From: a virus
Length of the DNA: 64,000 nucleotides
Strand: one strand, 5' to 3'
IMG/VR virus record: IMGVR_UViG_3300037419_002082
Coordinates: 1-64,000 of that record
The notes under the pieces are model-generated. The model saw only the letters and a list, made by a program, of their open reading frames with translations, searched no databases and was not told the origin of the DNA. Shown here in pieces: positions 1-64,000 of this stretch (the stretch's first letter is position 1; every line of letters starts with the position of its first letter). Both the position numbers and the translations under genes were made by a program.

Positions 1-472
1 AGTAGGAACAACCGTTTTAGATTTGCCATTCACAAACTTAATCCCAAGTTTTGATGATGCAAGGTGGAGTTTACACGCGAATACGCAAGTGTTGGGGAAG
101 GATTATTTGCGGTTGAATGCGACAGGAACAGGTCAAAATAGCTATTTTAAAATACCCTTTGTTACGGGTGTTAAATATATGTTTGACTGCAAGTTTGGCT
201 TTGATTCTAATCATCGTATGCAACTATATGCTTTAAATGCTGACGGTAGTTTAGGGACAACGCTACTAAGTTTTAATCAGCCTGTTTTACCTTATATTTG
301 GACAGCGGATAGAACAGAAACTTTAGGAGTTGTTGTTAGAAGTAATGGCGCAGGCACATTTGACTTCGTTCAGCCGAAATTATTCCAATTAGACGGAAAA
401 GAAGGTACTTTGAATGGTAGCCCTACTCCAAGATTAAAAAGGGCAAAAAGAATATTATATAATAAGAGATAA
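1..472 (+). CDS. C-terminal part of a probable virion/tail-associated beta-rich protein (5' end outside window)
   Basis: The frame is open from base 2 to the TAA at 470-472. The sequence is beta-sandwich/CBM-like and the neighbours are structural-type genes. Confidence 0.5.
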   Translation, partial: VGTTVLDLPFTNLIPSFDDARWSLHANTQVLGKDYLRLNATGTGQNSYFKIPFVTGVKYMFDCKFGFDSNHRMQLYALNADGSLGTTLLSFNQPVLPYIWTADRTETLGVVVRSNGAGTFDFVQPKLFQLDGKEGTLNGSPTPRLKRAKRILYNKR

Positions 473-475
473 AAT

Positions 476-504
476 AAAAAGAGCCTATTAATTTAGGCTC
501 TTTT
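476..504. terminator. Bidirectional intrinsic terminator
   Basis: Inverted repeat AAAAAGAGCCTA...TAGGCTCTTTT between convergent genes. Confidence 0.75.
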
Positions 505-955
505 CTACTTCTCCAACATATTTTAATGTTTTACATTTTGGGCAATATGCACCTTTTGGAATTTTCCTCTTTCTATAAAATACATTTCCATCACAATTAC
601 ATATATATTTATGAAACTTTCCTAAAGTATTATATGTCTTTGTAGGACATACTCCTAATCTTTTTAAAGTATCTTCAAAATATTGCTGACCATCTCTAAA
701 AGGTTTTCCTTGTTCAAATAATGCATAATGCACTAATTCATGTTTCAATACATCAATTACATGTTCTCTTGGATGAGTGTTAATAAATTCTTGTGAAATT
801 TGAATCTTCCATGATTTATTATTTCTACGTTGAAAGTAACCGAACATTATCTTCATTCTATTACTTATGAAAATAGGAATCTCTAATTTCATGTTAAACT
901 CCTTATCCAGAAATTCCCTCGCTATTTCGTATAATTCTCTACCATCCATTTTCAT
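488..955 (-). CDS. SprT-like zinc metalloprotease with C-terminal zinc ribbon
   Basis: HELVH (HExxH) motif; CxC...CPKC C-terminus. Confidence 0.85.
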   Translation of the reverse strand: MKMDGRELYEIAREFLDKEFNMKLEIPIFISNRMKIMFGYFQRRNNKSWKIQISQEFINTHPREHVIDVLKHELVHYALFEQGKPFRDGQQYFEDTLKRLGVCPTKTYNTLGKFHKYICNCDGNVFYRKRKIPKGAYCPKCKTLKYVGEVEKSLN

Positions 956-1087
956 CTCTCCTTATCTATTTATAATTATATTATAATACATTATAATACA
1001 TTATCATATATAAAAAAGAATAAAAAGGAAAAAAAATTTAATCTTAATAAAGAGTACATTATAATTAATGTGCTAAGGAGGATTTAA

Positions 1088-2896
1088 ATGCTTATTCAAG
1101 GTGATAATAATGTATCTTTTCCATTTAATACTGGCAAAGATTTAACTGGAACTACTGTAAAAGTAGATATTATGAAAAGTGATGGGAAAGTTAATAAAGT
1201 TGCCAATATATTAGATGCTAAAAAAGGAAAATGTGAAGTAATTTTATTAAGCACAGATTTAACTGTAGGTGGAAAATATTCATATCAATGGACTATAGAA
1301 TATGAAGACGGCAAAAAAGTTTCCAGTTTATCAACTATATTCAATGTTGGGTGGAAATTAGGTTTAGAACCTATTCCGGATAATGGAAATAATGGCAATG
1401 TTGGAGTAGGCCTTCCTGGTAAAAGTGCATATCAGATTTGGCTAGATGCAGGTAATACCGGAACTGAGCAAGACTTTTTAAATTCGCTAATTGGACCCCA
1501 AGGACCTCAAGGACCTGCTGGCACAGGTGGTGGTGGAACATCCTTAACATTTAGAGATATTACAGCAGGTGAATTGTTTTCTATGACTACACCTCCTCCA
1601 ATAACAACAGTATACGGAAATATTGTTATAAATAAAACAGCAGAAACTATAAATGAGGGTACTACAACATCCTTTACAGTAACTTTAGATAAAGCACCTA
1701 CTGATAACCAAGTTATTAGCTTATCTGTAAACAATAGTGATGTAACATTAGATAAAACATCCTTAACTTTTACATCAGCTAATTATAATGTAGCCCAAAC
1801 TGTAAACGTTACAATTGCAAACGATACAGATATGTCAAATGAAAGTGCAATAATTACTCTATCAAATCCAAATGTAACAAGTAAAACCCTAACTTTGACA
1901 ATTACAGATACTACTGTGGGGACACCTGTAGCAGCTACGTCTATTTCACTAGATAAATCAACTAGCGCATTAAATGTAGGCTCAAGTGAGCAATTAATTG
2001 CTACGGTATCACCTTCCAATGCTAGCAATAAAAATGTTATCTGGAGTAGTTCAAATACCGCAATTGCTACTGTATCTAGTGGAGGATTAGTAACAGCGGT
2101 TGCACAAGGTTCCGCTACAATTACTGCAAAGAGTGAAGACGGAAATTATACTGCAAGTTGTGTGTATACAGTAGCTGTAAGTAATTTTGCTGGAGCCCAA
2201 AAGGCTTACGTTCAAGGTTCTTATTTATATGTTGACCCAAGTACAATTTTAGATACTGATATCAGTATAAGAGCAGAAGGGGAAGCATCCCATAAATATT
2301 TCTCAATGGGTGTATTCCTCAATACTATTAACCTAGCTTTAGGTACAGCTACTACTGCCAATGCATCTAATGTATTTAATGGAGTTATTCCTTATGCAGG
2401 TGAACAAACTTTAGCGAATTTTACAGCTGGTAGTTTAAGCGTTCCTGACACATGTTATATCACATACAATGGTGCTATTTATGTTAGAATTCCAGCATCT
2501 ATCTATACTAATAATGGCAATAGTATTCCACTTGCTTTAGCTGCTATTTCTCAAAGATTACCTGTATTAAAAGGAACAGCAAACGATGAATTTATCATTA
2601 CTGACACTACAATTGATGCAGTAACTACAATAAGTGCTATCACTGTTACTAATAATATGTGGACTGGTTTCCTAACTCTGCCATCTGGTTTGGGCACTTA
2701 CACATCCATTGTTAATGGAGTAAACTCTATATCCGGACGCTATACAAGTTCAATCACAACAAGAGAAATGTGGTATGTAAATGCGACAACAAGATTAAAC
2801 TTTAAAATACCGCAAGATAAAATGGCATCTTGTACCCTAGCAACTGTAAAACAATACTTGAAAGATAACCGATTGACATTATGGGTAGCTAAATAA
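1088..2896 (+). CDS. Virion accessory/adhesin protein: BppU-like N-terminus, collagen-like linker, Calx-beta/Ig-like (Big_2) domains
   Basis: GKSAYQIW...GPQGPQGPAG motif; Big_2-type 'WSSSNTAIATVSSGGLVTAVAQGSATIT'; RBS AAGGAGG. Confidence 0.7.
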   Translation: MLIQGDNNVSFPFNTGKDLTGTTVKVDIMKSDGKVNKVANILDAKKGKCEVILLSTDLTVGGKYSYQWTIEYEDGKKVSSLSTIFNVGWKLGLEPIPDNGNNGNVGVGLPGKSAYQIWLDAGNTGTEQDFLNSLIGPQGPQGPAGTGGGGTSLTFRDITAGELFSMTTPPPITTVYGNIVINKTAETINEGTTTSFTVTLDKAPTDNQVISLSVNNSDVTLDKTSLTFTSANYNVAQTVNVTIANDTDMSNESAIITLSNPNVTSKTLTLTITDTTVGTPVAATSISLDKSTSALNVGSSEQLIATVSPSNASNKNVIWSSSNTAIATVSSGGLVTAVAQGSATITAKSEDGNYTASCVYTVAVSNFAGAQKAYVQGSYLYVDPSTILDTDISIRAEGEASHKYFSMGVFLNTINLALGTATTANASNVFNGVIPYAGEQTLANFTAGSLSVPDTCYITYNGAIYVRIPASIYTNNGNSIPLALAAISQRLPVLKGTANDEFIITDTTIDAVTTISAITVTNNMWTGFLTLPSGLGTYTSIVNGVNSISGRYTSSITTREMWYVNATTRLNFKIPQDKMASCTLATVKQYLKDNRLTLWVAK

Positions 2897-2909
2897 GAGG
2901 TGAAATTAT

Positions 2910-4259
2910 ATGCAAGGACAAATTAAAGTTATTGATGGAATATATCCTGTAACAAGAGCTGAAGCTGTTTATATTTCAGATAATAAAACACTACAACAAG
3001 CTATCGCTGACGGTTCACTCGGTAGCTCAAATACAGTGACTACAACATCTAATTTTGTAACATCAGCTTTTGTATTATGTGGAGATATATTGTTTACACC
3101 GAATGCTAATACAAAATCCATCACAGTATCCCTGAACTTAGACTTGGAACTGAATAGAATTATGATTGTGAACTACTCAAATGGAACTTCAAGACAGGAA
3201 TCTATACCTAACCCTTTCACCTTACAAAATAAGGAATACATGGTATGGAATGCTACAAATGGTTTTCAGATTAAGTCACAGCTAAATGGCGTATCCATCC
3301 CATTTGACTCTGTTTTAGTAGCTATCAACTGGAATGGTAAGATTACAAGCGGTGTTATATTTGAAATATATAATAAACGATATCCCTTGTATGAGAGAGA
3401 ATACTCATTGAAGTTTACTGAAACCAATATAGGTAGTGGTAAAACCTTCCATTCTATGTTTGTATGTGATAATGAGCTGATTACACTTGAAGTTGCTAGC
3501 TTAGGCGCTGGGAATGTGTTCTCCCTACCAAGTTTAACATGGACTAAATCATTTAACATTTCATTAGTAGAGACTAATGCTAATTCAACTACAAGTGAAT
3601 TAAGGCTGGTAGCTTCTGACTATAATCAGACTGTAAGAGCCTTGATTCTAGGTAACTCTACGAATACAGGTTCCGAAGAATACATGAAAGGGTATATTTT
3701 CTATAATGCAGATACCTGGAAAAATTCATCTAGCACCGTTACATTTGCTAACTGTGGTCTGTATACAAAGCTAGATTTCTTGCCTAGTGTGTTCCCAAAT
3801 CAGACGCTTGCTAAGATGTGTTGGGCATCAGAGGATGATATGTGTTACTTAACTACAACTGATTTGCAGTATGTTCATAAACTGTTGTTAGGTACAGGTA
3901 CGAACGTATTGGAAAATGGAACGTATGCCTATGACCCTGCAAAAAGGTATAATGGAACATATAAAATTATACAAACATTTACACAAGACCCGCCTAAATG
4001 GAACAATAAAGATTTACAATTCTATAGGGGCGCTCTTTGGTATCCTGTTAAGTATACTAGTGGTGGTTATAAAATTCAGAAGTCTTACCTAAATACAGGT
4101 AGTGGGTCAATTAAAAATGATTTAATTTGGTATAATCCTATTGGTCAAGACGGTAATCCATTATTAACAGGAAGCCCTGAAGGTATTGTTATTTATAATG
4201 GAAAAATATACGCTGGACATGCAACTTATCCAAAAATATATTCATTTGATGCTTTATAA
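2910..4259 (+). CDS. Hypothetical tail-associated protein (possible beta-propeller C-terminus)
   Basis: 449-aa ORF with GAGGTG RBS; 'IYPVTRAEAV' N-terminal motif common in phage tail proteins. Confidence 0.5.
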   Translation: MQGQIKVIDGIYPVTRAEAVYISDNKTLQQAIADGSLGSSNTVTTTSNFVTSAFVLCGDILFTPNANTKSITVSLNLDLELNRIMIVNYSNGTSRQESIPNPFTLQNKEYMVWNATNGFQIKSQLNGVSIPFDSVLVAINWNGKITSGVIFEIYNKRYPLYEREYSLKFTETNIGSGKTFHSMFVCDNELITLEVASLGAGNVFSLPSLTWTKSFNISLVETNANSTTSELRLVASDYNQTVRALILGNSTNTGSEEYMKGYIFYNADTWKNSSSTVTFANCGLYTKLDFLPSVFPNQTLAKMCWASEDDMCYLTTTDLQYVHKLLLGTGTNVLENGTYAYDPAKRYNGTYKIIQTFTQDPPKWNNKDLQFYRGALWYPVKYTSGGYKIQKSYLNTGSGSIKNDLIWYNPIGQDGNPLLTGSPEGIVIYNGKIYAGHATYPKIYSFDAL

Positions 4260-4261
4260 AT

Positions 4262-4289
4262 AAAGAGCCCTTAATGGGCTCTTATTTTT
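4262..4289. terminator. Bidirectional intrinsic terminator
   Basis: AAGAGCCC-TTAAT-GGGCTCTT between convergent genes. Confidence 0.75.
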
Positions 4290-4464
4290 CTTCTTCGTCT
4301 ATAATATTTTTATCAAGCAGCCAATCAAAAGTTACATCTGCAATTGCTTCTAAATCTTCTTCCTTTACAACTAAACCTCTTTCTAAAAGCTTATGAAAGA
4401 AAAATTCTGCTATTTCTTCAGTATCCACAGTTATCTCAATTTCACGCCAGTTTTTCTCTTCCAT
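4282..4464 (-). CDS. yozD: YozD-family protein
   Basis: 'EIEITVDTEEIAEFFF.KL.ERG...EE.LE.IADVTFD.L' matches the Bacillus YozD pattern; GAGGTG RBS. Confidence 0.7.
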   Translation of the reverse strand: MEEKNWREIEITVDTEEIAEFFFHKLLERGLVVKEEDLEAIADVTFDWLLDKNIIDEEEK

Positions 4465-4594
4465 ATGAGCACCTCATTTTTCGTTAATCCTAAATATTCC
4501 CCTCTTTGTTTTTCTTTAGTTGTTTCTATTTCTTCTTCTTCAGGAGAAGTATTAATAATATTAATATATATTTACAAATAAAATCCAAATATAC

Positions 4595-5812
4595 CTACTT
4601 GCTAACTTCAAATGCAATGTCCAATTTTACCTTAGCATCTGGAGGAATATTCTCTAAAAGCTGATAAATCCCTAAAACTAAGGACGATGTCTCATTCTTA
4701 TTGGACGTAATAGAGATTTTATTATTTAAAATGATAATTTCTTTTTTTGAAATTTCAGGATTATCAATGGATATAATAGGCTCTACAATAGGAATTACTC
4801 TTTTTGGAGTAGGCTTATAATCAAATGGTTCCTGAGTTTTAGGTGGAAATATTTTATCTAGCTCTTTTATAAAATCATCTTGTTTTTTTAACTCTTTAAC
4901 TCTATTTTCATGTATTTCTTCCAATATAATTTCCGGCTTTTTAACCTTCTCTGTCTTATGTACTAAGACATATTTATTTATCTTATCCAATAATTCCTTA
5001 TTAACTGCTGGAATTTCCACTCCTTCAAATTTCCCTTGCTTTAACCAATTTCTATAATTATTAACACTTTGATAAGAAACACCCATAAGTTTTCCAATCT
5101 CTTTGTTAGCTAATTGCGGATAATTTTGGATAATATAAATATAATCCGTTTTACTATACTTTACCATTTTCTTCTCTCCTTTTTCTTTCAAAGCATTATA
5201 TGTTGTTATTTTTTTATATTCTCCATTTAATGCAATGCTTTTTAAATTTTCTTCAATTGCTGTAACAATTCTTGAAATATAAGATTGAGAGCATCCTATA
5301 TCTTTTGCTACTTCTCTTTGATTTTCACCATTAATTATGCATCTTTCAAGGATTGCTTTATCTCTTTCTTTTGCATTGTTATTAAATATTTCTAGTACTT
5401 TTGATGCTGTTTCGTAATCTGAAACATCATATTCCTCTTCTTCTGCAGGTATAATATCCATTAAAGTTAAATCGCCGCCATCTTCATCTACACTTAAAAC
5501 GTGTTCTAAGCTCAAAGTGCTTTTATGCTTTTTATTAATTCTCAAAAACATTAAAATTTCATTAGTCATTACTTTGGCTGCAAAAGTGGCAAACTTAATT
5601 CCTTTATCTACATCAAATTTTTTGTATGCCTTAAATAATCCTATTCTAGCCATGGATGCTAAATCATCTTTTTCTATTCCTGTGCTTAGAAATTTGCCAG
5701 CTATATGAAAGCATAACCTATCATTTTGGATTAGCAACTCTTCTTCTGCTGCCATATCTCCATTTTTTGCTAATCTAATCAGCTCCTCATTTCTATAAGC
5801 AATCTTTGCCAT
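4595..5812 (-). CDS. Sporulation-type (SigE/SigK-like) sigma-70 factor with long C-terminal extension
   Basis: 'DDLASMARIGLFKA...KFATFAAKVMTNEILMFLR' and 'NQREVAKDIGCSQSYISR'; start moved to 5812 behind an AGGAGAG RBS. Confidence 0.85.
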   Translation of the reverse strand: MAKIAYRNEELIRLAKNGDMAAEEELLIQNDRLCFHIAGKFLSTGIEKDDLASMARIGLFKAYKKFDVDKGIKFATFAAKVMTNEILMFLRINKKHKSTLSLEHVLSVDEDGGDLTLMDIIPAEEEEYDVSDYETASKVLEIFNNNAKERDKAILERCIINGENQREVAKDIGCSQSYISRIVTAIEENLKSIALNGEYKKITTYNALKEKGEKKMVKYSKTDYIYIIQNYPQLANKEIGKLMGVSYQSVNNYRNWLKQGKFEGVEIPAVNKELLDKINKYVLVHKTEKVKKPEIILEEIHENRVKELKKQDDFIKELDKIFPPKTQEPFDYKPTPKRVIPIVEPIISIDNPEISKKEIIILNNKISITSNKNETSSLVLGIYQLLENIPPDAKVKLDIAFEVSK

Positions 5813-5822
5813 ATTATCTCTC

Positions 5823-6692
5823 CTAATTATATATTTTTTTATTAGCAAGATATTCTTGTACTTTAGGTTCAATAGATTCATCAGGAGTAAGATTAAATGT
5901 ACCTTTTTTATGGCTTAAGATAACCCTGCTTACACTCATAGCTGTCCATTTAAGGATTTCAGCAATTTCTCTAGAAGTTAATTCTGGGTAATTAATAGCA
6001 ATATATAATGCTCTTCTTTTTGTATTAATATTACTATTTTTAATTTTCTTGGCTTTAGATTCTGCTCCTCTTTTTCCATATCTATTAAAACCTTCAATAA
6101 CTTCCATTTCAATAGCAATTTCTTGAATTGATTTAACAGCTTTAGCTGCTAATCTAGAAACATGAGCTTGAGTGTGGCCAACAATCTTTCCAATATCTCC
6201 AGTAGTCTTATCTTCAAGTATATATAAATTAAATACTTGGAGAAGCTTAGGGTCCTTTTCAGAATAAATTTCTGTAAATTTCTTATAAACTTCTTTAGTT
6301 ATTGCAAAATCACCTTTATCAAAATCGCCTTCTTCTGCAGCAAGAGTATCTATTAATAATAGCTCTTTATCATCTTTATCTTTTGCAGCTACACCATCTA
6401 AGCTTAATGGCTTTACTTTTCGATTTTCTCTATTAACCATTAAAATTTCATTTGCAATAACTCTCATGGCATAGGTGGAAAAAGCATAACCAGATTCAAC
6501 GTCATAAGTATTAAAAGCCTTAACTAATCCAAAACTACCAATACTTATTTTTTCGTCTTGACTAATAAAAATATTTCTTAAATTGCTAGCTACTTTATAA
6601 ACCAATTTAATGTTTTGTTTAAAGAATTCTTCCTTTAAAAATTCATTATTCCGGGCATCTACGATATTTATTCTGTCTTGTACTATTGTCAT
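5823..6692 (-). CDS. Sporulation-type sigma-70 factor with extra C-terminal HTH
   Basis: 'SIGSFGLVKAFNTYD...FSTYAMRVIANEILM' and region-4 'HTQAHVSRL'. Confidence 0.85.
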   Translation of the reverse strand: MTIVQDRINIVDARNNEFLKEEFFKQNIKLVYKVASNLRNIFISQDEKISIGSFGLVKAFNTYDVESGYAFSTYAMRVIANEILMVNRENRKVKPLSLDGVAAKDKDDKELLLIDTLAAEEGDFDKGDFAITKEVYKKFTEIYSEKDPKLLQVFNLYILEDKTTGDIGKIVGHTQAHVSRLAAKAVKSIQEIAIEMEVIEGFNRYGKRGAESKAKKIKNSNINTKRRALYIAINYPELTSREIAEILKWTAMSVSRVILSHKKGTFNLTPDESIEPKVQEYLANKKIYN

Positions 6693-6792
6693 TGTCTTAA
6701 CTCCCTTCTCAATTCGATTTATTTCTTTAATTATATAAACTATTCATCACTTAATTTTTAAAGTTTCACATAATAAAAAAATGAGGGTCCAA

Positions 6793-7332
6793 TTAGACCC
6801 CCAACATTTTAACCATCATAGTTTTTGGATTTATAACAATTCTTTTATCTTTTCCAACTTTATTTGCATAATCTATTGTTACTTTAGTACCGCCTTTAGT
6901 ACCATTCCAAACTGCAATTTGATAGTTAGATTTATTAACCATCCACTTATCCCTTACATGCATACAAGTTGGAAAATACTTCATATTACTTGTGTAAATA
7001 ATCATATCTGCCTTATCCAAAATATTTTCATATGTTATTTGAGATTCTTTTGGCCAACTATCAGAATGACCTTTACATGGAATAGCGCATATTAGTTTCA
7101 TATCCGGATATTTTTCTTTTAATTCCAAAACAATCTCTGCAGCCCATTGGTCAATGCCTAATGCTACACCAGAAATAAAATTCCTAATGCCATGTGTATA
7201 ATACATATAAATAATTGCATCTCTTAAAGCATTCCTAATTTTTGTATTACCTTCACTAAGCTTATCATAACCATATAGTTTATTCGGTCTGTGACCAGTA
7301 AAGCATAAGGATTCTTCTGCATTAAAATTCAT
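6793..7332 (-). CDS. SLOG-family (YspA/DUF1273-like) protein
   Basis: 'CFTGHRP', 'SGVALGIDQWAAE', 'RDKWMV', 'GGTKVT'; start at 7332 behind GGGAGTG. Confidence 0.85.
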   Translation of the reverse strand: MNFNAEESLCFTGHRPNKLYGYDKLSEGNTKIRNALRDAIIYMYYTHGIRNFISGVALGIDQWAAEIVLELKEKYPDMKLICAIPCKGHSDSWPKESQITYENILDKADMIIYTSNMKYFPTCMHVRDKWMVNKSNYQIAVWNGTKGGTKVTIDYANKVGKDKRIVINPKTMMVKMLGV

Positions 7333-7398
7333 ATTATCACTCCCTCTTATCTCATTATATATTATATGGATAAGAGAATATGAAAATTTCACATAAAA

Positions 7399-7421
7399 AA
7401 AAGAGAGGATAGCCCTCTCTT
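7399..7421. terminator. Intrinsic terminator for the upstream minus-strand gene
   Basis: AAGAGAGG-ATAGC-CCTCTCTT with an A-run on the left (U-tail on the minus strand). Confidence 0.65.
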
Positions 7422-7974
7422 AAAATTTATATTGATAAAAACCTTTCATAGGTCTTTGTATTTTATTCTTCTCCAATAAATCCGGTAAGATTCTAGTTTG
7501 AACAGTGCTTGAAGCAGGTTTAGCATCTAATATGACTCCAGCCCTATTTAATATTTCACTAACTTTTAATGGTGTACCTGCATCTTTTAATACTAATAAT
7601 ATGGTAGAGGTTAATTTCTCTCTGCTCATTCTGCCTTTTCTAACTTTGTTTTCTTTTTCTACTGCTCTTTGAACAGTTTCTTCAGGAATAATTGATGGAG
7701 TTTCTTTTTCTTCTATTATATATGATTTTTCGATTTTCTCCACTTGATATTCCGTTTCTCTTTTTAGATTATTTATGGCAGCTTCTTTAGCGTTTTGAGT
7801 ATGTAAATCTATATAGCCTGTTATGGATAAGTCCTCAATTCCTCTTTCTTCTAAGGAATTTAGAAAGTCCAGCCTTTTCTTAAGGCCATAATACATATCA
7901 ACCAGCTGTCTTCTTTCTGTTGTAATATCCTTCATCATACCATAAATATAAAGCTTTTCCTCTTGAATATTCAC
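7420..7974 (-). CDS. Rok-like (repressor of comK) winged-helix nucleoid protein
   Basis: N-terminal coiled coil; C-terminus 'PLKVSEI...KIQRPMKGFYQY' resembles the Rok winged-helix end 'VKKPYRGQY'. Confidence 0.55.
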   Translation of the reverse strand: MNIQEEKLYIYGMMKDITTERRQLVDMYYGLKKRLDFLNSLEERGIEDLSITGYIDLHTQNAKEAAINNLKRETEYQVEKIEKSYIIEEKETPSIIPEETVQRAVEKENKVRKGRMSREKLTSTILLVLKDAGTPLKVSEILNRAGVILDAKPASSTVQTRILPDLLEKNKIQRPMKGFYQYKF

Positions 7975-8150
7975 ATAAATCTCTCCTCTATTGTCTCTTT
8001 ATTAATATAATTATCTTTAAAAATAATATATATCAATATAATTTTGATTATAATACAAAGTTGAACACTTGTATAGATAAATATGAAACCTTTATTATAT
8101 TAATTTCATTATTATATATAATAGAATTATTAAGATAATGAGGTGGTTAT

Positions 8151-8744
8151 GTGAGCAGAAACGCTAGATTATATTTTTACTATGCAACTATGAAAGCTAA
8201 TAAATCACTAGAATTGATTACAACAGTTCAAAAATACCAGTTCCAAAATAAGAAGTATTTAGTCTTTAAGCCAAAAATAGATACAAGAAATGGTCAGTTT
8301 ATTTATTCTAGAGCATTAGATTTTAAGGTACCAGTCGATTCAATGATTGCAAATGAAACTAAAGGCTTAATGTACTTTAAGGCAAAATATGAATATCCAA
8401 GTGCAGTCCTTGTAGATGAAGTACAATTCTTTAAAGAACATCATATCCAAGAACTAGTAAGGATTGTGGAAGAGTTAGATATTCCAGTTATTGGATATGG
8501 ATTATTAACTGATTTTCAAGGTAAACTTTTTGAAGGTTCAAAAGCTATGGTGGAAAATGCAGATAAAATGGGTGAGATTAAAACAGAATGCTTTTATTGT
8601 AGCCGTAAAGCTACTAGAAATATGAGAACAGTAAATGGTATTCCAGTATTTGATGGTCAACAAATTTATGTTGGAGATGATGATTACATTCCAACTTGTA
8701 GAAATTGCTATAATAGGCTTAAACATTATACAGAATTAACTTAA
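8151..8744 (+). CDS. tdk: Thymidine kinase
   Basis: 'FKPKIDTR', 'VDEVQF', 'YGLLTDF', CxxC...'GDDDY.PTCR.C' zinc site; the P-loop is atypical (ATMKANKS). Confidence 0.9.
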   Translation: MSRNARLYFYYATMKANKSLELITTVQKYQFQNKKYLVFKPKIDTRNGQFIYSRALDFKVPVDSMIANETKGLMYFKAKYEYPSAVLVDEVQFFKEHHIQELVRIVEELDIPVIGYGLLTDFQGKLFEGSKAMVENADKMGEIKTECFYCSRKATRNMRTVNGIPVFDGQQIYVGDDDYIPTCRNCYNRLKHYTELT

Positions 8745-8769
8745 GGGTCTTAGGACCCTTATTTTTTTT
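8742..8769 (+). terminator. Intrinsic terminator
   Basis: TAAGGGTC-TTAG-GACCCTTA followed by a T-run. Confidence 0.75.
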
Positions 8770-8770
8770 G

Positions 8771-8812
8771 TGTGAAACCTTGTCTTATTTGTTAAACATA
8801 AAATATTATAAT
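8771..8812 (+). promoter_or_regulatory. Representative phage promoter: TGTGAAACC box plus TATAAT (one of ~15 copies)
   Basis: GAAAC starts 32-33 nt before TATAAT here and at many other intergenic sites (see findings). Confidence 0.7.
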
Positions 8813-8853
8813 CTAATTAATAAAAGAAATTTCTATAAAGGAGATGATAAAAA

Positions 8854-9570
8854 TTGACACCAAGTGAATTATTTGAAAAAAATAAAAAGCTGGTATTTAT
8901 GGTAGTAAATAGAATGAAATATACCAGTAGAAATGATATTAACGTCATTGATACGGAAGATATGGAGCAAATGGGATTAATTGGTCTTTGGAAAGCTAGT
9001 GAGAAATTTGACCCTAATAAAAAAATGAAGTTTTCAACTTATGCAGTTCCAACAATTCATGGTGAAATAACAAATGCACTGAGAGATAGTTATGGCCATA
9101 TTAAAGTCCCAAGACCATGTAAGCAAATGGCAAAAAAGTTAATAAAAAAAAGAGAAAATGGAGAAGCTACTCCAACAATTGATAGTGTTATAGAGGAATT
9201 TGGCTGCACTTATGAAGACGCTCAACTTACTATTGATATGCTGAGCTTAAGTATTGTAAGTACAGAACTTCCTGCTACTAAAAGCCAATCAGGAAGAGAA
9301 TTATACATTTCTGAAATATTAGCAGATGATAATTCTAACTTTGAAGATAAACTTATATTAAGTGAGCAAGTAAAAGAAATACTTTCTTTAGTAAATGAAG
9401 TAGAAAAAAATGTTTTAATTTTAACAATGAATGAAAAAAGACAAGCTGAAATAGCTAAGGAATTGGGAATATCTCAAGCTCATGTGTCAAGAATATACAA
9501 AAGGGCAATAAAAAAAATTCAAACACATTATGAGGTAAGTGCCAATGAAAATGAGCCACAATTTGCTTAA
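8854..9570 (+). CDS. SigF/SigG/SigB-like sigma factor
   Basis: 'EDMEQMGLIGLWKA...KFSTYAVPTIHGEI..ALRD....IKVPR' and 'QAEIAKELGISQAHVSRI'; TTG start with AAGGAG RBS. Confidence 0.9.
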   Translation: MTPSELFEKNKKLVFMVVNRMKYTSRNDINVIDTEDMEQMGLIGLWKASEKFDPNKKMKFSTYAVPTIHGEITNALRDSYGHIKVPRPCKQMAKKLIKKRENGEATPTIDSVIEEFGCTYEDAQLTIDMLSLSIVSTELPATKSQSGRELYISEILADDNSNFEDKLILSEQVKEILSLVNEVEKNVLILTMNEKRQAEIAKELGISQAHVSRIYKRAIKKIQTHYEVSANENEPQFA

Positions 9571-9781
9571 ACAAATTAAGAAAAGCAAATTTATTAGGGT
9601 TGAAGAAGTACCTATAGGGCACTACACTTTTGAGTATGCCAAAGAACATTATGCAGAAGGTACAGTATTTGGATTATTAGAATTGGAAAATGAAATACTT
9701 TCCGATTTAGATAATAAAGTAATTGGTTATTTTGGAGTAAGTTTTGAGCATAATATTTTAGCTTATTATCTAAAACTTTGA
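9539..9781 (+). CDS. Hypothetical protein
   Basis: ORF in operon. Confidence 0.6.
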   Translation: MPMKMSHNLLKQIKKSKFIRVEEVPIGHYTFEYAKEHYAEGTVFGLLELENEILSDLDNKVIGYFGVSFEHNILAYYLKL

Positions 9782-9790
9782 GGTGATTTT

Positions 9791-9994
9791 ATGGCTAGAG
9801 GTCCTGTAAACAAAAAACAAATGGATATTGAAATGCATTATGGTTATTTAAATATCCACCTTGAACAGCTTCATACAATGCTCCAAAATCCAAATGTTTC
9901 AGCAGATGAAGTCTTTAAACAAAAAATTAAAGTTGATTCTGCTAGACATGCATTAAAACAATTAGGTTATTTTGAAGGGAGAAAAAAGAAATGA
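9791..9994 (+). CDS. Hypothetical protein
   Basis: GAGGTG RBS; operon spacing. Confidence 0.65.
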   Translation: MARGPVNKKQMDIEMHYGYLNIHLEQLHTMLQNPNVSADEVFKQKIKVDSARHALKQLGYFEGRKKK

Positions 9995-10278
9995 TGGTTA
10001 AAAAGCAAAGTAAGCAAGAGGAAATTAAAGAAAGAGCAATTAAACATGGTCTATTATTTATTAAAAGGGAATTTAAAACAATCCGTGCTCTTGCCAAATA
10101 TACTGGCTTTAATAAATCAACTGTTCATTTAGATTTGCATAAATTAGAAGAATTTCACCCAGCCCTTTATGAAAAAGTAAAAGAAAAGTTAGATTTTAAC
10201 AATTCTACTAAACACATTCGTGGAGGAGAATCTAACAAAAAGAATATTGAAAGGAAGAAAAATAATGATAGTAAATAA
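9991..10278 (+). CDS. spoIIID: SpoIIID-like sporulation transcription regulator
   Basis: 'IKERAIK.G....KTIRALAK..G.NKSTVH.DL..L....P.L...VKE.LD.N.S.KHIRGGE' parallels B. subtilis SpoIIID. Confidence 0.85.
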   Translation: MMVKKQSKQEEIKERAIKHGLLFIKREFKTIRALAKYTGFNKSTVHLDLHKLEEFHPALYEKVKEKLDFNNSTKHIRGGESNKKNIERKKNNDSK

Positions 10279-10513
10279 ACCGCAATTTGATACTGATAAA
10301 ATTAAGCCAGGACAAGCTTATTGGTTAAAGAAAAAAGATTATAGGCAGTATAATGAAATTAATTCTCCTTGTATTATTAAAGCAATAAAGCCTTTAACTA
10401 TTGTGGTTCAATATTGGAATGATAAAGATAAGGAAATATGCCAATTAACTATTGATATTAGTAGTGTTGTAGATAAAACTTATACTTTTGAAGAAATGGT
10501 GGTAAAAATATAA
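10265..10513 (+). CDS. Hypothetical protein
   Basis: ORF translationally coupled to its neighbours; start taken at MIVNK. Confidence 0.6.
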   Translation: MIVNKPQFDTDKIKPGQAYWLKKKDYRQYNEINSPCIIKAIKPLTIVVQYWNDKDKEICQLTIDISSVVDKTYTFEEMVVKI

Positions 10514-10947
10514 TGCCGATTAATATATTTTGTGATGGTGCTTGTACTGGAAATGGCGGAAATAATCAAAAAGCAGGCATTGGAGTAGTTATTGAATGGC
10601 AGGGTAAGAAACCATTAATCTTATCCAAAGGGATTGGAGATAGGACTAATAATGAGGCAGAATACGAAGGTTTAATTGAGGCTTTACAAATAATTAGAGA
10701 TGAAAACATTAAAGATGTTAAAATTCACTCTGATAGTAATTTAATGGTTCAACAAGTAAATGGTAATTGGCAATGTAGAGATATAAAATTAAAGCCATTA
10801 TTATTTAAAGCTCAAAAAAGAATAGAATGGTTAAAAAATAATAAACATAATATAGAATTAGTATATATTCCTAGAGAATTAAATCTAGCAGATAATCCAG
10901 CTAAGAATGGAAAAGGATTAAAAGAAGGAGAAAGAATACTTTCATAG
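10513..10947 (+). CDS. rnhA: Ribonuclease HI
   Basis: 'FCDGA', 'TNNEAEY', 'SDSNL', 'IPRELNLAD' catalytic motifs. Confidence 0.9.
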   Translation: MPINIFCDGACTGNGGNNQKAGIGVVIEWQGKKPLILSKGIGDRTNNEAEYEGLIEALQIIRDENIKDVKIHSDSNLMVQQVNGNWQCRDIKLKPLLFKAQKRIEWLKNNKHNIELVYIPRELNLADNPAKNGKGLKEGERILS

Positions 10948-11112
10948 TATTCTTTTTTTTATGTTTTTTAATCTCTTGTCTTTTGGAGAAGAAAAGATTA
11001 AAACCAAAGAAGTAAACTTCTTTTAAGAAATAACAACTTTTCAGCAGCCTAGAACAGACAGAGTTATATTAGTGTCAGAAATTGTAATAGGACATACATT
11101 TCTTAACTAATT

Positions 11113-11209
11113 AAAAAAATATGTAGAAATTTGAGATATAGGCCCTATATTCTATCGCTCGTGCTTATGCAGTCGTCGCAATAGAATCTATATCTCAAAC
11201 CTCATTCTA
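11113..11209 (-). ncRNA. Candidate structured small RNA (long interrupted hairpin)
   Basis: 12-bp perfect outer stem, nested 7-bp stem and GC-rich apex; TATAAT just upstream on the minus strand; T-run downstream. Confidence 0.45.
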
Positions 11210-11256
11210 GTATCATTATATCCATAATTAAGCCTTAATATTCCTATTTTGAAAAG

Positions 11257-11271
11257 AATTTTCAGAAAATT
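11257..11271. promoter_or_regulatory. Perfect CodY box
   Basis: AATTTTCAGAAAATT matches the consensus AATTTTCWGAAAATT. Confidence 0.65.
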
Positions 11272-11405
11272 TAGAATAGTATATTTTATAATACAATTTA
11301 ATCTGTCATAAATTTCCAAAGCGGAATATAAACACAAATAAAATAAATTATATGAATGAACCTTATAATATTATAAGGTTTATTTCCGTTTTGTAGGAGG
11401 ATTCT

Positions 11406-12710
11406 ATGGCAGATAATTACTTATTAGATACTAATATTATTTTTAACGAACCTTATATTTTAAATAAATTCGATAATTGTAATATTTATATACCTGGAGT
11501 AGTGCTAGAAGAATTAGATAAATATAAGTATGATAAGGAATTAGGAATGCAAGTCCGGATATTTAATCGTATTTTGGATAAGCTGCATGAAACAAATTAT
11601 ATGACAGAAAGAAACTGTCATGTAATGTTTATGGGCGAAACATATCAAGATAGCGATTTATTTTATCTTGGTGGCAGAACTAATGATAATATTATTATTC
11701 ATACTGCTAAATGCTTAAACGAAAATTCTAAAGTTATTCTTCTTTCAAATGATATGGCGGTCAGGATAAAAGCTAGGAATTTGGCTAACATAGAGGCTAC
11801 AGGTTTAACCCAAGAATTGAATGAGAATATTACTGAAGATTTCTATAAGGGTTATTTAGAGCTAAATGTAGAGGAAGAATTATATAATACTTTATTTAAT
11901 GAAAAATTTCTTTCATTGAATCATTTTAGAGATATTAAAACTTATCCTCATATGTTCTTTGTATTACGGCCATATTCAAACCCTTCTAAATATCTATTAG
12001 CCAAAGTAGATAAAAGGAACCTATGTATAGAATTGGTCCATGAAATAAATAATGTATATGGGATTGACCCTAAGAATATACAACAGCTTATGGCATTCCA
12101 TCTTTTACTAGACCCAGAAATACCTTTAGTATCGTTAGTAGGTAAAGCAGGTTCTGGTAAGACTTTAATTACTCTTGCTGCAGCATTAGCTTTAGTGCAT
12201 GATATTAGAGATGAAAAAGGAGCACCTATTTATAAAAGAATTACATGTACTACTCCAACAGTTGATATGGGAAGAGGAATTGGGTTTCTTCCAGGAGATA
12301 AGAATGAAAAGTTAGGTCCTTATGTTCAATCTTTCTTTGATGCATTAGAGTTTATTTATGGAGATTCTTTAAATCTTAAAAATGCATTAGAAGGTTTACA
12401 AGATGAATTACAGATTGAAGCATTAAACTATATTCGTGGACGCTCTTTACCAGGACAATTCTTCATTCTAGATGAAGCACAAAATACAACTAAGCATGAA
12501 ATTAAAACAACTATTACTCGTATGGGAGAAGGCTCTAAAATTGTTATTATGGGAGACCCAGCACAGATTGATGTCCCTTATTTGGATAAGTTTAATAATG
12601 GCCTAACTTATACAATTGAGAAGTTTAAGGATAAAGGCCTTGCAGGGCACTTAGAATTAATTAAAGGAGTTCGTTCTCCACTAGCTGATATGGCAGCAGA
12701 TATTTTATAA
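11406..12710 (+). CDS. phoH: PhoH-family ATPase with N-terminal PIN domain
   Basis: 'LLDTN' PIN; 'GKAGSGKT'; 'IGFLPG'; 'YIRGRS'; 'LDEAQN'; 'GDPAQID'. Confidence 0.92.
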   Translation: MADNYLLDTNIIFNEPYILNKFDNCNIYIPGVVLEELDKYKYDKELGMQVRIFNRILDKLHETNYMTERNCHVMFMGETYQDSDLFYLGGRTNDNIIIHTAKCLNENSKVILLSNDMAVRIKARNLANIEATGLTQELNENITEDFYKGYLELNVEEELYNTLFNEKFLSLNHFRDIKTYPHMFFVLRPYSNPSKYLLAKVDKRNLCIELVHEINNVYGIDPKNIQQLMAFHLLLDPEIPLVSLVGKAGSGKTLITLAAALALVHDIRDEKGAPIYKRITCTTPTVDMGRGIGFLPGDKNEKLGPYVQSFFDALEFIYGDSLNLKNALEGLQDELQIEALNYIRGRSLPGQFFILDEAQNTTKHEIKTTITRMGEGSKIVIMGDPAQIDVPYLDKFNNGLTYTIEKFKDKGLAGHLELIKGVRSPLADMAADIL

Positions 12711-12721
12711 GAGGTGTAATA

Positions 12722-13009
12722 ATGGGAAGAAAAGATGAAATTTTAGTTGTATTTGAAACTTGCCAAAGAGCTAATTGGTTTATAGAAGATAAAATATTAC
12801 CATTAATGCCTTTCTTAAAAAAGAAGGATGCATGCACTTACGAAAGTGATACTTATACTGTAAGGGCATTATCATTTTCACGAGAGGATAATTTAAGAGG
12901 AAGGAGACCTGATTTTATTTATTTATCAGATGAATGTTCGCTTAAACAATACCAAACTATACTTGGGCTGGTTTTAGGTGACCATGGAAAAATTAAGGTT
13001 GTGATGTAA
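12722..13009 (+). CDS. Hypothetical protein
   Basis: ORF with GAGGTG RBS; 'LRGRRPDFIYLSDE' resembles an ATPase fragment. Confidence 0.55.
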   Translation: MGRKDEILVVFETCQRANWFIEDKILPLMPFLKKKDACTYESDTYTVRALSFSREDNLRGRRPDFIYLSDECSLKQYQTILGLVLGDHGKIKVVM

Positions 13010-13551
13010 TGTCTGGAAAAGATATAAGCAAGAATAAAGTCTTTATGTCACCTTATAAAGCAGATATTGAACAGAGATTGGCTATTGGTCAATCTCCTAG
13101 AAGTATTGCAAATTGGCTTAAAGCACGTGGTGAAGATATAAGCTATGCAACAATAAATGAATACAAAAAAATGTACTTTAATGTAGATGCAGCTGCAGGT
13201 CAAATTGTTAAGCAGAAACAGGAAGAATTAAAAAACGAAGATTTAGAGACTCAAAATAAGCTAATGGAAACACAGAGAAATATGCAATTAGCTAATATTA
13301 GAGCAATTAACCATGTATCTTTACTTTATAATAACTTACATGATATGACAGAATATTTGGCCAAATTACAAAGCTATGACCCAGTTGTTGCAGCCCATGC
13401 TGCTAAAGGATTATACGCAGAAATTCGTGCTACAATAGAGACCTTGGAGAAGTTAAAAGATAAAGAAGGTGCAGGCGATGATTCCAGTGTTGCTAAATTA
13501 CTTAGCAGCATGAAAAAGAAAAAGAGGGAGATGGAAGAAAATGGAGAATAA
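13009..13551 (+). CDS. Putative terminase small subunit
   Basis: N-terminal HTH ('QSPRSIANWLKARGEDISYATI') plus helical region, upstream of terL. Confidence 0.55.
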   Translation: MSGKDISKNKVFMSPYKADIEQRLAIGQSPRSIANWLKARGEDISYATINEYKKMYFNVDAAAGQIVKQKQEELKNEDLETQNKLMETQRNMQLANIRAINHVSLLYNNLHDMTEYLAKLQSYDPVVAAHAAKGLYAEIRATIETLEKLKDKEGAGDDSSVAKLLSSMKKKKREMEENGE

Positions 13552-13786
13552 TGAACAGCATTGGCGTGAAATACTAAATAAAGAATGGTCCAAAGATTTT
13601 CCAACCCTAACAGCACAAGAAATACAAAAGATGATTAGAATGGCATTTTATCAGCTATTTCTAATCGAAGTAGACCATATTAAGATAATTAGTGATATTG
13701 GCTCAGGTGGACATTATGTTAAATTTGAAATAGAAGGGGAAGCTTTTTTAGATGGTGCCAATATTGAAGAATTTGAAGAAGAGTGA
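13541..13786 (+). CDS. Hypothetical protein
   Basis: Overlapping ORF in operon. Confidence 0.55.
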   Translation: MENNEQHWREILNKEWSKDFPTLTAQEIQKMIRMAFYQLFLIEVDHIKIISDIGSGGHYVKFEIEGEAFLDGANIEEFEEE

Positions 13787-13861
13787 AAACTCTTCTTTAT
13801 TTTTGTGGAAATTATTTCATAATTGTTATATAATAATGATATAATTAAGAGAGGTGATATT

Positions 13862-14659
13862 ATGTTATTAGATAAAGAAATTACAATTAAATGGTCAAAT
13901 ATGACAAAAAAACATTATGAATCTTTAGGTTATGTTTTTAAATATATGGGAGAATTAAAAATCCCAATAGAGCATCTTTATGAAAATAGCAATCATGAAG
14001 TAAATATAAAATGTGATTATTGTGGAAAGAATTTTACTAAAAGATATTGTGTTTATATTAAAGGAAAAAATACAGGTAAGGATGCATGTAAAAAATGCAG
14101 CGGAAAAAAGATTAGCGAAAATTTATTAAAAGACAATTCTTTATTAGATAAATTCCCAGAATTAGCTAAAGAATTTTCTAATGAAAATAATGAAAGCCCT
14201 AATGAAATTTATTGCTATTCTAGAAATAGATATTTGTGGGTATGCAATAAAGGCCATAAATATGAAGCTACTCCAGATGATAGAATCAAACATAACATTA
14301 ATTGCCCAAGATGTCCTAAAAATAGAGATTCTTTTGGAGAAAGGAAAATTAATGAATTTTTAAAAAGTAATAACATATTTTTTGAAAAACAATACTATTT
14401 TAAAAACTTATTAAGTGAAAATGGAAATCCACTTAAGTATGATTTTGCAATATTTAAAGATAATAAATTGTACTGTTTAATAGAGTTTGATGGAAGACAG
14501 CATTTTGAACCAGTATTTGGAGAAGATGTTTTTAATATTACAGTAAATAGAGATAATTTAAAAAATGCTTATTGCAAAAACAATAATATTAAATTAATTC
14601 GTATAGAATATTGGAACTTAAAAAATATAAGAAATATTTTACAAAATATAATGGAATAA
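13862..14659 (+). mobile_element. Free-standing homing-endonuclease-like gene (zinc ribbons plus PD-(D/E)xK/Vsr-like domain)
   Basis: CxxC repeats, 'W.C.KGH.Y.A...R.....CP.C', 'S.GE', 'YDFAI', 'IEFDGRQH', 'RD..KN.YC....I.LIRI'; own promoter; inserted before terL. Confidence 0.75.
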
Positions 14660-14734
14660 AATTGATGCCTTTTTTAAAGATATAAGAGACATATAATGTC
14701 TCTTATTTTTTTTGTGTTTAAAAGAGGTGAAATT

Positions 14735-16444
14735 ATGGCTTTTGAATTTGAGGGGAAATATTATTATACTCCCCATGAAGCTTTAGAAGATAATCCAAAT
14801 GTTATGTCTGACCCTATATGGTTTTGTGAATCTTTTTTAACAGTACCGGATGGGGAAGACGGTATACAACCATTTAGATTTGATAAACCAGATAAAAACG
14901 AATATAGAAATTATCTTTTTGATATGTATAGAGATAAAGACCCAAGAGTAATTGTTGTTACAGGCCGACAAGTAGAAAAGTCAACTATGTGTAGGAATAA
15001 AATATTAGCAGATATGCATTTAAATGAAGGTTTAACTGCTCTATATACTGCTCCAAGACAAGAGCAGGTTACTCGTTTTTCTGCAGAACGTGTAAAGAAT
15101 GCTATGAGAGATTCACAAGGTGGAGCTCTTAAAGATTCTATATTAAAGAAAGGTAAAGATACCTCCTCTTTCATCCAATTTGACTCCAAATGTAATATGT
15201 ACCTATATAGTTGTTGGGCTGATGGAGATGCTATCCGTGGTATTGCAGCTCAAAGAGTTTACGCCGATGAAGTACAAGATATGACAGCAGCTTCAAGGGA
15301 AACTGTATCTGAGTGTTTAGGTCACGCCGCTGGTGGTGGACAAATGCTTCATTTTGGAACACCAAAAAACAGTGGTTCTGAATTTCACAGACTATGGGAA
15401 ATGTCAGATAAGAAAGAGTGGTATATTGAATGCCAAAATCCTAAATGTAAACATCAACAGAAAATGTCAATGAATAATATCTTTAAGCCAAATGAAAATA
15501 AACCTGCTTACTTTGGTTGCACTAAATGTAAGAAAGAGCTAGATAGAAGTAAAGGTAGATGGATTTCAGAAAACAGAGAAAATTCTAAAATGTCTGGTTA
15601 TCATATTACCCAGCTTATGGTGTCATGGATAAGTGCAGACCAAATTCTTTACAAACGTGCTACTTATTCTGAGCAGAAATTTAAAAATGAGGTATTAGGA
15701 GAATTTCATAATGTCTATGGTAAAACATTGGATATGCAAAATATTATGGACTGTACTGACGCAAATAGAACACTTAGTGATAAAGGTCACAAGGGTCCGA
15801 ATTATATGGGCGTCGACTGGGGTTCTGGTAACAATTCTTTTTCTGTTATCACTATTGTCGGACCTGAAATCATTGATGGAGAAGAAAAATTAGTTTACAG
15901 ATATGTAAATAAATATAACTCTTCCGGATATGGTAAAGTAATAAGCGATATTTTAAAACTACAAAAGTTATATAATGTAGAAAATATCGTAATAGATATC
16001 GGGGATGCACGAAGACAGTTTGAAGAATTATTAGTAGAATTACCAAATACTGTTGCAGCTTGTCAATATGTATTGGCTCTTAAAACTCCATATAAATGGG
16101 ATAGAAAAACAAGAATCCATACTTGCGATAGAAGTTATCATATTGAAAAGGTAATTGATTTATTCCATAAACAAAGGATAGTTATTCCTTATGATAAATT
16201 AACTATTCAAGTTACGGATAGATTACAATGGTTATTTGAACATTTAACATCTCTAGAAGCAGAATGGGTAGAGCCTACTTCAGGAAATACTGGTTATACT
16301 CGATATCTTCACAGCAATCCAGATGATGGATATCAATCGCTTGTGTATGCCTGGCTTGCATATGATAGAAGAAAGAATAGAGTAAAAAGTACAATTAGGA
16401 TAAAAACAGAGGACTGGAGTCAATTGTTTAAACTAGATGAATAA
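14735..16444 (+). CDS. terL: Terminase large subunit (GpA-like)
   Basis: Walker A 'GRQVEKST', Walker B 'YADEVQD', 'FGTP', zinc insert, nuclease 'MGVDWG' and 'PDDGYQS'. Confidence 0.9.
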   Translation: MAFEFEGKYYYTPHEALEDNPNVMSDPIWFCESFLTVPDGEDGIQPFRFDKPDKNEYRNYLFDMYRDKDPRVIVVTGRQVEKSTMCRNKILADMHLNEGLTALYTAPRQEQVTRFSAERVKNAMRDSQGGALKDSILKKGKDTSSFIQFDSKCNMYLYSCWADGDAIRGIAAQRVYADEVQDMTAASRETVSECLGHAAGGGQMLHFGTPKNSGSEFHRLWEMSDKKEWYIECQNPKCKHQQKMSMNNIFKPNENKPAYFGCTKCKKELDRSKGRWISENRENSKMSGYHITQLMVSWISADQILYKRATYSEQKFKNEVLGEFHNVYGKTLDMQNIMDCTDANRTLSDKGHKGPNYMGVDWGSGNNSFSVITIVGPEIIDGEEKLVYRYVNKYNSSGYGKVISDILKLQKLYNVENIVIDIGDARRQFEELLVELPNTVAACQYVLALKTPYKWDRKTRIHTCDRSYHIEKVIDLFHKQRIVIPYDKLTIQVTDRLQWLFEHLTSLEAEWVEPTSGNTGYTRYLHSNPDDGYQSLVYAWLAYDRRKNRVKSTIRIKTEDWSQLFKLDE

Positions 16445-16525
16445 AATATAGCTTTAAAAATTTTAGTATAAATTATTGGAAAAGTATCATTATAAACTAG
16501 TAAGGTATTCAATTCCATTCCTCTT

Positions 16526-16554
16526 TGGGTGTCCTCTTGGGGCACCCATTTTTT
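16526..16554 (+). terminator. GC-rich hairpin plus U-tract immediately upstream of the portal RBS
   Basis: TGGGTGTCC...GGGGCACCCA TTTTTT. Confidence 0.6.
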
Positions 16555-16573
16555 AGATAAGGAGTATGATACA

Positions 16574-17962
16574 ATGGCAAATCCTTTTAGTAAGATAACA
16601 GAATTTTTTAAAAGTTTTGCCAGCTCTGATATTAAGGGCAGGGGTAAAACATATCCAAACAAATCACAACTTTTATACGGTAAAATGGCCGTTGAAAATG
16701 ATAGAAAAAAAATGTATGAAGAATGCTGGGTAATGTACAATGAAGATGCTCGAATTTCTGCTGCCATTGATACTACTGCAGGTTCTGCAACTAATGGCAC
16801 ATTTACAATTAAATTTAATAATGTGAAAACAGACAAGCAATCTATATTAGATGATGCAGAGGAAATTATGGAAGGCATTACTAAGAAAACTAAGCTCAAA
16901 GGTAAAGTATCTCCTATCGCAAAAGAGTTACTTATTTTAGGCGATGTATTCTTAGAAATTGTTGTAGATTTTACTAAAAATGAAATTGTAGATTTAAAGA
17001 AATTACCAGCTAGAACTATTGAAAGAATTGAAGACGAATTTGGTACACTAACTGGATTTGTTCAAAAAGACGATTTAGGTCTAGTAATTGCTGAATTTGA
17101 ACCATGGCAAATTCTTCATATGAGATGGAATAATTTCACTGGTCAAATGTATGGTACATCTATGCTTAGAGGTATTAGATTATTATACAAGAAATTAAAA
17201 ATGACAGAAGAAGATTTAGTTATTCGCCGTAGAACAAGAGCTGGGTTAAAGCTTCATCATTATGGTGCTACTCCAGAAGAACCATTAGAACAAGATGAAG
17301 TAGATGAATATATTGCTATGAATAATTCTACTGCTATGAATGTTCGTACAGATTTCTATTCTAATGGTAAATGGAAGATTGATGTACTTCGTTCTGATGA
17401 TGGCGTATCTGAAATTGCAGATGTTAAGCACTTAGAAAATGCTCTATTTGTAGGACTAAGAACACCTAAAGGATTATTAGGTATTGGAGAAGATACAAAT
17501 AAAGCTACTCTTGAACGACAAGAGGTTGCTTATATTCGACTATTGAATGAAATAGACGAAGTAATTGGAGACCAAATTCGCCATGTATTTGATATCGGAT
17601 TACAGTTAAAAGGAATTAGTCCAGATGCTGTAGATTATGAATTGTTATGGCAAGAAAAGACAATTGAAGATATGAATACAAAAGTTGAACGTTTAATTCT
17701 TCAAGCTAACGGTGGATTTATTTCTAAGCAGACTGGTACAAATGAAATGGGCTACAACTTTGAAGATGAAATGCATAGGATTGAACAAGAAAGAAAAGAA
17801 TATGATTTCCTACAATTTGATGCTACTAAACTTGTTAATGGCAATCCAAATCCTAGTCCTGCTTCTCAAATTCAAAGCACAAGAGAAAAAGTAAAACATC
17901 AAGGAAGAACAGATTCCGGCAAAGAAAATCAAAAAACTAAAATGAAGGATAGTGGTAAGTAA
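16574..17962 (+). CDS. Portal protein
   Basis: Position after terL; 'LLILGDVFLE', 'ILHMRW...YGTSML'; AAGGAG RBS. Confidence 0.85.
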   Translation: MANPFSKITEFFKSFASSDIKGRGKTYPNKSQLLYGKMAVENDRKKMYEECWVMYNEDARISAAIDTTAGSATNGTFTIKFNNVKTDKQSILDDAEEIMEGITKKTKLKGKVSPIAKELLILGDVFLEIVVDFTKNEIVDLKKLPARTIERIEDEFGTLTGFVQKDDLGLVIAEFEPWQILHMRWNNFTGQMYGTSMLRGIRLLYKKLKMTEEDLVIRRRTRAGLKLHHYGATPEEPLEQDEVDEYIAMNNSTAMNVRTDFYSNGKWKIDVLRSDDGVSEIADVKHLENALFVGLRTPKGLLGIGEDTNKATLERQEVAYIRLLNEIDEVIGDQIRHVFDIGLQLKGISPDAVDYELLWQEKTIEDMNTKVERLILQANGGFISKQTGTNEMGYNFEDEMHRIEQERKEYDFLQFDATKLVNGNPNPSPASQIQSTREKVKHQGRTDSGKENQKTKMKDSGK

Positions 17963-18819
17963 TGGCTATTTTAAATGATATGGCAGGTCAAGCATTGACT
18001 TTTATGGATAAGAGAAAAAAGGTTGAAGAACAACGTAGAAAGGAAATGCTTAAAAAAAATGAACAAATGTTCAAAGAATTAGTAGCTGCCTTATTATTAG
18101 CCGGTCAAATTAATATAGCTTTCTTACCAACCTTCATTCAGAATGAATTAAAGCCGATAATTGATAAATATAAAAATGAACAGATGGCTTTTGTGGACAC
18201 ATTTATTAGAGATGATTTTACAGTAGGTATTCAAACTGGTCAAAAACTATTATCTTTAGCTAATGAAGAAATTACACCATATGATGCTAATATGAAGGAT
18301 AATGAATATGAAAAGGTATTAGTAGCTCTTCTCTTATATGCTGAAAGAGTAATAGAGAATCAACATGAAAACTTGATTAATAATCTTAATAGAGATATAA
18401 CTAGCATTTATATTTCTAATAAGCAGGCTTCTAAAAAAGAAGTACAAAATGATGTTAATGCAGAGAAAAATTCTACCTTAAACACAATTTTAACTGGTGC
18501 ATTAATAAGTAAGTATATAAATCCAACTTTTAAAAATATTAACAATAGGACAGACATGACTGCTCAAAATGAAACTAATAGAGCATTAAATCATGGTATT
18601 TTAATGCGATATATAATTGCTAAAAGAGATAATTTTTCCGGACTACAAGTTAAATGGCTTGAAGTACGAGATGAAAGATTATGTAAATATTGTAGAGATG
18701 CTGCTAATGGTGGAGAACATGGCAATGGAGTTTATGATATAGATGATATTGCACCACCACCATTACATTCCAGATGTAGATGTATTTTAATACCATTTTT
18801 ATCAAGGTGGGGTGAGTAA
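17962..18819 (+). CDS. Minor head morphogenesis protein (SPP1 gp7/Mu gpF-like)
   Basis: 'W....DER.C..C' and 'PPLHSRCRC'. Confidence 0.85.
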   Translation: MAILNDMAGQALTFMDKRKKVEEQRRKEMLKKNEQMFKELVAALLLAGQINIAFLPTFIQNELKPIIDKYKNEQMAFVDTFIRDDFTVGIQTGQKLLSLANEEITPYDANMKDNEYEKVLVALLLYAERVIENQHENLINNLNRDITSIYISNKQASKKEVQNDVNAEKNSTLNTILTGALISKYINPTFKNINNRTDMTAQNETNRALNHGILMRYIIAKRDNFSGLQVKWLEVRDERLCKYCRDAANGGEHGNGVYDIDDIAPPPLHSRCRCILIPFLSRWGE

Positions 18820-19947
18820 ATGTTTAAGATTATTCAAGAAGCACTTGAAAATGAAAATAAAGCCTTTAAATTTAAAGGTATTGCAATGATTAAAGATAGT
18901 ATTTCTGGTAATGGTCGCCGCTATGGTGGAGAATTAGTTGAAAATACTGTTAAAGCAATTAAAACTATTTTGGAATCGACTGGCTCTTATCCATTGAGTG
19001 TTATGGCAGACCATCCTGGTATGGTATCCAATAAAACTTTAACTACTGTAGGTAAGATTACTGACATTTATATGGAAGGTAATAATGCTATCATTGAAGC
19101 AGAAATTGCTAATACATCTATTGGAAAAGATGTACAAGAACTTATCCGTGGTAAATTTGTAGAGGGGCTTTCAATTAGAGCATCTAAAGCAAAAATGAAA
19201 AAAGTGAATATTGATGGCCAAATTGTTAATGATGTACTAGAGATGGAATTGATGGGTGTTGATTTAGTTACTAATCCTGGTGTTAAAGGCGCTAGAGTAT
19301 TAGACATACTTGAATCTAATGAGCATTCCGGAGTATATGTCTCTATTGATGAAGAAGAAATTGTAAGTGAGGAGGACAAAATGGATTACTCTAAAATTAC
19401 TTTAGAAGAGCTTAAGCAGCAACGTGCTGACTTAATTAATGTATTGAAAGACGAATTCAAGCCTGTTATTGAATCAGAGCTTGGAGTGAATGATTTACAA
19501 GAGTCTGTTAATAATCTTACTACTGAGAAAAAAGACCTTGAAGAGTCTTTAGAAACAATTAAAGGTGAAAAAGAAACTCTTGAGGGCGAACTTTCTACTG
19601 CTAAAACTTCATTAGAAGAAGCGCAAAATGAATTAAAAAATATTAAAGAAGCTGAAGAAGCAGCTCAAAAAGCAGCTGAAAAAGCTAAACTTGATGCACA
19701 TATTGCAGAATCTATTTCTAAACTTAAGTTTGCTGATTCTATTAAAGAAAAAATTAAAGCTAAAGTTGAAGTTTTAGAATCTGCTGAAGAAGTAGATACT
19801 AAAATTGCAGAAGAAGTAGAATTCCTAAATATGGTTATTAAAGAATCTACTGGTATTGATTTATCCGGAAAAGGTCACACTGGTGAAAATAACCCAGATA
19901 AAATTAACGAAGATGAAGAATTCCGCCGTATGGTAATGGAATCTTAA
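18820..19947 (+). CDS. Prohead protease fused to scaffold
   Basis: 'GNGRRY', 'ADHP', 'GLSIR', 'DLVTNPG', then an acidic coiled coil. Confidence 0.85.
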   Translation: MFKIIQEALENENKAFKFKGIAMIKDSISGNGRRYGGELVENTVKAIKTILESTGSYPLSVMADHPGMVSNKTLTTVGKITDIYMEGNNAIIEAEIANTSIGKDVQELIRGKFVEGLSIRASKAKMKKVNIDGQIVNDVLEMELMGVDLVTNPGVKGARVLDILESNEHSGVYVSIDEEEIVSEEDKMDYSKITLEELKQQRADLINVLKDEFKPVIESELGVNDLQESVNNLTTEKKDLEESLETIKGEKETLEGELSTAKTSLEEAQNELKNIKEAEEAAQKAAEKAKLDAHIAESISKLKFADSIKEKIKAKVEVLESAEEVDTKIAEEVEFLNMVIKESTGIDLSGKGHTGENNPDKINEDEEFRRMVMES

Positions 19948-19976
19948 TTTAGCGGATAATAGGAGGAATAACATAA

Positions 19977-20918
19977 ATGAGTAAAGAATTTGCTAAACAA
20001 CTACTTGAGCATTATGATAATTTAAAATCAACTGGTCAAATTACTGAAGGTGACGCTACAACTGACCAATATACTGATGCTACATTAGCATTAAATCAGC
20101 CTAAGTTTAACAAAGCTTTAATCGAAAAAGCTACTAACGAACTTATTGCTGCTCAACTTTTTGAAGTTGGTACTATGTCTGGCCCGGTTGAAAAAGCTTT
20201 CGTTGAAGTTTACAATCGTGAGACTGGCGTTACTACTACTGAACTTGCTGAAGGCGGTACTATTCGTCAAGGTAGAACTTCTTACAGCTCTGTAACAATT
20301 GAAGCTGTAGGTTACAAGTTACGTTCAATCTTAACTGCAGAAGCAATTGAAGATGCTCAAAATGCTGGAAATCTTAATATCGTAGCTCGTGCTATTGCTA
20401 ACCTTGCTAAAGATATTACAGAAGAAATTGATGGCAAATTGATGTCATTAATGGTTGCTGGAGCAGCTGCTGGTAACGTTGACGTTTCTAAAGGAGCTTT
20501 GGATGCTAAAACAATTGCTGGTAAAATTGTTGAAGCAATCGTTGATTCAGTTCAAAACGTTAAGAAAAAGAACTACCGTCCAGATTTCGTTCTTGTAGAC
20601 CCAATCATCTTTGGTTACCTTGCTAAATCTGATGAATTCGTTCATGCGGATAAGTATGGCTCTACTGAACTACAACAAACTGGTTTCATGGGTAAGATTC
20701 GTGGATTAGAAGTATTTGAATCTAATAACATGACTGCTAACAAAGCTCTTGTTGGTAAGCGTAAGACTTTCGGAGTTTACAAAGTATATGTTCCAATGAT
20801 GTTCCGTGGTCCAGTTTATGACCCACAAGTTGATAAAGAAACTTATGTAGTTCGTCAACGTTCTGCAATGAAAATTACTGTTGGTGAATCTCTAGCTACA
20901 GTTTCTGTTGTTGCTTAA
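19977..20918 (+). CDS. Major capsid protein (HK97 fold)
   Basis: Position; strong RBS; highly expressed codon bias; 'G.IRGLEVFES'; followed by a terminator. Confidence 0.85.
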   Translation: MSKEFAKQLLEHYDNLKSTGQITEGDATTDQYTDATLALNQPKFNKALIEKATNELIAAQLFEVGTMSGPVEKAFVEVYNRETGVTTTELAEGGTIRQGRTSYSSVTIEAVGYKLRSILTAEAIEDAQNAGNLNIVARAIANLAKDITEEIDGKLMSLMVAGAAAGNVDVSKGALDAKTIAGKIVEAIVDSVQNVKKKNYRPDFVLVDPIIFGYLAKSDEFVHADKYGSTELQQTGFMGKIRGLEVFESNNMTANKALVGKRKTFGVYKVYVPMMFRGPVYDPQVDKETYVVRQRSAMKITVGESLATVSVVA

Positions 20919-20935
20919 TTAAATATAAATTTCAT

Positions 20936-20967
20936 AAAGGGGATAGATTATGTCTATCTCCTTTTTT
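20936..20967 (+). terminator. Intrinsic terminator after the capsid gene
   Basis: AAGGGGATAGA...TCTATCTCCTTTTT. Confidence 0.75.
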
Positions 20968-20984
20968 ATTAGGAGGAAAATTGT

Positions 20985-21236
20985 ATGCATCTTAAAAAAG
21001 GGGATAAAGTAAAATATCTTGGTAATATGCCATATAAATTAGGAAATGAGCAAGAAGTAGAGAAGGAGGGAGATGAATTGATTATCCGTAGTAATGTACA
21101 AGTCCAACAAAATTTCTTTGAAGTAGTTGAAGAAAAGAAAGAAGAAAAAGTAGTAGAACCTGAGTTAAAAGAATCACCAAAGAAAGAAGAAATTAAAAAA
21201 GATAATAAGAAATTAGATAAGAAATCAAAGAAATAA
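20985..21236 (+). CDS. Hypothetical head-associated protein
   Basis: AGGAGG RBS; K/E-rich. Confidence 0.6.
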   Translation: MHLKKGDKVKYLGNMPYKLGNEQEVEKEGDELIIRSNVQVQQNFFEVVEEKKEEKVVEPELKESPKKEEIKKDNKKLDKKSKK

Positions 21237-21302
21237 AATGTTGGATAAGAAATCATGTTCTGTATATTATATTTATACAGAACTTTTTTATGAGGTGATT
21301 AA

Positions 21303-21923
21303 ATGCTAATCCAAGAATTAATATTAGAGCTTCGAAATGTTATTGGTGATAACAACTTAGATGAGCCTAATATTACTGATGACGAACTTAAAACAATTTT
21401 AAGGAACGCTGCAGCAGCTTATAGTAGGCTTAAAAATGTTATTAAAAATGTAGAAATTTCTTATGATAAAACAGAAGACGTTTATGAACTTCCAACTGAT
21501 GCTTATAAAACAAAAAAAGTAGTACTTAAAGAGCTAGGAATTTTCCTTAATTTCACTGATAATCTAACTCAGATAATTTTAGAAACTCTCCCTGATGCTG
21601 ATTCTGGGACACTCAAGATAACATATAGTAGATATTTTTCTCCTGAAGAGGTTGACGAAAGAGAGCTAGATATTTACTTTATATGTGCTGAAGCTCTATG
21701 TTATAAATTAATGGCTTCTAAAACAGCAGATTTAATTAAATTTAGTACTGGTGAAAAAATTGTTGATGAAAGCTTAATTTCTGAAAAGTATTTAAAATTA
21801 TATAAAGAAACAGAAAAATTATTTAAAAGTAAAGTTGTTAAAGCTTATGGCAAGAGATATAATAATGTATTGGAAAATTTAGACTACAATTTACCCTATC
21901 CACCAATAGGTGAGCAGCCATGA
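21303..21923 (+). CDS. Putative head-tail adaptor
   Basis: Synteny; 'LR..IGD....' start typical of adaptors. Confidence 0.55.
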   Translation: MLIQELILELRNVIGDNNLDEPNITDDELKTILRNAAAAYSRLKNVIKNVEISYDKTEDVYELPTDAYKTKKVVLKELGIFLNFTDNLTQIILETLPDADSGTLKITYSRYFSPEEVDERELDIYFICAEALCYKLMASKTADLIKFSTGEKIVDESLISEKYLKLYKETEKLFKSKVVKAYGKRYNNVLENLDYNLPYPPIGEQP

Positions 21924-22333
21924 AAAAGAAAACTTATGATAGGTTAATAAAAAAGATACATGATATTAACTTAGGTATTATGGGAACATCAATAAGAATT
22001 AAAAGATTGCTTCCTTTAAATCAACAAACAAATTATAATGCTGTTTTAAGAGAATGGTATGGACCAAAACAATGGGAGGTTGTTATTGAAACTAAAGGAG
22101 AAATTGATGCTTTTAAAGAAAGTGAAGACTGGAAAGAAATTGGTACAGTTAGCATTCATGATTATAAATGTAAAATAAATGATAATCTTGGATTAGTAAT
22201 GGATGATATAACTAATTATATTGTCGAAAGATTAGACAATAATAAGCATTACGAAATTATCTTCTACCGAGAATTTATTGGAGAAGTACATTTAGGTTTA
22301 AGGCCGGTGATGGGCAATGGGAATAACATTTAG
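21920..22333 (+). CDS. Putative head-closure protein
   Basis: Synteny. Confidence 0.45.
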   Translation: MKKKTYDRLIKKIHDINLGIMGTSIRIKRLLPLNQQTNYNAVLREWYGPKQWEVVIETKGEIDAFKESEDWKEIGTVSIHDYKCKINDNLGLVMDDITNYIVERLDNNKHYEIIFYREFIGEVHLGLRPVMGNGNNI

Positions 22334-22796
22334 AATTACTGGTGATAGAGAATTAGCTTTATATTTAGGTAAGATTGCTAAAAATATTAAGCCTAATGCT
22401 TTAAAAGGACTTAATAAAATTGGTGACCATTTACAGAAAGAAGTTAAAGCTAAATTTGGAAATTATCAAGCAGGGTGGCCTAAATTAAAAAGAGCTTCAG
22501 TTATTGCTAAATATAAAAGAAGAGGTCTTGGCGGTGGAGCATCAAGAGGTGGAGCATCTTTTGCTTCTGGTCCTGACGACCCACTAGTATTATTTGGAAA
22601 TTTAAAGGATAGTATTGAAAAAGAATTACACACAAGCTCAATGGAAGTAGAAGTTTATTCTGACAATATTTATTCAGCAGTACATGAATATGGTTATAAA
22701 CATGTACCAGCAAGAAGCTATATGAGATTAACATTATCACAAGAAACACAAGAAGTTGTAGATATTATGGATAATGAAATAGGGAGAACTATTTAA
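22317..22796 (+). CDS. Neck/virion morphogenesis protein (Mu gpG/HK97 gp10-like)
   Basis: 'WPKLK', 'GNLKDSI', 'YSAVHEYG..HVPARSYM'. Confidence 0.75.
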   Translation: MGITFRITGDRELALYLGKIAKNIKPNALKGLNKIGDHLQKEVKAKFGNYQAGWPKLKRASVIAKYKRRGLGGGASRGGASFASGPDDPLVLFGNLKDSIEKELHTSSMEVEVYSDNIYSAVHEYGYKHVPARSYMRLTLSQETQEVVDIMDNEIGRTI

Positions 22797-22810
22797 TAGG
22801 AGGTGATTAC

Positions 22811-23395
22811 ATGGCTAAATCCCCTGTTATAGAATTAATGGATTATAATGTTTTAATGTCTTTACTTAACTATTTCTCAGATGCAGTCAAAGATATTAAA
22901 ATACATGATAAATCAATTAATGTTTATCAATCTTACTCCGATAAACATATGCCTTACGTGTCACCTGCAATATCTTTAGAATTGCTACACAGAAAAAATA
23001 GGTCAATTGGCTTTAGTAATTTTTTATATGAATCAGATGGAGAAAATGGTTTTCTAGAATTTGAGGGTGTAATACTAGAGTATATGGTTCAATTAAATGT
23101 ATACTCTAATACAAGAGGGGAAATTCATAAATGGTGTTCTATTATAGACACCATTTTGAAAAATGGTGAGTCAGGAATACCATTAAATACCTATAATAAT
23201 AATGGCAGTATTAAATTAGCTGCCGCCGGTGTATTAGATTATGAGTACGATGAAGTTAAAAACAATAATCTAATTCCAAATGTTATTACGTCAGATTTTC
23301 ATACTATTTTTGATGTAAAAATAACAGCAGTTCAACAGTATTCAGATACTTATGATATTGCTGAACTTGGAGATATTATTGGAAATTTAAAATGA
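22811..23395 (+). CDS. Putative tail terminator/completion protein
   Basis: Synteny before the sheath gene. Confidence 0.5.
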   Translation: MAKSPVIELMDYNVLMSLLNYFSDAVKDIKIHDKSINVYQSYSDKHMPYVSPAISLELLHRKNRSIGFSNFLYESDGENGFLEFEGVILEYMVQLNVYSNTRGEIHKWCSIIDTILKNGESGIPLNTYNNNGSIKLAAAGVLDYEYDEVKNNNLIPNVITSDFHTIFDVKITAVQQYSDTYDIAELGDIIGNLK

Positions 23396-23406
23396 GGTGA
23401 AATTAA

Positions 23407-24486
23407 ATGGCAAGTGATAAAATACCTGGAGTCTATTCCAATATTGATGCTAGTGCTGCTTTAAAATCTATCAGCGCTAATGATTATGTTATTGGTATCA
23501 TTGCTAAAGGTACTACAGATGATACTTCTCTTGGCTTAATTAATAAAGCATATGCACCAACTTCTTTTGAAGATGCTAAATTAAAATATGGCGCTACTTC
23601 TAACATTGTAAAAATTATGAGTACTGCAATTGATAATGGTGGTACTAAATTTATTGTAGTGCGTGTTAATGAAACTCCTTCTGTTAACTATCCAGCTGCT
23701 TTGGCTGTTTCAGAATTAGAAGAAGCAATTGATATTATTGTTACTGATGCAGTAACCCCTACAACTTTTGCAGATATTAAAACTAGCGTTAATAGCGCAT
23801 CTGCAGATAGAAAAGAACGTATTGCAGTTGTTGGATTTGACGTTAATACAGATATTACTACTGTACAAACTTCTACAATTTCAATTAACTCTAACAGAGT
23901 AGTTACAGCATATCCAAACTTATTGGATAAGAATGGCGCGGAATTATCTGGTATGTATACAGCTGCTGCAGTGGCTGGTCAATTAGCTGCAGAACAAGAC
24001 CCATCAATGCCATTAACTGGTGTAGAGCTTGTTGGTTTCTATGGCGTAGCTAAGAAATTAAAAGTAACAGAAATGGAATCTTTAATTGATGCTGGTGTTG
24101 TTCCATTAGAAGCAAAAAATGGAGCTATTCGTATTGTTCGTTGTATTACAACTTATACAAAGAATGCTCAAAGCATTGCCGATATTACATGGCAAGAAGT
24201 TACAACTACAAGAATTTCTGATTACGTTTTCAAAGATATGAGAGACGGATTAGGCATTAAATTTGGAAGAGCAAAGCAAAATAAAGATACTCGTGATGCT
24301 ATTCGTTCTGAAGTTATGTCACGCCTAATTAAATATCAAGAATTAGAATACATTGAAAATGTAAAGGATACTGATGTTACGATTACAATTAACCCTACAA
24401 ATCCTTTACGAAATGATGTTAGTTTTAAATATGATGTTACTGGTCCGTTAAATGTTATTAATTTAACTGGTTACCTAGTAATTTAA
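23407..24486 (+). CDS. Tail sheath protein
   Basis: 'IPGVY', 'AAAVAG', 'RIVRCITT', 'TRISDY'. Confidence 0.88.
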   Translation: MASDKIPGVYSNIDASAALKSISANDYVIGIIAKGTTDDTSLGLINKAYAPTSFEDAKLKYGATSNIVKIMSTAIDNGGTKFIVVRVNETPSVNYPAALAVSELEEAIDIIVTDAVTPTTFADIKTSVNSASADRKERIAVVGFDVNTDITTVQTSTISINSNRVVTAYPNLLDKNGAELSGMYTAAAVAGQLAAEQDPSMPLTGVELVGFYGVAKKLKVTEMESLIDAGVVPLEAKNGAIRIVRCITTYTKNAQSIADITWQEVTTTRISDYVFKDMRDGLGIKFGRAKQNKDTRDAIRSEVMSRLIKYQELEYIENVKDTDVTITINPTNPLRNDVSFKYDVTGPLNVINLTGYLVI

Positions 24487-24499
24487 GGGGTGATAATAG

Positions 24500-24886
24500 A
24501 TGTCTACAATTTTTCCTTCAAGTAAAGATGTTTACTTTGAGATAAATGGTAAGAAAGTTGCTGTAGTTCAAAGCTACAACACTTCTTATTCAAAAGAAGA
24601 TAGAGAAGTTGATGCTTTTGGTCAAGCAGACCCAGTAGGTTTTACTCCTGGTAAAAAAGCTTATACTATTCGTATTTCTAAAGCTTATATTACAGATAAA
24701 GCTATTGCTGATGGAATTAGCTTCTACACTTTAGATAACTTTGAATTTGTTATCGTAAAACCAGATAAGCGTATTGTTTATACTGGCTGCTCCATTACTT
24801 CTATTGAAGAAGAAGGTTCATTGAATGATGTAATCGCTGAAAATGTTTCAATCCGTGCTGCAAAACGCCGTGAAGATAAGCGTTAA
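24500..24886 (+). CDS. Tail tube protein
   Basis: Follows sheath; beta-rich 128 aa. Confidence 0.75.
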   Translation: MSTIFPSSKDVYFEINGKKVAVVQSYNTSYSKEDREVDAFGQADPVGFTPGKKAYTIRISKAYITDKAIADGISFYTLDNFEFVIVKPDKRIVYTGCSITSIEEEGSLNDVIAENVSIRAAKRREDKR

Positions 24887-24906
24887 TTAAAAGGAGGATA
24901 TAGAGA

Positions 24907-25371
24907 ATGAATACCTTACAAAGATTAAAACAAGGAAAGAAAAATTCTAAATTAGTCAACTTTCCTGGAACGGAAGAAAAAGTCGCTTTAGTTATTTTAC
25001 CGTCTAATGAAATATCTGATGCTACTATTAAGGCAGAAGATTATATTAAACAACATAATATTGTGGATGAGGACGATATTTCAATCGTAAATCAAGCTTT
25101 TCTTGTATATAAAGCTTTACGAGATAAAGATGATTTAAAGAAGCCTCTAGCTGATTCATTTGAGGAATTTTATTCTACTTTAGATAATCTTGAAATTCAG
25201 TATTTCATGGTAGAATATAGTTTGCTTACAAATGAATCTAGCCCATTCCTAAATGCTGTTTCGGAAGAGACATTTGAGGAACTAAAAAAAACGCTAGAGA
25301 AAATCAAGTTGAGCGATTTAAGTGGTCCATCCTTAATAAGTTTGCGAAACTTCCTACTGACCCTTGTGTAG
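24907..25371 (+). CDS. Tail assembly chaperone (gpG-like)
   Basis: Between tube and tape measure; contains a slippery site. Confidence 0.75.
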   Translation: MNTLQRLKQGKKNSKLVNFPGTEEKVALVILPSNEISDATIKAEDYIKQHNIVDEDDISIVNQAFLVYKALRDKDDLKKPLADSFEEFYSTLDNLEIQYFMVEYSLLTNESSPFLNAVSEETFEELKKTLEKIKLSDLSGPSLISLRNFLLTLV

Positions 25372-25574
25372 AAGCAATGACAGAAGGGCAGTGGATATGG
25401 ATGATGATTCATATGTCATTAGATAATGAAGAGCAGCTTGAAAAAATTTGTAAGCCATGTCAAGAAAAAGCTAAAGAAGACAGATGTACTAGCTGTAATA
25501 CTTTATTAGACATAGAAGTAAATCCTAACTTTGATGAATCATTATTTGAAAAACTGAAAAAACAAGCAACATAA
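25284..25574 (+). CDS. Tail assembly chaperone gpT-like extension reached by -1 frameshift
   Basis: A AAA AAA at 25284-25290; the -1 frame reads NARENQVERFKWSILNKFAKLPTDPCVEAMTEGQW... without stops into ORF 25377-25574. Confidence 0.75.
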   Translation, partial: KKNARENQVERFKWSILNKFAKLPTDPCVEAMTEGQWIWMMIHMSLDNEEQLEKICKPCQEKAKEDRCTSCNTLLDIEVNPNFDESLFEKLKKQAT

Positions 25575-25575
25575 A

Positions 25576-25606
25576 AATAGCCCTAGAGTTTTCTAGGGCT
25601 TTTGTT
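25576..25606 (+). terminator. Intrinsic terminator
   Basis: AGCCCTAG-AGTTTT-CTAGGGCT followed by a T-rich tail. Confidence 0.65.
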
Positions 25607-25624
25607 TAAGAAAGAGGTGAAATT

Positions 25625-28435
25625 ATGGCCAGCTCTAATCATAAAGTTTCGATAGTTGTGGGTGTAAAAGATTTAGCATCTAAGTCTTTAAGAAATATCC
25701 AAAATGCAATGAATCATATGGGTAATCACTCTGGTTCATTTATGAGTGCCTTTAATAGAAATTTAGATGGCGCTATTAGTAGAATGGATAGATTAGCCAA
25801 TTCTATGTATAAATTTAATATGTATACCTCCTCACTGCAAAGAAATTTAAGGAATGTAACTATGATTGGTGGAGCAGTTGCAGGAGGTTTAGCTGTTCAA
25901 GGGACACAAAAAGCTCTAGACTATGATTATAAAACTAGAGTAATGCAATCCCGTATGGAAACATCTAATTCTGTAAGAAAGCAAATTTCTGATTACGTTT
26001 TAAATGATTTAAGCTTAAAAACTGCCTATAGACCTACTGAAATTGCTGATATGGGTATTATCTTAGGTCAAGGTGGTATTAATAATGCAAAAGATATGAA
26101 GTCAATGATGAAAACTGTTTCATTCTTCTCTGAAGCAGTAGACGCTATTCCAGAACAAGCTGCTGAGATGGTTATTTCTGCTGCTAAAGGTTTTGGTATT
26201 AGTATGCAAAATTCTGGACAGATTACAGATAAATTAACTATAGCATTAAATAAATCATTACTACATGTTGAAGAATTACCTCATGCAATCGGTGAATTAG
26301 CAGGTAGAGCAAACCAATATGGTCAGTCATTTGACTCATCTTTAACAGCATTAATGACAATGAGAGACCAAGGTATGTCAGCAGCTCAAGGCTCACAGGA
26401 CTTCCTACATGCTCTACAATCTGCATCTAAGATTGGTAATGATACTGTTCTATATAAAAGAACCAAGAGTTATTTTACAAGCTTAGGTGTAACAGATGGT
26501 ATTTTTAATAAAGACACAAGACAATTAAAAGAATATCCAGAATTAATTGCTGATATGGAAAAAGCAATGATTAATCAAGGGTATATTAATCCTAAATATA
26601 AAAAGGGAATTACTGATGAAAAGACTTTCCATGACTTCTTAGCAAAAAATGGCGGTGTAGCTCCTAAAGATTTCTGGGACTCTCAAAAAGCCATGCCGTT
26701 AATCTCTAAAGTATTTGGAGCAGCAGGTACAGCCCCTATCCTTATGGGTCTACAATCTAAATATGAAGAAGTAAATAAGGAGACAGGAGAAAAGACTGGT
26801 AAGGTTTATTATGGAGCAGATGCTCTAAGACAAATGTATAAAGATGTAAAAAATTCAGATGGGGCAGTAAATGATACTCATAAAATTATTGCAGAATCTG
26901 GTGCTTACCAATTAAAAGTTTTAAGTGGGGCATGGGATGCAGCTCAAATTAAATTAATGGATGGAATGGTTCCATTAATTAAAACTGGTGCTGAAGCATT
27001 GACAAAAGTATTTAACCCAGGAAAGAAAGAAGCAAGCAGAGAACCTGGACAGCCACTTAATATGGAAGATTATGAACCATATAAAAGTCCTTTTACTACA
27101 GTTAGAGAGGCTTTAAAAGAAACTGTTAAAGGATATAAAAATACTGGGCATCCATTTATAGCTGGTACTTTAGATACTGTTGGTAATGCTGCAATTAATG
27201 GAGCTCAAATTTCAACAACAATGCCTTCAGTAGCAAAGCAAATTGGCGGTGCCTTTAGTAAAGATATAGTAAAAGCGGATTGGGGAGATAGCTTAATTGA
27301 ATTTCCATGGCATATTGTAAAGAATGGTATTAAATTTGTTTCTGACATTGTTAAAGCTAATAAAGATTTCGACGATGCTGTTAAAGAATTGCCTGAAAAT
27401 TTACAAGACCCAGCAAAATTAATGGAAGGTATTATAAAAGGCGGCATAGTTTTAATGGTTACTGGTGCTGTAATTAAAACCATTGAGCTAGGCGTTAGAG
27501 GCGTTTCTTTGGCAATGAAAGGTACAAAAATAGCAACATCATTAACAGAAAGTATTTTAGGTTTATTTACTGGTAAGAAAGATGGCAAAGGTGGAGGCCT
27601 ATCAAAATTACTAGGTAATAATATGGCTATTAAAGCTAATATAGTTAATGTTTATGGAACCGCTGTTAATGGAGGAGCTGGTGCAGCTGGTGCCGGGGCA
27701 AGAACAGCAGGTGCTGCTGGAACTGCAGCTACAGCAGGAAGTGCTGCATCTAAAATAGGAAGAGTTGCAAGTTTTGGTCTTAGATACGGTGGCCCAATTG
27801 CAATAGGAGCTGACCTTGTTTCTGGGGCATTAGGCGGGCCTAGTTTTATAAAAAGTGCAGCACAATCTAAGTATAATCCTTTAAATCCTCATACAGAAGA
27901 AAAAATAAATGAAATGCATAAAATATTAAAAGACCCTTCTAAAGCTAATACTGGAAAGAAACAAGCAGAAATAGTTCCAGAGTCTAATTTCTTTAAGCCT
28001 AAAGCAAATACAGATAAAGGTGGCAATATTACTTCATCCGGTACTTTAGGTTCTGGAAGCTGGAAACCAGTTATTGATGATTTAAAAGGAGCTGTTAATA
28101 AATTTACTAATTTATTTCCAAAAGGAAAATCAGAAAAAGAACAACAAGCAGAAGCTGGAAAAATAGTAGAGGCTGCAAAATCTGGTTCGTTAGTAATTAA
28201 TAGTTCAATTTTAGATGGTTTTTCCCAAGCAAATAGTAAATTACAAAATATTAAATTACAAAATGCTGTTAGTGTAGTAGTACAACCACCTCAAGTAAAT
28301 GTATCCGGTAATATAGATTCTATTTTGAAAGTAAAATCCCAAGGCTCTTCTAGTTTCTCTTCAAGAGCAGAACAAGGTGGAACAGCATGGGATAGAATGC
28401 AAGCTTTAAATCAAAGAAGAAATGGCTGGAGGTAA
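25625..28435 (+). CDS. Tape measure protein (TP901-like core)
   Basis: Long helical A/G-rich protein after the chaperone. Confidence 0.85.
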   Translation: MASSNHKVSIVVGVKDLASKSLRNIQNAMNHMGNHSGSFMSAFNRNLDGAISRMDRLANSMYKFNMYTSSLQRNLRNVTMIGGAVAGGLAVQGTQKALDYDYKTRVMQSRMETSNSVRKQISDYVLNDLSLKTAYRPTEIADMGIILGQGGINNAKDMKSMMKTVSFFSEAVDAIPEQAAEMVISAAKGFGISMQNSGQITDKLTIALNKSLLHVEELPHAIGELAGRANQYGQSFDSSLTALMTMRDQGMSAAQGSQDFLHALQSASKIGNDTVLYKRTKSYFTSLGVTDGIFNKDTRQLKEYPELIADMEKAMINQGYINPKYKKGITDEKTFHDFLAKNGGVAPKDFWDSQKAMPLISKVFGAAGTAPILMGLQSKYEEVNKETGEKTGKVYYGADALRQMYKDVKNSDGAVNDTHKIIAESGAYQLKVLSGAWDAAQIKLMDGMVPLIKTGAEALTKVFNPGKKEASREPGQPLNMEDYEPYKSPFTTVREALKETVKGYKNTGHPFIAGTLDTVGNAAINGAQISTTMPSVAKQIGGAFSKDIVKADWGDSLIEFPWHIVKNGIKFVSDIVKANKDFDDAVKELPENLQDPAKLMEGIIKGGIVLMVTGAVIKTIELGVRGVSLAMKGTKIATSLTESILGLFTGKKDGKGGGLSKLLGNNMAIKANIVNVYGTAVNGGAGAAGAGARTAGAAGTAATAGSAASKIGRVASFGLRYGGPIAIGADLVSGALGGPSFIKSAAQSKYNPLNPHTEEKINEMHKILKDPSKANTGKKQAEIVPESNFFKPKANTDKGGNITSSGTLGSGSWKPVIDDLKGAVNKFTNLFPKGKSEKEQQAEAGKIVEAAKSGSLVINSSILDGFSQANSKLQNIKLQNAVSVVVQPPQVNVSGNIDSILKVKSQGSSSFSSRAEQGGTAWDRMQALNQRRNGWR

Positions 28436-28440
28436 GATAA

Positions 28441-29394
28441 ATGGCAAATGGTTCTATGAGATACACTACTGTATCTGGTAAAAGCTTTACATGGCCAAAT
28501 AATCCTACAACATGTATCTTATCCAATGAGAAAAGGGTAATTAAACATCAATTTCCAGATATTGATGGAGCAGAACTCGAAGAACTAGGTATGGAGCCAA
28601 CTACCGTATCTGGTTCTGGAGTTTTATTTGGTCCAAATGCTTATTCTGATTGGGTTCAATTAAATAAAATGTTTATGGATAAGGGCTTAGGATTGTTATG
28701 GCATCCTAACTGGGGCTCTTTTACAAGAATGAGGTTTACAAAACTTAATGCTAAACAAGAGCCTTTACCAGATTATGTAGAATATGATTATGAATTTATA
28801 GAAAGTAGAGAAATAAATTTAATGTCAAGAATAGTAGAAAGCGGCTGGTTAAATGTAAATGGTAATTGGTATTACTATAAAGGCTTTAAACCAGTAACAA
28901 ATAACTGGGCTCAGGATAAGAAAGGTTTATGGTATTACCTTGGTGCAGATGGAGCTATGGTTACAAATCAATGGGTTGCTTGGAAAGGTAAATGGTATTT
29001 TTTAAAAGCTGATGGCGTTATGGCAGCTAATCAATGGGTATTATGGAAAAATAAATGGTATTTCTTAAAAACAAATGGAATGATGGCTGCTAATGAATGG
29101 ATTACATGGAAGGGTGTTAAATATTATCTTGGCCCTGATGGAGTTTGGGACGAAAAGGCAGATAAAAGTAAAGTAACATCATCTAATTCTACTACTACTA
29201 CTGCTAATCCATCTACGGGTTCTAATAGTAGTGTTAGATATTATACTACTGTTAAAGGTGATACTTTAGGTTCTATAGCTAAAAAATATTATGGTGATGC
29301 TAGTAAATGGAGAAAGATAGCAGATGCAAATAAAAATATAATTAAAAATCCTAACATTATTAGTGTTGGATGGAAATTAGTTATTCCATATTAA
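28441..29394 (+). CDS. Tail tube initiator/baseplate protein with cell-wall-binding repeats and LysM
   Basis: 'WYYLGADGAM' repeats; LysM 'YTTVKGDTLGSIAKKYYGD...NPNII'. Confidence 0.8.
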   Translation: MANGSMRYTTVSGKSFTWPNNPTTCILSNEKRVIKHQFPDIDGAELEELGMEPTTVSGSGVLFGPNAYSDWVQLNKMFMDKGLGLLWHPNWGSFTRMRFTKLNAKQEPLPDYVEYDYEFIESREINLMSRIVESGWLNVNGNWYYYKGFKPVTNNWAQDKKGLWYYLGADGAMVTNQWVAWKGKWYFLKADGVMAANQWVLWKNKWYFLKTNGMMAANEWITWKGVKYYLGPDGVWDEKADKSKVTSSNSTTTTANPSTGSNSSVRYYTTVKGDTLGSIAKKYYGDASKWRKIADANKNIIKNPNIISVGWKLVIPY

Positions 29395-29406
29395 AAAGGT
29401 GATTAT

Positions 29407-30429
29407 ATGAGCGGTGAATATATAGTTCTTAAATCAACAACAGCAGGTACTAGCTATAGAATAAATACATTAAAAAGCTATAGAATTGAACAGTCTATGG
29501 AAGTACCTGCAGATTCTTTTGAATTTATTATTGGTAATCCAGGATATAGAGCATCTACTTTAATTTCAGCAGGAGATAAATTAGAATTTTGGATAAATGA
29601 TAAGCTAGCATTGGAGGGTTATATTGACGACCTGGACTTTGAATATACTAATGATAGCAACGATTTAAGAATAACTGGAAGAGATAACATGGCTGTATTA
29701 TTAGATAATGATGCTAGCCCAGCTACTTATAATAAATTAGGTTTAAATGATTATCTTGGAAAAATATTACCAAAATATAATATGGGATATTATTCCAGTG
29801 ACAACGTTAAAATTGATAAAATAACAGTATCACCTGGTGAAAATGAATATAGTATTATTGAAAGATTAAGCAAAGAGAAAAATTTAATTCCAATGTATGA
29901 TGTAGAACAGAAAAAATTATATTGTATAAAGCCAATTTCTACTACTACTCCATCATATTTATTTAGTAATACAATACCTGGAGCTATTAGGATTTTAGAC
30001 TGTCAGATAAGCATTAGTGCTGACATTAAGAATGAAGTTATAGTATATGGTGGTGATTTTGAAAAAAATAAGAATATTAAAGGTACCTATGTTGACAAAT
30101 ATCTTTCAATTAAAAAAAGAAGAATATTGAATGAATCAGAAATAGAGACTGTTTCTGGGGCTAATAAAAGAGCTATGGAAGAATTTTATAGTATAAATAA
30201 AAATGCATTGGCCGTAACAATTACAACTACAACAAAGATGCCTATTTATACTAATAAATGTGCTATGGTATCCATAGAAAAAATGGGATTTGAAGCAAGA
30301 TTATTAGTTGACTCTGTCACTTATAATAAGAGCGAAGGTGGAACTTTAACAACTATAGTTTTAAAATTAATGCCTGGAGTAGGTGTTAGCTATAAAGCAA
30401 ATGATATTCCTATATTGCCTAAGCTTTAA
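29407..30429 (+). CDS. Baseplate hub protein (Mu gp44/XkdQ-like)
   Basis: 'PADSF', 'GYIDD', 'ITGRD...LLD'. Confidence 0.75.
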   Translation: MSGEYIVLKSTTAGTSYRINTLKSYRIEQSMEVPADSFEFIIGNPGYRASTLISAGDKLEFWINDKLALEGYIDDLDFEYTNDSNDLRITGRDNMAVLLDNDASPATYNKLGLNDYLGKILPKYNMGYYSSDNVKIDKITVSPGENEYSIIERLSKEKNLIPMYDVEQKKLYCIKPISTTTPSYLFSNTIPGAIRILDCQISISADIKNEVIVYGGDFEKNKNIKGTYVDKYLSIKKRRILNESEIETVSGANKRAMEEFYSINKNALAVTITTTTKMPIYTNKCAMVSIEKMGFEARLLVDSVTYNKSEGGTLTTIVLKLMPGVGVSYKANDIPILPKL

Positions 30430-30440
30430 GGTGGGATTAT

Positions 30441-32168
30441 ATGTATAATGGTATTAAAAGCATAAAAGATGCAGTGGATAAAGCAATAAAAAATATTAGA
30501 AATGCTGCAATTGGTAAAGTTTCCTCTGTATTGACATCTAATAAAACAGCATATGTACAAATTTCAGAGGAAGAAGAGTTAAGGGATGTAAAACTTATTT
30601 CACCTTATGGGTTTCATTCTTTACCAATTAATGGAGTAGACGGTCAATTATTATTTAATGGTAATTCATCTAAAAAAGCTTCACTTATTGGAATAGAGCA
30701 TACATCTATTCCAGAACAATTAAACCCTGGTGAAGCTATTTTTTATGGAGCTTCTGGCTCGTATATTTTACTAAAAGATGGTAAGATTAAATTAGTAGGA
30801 GGATTAGAAATTAATGGAAACATTTTAGATGTTAATACTACAGCATCAAATTTATTACAAGAGCAAATTAATACATTAAAAAATGAAATTAGTGATTTGA
30901 AGAAAAATGGCGGAGGTAGTGATATGCCGTTAATGGTAGTAGAAAGTGAATGGGAAGGCAGCGGTAATACAACACGTACCTTTGCTAATCCAGTAATGGG
31001 AATTTCAATTATAAATACAGGCTCTTCATCTCTGACAGTTTCTATTTTGGATAAGACAATTATTGTAGATGCTGGAGAATCTTTTAATAATTTATTTAAA
31101 CCTTTTACATCTTTATCAATAACAACAACTAGTACTTATAAAGTTCTTGTAACACTGCCATATAATATAGTTGTTACTCCTCCACCTCCAGATACAACTG
31201 CACCAACAGTAAGCATTTCACCTGCAGCTGGAACATATACATCTGCTCAATCTGTAGAGCTTACAGCTAATGAGGCTGCGACAATTTATTATACGTTAGA
31301 TGGTTCTAACCCAACTACATCAAGTAATGTGTATAGTGGACCAATTTCATTAAACTCTAATACTACAATTAAATATTTTGCAAAAGACACTGCTGGAAAT
31401 CAAAGCACTGTTCAAACTGCTGCTTATACAATTAATATACCAGCAGATACAACTCCACCAGTAGTTACAGTAAGTCCTGCTGCAGGAACATTTAGTAGTG
31501 CTCAATCAGTAACACTTAGTGCAAATGAAACGGCAACCATTTACTATACATTAGATGGCAGTACACCAACAACTTCTAGCTCAGTTTACAGTTCGCCTAT
31601 TTCGATTAGTGCAACTACAACCCTAAAGTATTTTGGAAGAGATACAGCAGGAAATTCCAGTGCTGTACAGACTGCTGTTTATACAATTAATATTCCATCA
31701 ACTCCATTCTATCTTGCAAATCAATCTGGAACAATTAATTGGAGTCAAAATACAGGGACTCGTGGCGGTGGTGTAAAAGCCTTAAAAAATATGACAATTA
31801 CTGGTATTGGAGCAAAAGGTGGAGCAACTGGAACATGGAGCTTATGGCAACTGGATAACACAACTTATAATATTACAACTAAATTAGCAGAAGGTACAAC
31901 TCTTGCAGCTCCAGATGGAAGCGGATATAGAATTGCAAATGGTTTAAATATTTCTATTAATGCTAATGATAACTTCTTGTTATGTTTCCAATATGCAACA
32001 GGTATTGATGCTAGTGGAACATATCGTTTCCAAACAGGTTCATCAGCTAATGCGGATTCATCATTTACATGGAATAATCGCATTATTGCAGCTGCTGATG
32101 GTACTCCTATTGCAGGCCATACGACAGATACAGGCTATACGTATGATTTAGTTATTTATCATACTTAG
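30441..32168 (+). CDS. Baseplate spike (Mu gp45-like) fused to two chitobiase/beta-hexosaminidase-C-like Ig domains
   Basis: 'PYGFHSLP', 'LNPGE' N-terminus; two 'DTT.P...SPAAGT...TIYYTLDGS.PT' repeats. Confidence 0.75.
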   Translation: MYNGIKSIKDAVDKAIKNIRNAAIGKVSSVLTSNKTAYVQISEEEELRDVKLISPYGFHSLPINGVDGQLLFNGNSSKKASLIGIEHTSIPEQLNPGEAIFYGASGSYILLKDGKIKLVGGLEINGNILDVNTTASNLLQEQINTLKNEISDLKKNGGGSDMPLMVVESEWEGSGNTTRTFANPVMGISIINTGSSSLTVSILDKTIIVDAGESFNNLFKPFTSLSITTTSTYKVLVTLPYNIVVTPPPPDTTAPTVSISPAAGTYTSAQSVELTANEAATIYYTLDGSNPTTSSNVYSGPISLNSNTTIKYFAKDTAGNQSTVQTAAYTINIPADTTPPVVTVSPAAGTFSSAQSVTLSANETATIYYTLDGSTPTTSSSVYSSPISISATTTLKYFGRDTAGNSSAVQTAVYTINIPSTPFYLANQSGTINWSQNTGTRGGGVKALKNMTITGIGAKGGATGTWSLWQLDNTTYNITTKLAEGTTLAAPDGSGYRIANGLNISINANDNFLLCFQYATGIDASGTYRFQTGSSANADSSFTWNNRIIAAADGTPIAGHTTDTGYTYDLVIYHT

Positions 32169-32180
32169 GAGGCATAAAAT

Positions 32181-32975
32181 ATGTGGATACCAAAAAAACA
32201 GGGGTCGCAAGTTGACCCTAATTCCCATACTCATAGCAATAAAATAATATTAGATGCATTAGGAGATTCAGGTGGAAAATTAACATATAATGGTTCACAA
32301 GTAGATACTACTTCTAGTGGTGGCGGAACCTATGTCGATAAACTTAATGGAAAAGTTATTGGAATGATTGGTTCAAGTTCTATGCAAAAAGGAGATGGCA
32401 CAGAACCAGGAGCTCCTAAAAAGTTTTGGCAGTATATCCAAGATAGAACAGGATTTATGGATAATTGTAAAGCAAAAGGTGGAACATTACTAACATCTAC
32501 AAGCAATCCAACTGCTCCAGAAAATGATACTAATTCACAATTTAATCAATTATCATCTTTACCATCTACAGGAATTGATATGATTGTATGTCAATTATTA
32601 GCAAATGACGATAACACAAGTGCTAGTTTAGGAACATGGACAGATACTACAGCAGCTACAGTTTATGGGGCTTTGCATATGTTTGCACAAAGGTTATATG
32701 CAAAATACCCAACGCAACCAATTGGATGGATGAGTTCTCAATATCGCGGAAATCAAACAGCAGAAACAAGTGCATATCAGGATGCATTAGAAAGAGTAGC
32801 AGCTTATTATGGAATACCATTTATAAATTTAAGTAAAAATGGGCGTACACCATATAATATATCATCATGGAAATCCGTATATGTAGTGGATCCGCCTTAT
32901 CATTTAGGTAATGCTGGTAACTTAATATTGTCATATTCTGCTGAATCATTTTTCCGTAAATTAATTGGAGGATAA
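32181..32975 (+). CDS. SGNH/GDSL hydrolase (esterase) tail-associated protein
   Basis: 'IGSS', 'LLAND', 'DPPYHL' SGNH blocks. Confidence 0.7.
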   Translation: MWIPKKQGSQVDPNSHTHSNKIILDALGDSGGKLTYNGSQVDTTSSGGGTYVDKLNGKVIGMIGSSSMQKGDGTEPGAPKKFWQYIQDRTGFMDNCKAKGGTLLTSTSNPTAPENDTNSQFNQLSSLPSTGIDMIVCQLLANDDNTSASLGTWTDTTAATVYGALHMFAQRLYAKYPTQPIGWMSSQYRGNQTAETSAYQDALERVAAYYGIPFINLSKNGRTPYNISSWKSVYVVDPPYHLGNAGNLILSYSAESFFRKLIGG

Positions 32976-32976
32976 T

Positions 32977-33315
32977 ATGAAAACTTTAAAAATTGTTAAT
33001 GGTGATTTAGTTCTTGATTCTCTCGGAAGATTAGATTTTGTTAGCGATAGAGATTTACTAATTCAATCATTAGACTTAAGATTAAAAACAGTAAAAGGTG
33101 AACTCTTTTATAATAATGAATATGGAAGACAGCACTTTAAAGGTAAATATAGTAAAGAAGCTGTTTTATCATTATTACAAGATTGTTTATTAGACGATGA
33201 AAGAGTATTAAATGTTCAAATAATTGAATTTGATATAAAAGGTAGCCAATTAGATATTGCAGTATCAATTAATTTAAAAACAGACGAAACTTTAGATGTA
33301 AATTTCCTTATTTAA
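32977..33315 (+). CDS. Baseplate wedge gp25/DUF2634-like protein
   Basis: 'L.T.KGE...N.EYG' and 'L.DERV'. Confidence 0.75.
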   Translation: MKTLKIVNGDLVLDSLGRLDFVSDRDLLIQSLDLRLKTVKGELFYNNEYGRQHFKGKYSKEAVLSLLQDCLLDDERVLNVQIIEFDIKGSQLDIAVSINLKTDETLDVNFLI

Positions 33316-33331
33316 AAAGGAGGATTAAAAA

Positions 33332-34408
33332 ATGGCATTTGAATTTAAAGATAAAGAACAATTAGTAAATGATGTTACAGCATCTATATTGGATAAGTTG
33401 CCAGATATAGATTTTTCTGATGGAGAGCCATTAAAAACAATAGTTGAAGCAATTATGAATGAGTTAGATTTACAATATTGGCAGCTAGAACAAGTATATG
33501 AAAATTCTTTTATTGACACAGCAATAGATGAAGATTTATCTAATTTAGTTAAAATATTAGGCATTTCAAGATTAGAAGCTGTAAGCTCAGAAGGAAAAGT
33601 TAAATTTTTTAGAGAAACTCCAGCAACTTTAGATTATACTATTCCAGCAGGAACTTTAGTAGAAACACTTCCTGATAGCAATGGCGATATAATTCGTTTT
33701 GAAACAAAACAAAACGTAGTATTATTAACAGGTCAAACACAAGTATATGCGGATGTAAAAGCAGTGGAACCTGGTGCTAAATCTAATGTTACTTTTAATA
33801 AAATTATGATTATTAACAATCCACCTATTGGAATAGAATCCGTTATTAATGATGAAGCAATTATTGGAGGAGAAGATGCAGAAACAGATGAAGTATTAAG
33901 AGAAAGGGCAAAAACTGCATTAGAATCATCTGGATTAGGAACTATTAATGCCATAACAAATAAAATTGCAAATACAGCTGGAGTAAAATCCGTTAGTATT
34001 TCAGATATGGCAAGAGGAATAGGGACAATGGATATTTTAGTATTAGGTGATTCATTACCAATGCCTTCTTCTAAAATAACAGAATTAAATGATATTGTAC
34101 AAAATATTAAAGCTGGTGGAGTAGACTTTAAAATAATAGAGCCTACAGCATTGCCTACAAATATAACAATGTCACTAACATTAATGCCTGGAAGCGTTAT
34201 TGCTGATGTTAGTACTGTAGTAAATACTGCAATTGCTAATTATTTTAACTCATTACAAATTGGAGAATCTTTTATTAAAAATCAATTGGCAAGAGAAGTC
34301 TTAAATACCTCTGATAAAATTGTAGATATTTCAATTACTGTACCTGCTGCAAACGTTACTGCAACATCTAATCAAATTATTACACTTGGAACAACTACTT
34401 TAAGTTAG
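33332..34408 (+). CDS. Baseplate J-like protein
   Basis: 'IPAGT', 'GG.DAETDE.LR.R'. Confidence 0.88.
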   Translation: MAFEFKDKEQLVNDVTASILDKLPDIDFSDGEPLKTIVEAIMNELDLQYWQLEQVYENSFIDTAIDEDLSNLVKILGISRLEAVSSEGKVKFFRETPATLDYTIPAGTLVETLPDSNGDIIRFETKQNVVLLTGQTQVYADVKAVEPGAKSNVTFNKIMIINNPPIGIESVINDEAIIGGEDAETDEVLRERAKTALESSGLGTINAITNKIANTAGVKSVSISDMARGIGTMDILVLGDSLPMPSSKITELNDIVQNIKAGGVDFKIIEPTALPTNITMSLTLMPGSVIADVSTVVNTAIANYFNSLQIGESFIKNQLAREVLNTSDKIVDISITVPAANVTATSNQIITLGTTTLS

Positions 34409-34418
34409 GCGGTGTAAA

Positions 34419-35900
34419 ATGGATAAAATTAATTTTATACTGGATAATATGCCAGATTTATATAATAAAGAACAAGATAGCAATTTATATAAAATTTTAA
34501 ATGCAATAAGTAAAGAGTTAGATACTTTTGTATCAAATACAGAAGAAGTAAAGAAAGCTAAATTTGTTGATTTTGCAACATCATCAGATTTAGATAAAAT
34601 AGCATCTATCTTAAATCTAAAAAGATTTAACAATGAGAGTGATGATTCTTTTAGAAGTAGAATTAAATCCAGAGTTCCATCTTTTATAGGGGGTGGAACA
34701 ATTTCTGCTTTAAAGCAAGTAGTAAACAATTATCTTGGAGTAGAACCTACTATTATAGAGCATTATAAATCTGGAGAAGGGCATCCAGTTTTTAATAATG
34801 GTGTTTTAAATGGTTTAAATGTTTCTAAATTAGATGCAAGTAATATAGCTATAAAAGGTGGATATGCATATACTAAAGGAGCAAGATTTAGCTTAAATGA
34901 TTTAAATATACCAGTAACTCCTAGCGGTACACAATATGTTAAGTATAATTTAATTGCAGATGGCACATTAACTACTGCTAACTTTGTTAATAAAATTTCC
35001 GCTAGCTTAGTTGAAAACCCTCATATTTTAAAATATGGTCTTGGTTCAACAATTTTAGCTCCATCGGGATTTACAACTGAAGGAACACAAACACATTATG
35101 ATGGTACTAAAATTTTAGATAATTCTGTTTTTTCCGGTTCAACAAACACATCTGGTTCAATAAGACAAATATTATATTCATTTAATTTTATTGAGCAAAT
35201 AGAAAGAAATATTGGTAAAATTCCAGCATCAGATGTCGCTGGAAAAGTTGCATGGTTAAAAAGCAATATAAGTCAAGTTACAGTAAATTGGTATGGCTAT
35301 GGAAATGGTCCTTCAGGAAACAAAGCTTATTTTGCAGGATATTTAAATAATGGTACAACATGGACTGTTAAAAGCAATACTTCAACAACCCCTTCATTAA
35401 TATCTTGGACTACAACTAGCATTTCTAATCTTATTTTTTCAGATGGCTTTGCTAATTGGGTTGCATACACTGATGCATCGGATGGTACAATTACTTCTTC
35501 TATTTATACTGATTTTATAGAAGTAAAAATTTATTTAAAGCAAAATGCTTATGCAACAATAGAAGCAGATAATGCTGTAAAAGAAAATCAAATTTCATTA
35601 GCTAGTATTGATGCCAGCTTAAATCCAACTGATACAAGATTTATTTTAAATCCAGAACAACATGCTATTACTAATACAGCGTCAATAACAGTTCAAATAC
35701 CATTTAATTTTACATTAAGTAATATTCCATTAGAAAGTGTAAAAGATATTTTAAGAAATACAAAAGCTGCAGGGATAGCTTTATTAATAAATGTTATGGA
35801 AACCTATAATGATTACATTCAAGTTACAGATTTAGCTCATTCCTATTTTCTAATGGGATTCTCAGGGATAGGTGGAAATAATATCTTAGGGGGACAATAA
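34419..35900 (+). CDS. Baseplate wedge protein (gpI-like) with inserted domain
   Basis: 'LD.IA....R...ESDDSFRSRI....GGT' and 'KAAGI'. Confidence 0.7.
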   Translation: MDKINFILDNMPDLYNKEQDSNLYKILNAISKELDTFVSNTEEVKKAKFVDFATSSDLDKIASILNLKRFNNESDDSFRSRIKSRVPSFIGGGTISALKQVVNNYLGVEPTIIEHYKSGEGHPVFNNGVLNGLNVSKLDASNIAIKGGYAYTKGARFSLNDLNIPVTPSGTQYVKYNLIADGTLTTANFVNKISASLVENPHILKYGLGSTILAPSGFTTEGTQTHYDGTKILDNSVFSGSTNTSGSIRQILYSFNFIEQIERNIGKIPASDVAGKVAWLKSNISQVTVNWYGYGNGPSGNKAYFAGYLNNGTTWTVKSNTSTTPSLISWTTTSISNLIFSDGFANWVAYTDASDGTITSSIYTDFIEVKIYLKQNAYATIEADNAVKENQISLASIDASLNPTDTRFILNPEQHAITNTASITVQIPFNFTLSNIPLESVKDILRNTKAAGIALLINVMETYNDYIQVTDLAHSYFLMGFSGIGGNNILGGQ

Positions 35901-36349
35901 TGAATGATAAAGTTGGTATCAAAGGCTCATTAACCATCTTTAAATATGAAAAAGAAGAACTAATAGAAAAACATTATTTTGAAAACTTAATTACAGATGA
36001 TGGTTTAAATTACTTATTAAAATTAATAGGAAATGATGTTACTGGTGGAATTAATAAAATAGCTTTAGGAAGCGGTATTACAGCCCCTAATAAAACAAAT
36101 AAAACTTTAGCTAATAAAATTATATTATTAGATGTACAAAGAGATTATACTGTTCCAGGTAGAGTTAATTTCTTAGTTAATATTCCTGCTAATACATTTA
36201 CACAAATTACTAGTTTTAATGAGGCTGGATTAGTTAATAAAACAGCTACTACAGAAACTTTAATTACAAGATTAGTTTTTGGAACTACAGTTTTTCAAAA
36301 ACCAGAAAATTCCCTAAGCCTATTATACAGCTTAGAAGTAAGGGTGTGA
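35900..36349 (+). CDS. Tail fibre attachment/collar-like protein
   Basis: 'NLITDDG', 'IALGSG', 'NEAGL'. Confidence 0.65.
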   Translation: MNDKVGIKGSLTIFKYEKEELIEKHYFENLITDDGLNYLLKLIGNDVTGGINKIALGSGITAPNKTNKTLANKIILLDVQRDYTVPGRVNFLVNIPANTFTQITSFNEAGLVNKTATTETLITRLVFGTTVFQKPENSLSLLYSLEVRV

Positions 36350-36353
36350 ATAA

Positions 36354-39242
36354 ATGAATAAGAAAATATTTATTAAAAATAAACCATTTGATGTTAATGA
36401 TGCTAATGATATGCAAAATTGGTCGGAAAGTGCTTTAAAAAATACTATGGCATCTATTTATTCTTCTGGAATAGTAAGCGGTTTAAATGTTGTAACTAAA
36501 ACTGGTTTACAATTAACAGTAAATTTGGGTACTGCATTTAATTCTAACTATGACTTTATTAATGTAACAGCAAATCAAACAGTTACATTAGCAGCAGCAA
36601 ATGCTACTAATCCAAGATACGATAAGATTGTTATTTCTTATTCATCTAGTACAACAGATAATGTTGATACAACTAATATTTATGGCATGGGTACTTCATA
36701 TATTTATTCACAAAATAAATTGGATTCTTTCCAAATTCAAGTTGTTCAAGGTACACCTGCTGCATCTCCAGTAGTTCCTGCTACACCTGCTGGAAGTCTT
36801 GCATTAGCACAAGTTTTAGTTCCTGCTGCAGCATCATCTATTGTTACTGGTAATATTACAGATTTAAGAGTTTTTATTGCTATTAATAGTAATATTAATA
36901 GACCAGAGGTTGTATTTAGTGCAACTGCTCCAGCAGATACTAATGTATTATGGATAGATACTACAAATAATGTACCAAAAACTTATAAAAATAGCGTATG
37001 GACTATTTTAGATTCAAAAGATGCAGATACATTAGATGGTCAACATGGTTCTTATTATGCAACAGCTACACATAACCATGATACAACATATGCTAAAATT
37101 GGTGATGCATATACTAAAGCAGAATCTGATGGCAAATATCCAACTAAAGCAAATAATTTAAGCGATTTAGCAAATATTACTACAGCAAGAACAAATCTTG
37201 GATTAGGAACAGCAGCCACAAGAGCAGATACTTATTTTGCTTTAGCTGGACATAATCATGATGGAGTTTATACAAAAGGTGATTATGTATTAACAGTTGG
37301 AGGAACAGCCCCTACTGCAGATTCAAAAGCTGTTTGGTGGGATACTACAAATAATCTTATTAAAAGATATAATGGAACATCTTGGGTAGCTTTAAATGCC
37401 TCTGATGCTGCAACATTAGGTGGAGCAAGCAAAGGTACTAGTGCTAATAATGTATTACAATTAAATTCTTCTGGATTAGTCCCTGTAGCAAACTTACCTG
37501 TAGCAAGCGGAACAGCAAATGGCGCTATGAGTTCTACGGATAAATCAAAATTAGATGGCATTGCTTCTGGAGCAGAAGTAAATCAAAACGCTTTTACTAA
37601 TGTTTCTGCAGGTGGTTCAACATTAGTTGCAGATTCAAAATCAGATACTTTAACAATTAATGGTGGAACTAATGTAACTGTAACAGGAGATTCTACTACT
37701 GATACTGTTCTAATTTCCTTATCTAATAATGTTGAAACTACTACAGGCGCTCAAACAAAAGCTGATACTGCCTATAATAATGCAATTAATTGGGCTAAAT
37801 CTCTTGGATACGGTGATTTAATTTCTAAATTAACTAATGGTACAGACCTTAACACAGTTTATTCTTCAGGAAATTATTATGCAAACTCTACTACAACTAA
37901 TTCGCCAATAGCTTCACAAAATGGTGTACTTGAAGTTTTTCAATATAGTGGAACCACTACATTACAAAGATGGACTCACATGACTAATTCAGCAACTAAT
38001 AGAGTTTTTGTAAGATATGCAAGCTCTGGAACTTGGGGTTCATGGTATGAATTAGAAAATGTAGCAGGTGCACAAAGTAAAGCAGATACTGCAGAAGCAA
38101 ATGCTACTAACTTTGCTAAAAGCTATGGATTAGGCACAATGGCTAAGAGAATAACTGGCGGAGATATGAATAACTTTACTACAGAAAGTGGATTCTATTG
38201 GTTTGATACTACATCAACAAATACTCCAGTTGCTGGTAACGGATTTTATGTAATTATTAATGCATATAGTACTTCTCCAGGTGCAGTAACTCAGACAGCA
38301 ATATTGAGTGGAACAGTAAATAGAATGTTTTTTAGAAGGGCATCAGGCGGAATATTTAATGCATGGTCTGAAATAGAAACAACTACTGGAGCACAAAGTA
38401 AAGCAGATACTGCAGAAGCAAATGCTAAAGCAGCATCAACGCCTTCATCTCACGTTGGAACAGGTGGTAGTGCTCATGCTAACGTAGTAGCTGGTGGAGC
38501 AGCAGGTTTTATGACAGGGGCAGATAAAACAAAATTAGATGGAATTGCTACTGGTGCTAATAATTATACTCATCCAACTGGCGATGGTAATTTACATGTT
38601 CCAGCAACTGGCACTTCAAATAATGCTAAAGTTCTTAAAGCAGGTTCTGCAGCAGGTTCATTATCTTGGTCTTCTGTTAATGCATCAGAAGTTGTAACAG
38701 ATTCTAATAACCGTTTTGTATCGGATGCTGATAAGACAAAATTAAATGGTATTGCAGCAGGTGCTGAAGTTAATCAAAATACTTTTAGTAATGTTAAAGT
38801 AGGAGCAACTACAATTGCTGCTGATACTGAAACAGATACTCTTGAATTAGTTGCAGGTACTAATGTTGTTCTTACTCCTGATGCTACAAATGATAAGGTA
38901 ACAATTGCTTTATCATCTTCTGTTGAAACTACTACAGGCTCACAGGCAAAAGTAGATACAGCTATTGCTGCACTTCCAAAAATGGTAGCAGGTACTTTTG
39001 GTACCTTCTCACTTAGTGCAGGTGCACAGGTTGATAAAGTTATTAATTACCCAGCAGGAAAATTCTCAGCAATACCTTCTTTGACTTATAGCATTTTCAA
39101 TGCAGATGTAGAAGGAGCCTATACAACGGCTTCCAGTATTATTGCTGCCCCAGATGAAACAACTGCTACCATCCGCATCAAAAATAAAGGCACAACCCTT
39201 CAATATTATATTCTTAATTGGCATGCAATAGAAATAAAATAG
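36354..39242 (+). CDS. Tail fibre protein
   Basis: 'NPRYD', 'DADTLDG', 'ARTNLGLG', 'DK.KLDGI' repeats and duplicated knob-like domains. Confidence 0.85.
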   Translation: MNKKIFIKNKPFDVNDANDMQNWSESALKNTMASIYSSGIVSGLNVVTKTGLQLTVNLGTAFNSNYDFINVTANQTVTLAAANATNPRYDKIVISYSSSTTDNVDTTNIYGMGTSYIYSQNKLDSFQIQVVQGTPAASPVVPATPAGSLALAQVLVPAAASSIVTGNITDLRVFIAINSNINRPEVVFSATAPADTNVLWIDTTNNVPKTYKNSVWTILDSKDADTLDGQHGSYYATATHNHDTTYAKIGDAYTKAESDGKYPTKANNLSDLANITTARTNLGLGTAATRADTYFALAGHNHDGVYTKGDYVLTVGGTAPTADSKAVWWDTTNNLIKRYNGTSWVALNASDAATLGGASKGTSANNVLQLNSSGLVPVANLPVASGTANGAMSSTDKSKLDGIASGAEVNQNAFTNVSAGGSTLVADSKSDTLTINGGTNVTVTGDSTTDTVLISLSNNVETTTGAQTKADTAYNNAINWAKSLGYGDLISKLTNGTDLNTVYSSGNYYANSTTTNSPIASQNGVLEVFQYSGTTTLQRWTHMTNSATNRVFVRYASSGTWGSWYELENVAGAQSKADTAEANATNFAKSYGLGTMAKRITGGDMNNFTTESGFYWFDTTSTNTPVAGNGFYVIINAYSTSPGAVTQTAILSGTVNRMFFRRASGGIFNAWSEIETTTGAQSKADTAEANAKAASTPSSHVGTGGSAHANVVAGGAAGFMTGADKTKLDGIATGANNYTHPTGDGNLHVPATGTSNNAKVLKAGSAAGSLSWSSVNASEVVTDSNNRFVSDADKTKLNGIAAGAEVNQNTFSNVKVGATTIAADTETDTLELVAGTNVVLTPDATNDKVTIALSSSVETTTGSQAKVDTAIAALPKMVAGTFGTFSLSAGAQVDKVINYPAGKFSAIPSLTYSIFNADVEGAYTTASSIIAAPDETTATIRIKNKGTTLQYYILNWHAIEIK
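38070..38427 (+). repeat. Exact 37-bp direct repeat within the tail fibre gene (38070-38106 and 38391-38427)
   Basis: GCACAAAGTAAAGCAGATACTGCAGAAGCAAATGCTA occurs twice. Confidence 0.85.
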
Positions 39243-39253
39243 TTTTTATTTTA

Positions 39254-39283
39254 AAAATAACTCTAATAAGAGTTATTTTTTTT
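39254..39283 (+). terminator. Intrinsic terminator
   Basis: AAAATAACTCT-AATA-AGAGTTATTTT followed by a T-run. Confidence 0.65.
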
Positions 39284-39344
39284 GTTTTTAAATGGCAAAA
39301 AATGTAAATAATTAGAATGATTTATAATCAAGGTGGTGAAGTAA

Positions 39345-39782
39345 ATGTTGTATCAAATTTTAGCATTAACTAAGCAGCAAGCATTTCTAAGCAGTTTAAT
39401 TACACTGCTAGTATATGTATATGGATTAGTTAGTACACCTCTTTTTTGGATTCTTGTATTTTTTTCGGCAATTGATTTCATTTTAGGAGTATATGCTGCT
39501 TGGAGAAGTAAAAAATTAAATTGGGATAAGTGCTTAGATGGGATTGCTAATAAGGTTTTCATCGGCATAATTATCTTCATGTCAGCTCTAATAGATTTTG
39601 CTTTAACTTACTTTGGTATAAATACTAGAGGAATTTTTCATAATTTTATTATGGCTGCATTATTAACAAGAGAGTTGGGCAGTACAATTAAAAATGCTAA
39701 TAAAGCTAAACTATGGATTCCTAAAATGATTAAGGAAGCCCATAAGAAACTATCCCAACTTAGTAAGGAGGATAAAAAATAA
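39345..39782 (+). CDS. Holin (phage holin family 4-like)
   Basis: Transmembrane segments; 'IDFILG', 'ELGSTIKN', 'IP'. Confidence 0.8.
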   Translation: MLYQILALTKQQAFLSSLITLLVYVYGLVSTPLFWILVFFSAIDFILGVYAAWRSKKLNWDKCLDGIANKVFIGIIIFMSALIDFALTYFGINTRGIFHNFIMAALLTRELGSTIKNANKAKLWIPKMIKEAHKKLSQLSKEDKK

Positions 39783-40636
39783 TGGTAAAAGTTGCGTTAA
39801 GTTATGGTCATGGCGCTAACACATATGAAACTAAGCATTCAAAGTTTGTTGTAGTTAATGGAAAAGTTTATGAAGAGCATACACATAACTGGCAAGTAGG
39901 TGTACGTGTTAGAGATATCCTAAAAGCTCATGGAGTAGAAATTTTAGAATTACAACCACCTAATGGTAATGATGTACCTCTTCAAACAAGAACAGATAAA
40001 GCAAATGCATGGAAGGCAGACTTATATTGGTCTATCCATTCAAATGCTGGTGCTGCATCTGCAAAAGGTTGGTGTGGCTTTTATTGGAAAGGTTCTGCAA
40101 GTGGAGAGAAAGCAGCAAAGTTATATGCAAAGAATGTTGCAGCACTTGGTCTTCCACTTTATTCTGGTGATGGTATTTATCCATCAGAAAAAGGAACATG
40201 GTCTGATTTCCATGAACTAAGGGAATCACATATGCCTGCTGTATTAACAGAAAATGGTTTTATGACTAATGCTGAAGATTTTAAGTATATCTTTGAAAAC
40301 AAAGATGGGTACTATGATAAAGTAGCAGTTGCACATGCAAAAGCTATTTTAGAATATTTTGGTATTGCTTATAAAGCACCTGCTGCACCTGTAATATCAA
40401 AACCTGCTACTCCAACTAATAAAGAGGGCTGGGTGAAAGAAGATTCTATATGGTATTTTTATAAAGATGGCGAGAAATTCAAAGGCGGCTGGTTACAAGA
40501 TAAAGGTAAATGGTATTATTTAGAGCCATCTGCTGGAAGAATGGTTGTTGGCCATCAAATAATTGGAAATAAACCATACCATTTTGAAGAATCTGGAGCA
40601 CTAATTATTACAAATGAGGACGGAGTGATTCAATAA
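39782..40636 (+). CDS. Endolysin: N-acetylmuramoyl-L-alanine amidase (Amidase_3) with cell-wall-binding repeats
   Basis: 'GHG', 'SIHSNA', 'PAVLTENGFMTN'; WYY repeats. Confidence 0.9.
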   Translation: MVKVALSYGHGANTYETKHSKFVVVNGKVYEEHTHNWQVGVRVRDILKAHGVEILELQPPNGNDVPLQTRTDKANAWKADLYWSIHSNAGAASAKGWCGFYWKGSASGEKAAKLYAKNVAALGLPLYSGDGIYPSEKGTWSDFHELRESHMPAVLTENGFMTNAEDFKYIFENKDGYYDKVAVAHAKAILEYFGIAYKAPAAPVISKPATPTNKEGWVKEDSIWYFYKDGEKFKGGWLQDKGKWYYLEPSAGRMVVGHQIIGNKPYHFEESGALIITNEDGVIQ

Positions 40637-40881
40637 TGGAAGCATTATTAGTTTTAATGACAGTGCTTGTTCCAATTATTATGGGCTTAGATGAAATATT
40701 GAAAACTTATATTCCTGAAAAATTCCATAAACTTATTCCAATTATTGTTGGATTAGTTCTTGCACCATTTGGAGGAACTTTTGCACCAGGATTATCAATG
40801 GCTCAAATGGTATGGGCTGGGTTTTTAGCTGGAATGGCAGCAGGTGGTTCATATAAGCCAACATTAACTAAGAAGGATTAA
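40636..40881 (+). CDS. Second small holin-like membrane protein
   Basis: Three hydrophobic segments; 'AG..AG..A.G.Y'. Confidence 0.7.
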   Translation: MEALLVLMTVLVPIIMGLDEILKTYIPEKFHKLIPIIVGLVLAPFGGTFAPGLSMAQMVWAGFLAGMAAGGSYKPTLTKKD

Positions 40882-40897
40882 TTCCTTCTTTTTTTTT
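40870..40897 (+). terminator. Intrinsic terminator ending the lysis cassette
   Basis: AAGAAGGA-TTAAT-TCCTTCTT followed by a T-run. Confidence 0.75.
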
Positions 40898-41032
40898 ATG
40901 GAAATATTTTCTATAACATTGTGATATCATATATAATATAATAAATATATAACTAAGTGATTAGAGGTGTAATTTATGGGGAATATTGGAAATATAATAA
41001 TTATATATGATATGAAAAGAGATGATTAGCGT

Positions 41033-41191
41033 ATGATAAATAAAAAGCAAAGTAATTATAGCGATTTATTAAATGCAATAAAAAATCATAGCATAGATGA
41101 AAATTACAAACCTAGAAAATATAATTTTGGACTTAAAGATTTTGATGAGAAAGGGAATGAAAAAAAGAGAGAGCCAAAGACTCCCTCATAG
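41033..41191 (+). CDS. Small hypothetical protein (52 aa)
   Basis: MINKKQSNY... ORF downstream of a promoter-like sequence; below the ORF-track cutoff. Confidence 0.35.
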   Translation: MINKKQSNYSDLLNAIKNHSIDENYKPRKYNFGLKDFDEKGNEKKREPKTPS

Positions 41192-41246
41192 ACCTGAGTG
41201 TTACGATATTAACATAGAAATTGATTTAAAATTTATCTAGAGTATT

Positions 41247-43808
41247 TTATAGACCACATTTAAGCTGCATTCCACAGTTACTACAAGTATTACATCCTCC
41301 AGAATCAATTACTTTACCAGCTCGGCAAGCTGGGCAAGTATCTCCAACTTCACTACCATAATTAATTTCATCTTTTGTTTCTACTTCTTCTTTTTTTGAT
41401 TCCAATAGAACATTTGTTTCCTCTACTTTATTTTCTTCGTTTGTTAATGAAAGAACTTGAGAATCGCGAGAGCCATCTACATAAACTGTACCACCTTTAG
41501 CTCCGCCTTTATGAAGTCTTTCATAAACTTTTTGTACTTGTTCAACAGTATAACCTTTAGGAGCATTAACTGTTTTGCTTATAGAAGAATCAATCCAGCG
41601 CTGAATAATACACTGTACATCAGCATGAGCCTCAGGGGATAATTCCATAGAAGAAATAAACCAAGGCGGTAATGGGACTCCTTCTGATGCATCTGGATTT
41701 TCTTTATAGTAGTTATCAAACCATTGTTGTGCAATTGGTGCTTTAACTTCAATAAACTTTCCAAGTCTTCCGCTCCTAAAATATGAGAATGAGAAATATG
41801 GTTCTAGGCCAGTTGATACGTTAACCATAGTACCAGTAGACCCAGTAGGGGCAACAGTAAGCAAATGAGAATTTCTAATACCATGTTTTAAAACTCCTTG
41901 ACGAATATGTTCTGGCATCTTTTTCATATAACCAGAATTAATAAATGCTCTTCTTTTTTCCATTGACTGTTCTATATATCCATTCATATCAATATCTAAT
42001 TTATAGCCATTTGTTAAGAATGGAAATGAGCCTTTCTCTTTTGCTAATTCAATAGATGCTTCATAAGCAGCAATAGCAATAGTTTCAAATACTTTATCTA
42101 CAACTTTATTTCCTTCTTCTGTGCCATAAACTAATTCGCATTGGATAAGTAAATCATGTAATCCCATAACACCTAATCCAATACGTCTTTCTCCAAGAGC
42201 TTGGATTTTATTCTCTTCCAAGAAGTAAGGAGTAGCAGATATAACATTATCTTGCATTCTAATTCCAACCTTAACTGTTTCAATTAATTTATCATAATCC
42301 ACAACATTTCCATAAACAGTTGGTGCTGTCATTTCAGCAAGGTTTACTGCAGCAAGATTACAAACTGAGAATGGGGCTAAAGGTTGTTCTCCACATGGAT
42401 TAGTACAAACTACTTGTTGACCATATGCTTTTGCATTAGTCATATCATTAGCATTATCTATAAAGAAGATTCCTGGTTCTGCTGAGTAAGTAGCGGCAAT
42501 GTTAATAAGATTCCAGAGTTCTTTTGCTTTAATTTTTCTATAAGTTCTAATCTTATAACCCAATCTTTCCCATTCACGTACATCTCCAATGGTATGCCAC
42601 TTTTCATTATATTCTGCCATCTCCGCTTCATTATAGGAATCCGTATGAGGGAATCTTAATTCGTATTCTAAATCATTTTCTACAGCATGCATAAATTCAT
42701 GAGTTAATGCAACTGAGATATTGGCACCAGTTAAAAATTCTGGGTTATGAACAGAATAAGTTCCACCATCATTTAATTTTTGTTTAGATAATTCATAGCC
42801 TTTAGTTTGGTCAATAGTTGGTTTTTCATTTCTATTATATGCAATAATAGCTTCTTGATAAATAAGCTCTTCTGGTTTTGTTAAAGGTGTAAATTTTAAT
42901 TTAGATTTTGCTAGTTGCTTAATTTGTTCATCGTTTGTATTTTCAATAATAAAACGTAATACTCGAGGATTTTGCATTTTAGAAATAATAAATTCTAATA
43001 CATCTGGATGCCAATCGGCTAACATAATCATTTGAGCACCACGGCGACTTCCACCTTGCTCTACAAGATTAGTTAAATTAGCAATATCATTTAACCAAGA
43101 TACAGAACCTGATGATTTACCATTAACACCTCTAGCTAAAGTGTTACGAGGACGTAAAGTAGAACCATTTGTTCCTACACCACCACCACGAGACATAATC
43201 TCTTGTACAATCTTACGATGGTCAGCAATACCTTCACGACTATCTTTTGGATAAGGCATAACATAACAGTTAAAGTATGTTACATCAGTACCTGCTCCTG
43301 CTCCATATAATACACGACCTGCTGGAACAAAATTTTCACTTACTAATTCATGATAGAATTTAGAAAACCATTCTGCTTTTTTAGATGGCGTTTCTTCTAC
43401 ATCAGATAAACCTTTAGCATTTCTCATAGCAATTTGCTCATAGAATAATTCTAATGGCTTTTCAATAGCATCTAAGTCGCGAACTACAATACCAGTTTCT
43501 GCTTCTTTACCTTCTAAAGGTGCACGAAATTCTTCTTCAACTTCAATAGTAATTTTTCTACCATTAATATCTTTTACCCAACCTAAGCCTTGAGCAGGGA
43601 ATTTTGGGTCAGACTTTACTTGAAGAACTACAAAGTCTCCAACTTTTAAAGTAACTTTTGCAATATCTTTAAATGTATAGCGGTCTAGCATTACAAGACG
43701 TGAAACTCCTTCACGTTCAATTTTCATATCTTCTGTGATAGGAAATACATTGGGGAAGAGTTTAATATCTCGGTTTAATGATTCAATATAATTAGATGAA
43801 AAAGTCAT
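41247..43808 (-). CDS. nrdJ: Class II (adenosylcobalamin-dependent) ribonucleotide reductase
   Basis: 'NCYV', 'QGGSRRGA', 'TNPCGEQ', 'VAPTG', C-terminal CxxC pairs; no beta-subunit gene nearby. Confidence 0.88.
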   Translation of the reverse strand: MTFSSNYIESLNRDIKLFPNVFPITEDMKIEREGVSRLVMLDRYTFKDIAKVTLKVGDFVVLQVKSDPKFPAQGLGWVKDINGRKITIEVEEEFRAPLEGKEAETGIVVRDLDAIEKPLELFYEQIAMRNAKGLSDVEETPSKKAEWFSKFYHELVSENFVPAGRVLYGAGAGTDVTYFNCYVMPYPKDSREGIADHRKIVQEIMSRGGGVGTNGSTLRPRNTLARGVNGKSSGSVSWLNDIANLTNLVEQGGSRRGAQMIMLADWHPDVLEFIISKMQNPRVLRFIIENTNDEQIKQLAKSKLKFTPLTKPEELIYQEAIIAYNRNEKPTIDQTKGYELSKQKLNDGGTYSVHNPEFLTGANISVALTHEFMHAVENDLEYELRFPHTDSYNEAEMAEYNEKWHTIGDVREWERLGYKIRTYRKIKAKELWNLINIAATYSAEPGIFFIDNANDMTNAKAYGQQVVCTNPCGEQPLAPFSVCNLAAVNLAEMTAPTVYGNVVDYDKLIETVKVGIRMQDNVISATPYFLEENKIQALGERRIGLGVMGLHDLLIQCELVYGTEEGNKVVDKVFETIAIAAYEASIELAKEKGSFPFLTNGYKLDIDMNGYIEQSMEKRRAFINSGYMKKMPEHIRQGVLKHGIRNSHLLTVAPTGSTGTMVNVSTGLEPYFSFSYFRSGRLGKFIEVKAPIAQQWFDNYYKENPDASEGVPLPPWFISSMELSPEAHADVQCIIQRWIDSSISKTVNAPKGYTVEQVQKVYERLHKGGAKGGTVYVDGSRDSQVLSLTNEENKVEETNVLLESKKEEVETKDEINYGSEVGDTCPACRAGKVIDSGGCNTCSNCGMQLKCGL

Positions 43809-43829
43809 AGTTTGCCTCCTAAGATAAAA

Positions 43830-43861
43830 CTAGCCCTCATAGGTTTTTCCTATGAAGGCTA
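43830..43861. terminator. Hairpin/terminator between the RNA cluster and nrdJ
   Basis: TAGCC.TCATAGG...CCTATGAAGGCTA; U-tail on the minus strand. Confidence 0.55.
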
Positions 43862-43872
43862 TTAATAAAATA

Positions 43873-43946
43873 TTGGACTGACAGGACTCGAACCTGCAAC
43901 CTCAACATCCCAAATGTTGCCGTCTGCCAAATTGACTTACAGCCCA
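43873..43946 (-). tRNA. tRNA-Pro(TGG), CCA not encoded
   Basis: Cloverleaf: acceptor TGGGCTG/CAGTCCA, anticodon arm CAACA-TTTGGGA-TGTTG, T-arm GCAGG-TTCGAGT-CCTGT. Confidence 0.92.
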
Positions 43947-43950
43947 AGGA

Positions 43951-44071
43951 TTACCAGTTGTGACCAGCAACTGGTAAAAGGGAAAGCACAATGATAACCA
44001 GGTATGCAATACATAATAGGCGGCCCGTCGGCCGTAATGTGTCACCTACTGTTTCCGCAGTAGGCAACTGG
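43951..44071 (-). ncRNA. Unclassified structured RNA (multi-hairpin)
   Basis: Hairpins CCTACTG/CAGTAGG, CGGCC/GGCCG and TTACCAGTTG/CAACTGGTAA in a GC-rich island. Confidence 0.5.
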
Positions 44072-44090
44072 AAATACTAAACTAAGTATA

Positions 44091-44192
44091 TCATAAATAT
44101 TTGGAATCGAACCAAACCACTTAAAATGCTAACCCTATACGTTAGCTGTTTCGGTCTCAATGGAATTCTAAGCTCACCCAGGGTATTTATGA
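44091..44192 (-). ncRNA. tRNA-like RNA B (acceptor stem plus T-arm, no D-stem, enlarged anticodon-position domain)
   Basis: TCATAAATA/TATTTATGA stem; TTTGG-TTCGATT-CCAAA T-arm. Confidence 0.65.
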
Positions 44193-44344
44193 GCTCTCAG
44201 CAGGAATTGAACCTACCTTACACTATGCAAAAAGGGTTTACATTATTCGGTCAACATTCGATACTAGTCTTATTGGCGTTGCTAGATTTATACGAAGTTA
44301 CTTTTCATCACCTTACTTGCAATAGGCATCACCGGATTAAGAGC
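44193..44344 (-). ncRNA. tRNA-like RNA A (acceptor stem plus T-arm, no D-stem, ~110-nt insert)
   Basis: GCTCTTA/TGAGAGC stem; GTAGG-TTCAATT-CCTGC T-arm. Confidence 0.65.
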
Positions 44345-44454
44345 AAGATAGAAAATTAGATGGCTATGTATTTAAATATCATAACCACCTAATCAGAAAG
44401 GAGATTAATATAATGATATCATATTTTTTAGAACATATTCATATGAGTTTCACC

Positions 44455-45528
44455 TTATTTAATCTTAGTTCTGTATTCATAGCGTTTAAGCCATTCTTCA
44501 ATCGGCAATCTTTCTTCATAAAGTGAAAGCATATTTCTTTTCGATAAATCTGCGGGATCGTAACCATCTTCTATTTCTATGGCAGTAATTTTATATTCTG
44601 GATAGCAAAGATTTACAATTGATTTTGCCAGCTTATAACCAGCTTTATCACCATCTACAAAAAGAATTAATTCATCGTCTATGAGGGAATCAATAAGCTC
44701 TTTCTGTTCATTGGATAAGGTAGACCCATAAACACATGTTACATGTTTTAAACCTGCTTCGTAAATAGCCATTTGGTCTTTTTTACCTTCACAAAGAATA
44801 AGCTTATTTTCTTTTTGTATTTCTTCTCCAACAATATCTAATCTGCCAAGAAGTTTATTTTTGAGTAATCCTGCTCTTTTCTTCCATTTCTCTTTTGCTT
44901 TATTAGTAACATCTCTACCATCAAAGCCTAATAATTCACCTTCAGGAGAACGTTGAGGGAGGAGCCATCTTTTTTCTTTACTATCATATCCGGACTCAAA
45001 TAATTCTAATGTAGAGTCTTTGAAACCTTGAGAGTCAATGAAACCAAGTTCATCTTTCTTATTCAGGAAATTTTGTAGTACTTCCTGAGTGAGTGGATTG
45101 ACCCCATAGTAGAACTCAGTATTATTCTCGATAGATTCATCTACTGAAATTTCAGTCAAAATATGGTCAATTTTTATCTTGAGTTCTTCAAGTAAAAACT
45201 CTCCATTATCTTCTAGTAGGTTTATATCTATTTCACATGCATCACATATAAATTCTACAGCATTTGTGTAAGATAGATTTTGAGCATGTTCTACAAGATT
45301 AATAATATCGCCGTCTTTTTTTCTATCATCGCATTCCCCATAGCATGTGTAAGCCATTTTAGTTGGGCTTAATACAAAAGCTGTAATGCCTTTAGAATGA
45401 TGAATAGGACATGAACTTCTAAAACCATTTGAATCTTTTGAAATACCTTGAGCTCCTAGAGATTCTAGGAGCATTTGTATTTTATCTTCTGTCATTAATT
45501 TTTTAAGTGCTACTGGTGAGTAACTCAT
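44455..45528 (-). CDS. dnaG: DNA primase (CHC2 zinc finger plus TOPRIM)
   Basis: 'CPIH...C..EC', 'GFDGR', 'CEGKKD', 'DGDKAG', 'DPAD'. Confidence 0.9.
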   Translation of the reverse strand: MSYSPVALKKLMTEDKIQMLLESLGAQGISKDSNGFRSSCPIHHSKGITAFVLSPTKMAYTCYGECDDRKKDGDIINLVEHAQNLSYTNAVEFICDACEIDINLLEDNGEFLLEELKIKIDHILTEISVDESIENNTEFYYGVNPLTQEVLQNFLNKKDELGFIDSQGFKDSTLELFESGYDSKEKRWLLPQRSPEGELLGFDGRDVTNKAKEKWKKRAGLLKNKLLGRLDIVGEEIQKENKLILCEGKKDQMAIYEAGLKHVTCVYGSTLSNEQKELIDSLIDDELILFVDGDKAGYKLAKSIVNLCYPEYKITAIEIEDGYDPADLSKRNMLSLYEERLPIEEWLKRYEYRTKIK

Positions 45529-46916
45529 GCAGTTCCACCACCACCAATATAATCGCGTGGCTTATCCATAACTACCATAGGGTCTACATTTCCAATAGTA
45601 GCTTTAGCACCATTGAAATGAAATAATGCTTTTCTTAATTCACCTTCACGAATCTTTAAAGCACCAATTTCCATATGGTTTGGTAATTCAGATTGCGAGC
45701 CATAATAAAATTCATCACGATATACATAAAAAATATTATGAGCATCTTGTTCTGCTTTACCAGTAGAGCGAATATCTTTCATAGTTGGTCGCTTATCATC
45801 TCTTTGTTCACAACCGCGATTAGCCTGTGATAAAGCAATCATAGCAACTTCATGATTCTTTGCCATCATACGAAGTTCTTCGGATATTTGACCAAATTCA
45901 AATTCTTCTGTAGGAATATTTCCTTTTCTAGTACGAATTAATTGGAAATAATCTTCAAGTACTAATTGAATACCATATTTAGATTTTAAATAACTTAGTA
46001 CAGAATCAATTTGACCAATATTTAATTTAGCAGAATCAATAACAAATAATGGCCATGATTCTACTAGCTTTATGGCTTCATCTAATTGTTGCCATTCTGA
46101 TTCTTCTAATTCTCCAGGTCGTTTTAATTTCTTCATTGGTATGCCAGTAACACGAGATAATAAACGCCTATAAACATCTGGAGTAGACATTTCGTGAGAA
46201 AAGAATGCAGTAGGTATTCCATATTTTTCTGCAGCATTTTGAGCTAGATTCAATGCAGTACCTGTTTTATAATTAGATGGTCTACCAACAATATAAGTTA
46301 ATGTACCTAAGGCAATTTGATCTTGAGTCATTTTATCAAAATCACGTAGTCCAAATTGAATACCAAATTCAATGCCATTTTCTAATTGATATTGCATTGA
46401 TTCTTTTAATTCTTTAAATCCAGTATGAATAGAAACTTCGACAATTAAGCCATCATTTATTTCTACTTCATTTAATCCTTTTTGGAATCCAGAGATAAAA
46501 TCCCTTGCCGGTACATCAATATTATCTAAACCATTTTTTAAAACCTGAATTACTTTTCTCTTAGTATACAAATCTCTCAATTTAAAAATATTTCTTCTTG
46601 TCATATCTATAAATTGAGCGTCATTTACCACTTCACGTTCAATCATTTTTTTATAACGATTGAGTTTTAATTGAGTTTGCGTAATATCTTTTTCATCTGT
46701 TAATTCAAGTTTATCAATAATGTAATGAGATGAAGGAATAAAATCCATGTTGTATCGACTTTCTTCTAATATTATATTGAGAATATCGAGATTATTTTGG
46801 TTAACACACTCAACAGCAGTAAAGTTTTCTTCAATTGCTACATTAAGAGCATCTCTAGACAACATGAAAAGACCAATGAGTTCTCTTTCTCGTTGGACAT
46901 TAGATATTTTACCCAT
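45525..46916 (-). CDS. dnaB: Replicative DNA helicase
   Basis: 'GRPSNYKT', 'SHEM', 'DYFQL', 'LSQANR', 'DIRSTGKAEQDA'. Confidence 0.92.
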   Translation of the reverse strand: MGKISNVQRERELIGLFMLSRDALNVAIEENFTAVECVNQNNLDILNIILEESRYNMDFIPSSHYIIDKLELTDEKDITQTQLKLNRYKKMIEREVVNDAQFIDMTRRNIFKLRDLYTKRKVIQVLKNGLDNIDVPARDFISGFQKGLNEVEINDGLIVEVSIHTGFKELKESMQYQLENGIEFGIQFGLRDFDKMTQDQIALGTLTYIVGRPSNYKTGTALNLAQNAAEKYGIPTAFFSHEMSTPDVYRRLLSRVTGIPMKKLKRPGELEESEWQQLDEAIKLVESWPLFVIDSAKLNIGQIDSVLSYLKSKYGIQLVLEDYFQLIRTRKGNIPTEEFEFGQISEELRMMAKNHEVAMIALSQANRGCEQRDDKRPTMKDIRSTGKAEQDAHNIFYVYRDEFYYGSQSELPNHMEIGALKIREGELRKALFHFNGAKATIGNVDPMVVMDKPRDYIGGGGTA

Positions 46917-47743
46917 TAGTTACCACCCTTCATGAATTTATTTTTATTTGTATAATTTGGAAGTTTACCAAGCTTAGGGCGATAATCTTCTAAAGAAACT
47001 ATTGTAGTAATTAAAGAACGTTCTTGGAATAAAGAAACAATACGTTGTGCATACTTTTCATTAAGCATTTCTAAATTAGAATTAGTAGTAATAATCAAAG
47101 GTAGTTTTTTATAATAGCGATGTCTCATTAATCCATCTAATTCTGTTACAGCCCAATCAGAACCATCTTTTCGATATTCTGTACCTAAATCATCTAGTAC
47201 AAGAAATTGGCAATTATAGATATGATTTTTTAATTTAACAAAGTCTTCATCATTCCAAGACTTTTTAATCATATCAAATAAATCTTTAATAGTAGTGAAA
47301 TATCCGGAATAGCCTTTATCTACAAGATGCATTAATATCTTCATAGCAGATAAAGATTTACCTCTTCCAACTGGACCATTGAAGATAATACCGCGGCCAT
47401 CTTCAAAATAATGCTGAGCATTATCAATATAATCTTCAATAAATGGATTAAGGAGAATAGGCATTTTACCATGTTTCTTTGGGTCAGATTCGCTTACATA
47501 ATCATCGTCTTTTAGATAAGCAGTAATTTCTTCTTCATATAATGGAAGAGATGCAAAATCAGTATCAACATTTGCATTCCTATGTTTACGTGTTTTAATT
47601 TCTTTTAACATGCATTCACATAATCTTCCATCTTCTAAATAACCTGCATCACATTTTTGACAACCATTATATTGATTATCTTCTGTTGGTTTTAATTCAC
47701 CTTCTTTTAATATGTGTTTAAGTTCTGGCTTGTATTCTTCCAT
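46916..47743 (-). CDS. DnaC/IstB-like helicase loader ATPase
   Basis: N-terminal CxxC...CxC; 'GPVGRGKS'; 'LVLDDLGTE'; 'IITTN'. Confidence 0.88.
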   Translation of the reverse strand: MEEYKPELKHILKEGELKPTEDNQYNGCQKCDAGYLEDGRLCECMLKEIKTRKHRNANVDTDFASLPLYEEEITAYLKDDDYVSESDPKKHGKMPILLNPFIEDYIDNAQHYFEDGRGIIFNGPVGRGKSLSAMKILMHLVDKGYSGYFTTIKDLFDMIKKSWNDEDFVKLKNHIYNCQFLVLDDLGTEYRKDGSDWAVTELDGLMRHRYYKKLPLIITTNSNLEMLNEKYAQRIVSLFQERSLITTIVSLEDYRPKLGKLPNYTNKNKFMKGGN

Positions 47744-47824
47744 ATTTTCACCCCAATAAAAAAGATAGAGAAGCTGAATCTCTATCAATTATATTTTACA
47801 TGTAATTACGATTTATAAAAGGTT

Positions 47825-48556
47825 TCACATCCAATCATCAATGTTAGTGGAATTTTGTATTGAATTTTTATAATGCGAATTTTCTTTTTTTACTTCTTTC
47901 TTCTTATTTTTATTTCTCATATCTTCCTTATACCAGTAATTATAAAATTGAGTCCAAACTGGGAATTTACACATAGGTGATATTTCTATGCATTTTTTTA
48001 CATCATCGTATGTCATACCATGATTAGCCATATAATTAGCTATAGTATCTGTAGCTTTAATTTTAAAAGACATACCTCTATTATACTGAGGATTATATAA
48101 AAAATACATTTTGGATAAGTCTTGTATATCTAATTGTAAATCAATAAATTCTTTTACATTAGCTGGCTTTAAACTACATGGCATATAATAATCATTCTTA
48201 TTTGCATCTACTTTAGAATAATCTATTTTATCTGCCCTATTAGTATTATATCCTTCTATTATAGTATTAAACTTATCTATATAGTAATTTTCTCTATGAT
48301 GCATATAATTACTTACTAATTTTTTATTTTCTATTCTATCAGTATTAATAATTTCTAATACTTTAAATTCAAAATTATTTAATCCATATTCTTCATAATC
48401 TTTTTGTAATCTTTTATTATGTTTATTTCTTATTAATTCTTTATAATGGCCATATATTCTATTAGGTAATAATAAAGTTTGACCTACATATTTTTTATTA
48501 TTAATAATATTTTCTATTAAATAAATACTTTCTTTAATATCAAAATAACTTTTCAT
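47825..48556 (-). CDS. GIY-YIG nuclease-domain protein with uncharacterised C-terminal domain
   Basis: 'SIYLIEN..N.KKYVGQT...RI..H...L', 'RE.YYI', 'GYN'. Confidence 0.75.
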   Translation of the reverse strand: MKSYFDIKESIYLIENIINNKKYVGQTLLLPNRIYGHYKELIRNKHNKRLQKDYEEYGLNNFEFKVLEIINTDRIENKKLVSNYMHHRENYYIDKFNTIIEGYNTNRADKIDYSKVDANKNDYYMPCSLKPANVKEFIDLQLDIQDLSKMYFLYNPQYNRGMSFKIKATDTIANYMANHGMTYDDVKKCIEISPMCKFPVWTQFYNYWYKEDMRNKNKKKEVKKENSHYKNSIQNSTNIDDWM

Positions 48557-48811
48557 TAATTAAATCTCTCCTTTTTAAAATATTAGTTCTATAATATAAA
48601 TATTAATCTTTTTAATTTTCTCTGCGAGGCCAAAAACTCTTTCTAAAACCATTATATCAACATAAAAAATACAGAAAATAAAGGTTTCAAACTTTTTTTT
48701 ACAATTTAAATCCTTATTACAAAATATTACATTTTTATAAACTTTGTTTAAAAAAATATTTCATTTTTATTAAAATGGTCTTATAATAAGAATATGAATC
48801 GAAAAAAGAAA

Positions 48812-48826
48812 AATTTTCAGAAAATA
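48812..48826. promoter_or_regulatory. CodY box (1 mismatch)
   Basis: AATTTTCAGAAAATA in the divergent intergenic region. Confidence 0.5.
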
Positions 48827-48981
48827 GAGAGAAAAAAGTCGAATACATATATTAAGTCCCCATGAGAACATCGACTAAATAGAATAATAAACGACATAGA
48901 TAATTTTATGTGAAACCTTTAATTTTAGATTAATATTTTCATATAAAATTATATTATAAAGAATATTGGGGAGGAAATTTA

Positions 48982-49449
48982 ATGTCCGAATATTGGGAGA
49001 GCTGGCAATTAAATCTTTTAGACGAATATATTCTTGGTTATTCTGCTTTTAATTCGCAATGGGAATTAGCAGAAGAGCTTGGAAAGTCTTTAAATGCTGT
49101 AAAGATAAAATTAAGCAGAAGACGCCAGTCCATTCAAGAGGAAGAAAGAGAATTGACTTTTGATGAATACAAAATGTTCTTATCCAATAGGTTTGATAAG
49201 ACTACAGAACAAATTGCATCTCTTATTAATTCTTCTACTCTTTTTTTGATGAACGAATTGGACGAGATTGATTCATTGGAATGTTGTGAATATTTTGAAG
49301 AAGGTTATAAAGATAGAGTACCTTCTATTGATGAAATTAATACTTTCATTAGATTGTATAAAAAAGGTAGAAATGCCTTTCAAATTGCCCACATCCTAAA
49401 CCGCCCCATTGAAAAAGTACAGGAGATGATTATATCATATGAAGTCTAA
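48982..49449 (+). CDS. Hypothetical multi-HTH DNA-binding protein
   Basis: 'ELAEELGKSLNAVKIKL' and 'AFQIAHILNRP'. Confidence 0.6.
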   Translation: MSEYWESWQLNLLDEYILGYSAFNSQWELAEELGKSLNAVKIKLSRRRQSIQEEERELTFDEYKMFLSNRFDKTTEQIASLINSSTLFLMNELDEIDSLECCEYFEEGYKDRVPSIDEINTFIRLYKKGRNAFQIAHILNRPIEKVQEMIISYEV

Positions 49450-49879
49450 GCATATTTTTAATACAATAAGAGTGGACAAATCTATTCCGCTCCCTTATCA
49501 AAAAAGAGATACTGATGCAGGTCATGATGTTTACGCAGCAGAAACTAAATGGATTTGGCCTTGGACTACAAGAACAGTAAAGTCTAATCATCGGATTCAT
49601 ATTACCGATGGATTATTTGGACTAATCCAATCAAGAAGTGGTATTAGGAAAAGAGGATTACTTATTGATGGAGTTATTGATGAAGGGTACCAAGGAATAT
49701 TTGGCCTTATTATATCTAACGTTAATATCTTTCCTAGAAGAATTAAAGCAGGAGAAAGAGTAGCACAGATTATCTATTTGGAACCGCATAAAGTTCAGCA
49801 CCATGAAGTTGATGAATTTTCAACAGAGACTGAACGCGGTAATGATGGCGGTCTTTGGCGGAAAGAATATAAAAAGTAG
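49439..49879 (+). CDS. dut: Trimeric dUTPase-family protein (divergent motif V)
   Basis: 'DAGHD', 'SRSG', 'GVIDEGYQG', 'RVAQ', 'TERG'. Confidence 0.82.
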   Translation: MKSKHIFNTIRVDKSIPLPYQKRDTDAGHDVYAAETKWIWPWTTRTVKSNHRIHITDGLFGLIQSRSGIRKRGLLIDGVIDEGYQGIFGLIISNVNIFPRRIKAGERVAQIIYLEPHKVQHHEVDEFSTETERGNDGGLWRKEYKK

Positions 49880-49950
49880 AAACTCTCATTTTGAGAGTTT
49901 TTTTATTTTTTATAATATAATAGAAAGAAAAATTTTCCAGAGGTGATAAC

Positions 49951-50151
49951 ATGAAATTTATTACTAAAATTAGCTTCTTTGATAATTTATACAGAGAAAT
50001 AAATAATAGTCCAGCATTATCTATTATTGTTTGGATTTTATTTATAACTTTAACTCTAACAAACTATACAGGAATTATTGATTTAATCTTTTTAACTATA
50101 GGTTTTGTATTTTTATTTTTAGATATTAAAAATTATAGGAGGAAATACTAA
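49951..50151 (+). CDS. Small membrane protein
   Basis: Two hydrophobic segments; GAGGTG RBS. Confidence 0.6.
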   Translation: MKFITKISFFDNLYREINNSPALSIIVWILFITLTLTNYTGIIDLIFLTIGFVFLFLDIKNYRRKY

Positions 50152-50501
50152 TGAAAAGATTGCATGATTTAGCAAAGCAATTAAAAGAAAATAATTTTGA
50201 AATGACAGAGGCAATGAAAGAACATTTTGAGGAATTTCTTTCAATTATTGCAGAGGGCAGCAGAGTTCTTCATCCTCGTTTTGGATTAGGGACTGTTAAA
50301 TCTGCTATGGGAAATTCCTGGGTTGAAGTAGATTTTGATAGGGACAATGAAAGCTATGAACGTAAGTTAAAAGATTATGAATTAAATAAAGTTACCTATC
50401 CAGGAAGATATTTTTCATATCCAAGTAGACATACAAGAGCAGTTCATATTGCTTCCTGTCATTCAATGCATATGATTATTAAAAAAGAAATGAACCGATA
50501 A
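50151..50501 (+). CDS. Hypothetical protein (Tudor-like 'G.RV.HPRFGLGTV' motif)
   Basis: AGGAGG RBS; motif resembles the UvrD/PcrA C-terminal domain. Confidence 0.55.
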   Translation: MKRLHDLAKQLKENNFEMTEAMKEHFEEFLSIIAEGSRVLHPRFGLGTVKSAMGNSWVEVDFDRDNESYERKLKDYELNKVTYPGRYFSYPSRHTRAVHIASCHSMHMIIKKEMNR

Positions 50502-50695
50502 AAATTATTGTGAAATCTCTCTTAATGGGAGATTTTTTTATTTTATAATAAGATAGAAATTGAAAATTTCAAAAGTTAAAAAAAGGGAGTGTATTTAATG
50601 AAATTAATTATCTTCCAATAGAAATATTAATTTTACTAGCATCTTAGAATTAACATAAGATAATGCTGGATAAAAAAAATATTGGAGGTAAAAAA

Positions 50696-51550
50696 ATGAA
50701 AAAATTATTATCATTACTTTTAGTATTAATGTTGGCTCTGCCATTTACTACACAAGCATCAGATTTGGGTTACATGAGACAAACGGCTTCAAACTATGAT
50801 TCTGTCACTTTTAAGGTAGACACATCAAAGTTAGGTGGAAATATTGGGTCTATAAAAATCTCTGTTAACGGAGTATTAAATCAAGATTTAACAAGTCCAG
50901 GAACAGATACATTCACAATAAGTGATTTATCACCTAGCACCACTTATACGGTGGATGTAGATATGACTAAAGCAGGCGGATATGGTACTCATGTATATGA
51001 TGAAGATACTTATACGACTGATGCTGTGTTGACAGAAACAAACGAAGCAACTGAGCCTACTTCACCTGCTCCACAAGAATTTGATTACACAACGGGTTCA
51101 CTATTAGGAGATAGCCCAAATAACCATACAGCAACGGCTGATGCAGATGGTTATAAGCGTACTTCGGGATGGGATTATGTAGGAGCATTTGATTGGAATA
51201 CTTCATTAGGAACAGGAAATCAGTTAACTCAAAGCGCACCGAAACTCAAGTATATTGAAAGTACAGGTGGCAGTTTCCGTATTGATGTAACAAATCATGC
51301 GTTCCATCACTTCCTATACTCATCTTCAACAGCGTCTATGTTAATTCAGCTTTATGAATATGACCCTACTGGTGGCGATGATTATGTTGGATATTGGAAA
51401 ATTCCGGCATCTTCTACAGTGACACATTTAGATATTAGTAACGCCGATGCTTATAAAGATGGTGTTAATGGTCGTGCTGAATTCTACATCAAAACTAGCA
51501 CAAACTACGCAACTACAATTACGCCATTAGTTTTCAATTTCTACGATTGA
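50696..51550 (+). CDS. Secreted protein with signal peptide and FN3-like domain
   Basis: MKKLLSLLLVLMLALPFTTQA signal peptide; 'ISDLSPSTTYTV' FN3 motif. Confidence 0.7.
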   Translation: MKKLLSLLLVLMLALPFTTQASDLGYMRQTASNYDSVTFKVDTSKLGGNIGSIKISVNGVLNQDLTSPGTDTFTISDLSPSTTYTVDVDMTKAGGYGTHVYDEDTYTTDAVLTETNEATEPTSPAPQEFDYTTGSLLGDSPNNHTATADADGYKRTSGWDYVGAFDWNTSLGTGNQLTQSAPKLKYIESTGGSFRIDVTNHAFHHFLYSSSTASMLIQLYEYDPTGGDDYVGYWKIPASSTVTHLDISNADAYKDGVNGRAEFYIKTSTNYATTITPLVFNFYD

Positions 51551-51646
51551 TTTGAAAGCTTAATAATATATTATGTGAAACCATCTCTTATAGAGGTGGT
51601 TTTTTCTTTTATAATGAAATCATATTAAATAGAAAGAAGTGATTAT

Positions 51647-51796
51647 ATGGAAATTAAAATATCTAAAGATGAAGTATTTAATGCAATAAAAGAAGATTTA
51701 AAAAAAAGAGGTTTAAATTTTGATAGTGCTATTATTTCCATGAATAACTTAGGTGGAGCTAATATTATTTTAATTAAAGATGGGAGAAAAATATAA
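51647..51796 (+). CDS. Small hypothetical protein (49 aa)
   Basis: Stop overlaps the glycosyltransferase start (TAATG). Confidence 0.5.
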   Translation: MEIKISKDEVFNAIKEDLKKRGLNFDSAIISMNNLGGANIILIKDGRKI

Positions 51797-52974
51797 TGGC
51801 AAACATCCTTTATTACCCACAAATGAGTATGTATGACAAACAAACTAAAGAATTACTCCCAGCTGCAGACGGTAATATTAACATGATGCGTAATACTATA
51901 TTGGAATGGAAAAAATATCGTCCTGATGATGTATTTTATATTTTATTACCATCTGAATTAAACTTCAGTGATAAACTAGCAAAGATTTTACCACCAGGAA
52001 CTAATAATGCTGCTCCATTATTTTATGATTCTTATGTAGTATCTGCTAGAATTAATCGCTTTAACTTTCCAATGAATGAAATTTCTTCTATATTAAAGAA
52101 TATCAAAATTGATTTACTTATCAATGATGTCATTGAGTTAACTGGTAATTTTAAACAAATGTTTAGAATTGAATTTAATGACTCACCAAAGATTATTTCT
52201 AATATTCGCCATATAGATGATGTACTAAATACTTCATATATGTTTAGAGTATTAGATGGTATTATTCAATCTGATTTAGTAACAATACTTTCAAGTACAA
52301 TGCATAGTAAATTAGAATTACAACTTAGAGAAATGATTGGTGCTTGTAAGAATATTTTGGATAAGGTAAAAGTATTTGAGCCATCTATTTCTGAAGCAGA
52401 ATTATTCAAATATTCAATGAACGCTAAACAAAAAGATTTAAATAAAGTAATTATTACTTTCCCAGGCAGATTATCTATTGGAGAAGAAAGAAGAACTAAC
52501 TGGGATAAATTTACAAGCGCTATTTGGAAATTAAGGCAGAAAAGACAAGATTTTGAAGTTTATTTTACTGACCCAAATAATGCTTTAGATATTGGTACAG
52601 AAGTATCTCAGTGGACTAAAACTATTCCAAAAGATAGAAATACTTTTTTAAATCTCCTTAATAAAACAGATATTATTGTTTCATTAATGGATATTGAAGG
52701 TTTTGGTGGTATTAGTATTCGTGAAGGATTATTAATGGATTGTATGCCTATTATTCCTATGGCTCATGAATATAAGAAGATGGCACCAGAACATTATTTA
52801 GGATATATATATGATGCAGAAGTAAATCAATTAGTAGATGCTTTAGAGTGGGCAATATATAAAGTAAAAAATAGAGAAAAACCTTATGATTATAGAGCTT
52901 ATGGCAAGCAATTTACTGTTGAAGAGCAGTTTAAAAAGTTACTACCTAAAGTGGAGGAAGTTTTAAATGGCTGA
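51796..52974 (+). CDS. GT-B fold glycosyltransferase (candidate DNA heptosyltransferase)
   Basis: 'ITFPGRL' and 'DIIVS..DIEGFGGISIREG...C.PIIP' (GT4-like E..E motif). Confidence 0.75.
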   Translation: MANILYYPQMSMYDKQTKELLPAADGNINMMRNTILEWKKYRPDDVFYILLPSELNFSDKLAKILPPGTNNAAPLFYDSYVVSARINRFNFPMNEISSILKNIKIDLLINDVIELTGNFKQMFRIEFNDSPKIISNIRHIDDVLNTSYMFRVLDGIIQSDLVTILSSTMHSKLELQLREMIGACKNILDKVKVFEPSISEAELFKYSMNAKQKDLNKVIITFPGRLSIGEERRTNWDKFTSAIWKLRQKRQDFEVYFTDPNNALDIGTEVSQWTKTIPKDRNTFLNLLNKTDIIVSLMDIEGFGGISIREGLLMDCMPIIPMAHEYKKMAPEHYLGYIYDAEVNQLVDALEWAIYKVKNREKPYDYRAYGKQFTVEEQFKKLLPKVEEVLNG

Positions 52975-53554
52975 TTTTACTATGAATCTATTCCAATTAC
53001 ATGATTTAATAGGAAAGGTTGCTGGTTTAAAAGATGAAATTGAAAAAGCTGCTGAAGTCCTTGCCGAATGTGTTGCATATGGTGGTACTATCTACGTTAT
53101 GGGTAATGGTGGTTCTGCCGCTGACGCTAATCATTTCTCTGGTGAAATTTTGGGGAGATTTAAGCGAGAGCGTAAAGGTCTCGGCTGCGTTTCTCTTTCT
53201 GCTGATAATGCTACTATTACTGCTATTGCTAATGATTATGGGTTCGAGTATATTTTTGTTCGTCAGCTAGAAGGATTATTTGACCCATTAAAAGATGTAG
53301 TGTTTTCTATGACTACATCAGGAAATTCTCTCAATATTATTAAAGCATTAGATTATGTAGCAAAAGTTAGCGGTAAATCAGTAAATCTTCTTGGAAGAGA
53401 TGGCGGAAAGATAGCAGGGCAACCACAAGAAAATGAAATAAACATTATTATCCCAGCTCAAGATTCTGACCGCATCCAAGAGATGCATAAATTTATTCTT
53501 CATTATTTTGCTGAAGTTATTGAGGAGAGGTATTGCGAATTAAAATTAAATTAA
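52967..53554 (+). CDS. gmhA: Phosphoheptose (sedoheptulose-7-P) isomerase
   Basis: 'GNGGSAADA.HF.GE', 'TAIANDYG', 'TSGNS', 'RIQEMH'. Confidence 0.92.
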   Translation: MADFTMNLFQLHDLIGKVAGLKDEIEKAAEVLAECVAYGGTIYVMGNGGSAADANHFSGEILGRFKRERKGLGCVSLSADNATITAIANDYGFEYIFVRQLEGLFDPLKDVVFSMTTSGNSLNIIKALDYVAKVSGKSVNLLGRDGGKIAGQPQENEINIIIPAQDSDRIQEMHKFILHYFAEVIEERYCELKLN

Positions 53555-53569
53555 GAATGGAGTGTTAGT

Positions 53570-53749
53570 ATGCTAGGAGTAATTAAACAAGCAACAGAAA
53601 GTTCTGAAATGTGGCAATGGGCTTTCGCGCATCCTTATCTTTATACTTTAATTAAAATTGGTACACCTTCTTTTTATGCTATAGTCTTATATTTAGGCTT
53701 TAGAATAATTTCTACAGTAATGGGAGGAAATAAACGTAGATGGAATTAA
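53570..53749 (+). CDS. Small membrane protein (59 aa)
   Basis: GGAGTG RBS; one hydrophobic segment. Confidence 0.5.
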   Translation: MLGVIKQATESSEMWQWAFAHPYLYTLIKIGTPSFYAIVLYLGFRIISTVMGGNKRRWN

Positions 53750-53919
53750 GAGACGGCGATATTTATGAACAGATTAATAGTAAATTAAAATTTACTTTAA
53801 AACAAGAGACTCCAGTTACTTGGAGTCTTAGTCTTGACAACCCTAGTAAAATCATTTACCCTGAAGTGTATATGATTAGTTTATTGGAGAAGAACTTTAG
53901 GAAGGTGGAAAATGAATAA
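53740..53919 (+). CDS. Small hypothetical protein (59 aa)
   Basis: GGAGG RBS; overlaps both neighbours. Confidence 0.5.
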   Translation: MELRDGDIYEQINSKLKFTLKQETPVTWSLSLDNPSKIIYPEVYMISLLEKNFRKVENE

Positions 53920-54430
53920 AGCTATTTTCTTAGATAGAGACGGAGTCATTAATAAAAACACAGACTATGTAAATTGTATAGAAGATTTTCATATACTACC
54001 AAAAGTTAGAGATGCTTTAATGTTATTTAAACAAGCAGGATATAGAATCTTTGTTGTTACTAATCAAGGTGGCATTGAAAAAGGATTTTTAACAGAAGAA
54101 GATTTATATGAAATGCATGATTATATGATGAAAGAATTACCGGAAATAGAGGATTATAGATTTTGTCCTAGCTATGAATCATTTGGCAGAAAGCCTAATC
54201 CAGGTATGATTTATGATTTAGCATCAGCACATGAAATTCATACTGGGAAATCCTGGATGATTGGTGATATGTTTTCAGATATTGAAGCAGGAATAAATGC
54301 TGGTTGTAAAACTGCTTTAGTAATAAATAGAATCCAAGAATCAGTTAAAGCATCAGGTAAAGCTAATGTTATGGGTGATAGTTTATATCAAGTTGCAATT
54401 ATGATATTAGAATTGGAGGGTTATTTATGA
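53912..54430 (+). CDS. gmhB: D,D-heptose 1,7-bisphosphate phosphatase (HAD IIIA)
   Basis: 'FLDRDGVIN', 'VTNQGGI', 'RKPNPGM', 'MIGD..SDI.AG'. Confidence 0.88.
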   Translation: MNKAIFLDRDGVINKNTDYVNCIEDFHILPKVRDALMLFKQAGYRIFVVTNQGGIEKGFLTEEDLYEMHDYMMKELPEIEDYRFCPSYESFGRKPNPGMIYDLASAHEIHTGKSWMIGDMFSDIEAGINAGCKTALVINRIQESVKASGKANVMGDSLYQVAIMILELEGYL

Positions 54431-54597
54431 GATACGAAAATATTCTTTATAATGAAGTAATTTATCATTTAGAAGAAAAGTGGGGTAGAAAATTAAATGA
54501 CCACGAAAAACATGTTCTAATTGAAGGCTATCAGTTTGGCAGAAAAGTAGAAGCAGAAAACGAAATTAAAATGTTTTATGATACTAGAAGGGATTAA
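54427..54597 (+). CDS. Small hypothetical protein (56 aa)
   Basis: GGAGG RBS; ATGA overlap with gmhB. Confidence 0.55.
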   Translation: MRYENILYNEVIYHLEEKWGRKLNDHEKHVLIEGYQFGRKVEAENEIKMFYDTRRD

Positions 54598-54611
54598 CCC
54601 TTCTTTTTTTT
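54587..54611 (+). terminator. Intrinsic terminator
   Basis: AGAAGGG-ATTAA-CCCTTCT followed by a T-run. Confidence 0.7.
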
Positions 54612-54695
54612 CTGTGTGAAACCTTTCATTTTAGTGTTATTTAAAAATATATAATTAGAATATGAAAAGATTAAAAGATGAATGGAGAGATGTTA

Positions 54696-55640
54696 ATGTT
54701 AGATTTTTCAGATTTAAAAGTTCTTGTTCTAGGTGATGTAGCACTTGATATAGTAACAGAAGGGCCAAGCTATAGACAATCACCAGAGGCACCAGTTCCT
54801 GTTATATCTAATCCAACCACTACTTATTCTTTAGGAATGGCAGCTAATGTGGCATTAAATCTTCATAGACTTGGTGCCAATTTAGCTTTCTCATTTAATA
54901 TTGGAGAAGACGAAAAAGGAGAATTATTTGGAAAATTATTAGATTCCAATTTTTCTGGAGTTCATCATACTAGAACTGGTAAAAAAGATTATTTTACAAC
55001 TGTAAAGCAAAGAATAGTTGCTAATAATCAACAAGTTGCACGAATTGATTTTGAAGATAGCTTAACTGTTGATAAATTAGATGGATTTATTAAATCTATT
55101 GAAAGAAGAGTAAATAGAGGCGCTTATTATGATTTAATTATCATTTCAGATTATAATAAGGGAATTATTACTAAGGAATCTTGGGAGATTCTAGAACCTC
55201 TATTATGGCAATTATCTAAAAGATTCTTCGTTGATACTAAAAAGAAAGACGTTCTTAATTATTATGAAGGAATGTATATATTCCCTAATAAAAAAGAGAT
55301 GCAAGAAATCATGGATTATAATAATTGTAATACTCGTAATGAATTACGTAAAGAAATGGATTTAGATTTCCTTGTAGAAACTGCAAGCGAAGAGGGGGCT
55401 TACCTTTATAAAGATGATGGCAAGATTTATCATTGTGAGCCATTTAAAGCTAATGTAGTAGATGTTACTGGCTGTGGAGATACTTTTGTAGCAGCATTTG
55501 CTTTATACTATACAAAGTATATGGATAAGAAAGCTGCATTAGGATTTGCTAATTATTGTTGTTCTAAGGTAATTGAAAGAAAAGGTACTACTCCAGTATT
55601 ATTAAGTGAGGTGCTTGATTTTGAAGCTCAAAGCATTTAG
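54696..55640 (+). CDS. hldA: D-glycero-beta-D-manno-heptose-7-phosphate kinase (HldE/RfaE domain I, PfkB fold)
   Basis: 'VLGD..LD', 'SPEAPVPV', 'G.AANVA.N', 'SDYNKG', 'DVTG.GDT'. Confidence 0.88.
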   Translation: MLDFSDLKVLVLGDVALDIVTEGPSYRQSPEAPVPVISNPTTTYSLGMAANVALNLHRLGANLAFSFNIGEDEKGELFGKLLDSNFSGVHHTRTGKKDYFTTVKQRIVANNQQVARIDFEDSLTVDKLDGFIKSIERRVNRGAYYDLIIISDYNKGIITKESWEILEPLLWQLSKRFFVDTKKKDVLNYYEGMYIFPNKKEMQEIMDYNNCNTRNELRKEMDLDFLVETASEEGAYLYKDDGKIYHCEPFKANVVDVTGCGDTFVAAFALYYTKYMDKKAALGFANYCCSKVIERKGTTPVLLSEVLDFEAQSI

Positions 55641-56133
55641 TCATGAATATTTTAAAGCATTAAAGGAAATTAGAAAAAAACGTATTATTTTTTTTAATGG
55701 CTGCTTTGATATTATTCACCCAGGTCATTTGGCATTAATTAATAAAGCATTATCAAATAAAAACTTAACTAATAATGCTGTAGTTATTTGTGGTATTAAT
55801 TCTGATGAATCTGCAAAGTCACAAAAGAAAAGTCATCCATTAGTAAATAATGAAACTAGTAGGGCAGAAATGCTATTAGCTCTTGGTGTAGACCATGTAA
55901 TTATATTTGACGATGCTACTCCAAAGAATGTTATTATGAGTTTAATGCCAGACTTAGTAATAACAACTTCGGAATACTCAAGCAGATTTGGCAACTGTGA
56001 AGATTTAGATTTCTGTAGGGGACATGATATAGATGTTATTTCTATTGCAACTATTGCAGGTTATTCTACATCTAGTATTTACAGAAAAATCGAAGAACAA
56101 GTCAAAGCTAAAGTAAGGGAGAGCTTACAATGA
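55606..56133 (+). CDS. hldC: Heptose-1-phosphate nucleotidyltransferase (HldE/RfaE domain II)
   Basis: 'NGCFDIIHPGH', 'GINSDES', 'VDHV.IF...TP', 'GYSTS.I'. Confidence 0.85.
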   Translation: MRCLILKLKAFSHEYFKALKEIRKKRIIFFNGCFDIIHPGHLALINKALSNKNLTNNAVVICGINSDESAKSQKKSHPLVNNETSRAEMLLALGVDHVIIFDDATPKNVIMSLMPDLVITTSEYSSRFGNCEDLDFCRGHDIDVISIATIAGYSTSSIYRKIEEQVKAKVRESLQ

Positions 56134-56672
56134 TATTAAAGCACAAGCTATTTGCCATTGACTTTGATGGAACAATTGCTTATGATGCATATCCAGGAGT
56201 GGGAGAACTCATTCCTGGAGCAAAGGAAACAATGATTAAAATCAAAGAACTTGGTGGTAAGATAGCAATTTGGACTTGCAGAACAGACCAATGGGCTCAG
56301 GATGCTAAAGATTTCTTGGATAAGAATGGCATTCCATATGATAAATTTAATAAGCCTTTTGATGAACATGTAAATCTTTATGGAGGAGACAATTCTCGTA
56401 AAGTATTTGCTGATGTATACATTGATGATAGAAGTATTCATTTTGGCGGCAAAACTGTAGACTGGTATTTACTACAGGATATGATTTTTGGTTATGATAA
56501 ATGGAAAGTTGGAGATACAATAGAGTGCTTAGAAGATTGTTGGGGAAATTTTAAAAAAGGCGAAAGGTTTGAAATAACTGCATTAAAAGAAGATGCAGAT
56601 TTTATTTCTTTTGGACCTATAGGTGGAGCAGGTTATTGGGATACTCAAGAATATTTTAAGAAGGTGAATTAA
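56130..56672 (+). CDS. HAD-superfamily phosphatase
   Basis: 'IDFDGTI', 'WTCR', 'RK..ADVYIDDR'. Confidence 0.8.
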   Translation: MILKHKLFAIDFDGTIAYDAYPGVGELIPGAKETMIKIKELGGKIAIWTCRTDQWAQDAKDFLDKNGIPYDKFNKPFDEHVNLYGGDNSRKVFADVYIDDRSIHFGGKTVDWYLLQDMIFGYDKWKVGDTIECLEDCWGNFKKGERFEITALKEDADFISFGPIGGAGYWDTQEYFKKVN

Positions 56673-56903
56673 ATGAGTAGTAGTTCTGGAGTAAATAGGA
56701 ATGAAATTAATTACAATGAAAAAACAAAATATGTTTTAACAAAAGAGGAAGAAGGCTTTGTTTATAGTCAAATTAGTTATAGAAAAATCTTTTTTGAACA
56801 AGAAATTCAAAAGGCAGCAGGGATTTCAGACATTAAAAGAATAAAAGAATGTGTTAGAGCATTAGATATGATTGAAACTATTCAAAAAAAATTGTTAGGG
56901 TGA
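56673..56903 (+). CDS. Hypothetical protein
   Basis: ORF in operon with AGGTG RBS. Confidence 0.55.
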   Translation: MSSSSGVNRNEINYNEKTKYVLTKEEEGFVYSQISYRKIFFEQEIQKAAGISDIKRIKECVRALDMIETIQKKLLG

Positions 56904-56907
56904 TAAT

Positions 56908-57897
56908 ATGTTCTTAATATTTGAATCGCCAAATAAATCTGGAAAAACAACTTTGGCAAGAATGATTGCAGATTATTTGAATATTCAATATGTAAAATTA
57001 AACAATATTAATGTAGTAGAAGATACAGCAATTAAAGATGGTATATCTATTTCTACACATTCGCAATTAGAAACTATTACTCAGCTACATGAGAAAGGGG
57101 TGATGAAAGATGTTGTCTTGGATAGATTCCACGTTTCGGAATTTGTGTATAAAAATCTACTTGGAAGAACCTATGATATTTCATACATTGATGATATTGA
57201 GAAACGATTGTCAAAATACAATGATATTCTTTTGGTACGTTGTAGAACATCTCTTCCAGTATTAAAAGATAGATGGTATGATGAAAAACTTATTCCAACT
57301 CAAAAAGTAACGGAAGAATCTAGATTATATAATTACTTCTATACAAAGACAAAACTACCAGTAATTGAAATAGATACAGATGGTTCTGTAGAAAAAGCAT
57401 TTGCAGAATTAGTATCTAAATTAGAGTTACATGGAGTATCTCAAAAGTATTTCAGACAAAGAAGAATTACACATGACCAAGCTATGATGAATGTTGCTAA
57501 AATTATGGCAAAGAGAAGTCCATGCTTAACTAGACAAGTTGGTTGTGTAATGACAGAAGATGGCTTTGTAGTTGGAGTAGGATATAATGGTCCACCATCA
57601 GGATTAAAGCATGACCAAGTAGATATTAGAAAAGCAAAAGGATTTAAATCTGGAGAAGGATTAGATTTTAGTAGAGATGTTCATGCAGAACAAAATGCTA
57701 TGCAGCAGTCCGGTGTTAGAAGTAAAAGAGCAGGTAAATTGGAACTATTCACGACAGCATCACCTTGTATACATTGCATGAGGCAATGTATTCAAATTGG
57801 TATTGAGAGAATAGTTTATATTGAAAAATATAATCAACCTCTTGCTTGGGAAATGGCAGAAGAAGCAGGTATAGAAATGATTCAATATGAAGAATAG
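56908..57897 (+). CDS. Fusion of dNMP (thymidylate-kinase-like) kinase and dCMP deaminase
   Basis: P-loop 'ESPNKSGKTT' and 'LDR'; then 'RS.C..RQVG', 'GYNG.P', 'HAEQNA', 'PC..C'. Confidence 0.85.
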   Translation: MFLIFESPNKSGKTTLARMIADYLNIQYVKLNNINVVEDTAIKDGISISTHSQLETITQLHEKGVMKDVVLDRFHVSEFVYKNLLGRTYDISYIDDIEKRLSKYNDILLVRCRTSLPVLKDRWYDEKLIPTQKVTEESRLYNYFYTKTKLPVIEIDTDGSVEKAFAELVSKLELHGVSQKYFRQRRITHDQAMMNVAKIMAKRSPCLTRQVGCVMTEDGFVVGVGYNGPPSGLKHDQVDIRKAKGFKSGEGLDFSRDVHAEQNAMQQSGVRSKRAGKLELFTTASPCIHCMRQCIQIGIERIVYIEKYNQPLAWEMAEEAGIEMIQYEE

Positions 57898-57998
57898 AAA
57901 CTCTCTATTCTTCTTTTTTTTGTGAAACTGATAAAAAAATGGGTATAAAAAATGATATTCTATAATAGAAGAAAATAATTAAAAAAGAGGGTATAAAT

Positions 57999-58985
57999 AT
58001 GGATGCTTATATTTCATTAGAAAAAGCTTTACAAGGTACACTAGTTGATGTATGTGAAAAAGGAATTGTTACTTCTCCTAGAGGAAGGCAATCCAAAGAA
58101 TTAATTGGTCATGGTTATGTTTTAACTAATCCAAGAGCTAGAATTATCGGATTAGCAGCAAGAAATTTAAATCCATTTTATTTGGTAGGAAATCTATTAT
58201 GGGTTTTACGTCAATCAAATAAATTGGAAGTTATTAATTATTATAACCCACGAGGCTCAATGTTCAGTGATGATGGTGAAATTCTTCGTGGCGCTTATGG
58301 TAAACGTATTTTTGATTTTGATGGTATTAATCAATGGAAACAATGTTATAATGAATTAAAAGTAGACCCTGATTCACGTAGAGCTATTGTTTCTATTCAT
58401 TTACCACAGCATGATTGGACAGGTTCATTAGATACACCATGTACAGCGGATTTTCAATTCTTATTAAGAGATAATAAACTTCACATGGTAAATCATATGA
58501 GAAGTCAATCTGCTGCATTTGTTCAGCCATATGATGTATTCTTAATGACTATGATTCAAGAATTAATGGCTAATGAATTAGGAGTAGAATTAGGAATTTA
58601 CAAACATATTTGTAACTCATATCATTATTTTACTAATGAACAAGATATGGTAGATGCAATTATTGAAAGTGAAGATTATACACCATCTATGCAGCATATG
58701 GTTGGAGGAATGGCAGAAGTAAAACTTCTTTTAACTTTTGAAGCTTTAGCAAGAAAAGTAACAATTGAATTGGCACAACAAGGTTTACTAACAGATATTA
58801 AATATCTAGAAAGAGAATTGGATAAATTAGGTTTACCAACTTTCTGGAATAATATTGGAGAAGTACTAATTGCTAAAGCTATTAATCTGCTAGATGGTAA
58901 TAATGGTGCTACTTATTTAGATTATGTGCGAAATAGCATAAATAACGGTAATCCATTTAAAAAATTATTGCTTCAATTACATTAA
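57999..58985 (+). CDS. Divergent thymidylate-synthase-superfamily enzyme (cytosine-type; candidate dCMP-modifying enzyme)
   Basis: 'YG.R', 'SRR', catalytic 'PC', 'MRS', 'PYD' (Asp at the Asn177-equivalent position). Confidence 0.8.
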   Translation: MDAYISLEKALQGTLVDVCEKGIVTSPRGRQSKELIGHGYVLTNPRARIIGLAARNLNPFYLVGNLLWVLRQSNKLEVINYYNPRGSMFSDDGEILRGAYGKRIFDFDGINQWKQCYNELKVDPDSRRAIVSIHLPQHDWTGSLDTPCTADFQFLLRDNKLHMVNHMRSQSAAFVQPYDVFLMTMIQELMANELGVELGIYKHICNSYHYFTNEQDMVDAIIESEDYTPSMQHMVGGMAEVKLLLTFEALARKVTIELAQQGLLTDIKYLERELDKLGLPTFWNNIGEVLIAKAINLLDGNNGATYLDYVRNSINNGNPFKKLLLQLH

Positions 58986-58986
58986 T

Positions 58987-59011
58987 AAAAGAGGGAGTTT
59001 CGACTCCCTTT
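58987..59011 (+). terminator. Intrinsic terminator
   Basis: AGGGAGT-TTCG-ACTCCCT TTT (UUCG loop). Confidence 0.8.
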
Positions 59012-59079
59012 TAATTTAAACTATATTGAGAATGATTCTCATTTATATACTAATAACATTTAACCAGGAGGGAGTTGAT

Positions 59080-59694
59080 ATGAAAAAACTCACTAAAAAG
59101 CAAGTTAAACTATTAGAAGATAATTTACCCTTTGTAACGTATGTTGCAAAAAGATATTTTAGCAAGACAGACTTTGATAAAAATAGGGATATAATTCAAG
59201 AAGGAATTTTTGCTATGGCTAAAGCTTTACCTAAGTATGACCCAGAAAAAGGAAAAATTACAACCTATTTATTTCCAACTTTAGATGGCCATTTAAAAAG
59301 GTATGTTCGTTATCAAGATAGATTAATTCCTATTCCGCATCAGAAGCATTTAAAACAGGAAACTATGGCTAAAGCAGAACAAGCTAAAAATGTATACTCT
59401 TTAGATTTGGAATACAAAGGAAGTGGAAATCAAGATAAGGAGCCGTATACTTTAATGCATGTTATTCCAGATAAGAAAACTGAAGAAATGGATGAAAAAA
59501 TTATAAATAAAATAGTTTTAATTGATGGTATTAAAACTCAGTTAGATTGGAGAGAAAAAGTAATTATTACTTATCGCTTCTATTTTGACCTTGACCAGAC
59601 ACAAATTGGTAAATTAATGGGAATATCACAGGTGCACACACATAGAATAATTAGTAAGGCTTTAGTTAAGCTAAAAAATTATATTACAAAGTAA
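59080..59694 (+). CDS. Fourth sigma-70-family factor (SigF/SigB-like)
   Basis: 'DIIQEGIFAM.KA..KYD', 'DQTQIGKLMGISQVHTHRI'; AGGAGG RBS. Confidence 0.85.
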   Translation: MKKLTKKQVKLLEDNLPFVTYVAKRYFSKTDFDKNRDIIQEGIFAMAKALPKYDPEKGKITTYLFPTLDGHLKRYVRYQDRLIPIPHQKHLKQETMAKAEQAKNVYSLDLEYKGSGNQDKEPYTLMHVIPDKKTEEMDEKIINKIVLIDGIKTQLDWREKVIITYRFYFDLDQTQIGKLMGISQVHTHRIISKALVKLKNYITK

Positions 59695-59770
59695 GAAACC
59701 TTTCAATCCCATATAGAACTTTTGTTATATAATAAAAATAAAAGATTATATTATGAATAGAGGTTATTAT

Positions 59771-60313
59771 ATGGACATCACGGTAGTTAATCCTATTCCA
59801 CAAAATGATATAGATGAAATTTTATCTAGTTATAATAAAGGTTTTAATGGATTAAAAGTAATTGGTCAAGGTTACAGTGCCCAAGTTTTAAAATATAAAA
59901 ATTATGCTATAAAAGCCTATGAAGATGAAGGCTTTAGTGACGGTGAAATATTAGAAAACTTTCAGGATAATGATTTATTTCCAAAATTATATTTCTACAA
60001 TGAATATTTTATGGTTACAGAATTTCTAAGTATAATTCCAGCATATCAATATTTTGAAAGAAATATTGGAATAGAACATGATGCAGAAGAAATATTCAAA
60101 TATTGTTGGCAAAAGGGCTTTAAAATTCAAGATATCCATGATGAAAATGTTGTTGTAACATTAGATGATAAATTAAAAATAATTGATGTTGGAATGTTTA
60201 AAAGAATATATGGCAATCCATCATTAGGTCAAATTATTAAAGAATCTAGTACAGATTTTATTGAGTTAGGAAATATAATAGAGCATATTAAAAGGCCACC
60301 TATAGCTATTTAA
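59771..60313 (+). CDS. Ser/Thr-protein-kinase-like (PKL) protein
   Basis: 'IGQGYSAQV', 'AIK', 'DIHDENV', 'IIDVG'. Confidence 0.75.
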   Translation: MDITVVNPIPQNDIDEILSSYNKGFNGLKVIGQGYSAQVLKYKNYAIKAYEDEGFSDGEILENFQDNDLFPKLYFYNEYFMVTEFLSIIPAYQYFERNIGIEHDAEEIFKYCWQKGFKIQDIHDENVVVTLDDKLKIIDVGMFKRIYGNPSLGQIIKESSTDFIELGNIIEHIKRPPIAI

Positions 60314-60388
60314 GTGAAACTTCAGTTTTCTGAAGTTTTTCTTTGTTATATAATATATTATATGAAGAAATTAGAAAGAAGGGATAGA

Positions 60389-60580
60389 ATGGATTTAAAA
60401 AAGCTAAGTTATAAATGCAGAGATAAAATTGCTGATAATTTTATTATTTTTCACGAAATTTTTGAAAATAAAGATTTATCAAATGAAAGTAAACTTAATT
60501 TAATGAAAATGCTCAAAAATGGTATAATTGTTGAATTAGAAGAAATGGAAGATTATATAATAGAGGAGATGAATAAATGA
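60389..60580 (+). CDS. Hypothetical protein
   Basis: Short ORF coupled to dnaE. Confidence 0.5.
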   Translation: MDLKKLSYKCRDKIADNFIIFHEIFENKDLSNESKLNLMKMLKNGIIVELEEMEDYIIEEMNK

Positions 60581-63500
60581 TACATCTTCGTATGCATGAC
60601 CATTATTCAATAAAACGTGCATTCGGTACTCCAAGAGATTATTTATTAAAAGCAGAAGAACTTGGATTAAAGTATTTATCAATTACTAATTATGGTAATG
60701 ACCATGCATATCCTTATTATCGTTCTGAATTAAATTACCTTAATTCTCATGGCCATAATATTGACATTCAATTCCTTTATGGAGTAGAGTTTTATATTAC
60801 TCAGGATATGACAGCAAAAGGGCGTCCTAATTTTGATGATATAAACTATGGTAATGATACTGTTATTTTTATGGCAAAAAATAATGAAGGTTATGTAGAA
60901 TTACTTAAAATTTTATCTGATGCCAATTTATCAGAACATTATTTTACCGTTCCAAGAATAGACTTTGATTATCTTACAGAAATTAATTCAGAAAATTTAG
61001 TTTGTATTGTACCGATAGATTTTGGGACTATTCCAAAATTACTATTAGCGAATGAAGATGCTTATGCCAAAGATTTATTAGGCCTTTTCAAAGGAGTATT
61101 TGGGGAAGATTTATACTTTGAAATTTCTGCCAATGTATCTCCTGTTAATAAAATTCTTAATGCTAAAATGATAGAATTAGCAATGGAGAATAATATTAAA
61201 TGTATAGCATCAGCTAATGTACATTATCCTAGTAAAGAAGATAAGAAAGTACATGATGTAGTATTAGCATTTGGTCAAAAGAAAACTTTTGCTGAAAATG
61301 ATTTATATTCACTCGGTACTGATGATAATTATCTAAGAGATAGAGAATCAGTGGAACGAGGTTTACATGAGAATGGAGTCAATGAAATTCTAATAGAAGA
61401 ATTCATTCTAAATACTGAAAGAATTGCTGCTAAATGTTCATTTGATTTAGAAATAGCACCTATGAGCTTACCTAATACAGATGTTATTTTACCAGAAGAA
61501 TATAAAGGTAAACCTGTTGAATATTTTCAATATTTAATAGAAAAAGGTTGGAATGAATTAATAGTTCCACGTATAGATTCAGGAGAATGGGACGAAATTA
61601 AATCCGAAGATATTCCTACCTATATTGAACGTAAAGAATACGAATTTGATATGATAAAAAATATCTTTACAATTAAAGACCCTAACCATCCTATGAAAAA
61701 TGGTTTTGTTGATTACTTCTTAATAGTATCGGATTATACTAAGTGGGCTAAAGGAATAGACAGAAGGATAATGAAAGATTTTCCTATAATTGAAGTCGGG
61801 CCTGCGCGAGGAAGTGTATCCGGTTCGCTTATTGGGCACTTAACTAGAATGTCAACAGTCGATCCGCTACCTTGGGGACTTACCTTTGAGCGATTCATAA
61901 ATCCGGAAAGAATTAGTTGGCCGGACGTGGATTTAGATTTTGACCCCGATTTTGCTTGGGGTGTAGAACGTTATCTCATAGAAACTTATGGATACGACCA
62001 TGTTGCCCATATCCTAACATTCCAAACTGCAGCTAGTAAAAAGACTTTTGAGGCTGTTTCAAAAGTAATGACTGGTAGCTATGGAAAATATAAAGAAAAA
62101 GTTAAAAGAGAAAAATGGGTTTCTGAAAATCAATTAAAGAAATTAGTACCAATGGATGCTAAAGAAGCAAGAGAAATCCAAAACTTAATTGATTCCAATT
62201 ATAGCCTAAAAGATTTAATTGACCCAAATAGCAATTGTACTATTGATGAATTACACGAAAAATCACAGCTATCAGCTTATAAAGAAATGTTTGAAATAGC
62301 TGCTAAAATGGAAGGTTTAATAACTTCTACTGGTTCTCATCCAGGAGCTGTTATTATAACAGAAAAACCTATTTACAATTATACTTCCCGAGTAAACACA
62401 GCAAAATATGATGATGGTTATCCATTAGTTACAACTTCTTATGAGAAATACGCATTAGAAGAAGTAAACACAATGAAATTTGACTTATTGAGATTAAGAG
62501 AATTAACAATTGTAAAAGCTTGTTTAGGATTTATAGAAGAATCAACTGGAGTAAAGGTTGATTTAGACAGAATAAATCCATTTGACATTGAATCAAATAA
62601 AAAGATTTTGCAGCTTATGAAAGATGGAGACCTTGATGGAGTATTTCAATTTTCATCACACCTTTATAAATCTATTATAGAAGAAGTACTTTCTGGAATA
62701 GAAAGTCGTGGAGATGAAGTTGTTGCTAAAGATTTATTTAATATTATTGTAGCTCTTGAAGCTTTAGGGCGACCAGGTCCATTAGAAGGTGGAATGGTTC
62801 CAACATTTGCAGCAGGTCTTGCAGACCCAGATAGTGTAGAAGAAATACACCCAGTAGTTGATAAAATTCTTTCAGAAACATATGGAAATATGTTATATCA
62901 GGAACAATTGATGTTTATACTACGATTTATGGGTGGATTTTCATTAGGTCAAGCAGATATGGTTCGACGAGGTATTGCATCTGGTAAACTAGAAAAAATT
63001 GAAGAACAACGTGGTGCATTTATAGAAGGTGTAGAAAGGGTTCAGTTAGAAGAAAATCCTAACACTACTCCAGAAGAAATGGCATCATTAATTGAATTAG
63101 CACATCATATTTTTGACTTAATGGCAAAATGGGCAGGATACGGATTTAATAAAGCGCACTCAGTTGGTTATGGATTTTTAACATTACGTGGTGCTTATTT
63201 AAAAGCTAATTATAAATCGCACTTTATGGCAGCTCTTATGTCAGCACAGAAAGATGAAAATAAACTTACTGGATATATAGATGAAATAAGAGCCAGAGGT
63301 ATTCAAGTGCTTCCACCTAAAATAAATAAATCTTTAAAAGGATTTACAGTAGTTGGAGAAGACATTTTATTTGGACTCCATGCCATCAAAGGTGTAGGAG
63401 CTGCAGCAATAGAAAAAATAATTTCTAATTATCCTTATAATGGTATTATGGATTTTATTTTGAAAGCTGGAAATAAAACAGTATTACCACCATTAATTAA

Positions 63501-64000
63501 AGCAGGATATTTTGAAGAGGATAAAAAATTCCTTTTAAAATATTGGGAAGTAATGGTTGAAATTAAAAATTGTAAAACTAAAGCTGAGGAGTCATTAGTT
63601 GATTATCTCTTAGAAAATGGTATAAATCAGGATAACCAGATGGACATAGGAAAACGATTTGAAAATATCATATATGAGAAATCATTAAAAAAGAGAAATC
63701 CAAAGACTGTAGCAGAATGCAAAGCTTTAATTCATAGGGAAGAATATTCACATCTTGAATTACTTACTATGGAAAAAGATGTTCTTGGATTATATTTATC
63801 TGAAAGCCCATTAGATAAATTTAGAGATATTATTGTAAGCCAAACAACTTTATGTAATAATATCAAAGAGCATAAAATGAATGAAGAATTTTATGTAGTG
63901 GGTATGGTTTTAGAAACTCCTCCAAAGAGAAAAGATAAAAATGGTAATTATATGGCATTCTTGAAATTACAAATGTATGATGGAATACTAGATGTACCAG
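60577..64000 (+). CDS. dnaE: DNA polymerase III alpha subunit (family C), truncated by the window end; missing from the ORF track
   Basis: ATG at 60577 (MIHLRMHDHYS, PHP domain); 'GPARGS', 'FERFINPERISWPDVDLDF', 'GSHPGAVII', 'KFDLL', 'YQEQ', 'GYGFNKAHS'. Confidence 0.92.
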   Translation, partial: MIHLRMHDHYSIKRAFGTPRDYLLKAEELGLKYLSITNYGNDHAYPYYRSELNYLNSHGHNIDIQFLYGVEFYITQDMTAKGRPNFDDINYGNDTVIFMAKNNEGYVELLKILSDANLSEHYFTVPRIDFDYLTEINSENLVCIVPIDFGTIPKLLLANEDAYAKDLLGLFKGVFGEDLYFEISANVSPVNKILNAKMIELAMENNIKCIASANVHYPSKEDKKVHDVVLAFGQKKTFAENDLYSLGTDDNYLRDRESVERGLHENGVNEILIEEFILNTERIAAKCSFDLEIAPMSLPNTDVILPEEYKGKPVEYFQYLIEKGWNELIVPRIDSGEWDEIKSEDIPTYIERKEYEFDMIKNIFTIKDPNHPMKNGFVDYFLIVSDYTKWAKGIDRRIMKDFPIIEVGPARGSVSGSLIGHLTRMSTVDPLPWGLTFERFINPERISWPDVDLDFDPDFAWGVERYLIETYGYDHVAHILTFQTAASKKTFEAVSKVMTGSYGKYKEKVKREKWVSENQLKKLVPMDAKEAREIQNLIDSNYSLKDLIDPNSNCTIDELHEKSQLSAYKEMFEIAAKMEGLITSTGSHPGAVIITEKPIYNYTSRVNTAKYDDGYPLVTTSYEKYALEEVNTMKFDLLRLRELTIVKACLGFIEESTGVKVDLDRINPFDIESNKKILQLMKDGDLDGVFQFSSHLYKSIIEEVLSGIESRGDEVVAKDLFNIIVALEALGRPGPLEGGMVPTFAAGLADPDSVEEIHPVVDKILSETYGNMLYQEQLMFILRFMGGFSLGQADMVRRGIASGKLEKIEEQRGAFIEGVERVQLEENPNTTPEEMASLIELAHHIFDLMAKWAGYGFNKAHSVGYGFLTLRGAYLKANYKSHFMAALMSAQKDENKLTGYIDEIRARGIQVLPPKINKSLKGFTVVGEDILFGLHAIKGVGAAAIEKIISNYPYNGIMDFILKAGNKTVLPPLIKAGYFEEDKKFLLKYWEVMVEIKNCKTKAEESLVDYLLENGINQDNQMDIGKRFENIIYEKSLKKRNPKTVAECKALIHREEYSHLELLTMEKDVLGLYLSESPLDKFRDIIVSQTTLCNNIKEHKMNEEFYVVGMVLETPPKRKDKNGNYMAFLKLQMYDGILDVP

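Follow-up and report, generated by a model that had tools for sequence, protein, structure and literature searches.

Gene content and context of the block

The window analysed here is the first 64,000 nucleotides of IMG/VR record IMGVR_UViG_3300037419_002082, a 102-kb record, about 71 % complete, of an uncultured soil phage with a Gram-positive host. All eight enzyme genes named by a first-pass annotation of this DNA are found in the ORF listing as a plus-strand block at 51796-58985, each with a family match (Table 1). The phage DNA polymerase that had been placed just downstream is of the DnaE type, its gene beginning 1.6 kb 3' of the block. The lysin and holin of the phage point to a Bacillota host, which had earlier been assumed. 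An Fn3-domain ORF (Pfam) lies immediately 5' of the block.

Table 1 Features of the block and its flanks, with the match or context for each
Feature	Position	Strand	Support or context
dUTPase, accessory nucleotide-pool enzyme, 5' of block	49439..49879	+	Pfam dUTPase 1.6e-20
Terminator-like hairpin, then phage promoter-like motif GAAAC-N-TATAAT	51577..51615	+	Precedes GT gene
GT-B (GT4-like) glycosyltransferase (GT), candidate heptosyltransferase on C5-oxygenated cytosine	51796..52974	+	AF2 model, fold matches, phrog_3891
GmhA-type sedoheptulose-7-phosphate isomerase, SIS domain	52967..53554	+	NCBIfam NF010546 2e-49, TIGR00441 5.6e-43; PDB 1tk9 5.5e-42
Four small ORFs within block	53570-53749, 53740-53919, 54427-54597, 56673-56903
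GmhB-type heptose-1,7-bisphosphate 7-phosphatase, HAD-IIIA	53912..54430	+	NF006506 1.3e-36
Terminator-like hairpins	54586-54604 and 57889-57913		Terminator scan
Second copy of promoter-like element	54618-54655		Precedes kinase gene
HldE domain-I / HldA-type heptose-7-phosphate 1-kinase, PfkB family	54678..55640	+	TIGR02198 4.4e-65; PDB HldA 4e84 2e-32
HldE domain-II / HldC-type heptose-1-phosphate nucleotidyltransferase	55606..56133	+	TIGR02199 4.2e-25; phrog_7878 9.1e-19
Second HAD phosphatase, BT0820 family	56130..56672	+	NF046079 8.9e-23; phrog_1238 1.8e-28; PDB 2obb 1.4e-14
Fusion of YorR/thymidylate-kinase-like nucleotide kinase (residues ~1-175) and zinc dCMP-deaminase domain (residues ~185-329)	56908..57897	+	Pfam dCMP_cyt_deam_1 3.1e-17
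Cytosine-type thymidylate synthase (TS) homologue, MilA-like scaffold, without folate-chemistry residues	57999..58985	+	PDB MilA 3.5e-37
DnaE-type (Pol III alpha) replicative DNA polymerase	60577..64000, continuing to 64167 of record	+	tblastn, Geobacillus phage GBK1 'DNA polymerase III subunit alpha' 1e-102

There are 15 occurrences of the promoter-like motif, where chance alone would give 2.7. In one metagenome contig (L003) the whole block recurs with its gene order unchanged, at about 50 % identity (38-73 %), GmhB being 73 % identical, while the four small ORFs have no counterparts there. Co-location in other relatives was judged from equal lengths of the contigs that bear the matches. On this basis the GT, heptose kinase and fusion each have a homologue on contigs of length 71734, 61775, 56796, 103750 and 25593; six further equal-length matches pair the GT with the kinase and three further pair it with the fusion.

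The fusion is confined to this phage group (at least 51 % identity). Its deaminase domain retains the HAE and PCxxC motifs and compares with human dCMP deaminase at Z 18.3. The N-terminal kinase domain resembles YorR (Z 16.4; profile against PDB 2.3e-7) and thymidylate kinase (Z 16.0; 9e-6). For dTTP synthesis the phage has a separate canonical ThyA (6.6e-114) as well as a dTMP kinase, so neither the divergent TS homologue nor this second kinase is required. A search of the phage found no MazG-type dCTPase, which leaves full exclusion of dC unexplained.

The TS homologue and its likely product

Aligned in ThyA numbering, the TS homologue has E58N, L143D, C146, R166, D169S, G173V and N177D. N177D and L143D mark cytosine-specific, non-methylating enzymes by the criteria of PMC13326640, which describes the arabinosyl-5-hydroxycytosine clusters of Escherichia phage RB69 (gp45-55) and Acinetobacter phage DLP3 (gp76-83) (Lee et al., NAR 2026). 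The closest solved relative is MilA, the CMP 5-hydroxymethylase of mildiomycin biosynthesis (PDB 5b6d; 3.5e-37 over residues 25-229). This match and the aspartate at the N177 position uphold the earlier assignment to the cytosine type. The same signature is present in 62 of the 150 nearest 50%-cluster representatives, and the proteins bearing it form in the tree a large uncharacterised clade, sister to the folate type (83 representatives).

Every folate-type reference compared (the phage's own ThyA, T4 gp42, SP-10, phage G and nattely) has both E58 and D169. Positions 169 and 173 are altered in RB69 gp48 (D169 to N, G173 to V) and in TS homologues of the clade, the one here being D169S, G173V. 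The published diagnostic for 5hodCMP synthases, which in RB69 and DLP3 are flavin-dependent, is D169N (PMC13326640), whereas our protein has serine; Ser and Asn swap at this position between sister proteins within the clade, and the RB69-type clade is not the nearest relative of the TS homologue in the tree. A gp50-like protein is not in this record. At all 17 IMG/VR loci with an RB69 gp50-like Peptidase_U32 protein, the adjoining TS homologue has D169N or D169S, and at none is it of the folate type.

Because the TS homologue combines these substitutions with the neighbour genes of 5-hydroxy-dCMP synthases, 5-hydroxycytosine (5hoC) appears the more likely acceptor, rather than 5hmC. The T4/5hmC paradigm of the first-pass annotation is a poor fit to a protein that has neither E58 nor D169 and that groups with the neighbours of RB69-type 5-hydroxy-dCMP synthases, and its second option, 5hoC, is now favoured.

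The TS homologue could instead act in the same pathway as a folate-dependent dCMP hydroxymethylase like T4 gp42 or MilA, giving 5-(heptosyloxymethyl)cytosine. This base has precedent as the product of the metavirome 'contig 53' cluster (bioRxiv 10.1101/2023.12.21.572611). MilA is a far closer match than the RB69-type structure 9iqu (9e-14) and has the same aspartates at N177 and L143, changes common to hydroxymethylases; the scaffold and C-terminal extension are also like those of MilA and phage G gp319. However, the phage protein has Asn at position 58 and Ser at 169, where MilA retains Glu and Asp, its G173 has become Val, and the signature clade stands apart from the folate-type representatives. 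The neighbours of the clade, gp50-like U32 proteins and gp79-like GTs, are moreover those of 5hoC systems, and we consider a hydroxymethylase unlikely. No MilB or MilC counterpart is found among the family matches of the block.

A glycosyltransferase related to DNA-modification clusters

The GT has no direct Pfam match, and its homologues contain PF00534. Its AF2 model (pLDDT 87) matches the GT4 GT-B structures of MshA (3c4q, Z 30.3), sucrose-phosphate synthase (6kih, Z 29.7) and BshA (Z 29.3). The sole PHROG match is phrog_3891 (2.4e-5), the family of DLP3 gp79 (7.8e-113), and an HMM built from 14 gp79 orthologues matches the GT at 1.4e-6, so that the two match in both directions. The similarity is weak at 22 bits, with hhalign of the GT against gp79 giving an E of 2.2e-4 and a probability of 45 %. 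None of the other RB69, DLP3 and T4 cluster proteins compared, including T4 beta-GT and DLP3 gp77, matches the GT. The role of gp79 as first transferase is a proposal from synteny (PMC13326640).

The heptose pathway and the GT may conceivably act off DNA, glycosylating a virion protein, a host cell-wall polymer or an S-layer protein or making a small heptosyl nucleoside, and merely adjoin genes of nucleotide metabolism. The GT4 fold is generic in cell-envelope glycan synthesis, actinophage glycosyltransferases are among the BFVD neighbours of the GT, cyanophages carry heptose kinase genes with no known DNA role, MilA functions in nucleoside-antibiotic synthesis, and the Fn3-domain ORF is close by. 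Against this, the only family-level phage relatives of the GT are the gp79 family, located in DNA-modification clusters. In IMG/VR phages that lack heptose genes (L014) a 29%-identical GT (3e-32) is flanked by a TS homologue of the same signature, a P-loop kinase and a DnaE polymerase, and in another such phage (L016) such a TS homologue stands beside a gp79-like GT (5.6e-23) and a UDP-galactopyranose mutase. The GT gene here overlaps gmhA by 8 nt, the heptose genes form one continuous block with those of the TS homologue and kinase, an arrangement conserved in L003, and no second GT gene was found in the phage. Taken together, these observations make an action off DNA improbable.

Candidate enzymes for heptose supply

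The GmhA-type protein matches only GmhA and DiaA models in NCBIfam, with no match to KdsD or GutQ models. The kinase scores 220 bits with TIGR02198 against 72 bits (5e-20) for ribokinase; its homologues form a phage-group clade of at least 40 % identity, falling to 35 % for bacterial HldE. The phrog_1238 family of the second HAD phosphatase also takes in the sugar-bisphosphate phosphatases RB69 gp51 (1.9e-42) and DLP3 gp81 (3.2e-38).

The absence of an HldD epimerase, noted before for the window, extends to the whole 102-kb record, where a PF01370 search was empty, and the product would thus probably be ADP-D,D-heptose. Stereochemistry is a point against the pathway proposed below: GT4-like enzymes are as a rule retaining, with alpha-linked donors, whereas HldE-type pathways yield beta-linked ADP-heptose.

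None of the four heptose enzymes reaches its NCBIfam equivalog cut-off, which leaves room for a related sugar. Drift of these GmhA-, HldE- and GmhB-like enzymes to another phosphosugar and a different DNA glycan, as the RB69 set of SIS isomerase, kinase, HAD and nucleotidyltransferase makes UDP-arabinose, nevertheless seems very improbable: although identity to characterised enzymes is only 30-50 % and the second sugar-phosphate phosphatase comes from an arabinose-pathway PHROG, a heptose enzyme is the top NCBIfam and PDB match for each of the four by a wide margin, and four steps of one pathway are all together.

A putative pathway to heptosylated cytosine

We infer the sugar, the acceptor and the target from homology, and on this ground the block probably encodes a DNA-hypermodification pathway in which cytosine is replaced or decorated with a heptosylated C5-oxygenated cytosine. 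GmhA would convert host sedoheptulose-7-P to D-glycero-D-manno-heptose-7-P and the PfkB kinase would form heptose 1,7-bisphosphate. GmhB, the phrog_1238 HAD or both may then remove the 7-phosphate, and the nucleotidyltransferase would make NDP-heptose. In the TS homologue the conserved Cys would attack C6 of dCMP, with the Asp at the N177 position picking cytosine, and an oxygen function would be placed on C5. Since the folate-handling E58 and D169 are gone, we lean slightly towards a hydroxyl (5hodCMP), with a hydroxymethyl (5hmdCMP) possible but less likely. The YorR-like domain would phosphorylate the modified dCMP for incorporation by the DnaE-type polymerase, while the fused deaminase, dUTPase, canonical ThyA and dTMP kinase may channel dC nucleotides towards dTTP. 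As the last step the gp79-family GT-B enzyme, the only GT of the block, would attach heptose at the C5 oxygen, either on DNA or perhaps at the mononucleotide stage. If this holds, resistance to restriction and CRISPR nucleases is expected. The sequence of modified dCMP, phosphorylation, polymerisation and glycosylation with phage-made NDP-heptose, already the core of the first-pass annotation, draws support from synteny, equal-length contigs, GT context and PHROGs; the T4/5hmC model fits less well, and the base class is not new.

Comparison with known systems

The block resembles the RB69 and DLP3 system for arabinosyl-5-hydroxycytosine, with heptose in place of arabinose, since the GT and the extra phosphatase belong to the families of DLP3 gp79 and gp81 and the TS homologue resembles 5-hydroxy-dCMP synthases. 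The parts lists agree nearly one for one and adjoin a DNA polymerase: a non-folate cytosine-type TS homologue (N177D, L143D/E, D169 not acidic, G173V), a YorR-like nucleotide kinase (YorR is likewise listed as a match of DLP3 gp78; PMC13326640), a gp79-family GT-B transferase, a phrog_1238 HAD phosphatase, a SIS-domain sugar-phosphate isomerase, a sugar kinase and a nucleotidyltransferase. The sugar line differs, with GmhA, PfkB kinase, GmhB and a cytidylyltransferase-like enzyme (heptose) here and a KdsD-like isomerase and APH-like kinase/uridylyltransferase (arabinose) there. Further differences of the present block are the loss of E58 in addition to the change at 169, a TS homologue on the long MilA-like scaffold (328 aa, compared with about 238 aa), a single GT where those systems have two or three, the fusion of the kinase with a dCMP deaminase, a Gram-positive host, a DnaE-type polymerase and the lack of a gp50-like U32 protein.

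A heptosylated DNA cytosine, thought undescribed in the first pass, is in the literature as 5-heptosyl-hmC, the subclass III 'contig 53' cluster having been used to reconstitute both mono- and di-heptosyl-5hmC (bioRxiv 10.1101/2023.12.21.572611). That cluster places, and the block here would place, heptose on a C5-oxygenated DNA cytosine; in both the GT-B enzyme has BshA and MshA as PDB neighbours, and both bring sugar-activation genes of their own. The 'contig 53' route is post-replicative, through a C5-methyltransferase and a TET-like dioxygenase, whereas the route here would be pre-replicative through the TS homologue; a TET search of this phage found none, its control also giving no signal. 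The 'contig 53' set is limited to a HAD/APH fusion and a cytidylyltransferase and drew on the E. coli metabolite pool, while the full set from GmhA to the nucleotidyltransferase is phage-encoded here. The block would thus be a variant of published phage systems.

The T4 glucosyl-hydroxymethylcytosine system (gp42, gp1, gp56, cd, alpha-/beta-GT) likewise combines a TS-family enzyme on dCMP, dNMP kinase and dCMP deaminase for the pools and a glycosyltransferase, with genes near the polymerase. It differs in the folate residues of gp42, the beta-GT, the MazG-type dCTPase and its use of host UDP-glucose where the donor here would be phage-made. With the Gram-negative LPS-core pathway to ADP-L-glycero-beta-D-manno-heptose (GmhA, HldE, GmhB, HldD) the block shares four enzyme families together in one-pathway order. 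Unlike that pathway it has neither the HldD epimerase nor a GT9 heptosyltransferase, the HldE domains are split over two genes, and the genes lie in a phage whose lysin and holin indicate a Bacillota host.

Gene content and conservation of the block

Nine co-directional genes lie within 51796-58985, and searches against Pfam, NCBIfam, PHROGs and PDB sequences, joined by structural comparisons for the glycosyltransferase and the fusion, recovered all the enzyme families that the first-pass annotation had named there: a glycosyltransferase (GT), GmhA, GmhB, an HldE-type kinase and nucleotidyltransferase, a HAD phosphatase, a fusion of a nucleotide kinase with a dCMP deaminase and a divergent thymidylate synthase (TS) homologue. 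The phage DNA polymerase that had been placed just downstream is of the DnaE type and lies 1.6 kb away. Positions of these and other features are collected in the table.

Locations of features in the phage and in comparison loci
Feature	Location	Sequence
Glycosyltransferase	51796-52974	window
Additional HAD phosphatase	56130-56672	window
Kinase-dCMP deaminase fusion	56908-57897	window
TS homologue	57999-58985	window
DNA polymerase	from 60577	window
Endolysin	39782-40636	window
Promoter-like motif copies	6730-60354, e.g. 47788-47826 (-), 51577-51615, 54618-54655, 59695-59733	window
Host-development-type genes	59026-60313	window
Host-development-type genes	71265-72419 and 85727-86581	record
C5-methylase-like ORF	67511-68149 (L004:3511-4149)	record, outside the window
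RB69 gp50	L006:6493-7662	phage RB69
gp50-like Peptidase_U32 proteins	L014:10928-12076; L013:11002-12117; L018-L034	
TS homologue, glycosyltransferase and mutase row	L016:3615-6201	IMG/VR contig
Papyrus gp76	L011:5980-6981	Mycobacterium phage Papyrus
gp313-gp319	L009:1296-7032	Bacillus phage G
Sugar-nucleotide and TS-homologue row	L012:4288-9047	Maribacter phage Molly_1

Scanning metagenomes with a GT profile returned one locus, a 25.8-kb contig (L003) with the same order of GT, GmhA, GmhB, kinase, nucleotidyltransferase, HAD, fusion, TS homologue and sigma factor. Co-occurrence of heptose genes, GT and TS homologue is found on this relative, whose proteins are 38-73% identical in amino acids to their block counterparts, while the small ORFs between block genes show no conservation in L003. 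Indirect evidence of co-occurrence comes from contigs of equal size on which the GT, the heptose kinase and the fusion have homologues (5 size matches for all three, 6 more for GT and kinase, 3 more for GT and fusion). In IMG/VR, the GT profile retrieved the phage's own record and no other relative, and the block had no megablast match among cultured phages. We regard the block as a conserved unit.

A promoter-like motif, GAAAY-N25-29-TATAAT with no -35 box, occurs 15 times in the window compared to 2.7 expected and likely defines a phage-specific promoter class. Copies precede replication genes and two of the block's units; combined with three terminator-like hairpins, the motif splits the block into units that begin with the GT gene, the kinase gene and the TS-homologue gene.

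Candidate heptose pathway genes

All four putative heptose proteins have a heptose enzyme as best match by a wide margin, with PDB concurring, and all score under the NCBIfam equivalog cut-offs: GmhA (2e-49; 168 bits, cut-off 276), heptose kinase (4.4e-65; 220 bits, cut-off 345), GmhB (1.3e-36; 126 bits, cut-off 178) and nucleotidyltransferase (4.2e-25; 88 bits, cut-off 181). The kinase is a PfkB protein of the HldE domain-I type and the nucleotidyltransferase is of the domain-II type. Identity in the heptose kinase clade is 40% inside the phage group and drops to 35% at bacterial HldE. The HldD epimerase had been noted as missing from the window, and a PF01370 search of the whole 102-kb record was also empty. 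No GT9 chain is among the listed structural neighbours of the GT, which are GT4 enzymes. By these comparisons the record departs from the LPS ADP-L-glycero-beta-D-manno-heptose pathway, which has an HldD epimerase and a GT9 heptosyltransferase.

The additional HAD protein is a BT0820-family phosphatase. It falls in phrog_1238 (1.8e-28) together with RB69 gp51 (1.9e-42) and DLP3 gp81 (3.2e-38), sugar-bisphosphate phosphatases of the arabinose route, a type to which AfhF also belongs. Pairwise BLAST between the HAD protein and gp51 found nothing, though both match this PHROG.

A non-canonical TS homologue

A canonical ThyA (Pfam 6.6e-114) and a dTMP kinase are encoded separately, further along the record, and therefore the divergent TS homologue must serve another role. 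Its sequence was compared by alignment with T4 gp42, RB69 gp48, the SP-10 dUMP hydroxymethylase, phage G gp319 and this ThyA. In ThyA numbering, the homologue retains the catalytic Cys and R166 and has Asp both at N177, the cytosine switch, and at L143, associated with a non-methyl product; E58, D169 and G173 are replaced by Asn (N66 of the protein), Ser (S171) and Val. The phage protein thereby has neither of the two residues E58 and D169 of the T4-type folate dCMP hydroxymethylase, whose equivalents are both present in T4 gp42, phage G gp319, nattely gp051 and MilA.

A second known type is represented by RB69 gp48 and DLP3 gp80, flavin-associated 5-hydroxy-dCMP synthases (Lee et al., PMC13326640, sections 24, 28) for which D169N has been proposed as the diagnostic residue (PMC13326640). 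RB69 gp48 has N at 169 and V at 173. The published set combines Asn169 with N177D and L143D/E; the phage has Ser in place of the Asn but carries N177D and L143D, and it shares with the RB69 enzyme a non-acidic residue 169 and G173V. Judged by these residues, a functional resemblance to the RB69/DLP3 enzymes remains although the literal D169N substitution is missing.

To place the protein more broadly, we surveyed its 150 nearest 50%-cluster representatives from 1.84 billion proteins. Of these, 83 carry the signature of the folate type (E, D, C, R, D, G, D), 62 that of the query type (non-acidic 58, S169, V/L/I/M 173, D177) and 3 have N169. A tree that ignores the signature columns unites the query-type proteins in one clade (n=64, support 0.92), whose sister is the folate type; Asn169 variants are nested in the query-type clade as sisters of Ser169 proteins. 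The T4-like N-V enzymes branch away from this clade and therefore the change looks convergent. The query-type signature is absent from the cultured-phage homologues read (nattely, Molly, Papyrus, SP-10, phage G, T4 and RB69). PHROGs do not resolve these subtypes, T4 gp42 and RB69 gp48 both being in phrog_160.

Three cultured phages gave observations of their own. Papyrus gp76 has the uracil-type Asn at N177, yet also D169N, E58R and G173I; it falls inside the non-folate clade of the tree, lies near a nucleoside deoxyribosyltransferase and a MazG-like pyrophosphatase, and may be a 5-hydroxy-dUMP-type enzyme. Phage G encodes a cytosine TS homologue of the folate type (EDCRDGD), with a dCMP deaminase and an 'alpha glucosyl transferase' nearby, which suggests glucosyl-hmC-type DNA in a giant Bacillus phage. 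Molly_1 has, in one row, a UDP-glucose dehydrogenase, a nucleotide-sugar epimerase, a 'beta glucosyl transferase' and a uracil-type TS homologue with the folate signature (EDCRDGN), suggesting a hexuronic-acid modification of hydroxymethyluracil.

Neighbours of the query-type TS homologues

TS homologues of the query type in IMG/VR adjoin a protein 36% identical (7e-61) to RB69 gp50, a Peptidase_U32-family protein (Pfam 7.4e-11, phrog_5757) encoded beside gp48 and not mentioned in Lee et al., NAR 2026 (PMC13326640). A non-folate TS homologue is adjacent to the gp50-like gene at all 17 such IMG/VR loci (13 T4-like D169N and 4 D169S) and a folate-type one at none of the 17. The U32 family includes the O2-independent hydroxylases UbiU/V, TrhP and RlhA. 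These neighbours link the query-type TS homologues to the 5-hydroxy-dCMP synthases of the RB69 type, and a U32 protein beside the TS homologue could provide an anaerobic route to 5-hydroxycytosine. The gp50-like gene is absent from the phage record and also from the DLP3 stretch gp72-90, and DLP3 makes 5hoC.

The U32-type loci also have a small kinase and a glycosyltransferase. At one of them, L014, a GT 29% identical (3e-32) to the block GT stands between the kinase and a DnaE polymerase, and heptose genes are absent. At L016, a D169S TS homologue, a glycosyltransferase resembling DLP3 gp79 (5.6e-23) and a UDP-galactopyranose mutase follow in a row, an arrangement comparable with the proposed galactofuranose route of Rhizobium phage RL38JI.

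The glycosyltransferase

The GT itself has no Pfam match, and part of its 38 homologues carry PF00534. Its AlphaFold model (pLDDT 87) superposes on retaining GT4 enzymes, namely MshA (Z 30.3 over 357 residues), sucrose-phosphate synthase 6kih (Z 29.7) and BshA (Z 29.3), and predicts a GT-B fold of the GT4 type. The site of the C-terminal E-x7-E nucleotide-sugar motif of GT4 enzymes reads E-G-F-G-G-I-S-I-R-E, one residue longer than the motif; across 19 homologues E310, its second Glu, never varies and the first is less than 90% conserved.

The sole PHROG match of the GT is phrog_3891 (2.4e-5), which DLP3 gp79 matches at 7.8e-113. A 19-homologue GT profile run against 860 ORFs of the comparison loci found only the L014-type GT and orthologues of RB69-like gp46:47. 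Conversely, a 14-orthologue gp79 profile run against 379 targets found the L016 GT and most members of the GT family (9e-12 to 0.5), with the block GT at 1.4e-6 and no other protein of the phage below 0.09. Alignment of the GT family to gp79 with hhalign (E 2.2e-4, 222 columns) showed short common motifs around invariant residues. We interpret the relation between the GT and gp79 as weak but reciprocal and specific. As in RB69/DLP3, where a GT of the gp79 / gp46:47 family is adjacent to the pathway, the phage GT adjoins its block, and these profile matches tie it to DNA-modification clusters.

Other comparisons were negative. DLP3 gp77 gave nothing with the GT, tblastn against cultured phages gave no match, and hhalign against T4 beta-GT gave a probability of 0.1%, a result that covers beta-GT of the two T4 glucosyltransferases and leaves room for a fold-level relation within GT-B. 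No second glycosyltransferase of family 2 is in the record. Isoelectric point was tried as a proxy for DNA binding and dropped as uninformative, ranging from 5.0 to 9.1 in the GT family with nattely beta-GT at 5.2.

Kinase-deaminase fusion and nucleotide pools

The N-terminal half of the fusion is a nucleotide kinase of the YorR/thymidylate-kinase type (YorR 2.3e-7 by profile, Z 16.4), and YorR is likewise the PDB match of DLP3 gp78 (PMC13326640). The C-terminal half is a dCMP deaminase (Z 18.3) with intact HAE and PCxxC motifs. In the protein database the fusion is found in this phage group only. A PADLOC 'dCTPase' model matches it through the deaminase domain only and does not tell dCMP from dCTP specificity. 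The T4 system excludes dCTP by the gp56 dCTPase, whereas a search for a MazG-like counterpart (PF03819) gave no match in the 102-kb record, which is ~71% complete; the control was positive in 12 of 14 genomes.

Proposed pathway

We propose that the phage enzymes would make NDP-heptose from sedoheptulose-7-P while the TS homologue would yield a C5-oxygenated dCMP, which the fused kinase would direct toward the triphosphate. The deaminase, dUTPase, ThyA and dTMP kinase would divert dC nucleotides to dTTP. The polymerase would incorporate the modified base and the GT would then add heptose, on DNA or on the nucleotide, a choice likewise undecided for the arabinose system (PMC13326640, section 26). 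With the GT and the HAD in PHROGs of DLP3 proteins and YorR as PDB match of both kinases, the block is a near part-for-part counterpart of the DLP3/RB69 cluster, with a predicted heptose line replacing arabinose. We consider that the block probably heptosylates DNA. The original hypermodification reading holds as to a non-canonical cytosine-type TS homologue and a GT of a DNA-modification family; it fits poorly as to a T4-like folate hydroxymethylase, whose residues are absent, and does not hold as to an undescribed class of base.

We lean slightly towards a 5-hydroxy product of the TS homologue; a 5-hydroxymethyl product seems unlikely and any other improbable. We tentatively hypothesize, while thinking it rather doubtful, that the E58N/D169S/G173V clade is a second, independently evolved non-folate branch of cytosine C5-oxygenases, used here for 5-O-heptosylcytosine, a base unreported so far. 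If so, heptose would be ether-linked directly to the pyrimidine ring, and phage-made ADP-heptose would occur in a Gram-positive cell without heptose metabolism of its own. In a stronger form, the clade may perform a third chemistry that is neither hydroxymethylation nor flavin/O2 hydroxylation.

Relation to heptosyl-5hmC and significance

A heptosylated DNA base had not been recognised as described at first. It is not new: mono- and di-heptosyl-5hmC (449 and 641 u) have been reconstituted from the metavirome cluster 'contig 53', in a study also reporting that GT-B genes often adjoin TS homologues in metagenomes (bioRxiv 10.1101/2023.12.21.572611). 'Contig 53' has a C5-cytosine methyltransferase and a 5mYOX/TET dioxygenase beside its GT. 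Searching the phage for Tet_JBP gave no match, and the control genomes were silent as well. Nine kb from the block, a 212-residue ORF matches the N-terminal third only of a C5-cytosine DNA methylase (4.1e-9); its end overlaps the start of the canonical thyA. This ORF may be a truncated remnant; if C5 is already substituted, an active methylase for this position would be of no use.

What is new here is a predicted full GmhA-to-nucleotidyltransferase pathway borne by a Bacillota phage, the kinase-deaminase fusion and, probably, the D169S clade as maker of the acceptor. Our literature search found no paper linking ADP-heptose to phage hypermodification. Phage DNA hypermodifications decide which restriction, CRISPR and type IV defences can stop a phage, and their enzymes are a source of tools for DNA labelling and sequencing. 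The recently described glycosylation of 5-hydroxycytosine would be widened from pentoses and hexoses to a heptose, and its range, so far T4-like phages of Gram-negative hosts, would gain a phage with a DnaE polymerase and a Bacillota host in soil; its signature would be widened from D169N to the much larger D169S clade, which present prediction rules would miss. The phage would also exemplify a complete ADP-heptose pathway brought into hosts of a lineage in which LPS is not expected. All parts of the block are small and clonable, so that the prediction is directly testable with the published in vivo assay.

Host and habitat

The IMG/VR record has 102,215 bases, is classed as linear and ~71% complete, and has a GC content of ~30%; the window is its first 64 kb. 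The Bacillota host assumed at the outset is backed by the lysis genes. The endolysin joins Amidase_3 to cell-wall repeats of the choline-binding type and is preceded by a Phage_holin_4_1 holin. In a scan of genome contigs the repeats have relatives in Bacillota only (a Bacillus sp. MAG, Neobacillus, Lachnospiraceae and Clostridium); they are the sole matching part of the endolysin query, which gives no host genus. Block DNA is present in 11 soil and rhizosphere metagenome runs, and no RNA runs carrying it are listed among the sequencing runs. A gene for a SigF/SigG-like sigma factor follows the block and is one of several host-development-type genes in the phage, together with a weak protein-kinase-like ORF, a DUF444 protein and a tyrosine recombinase.
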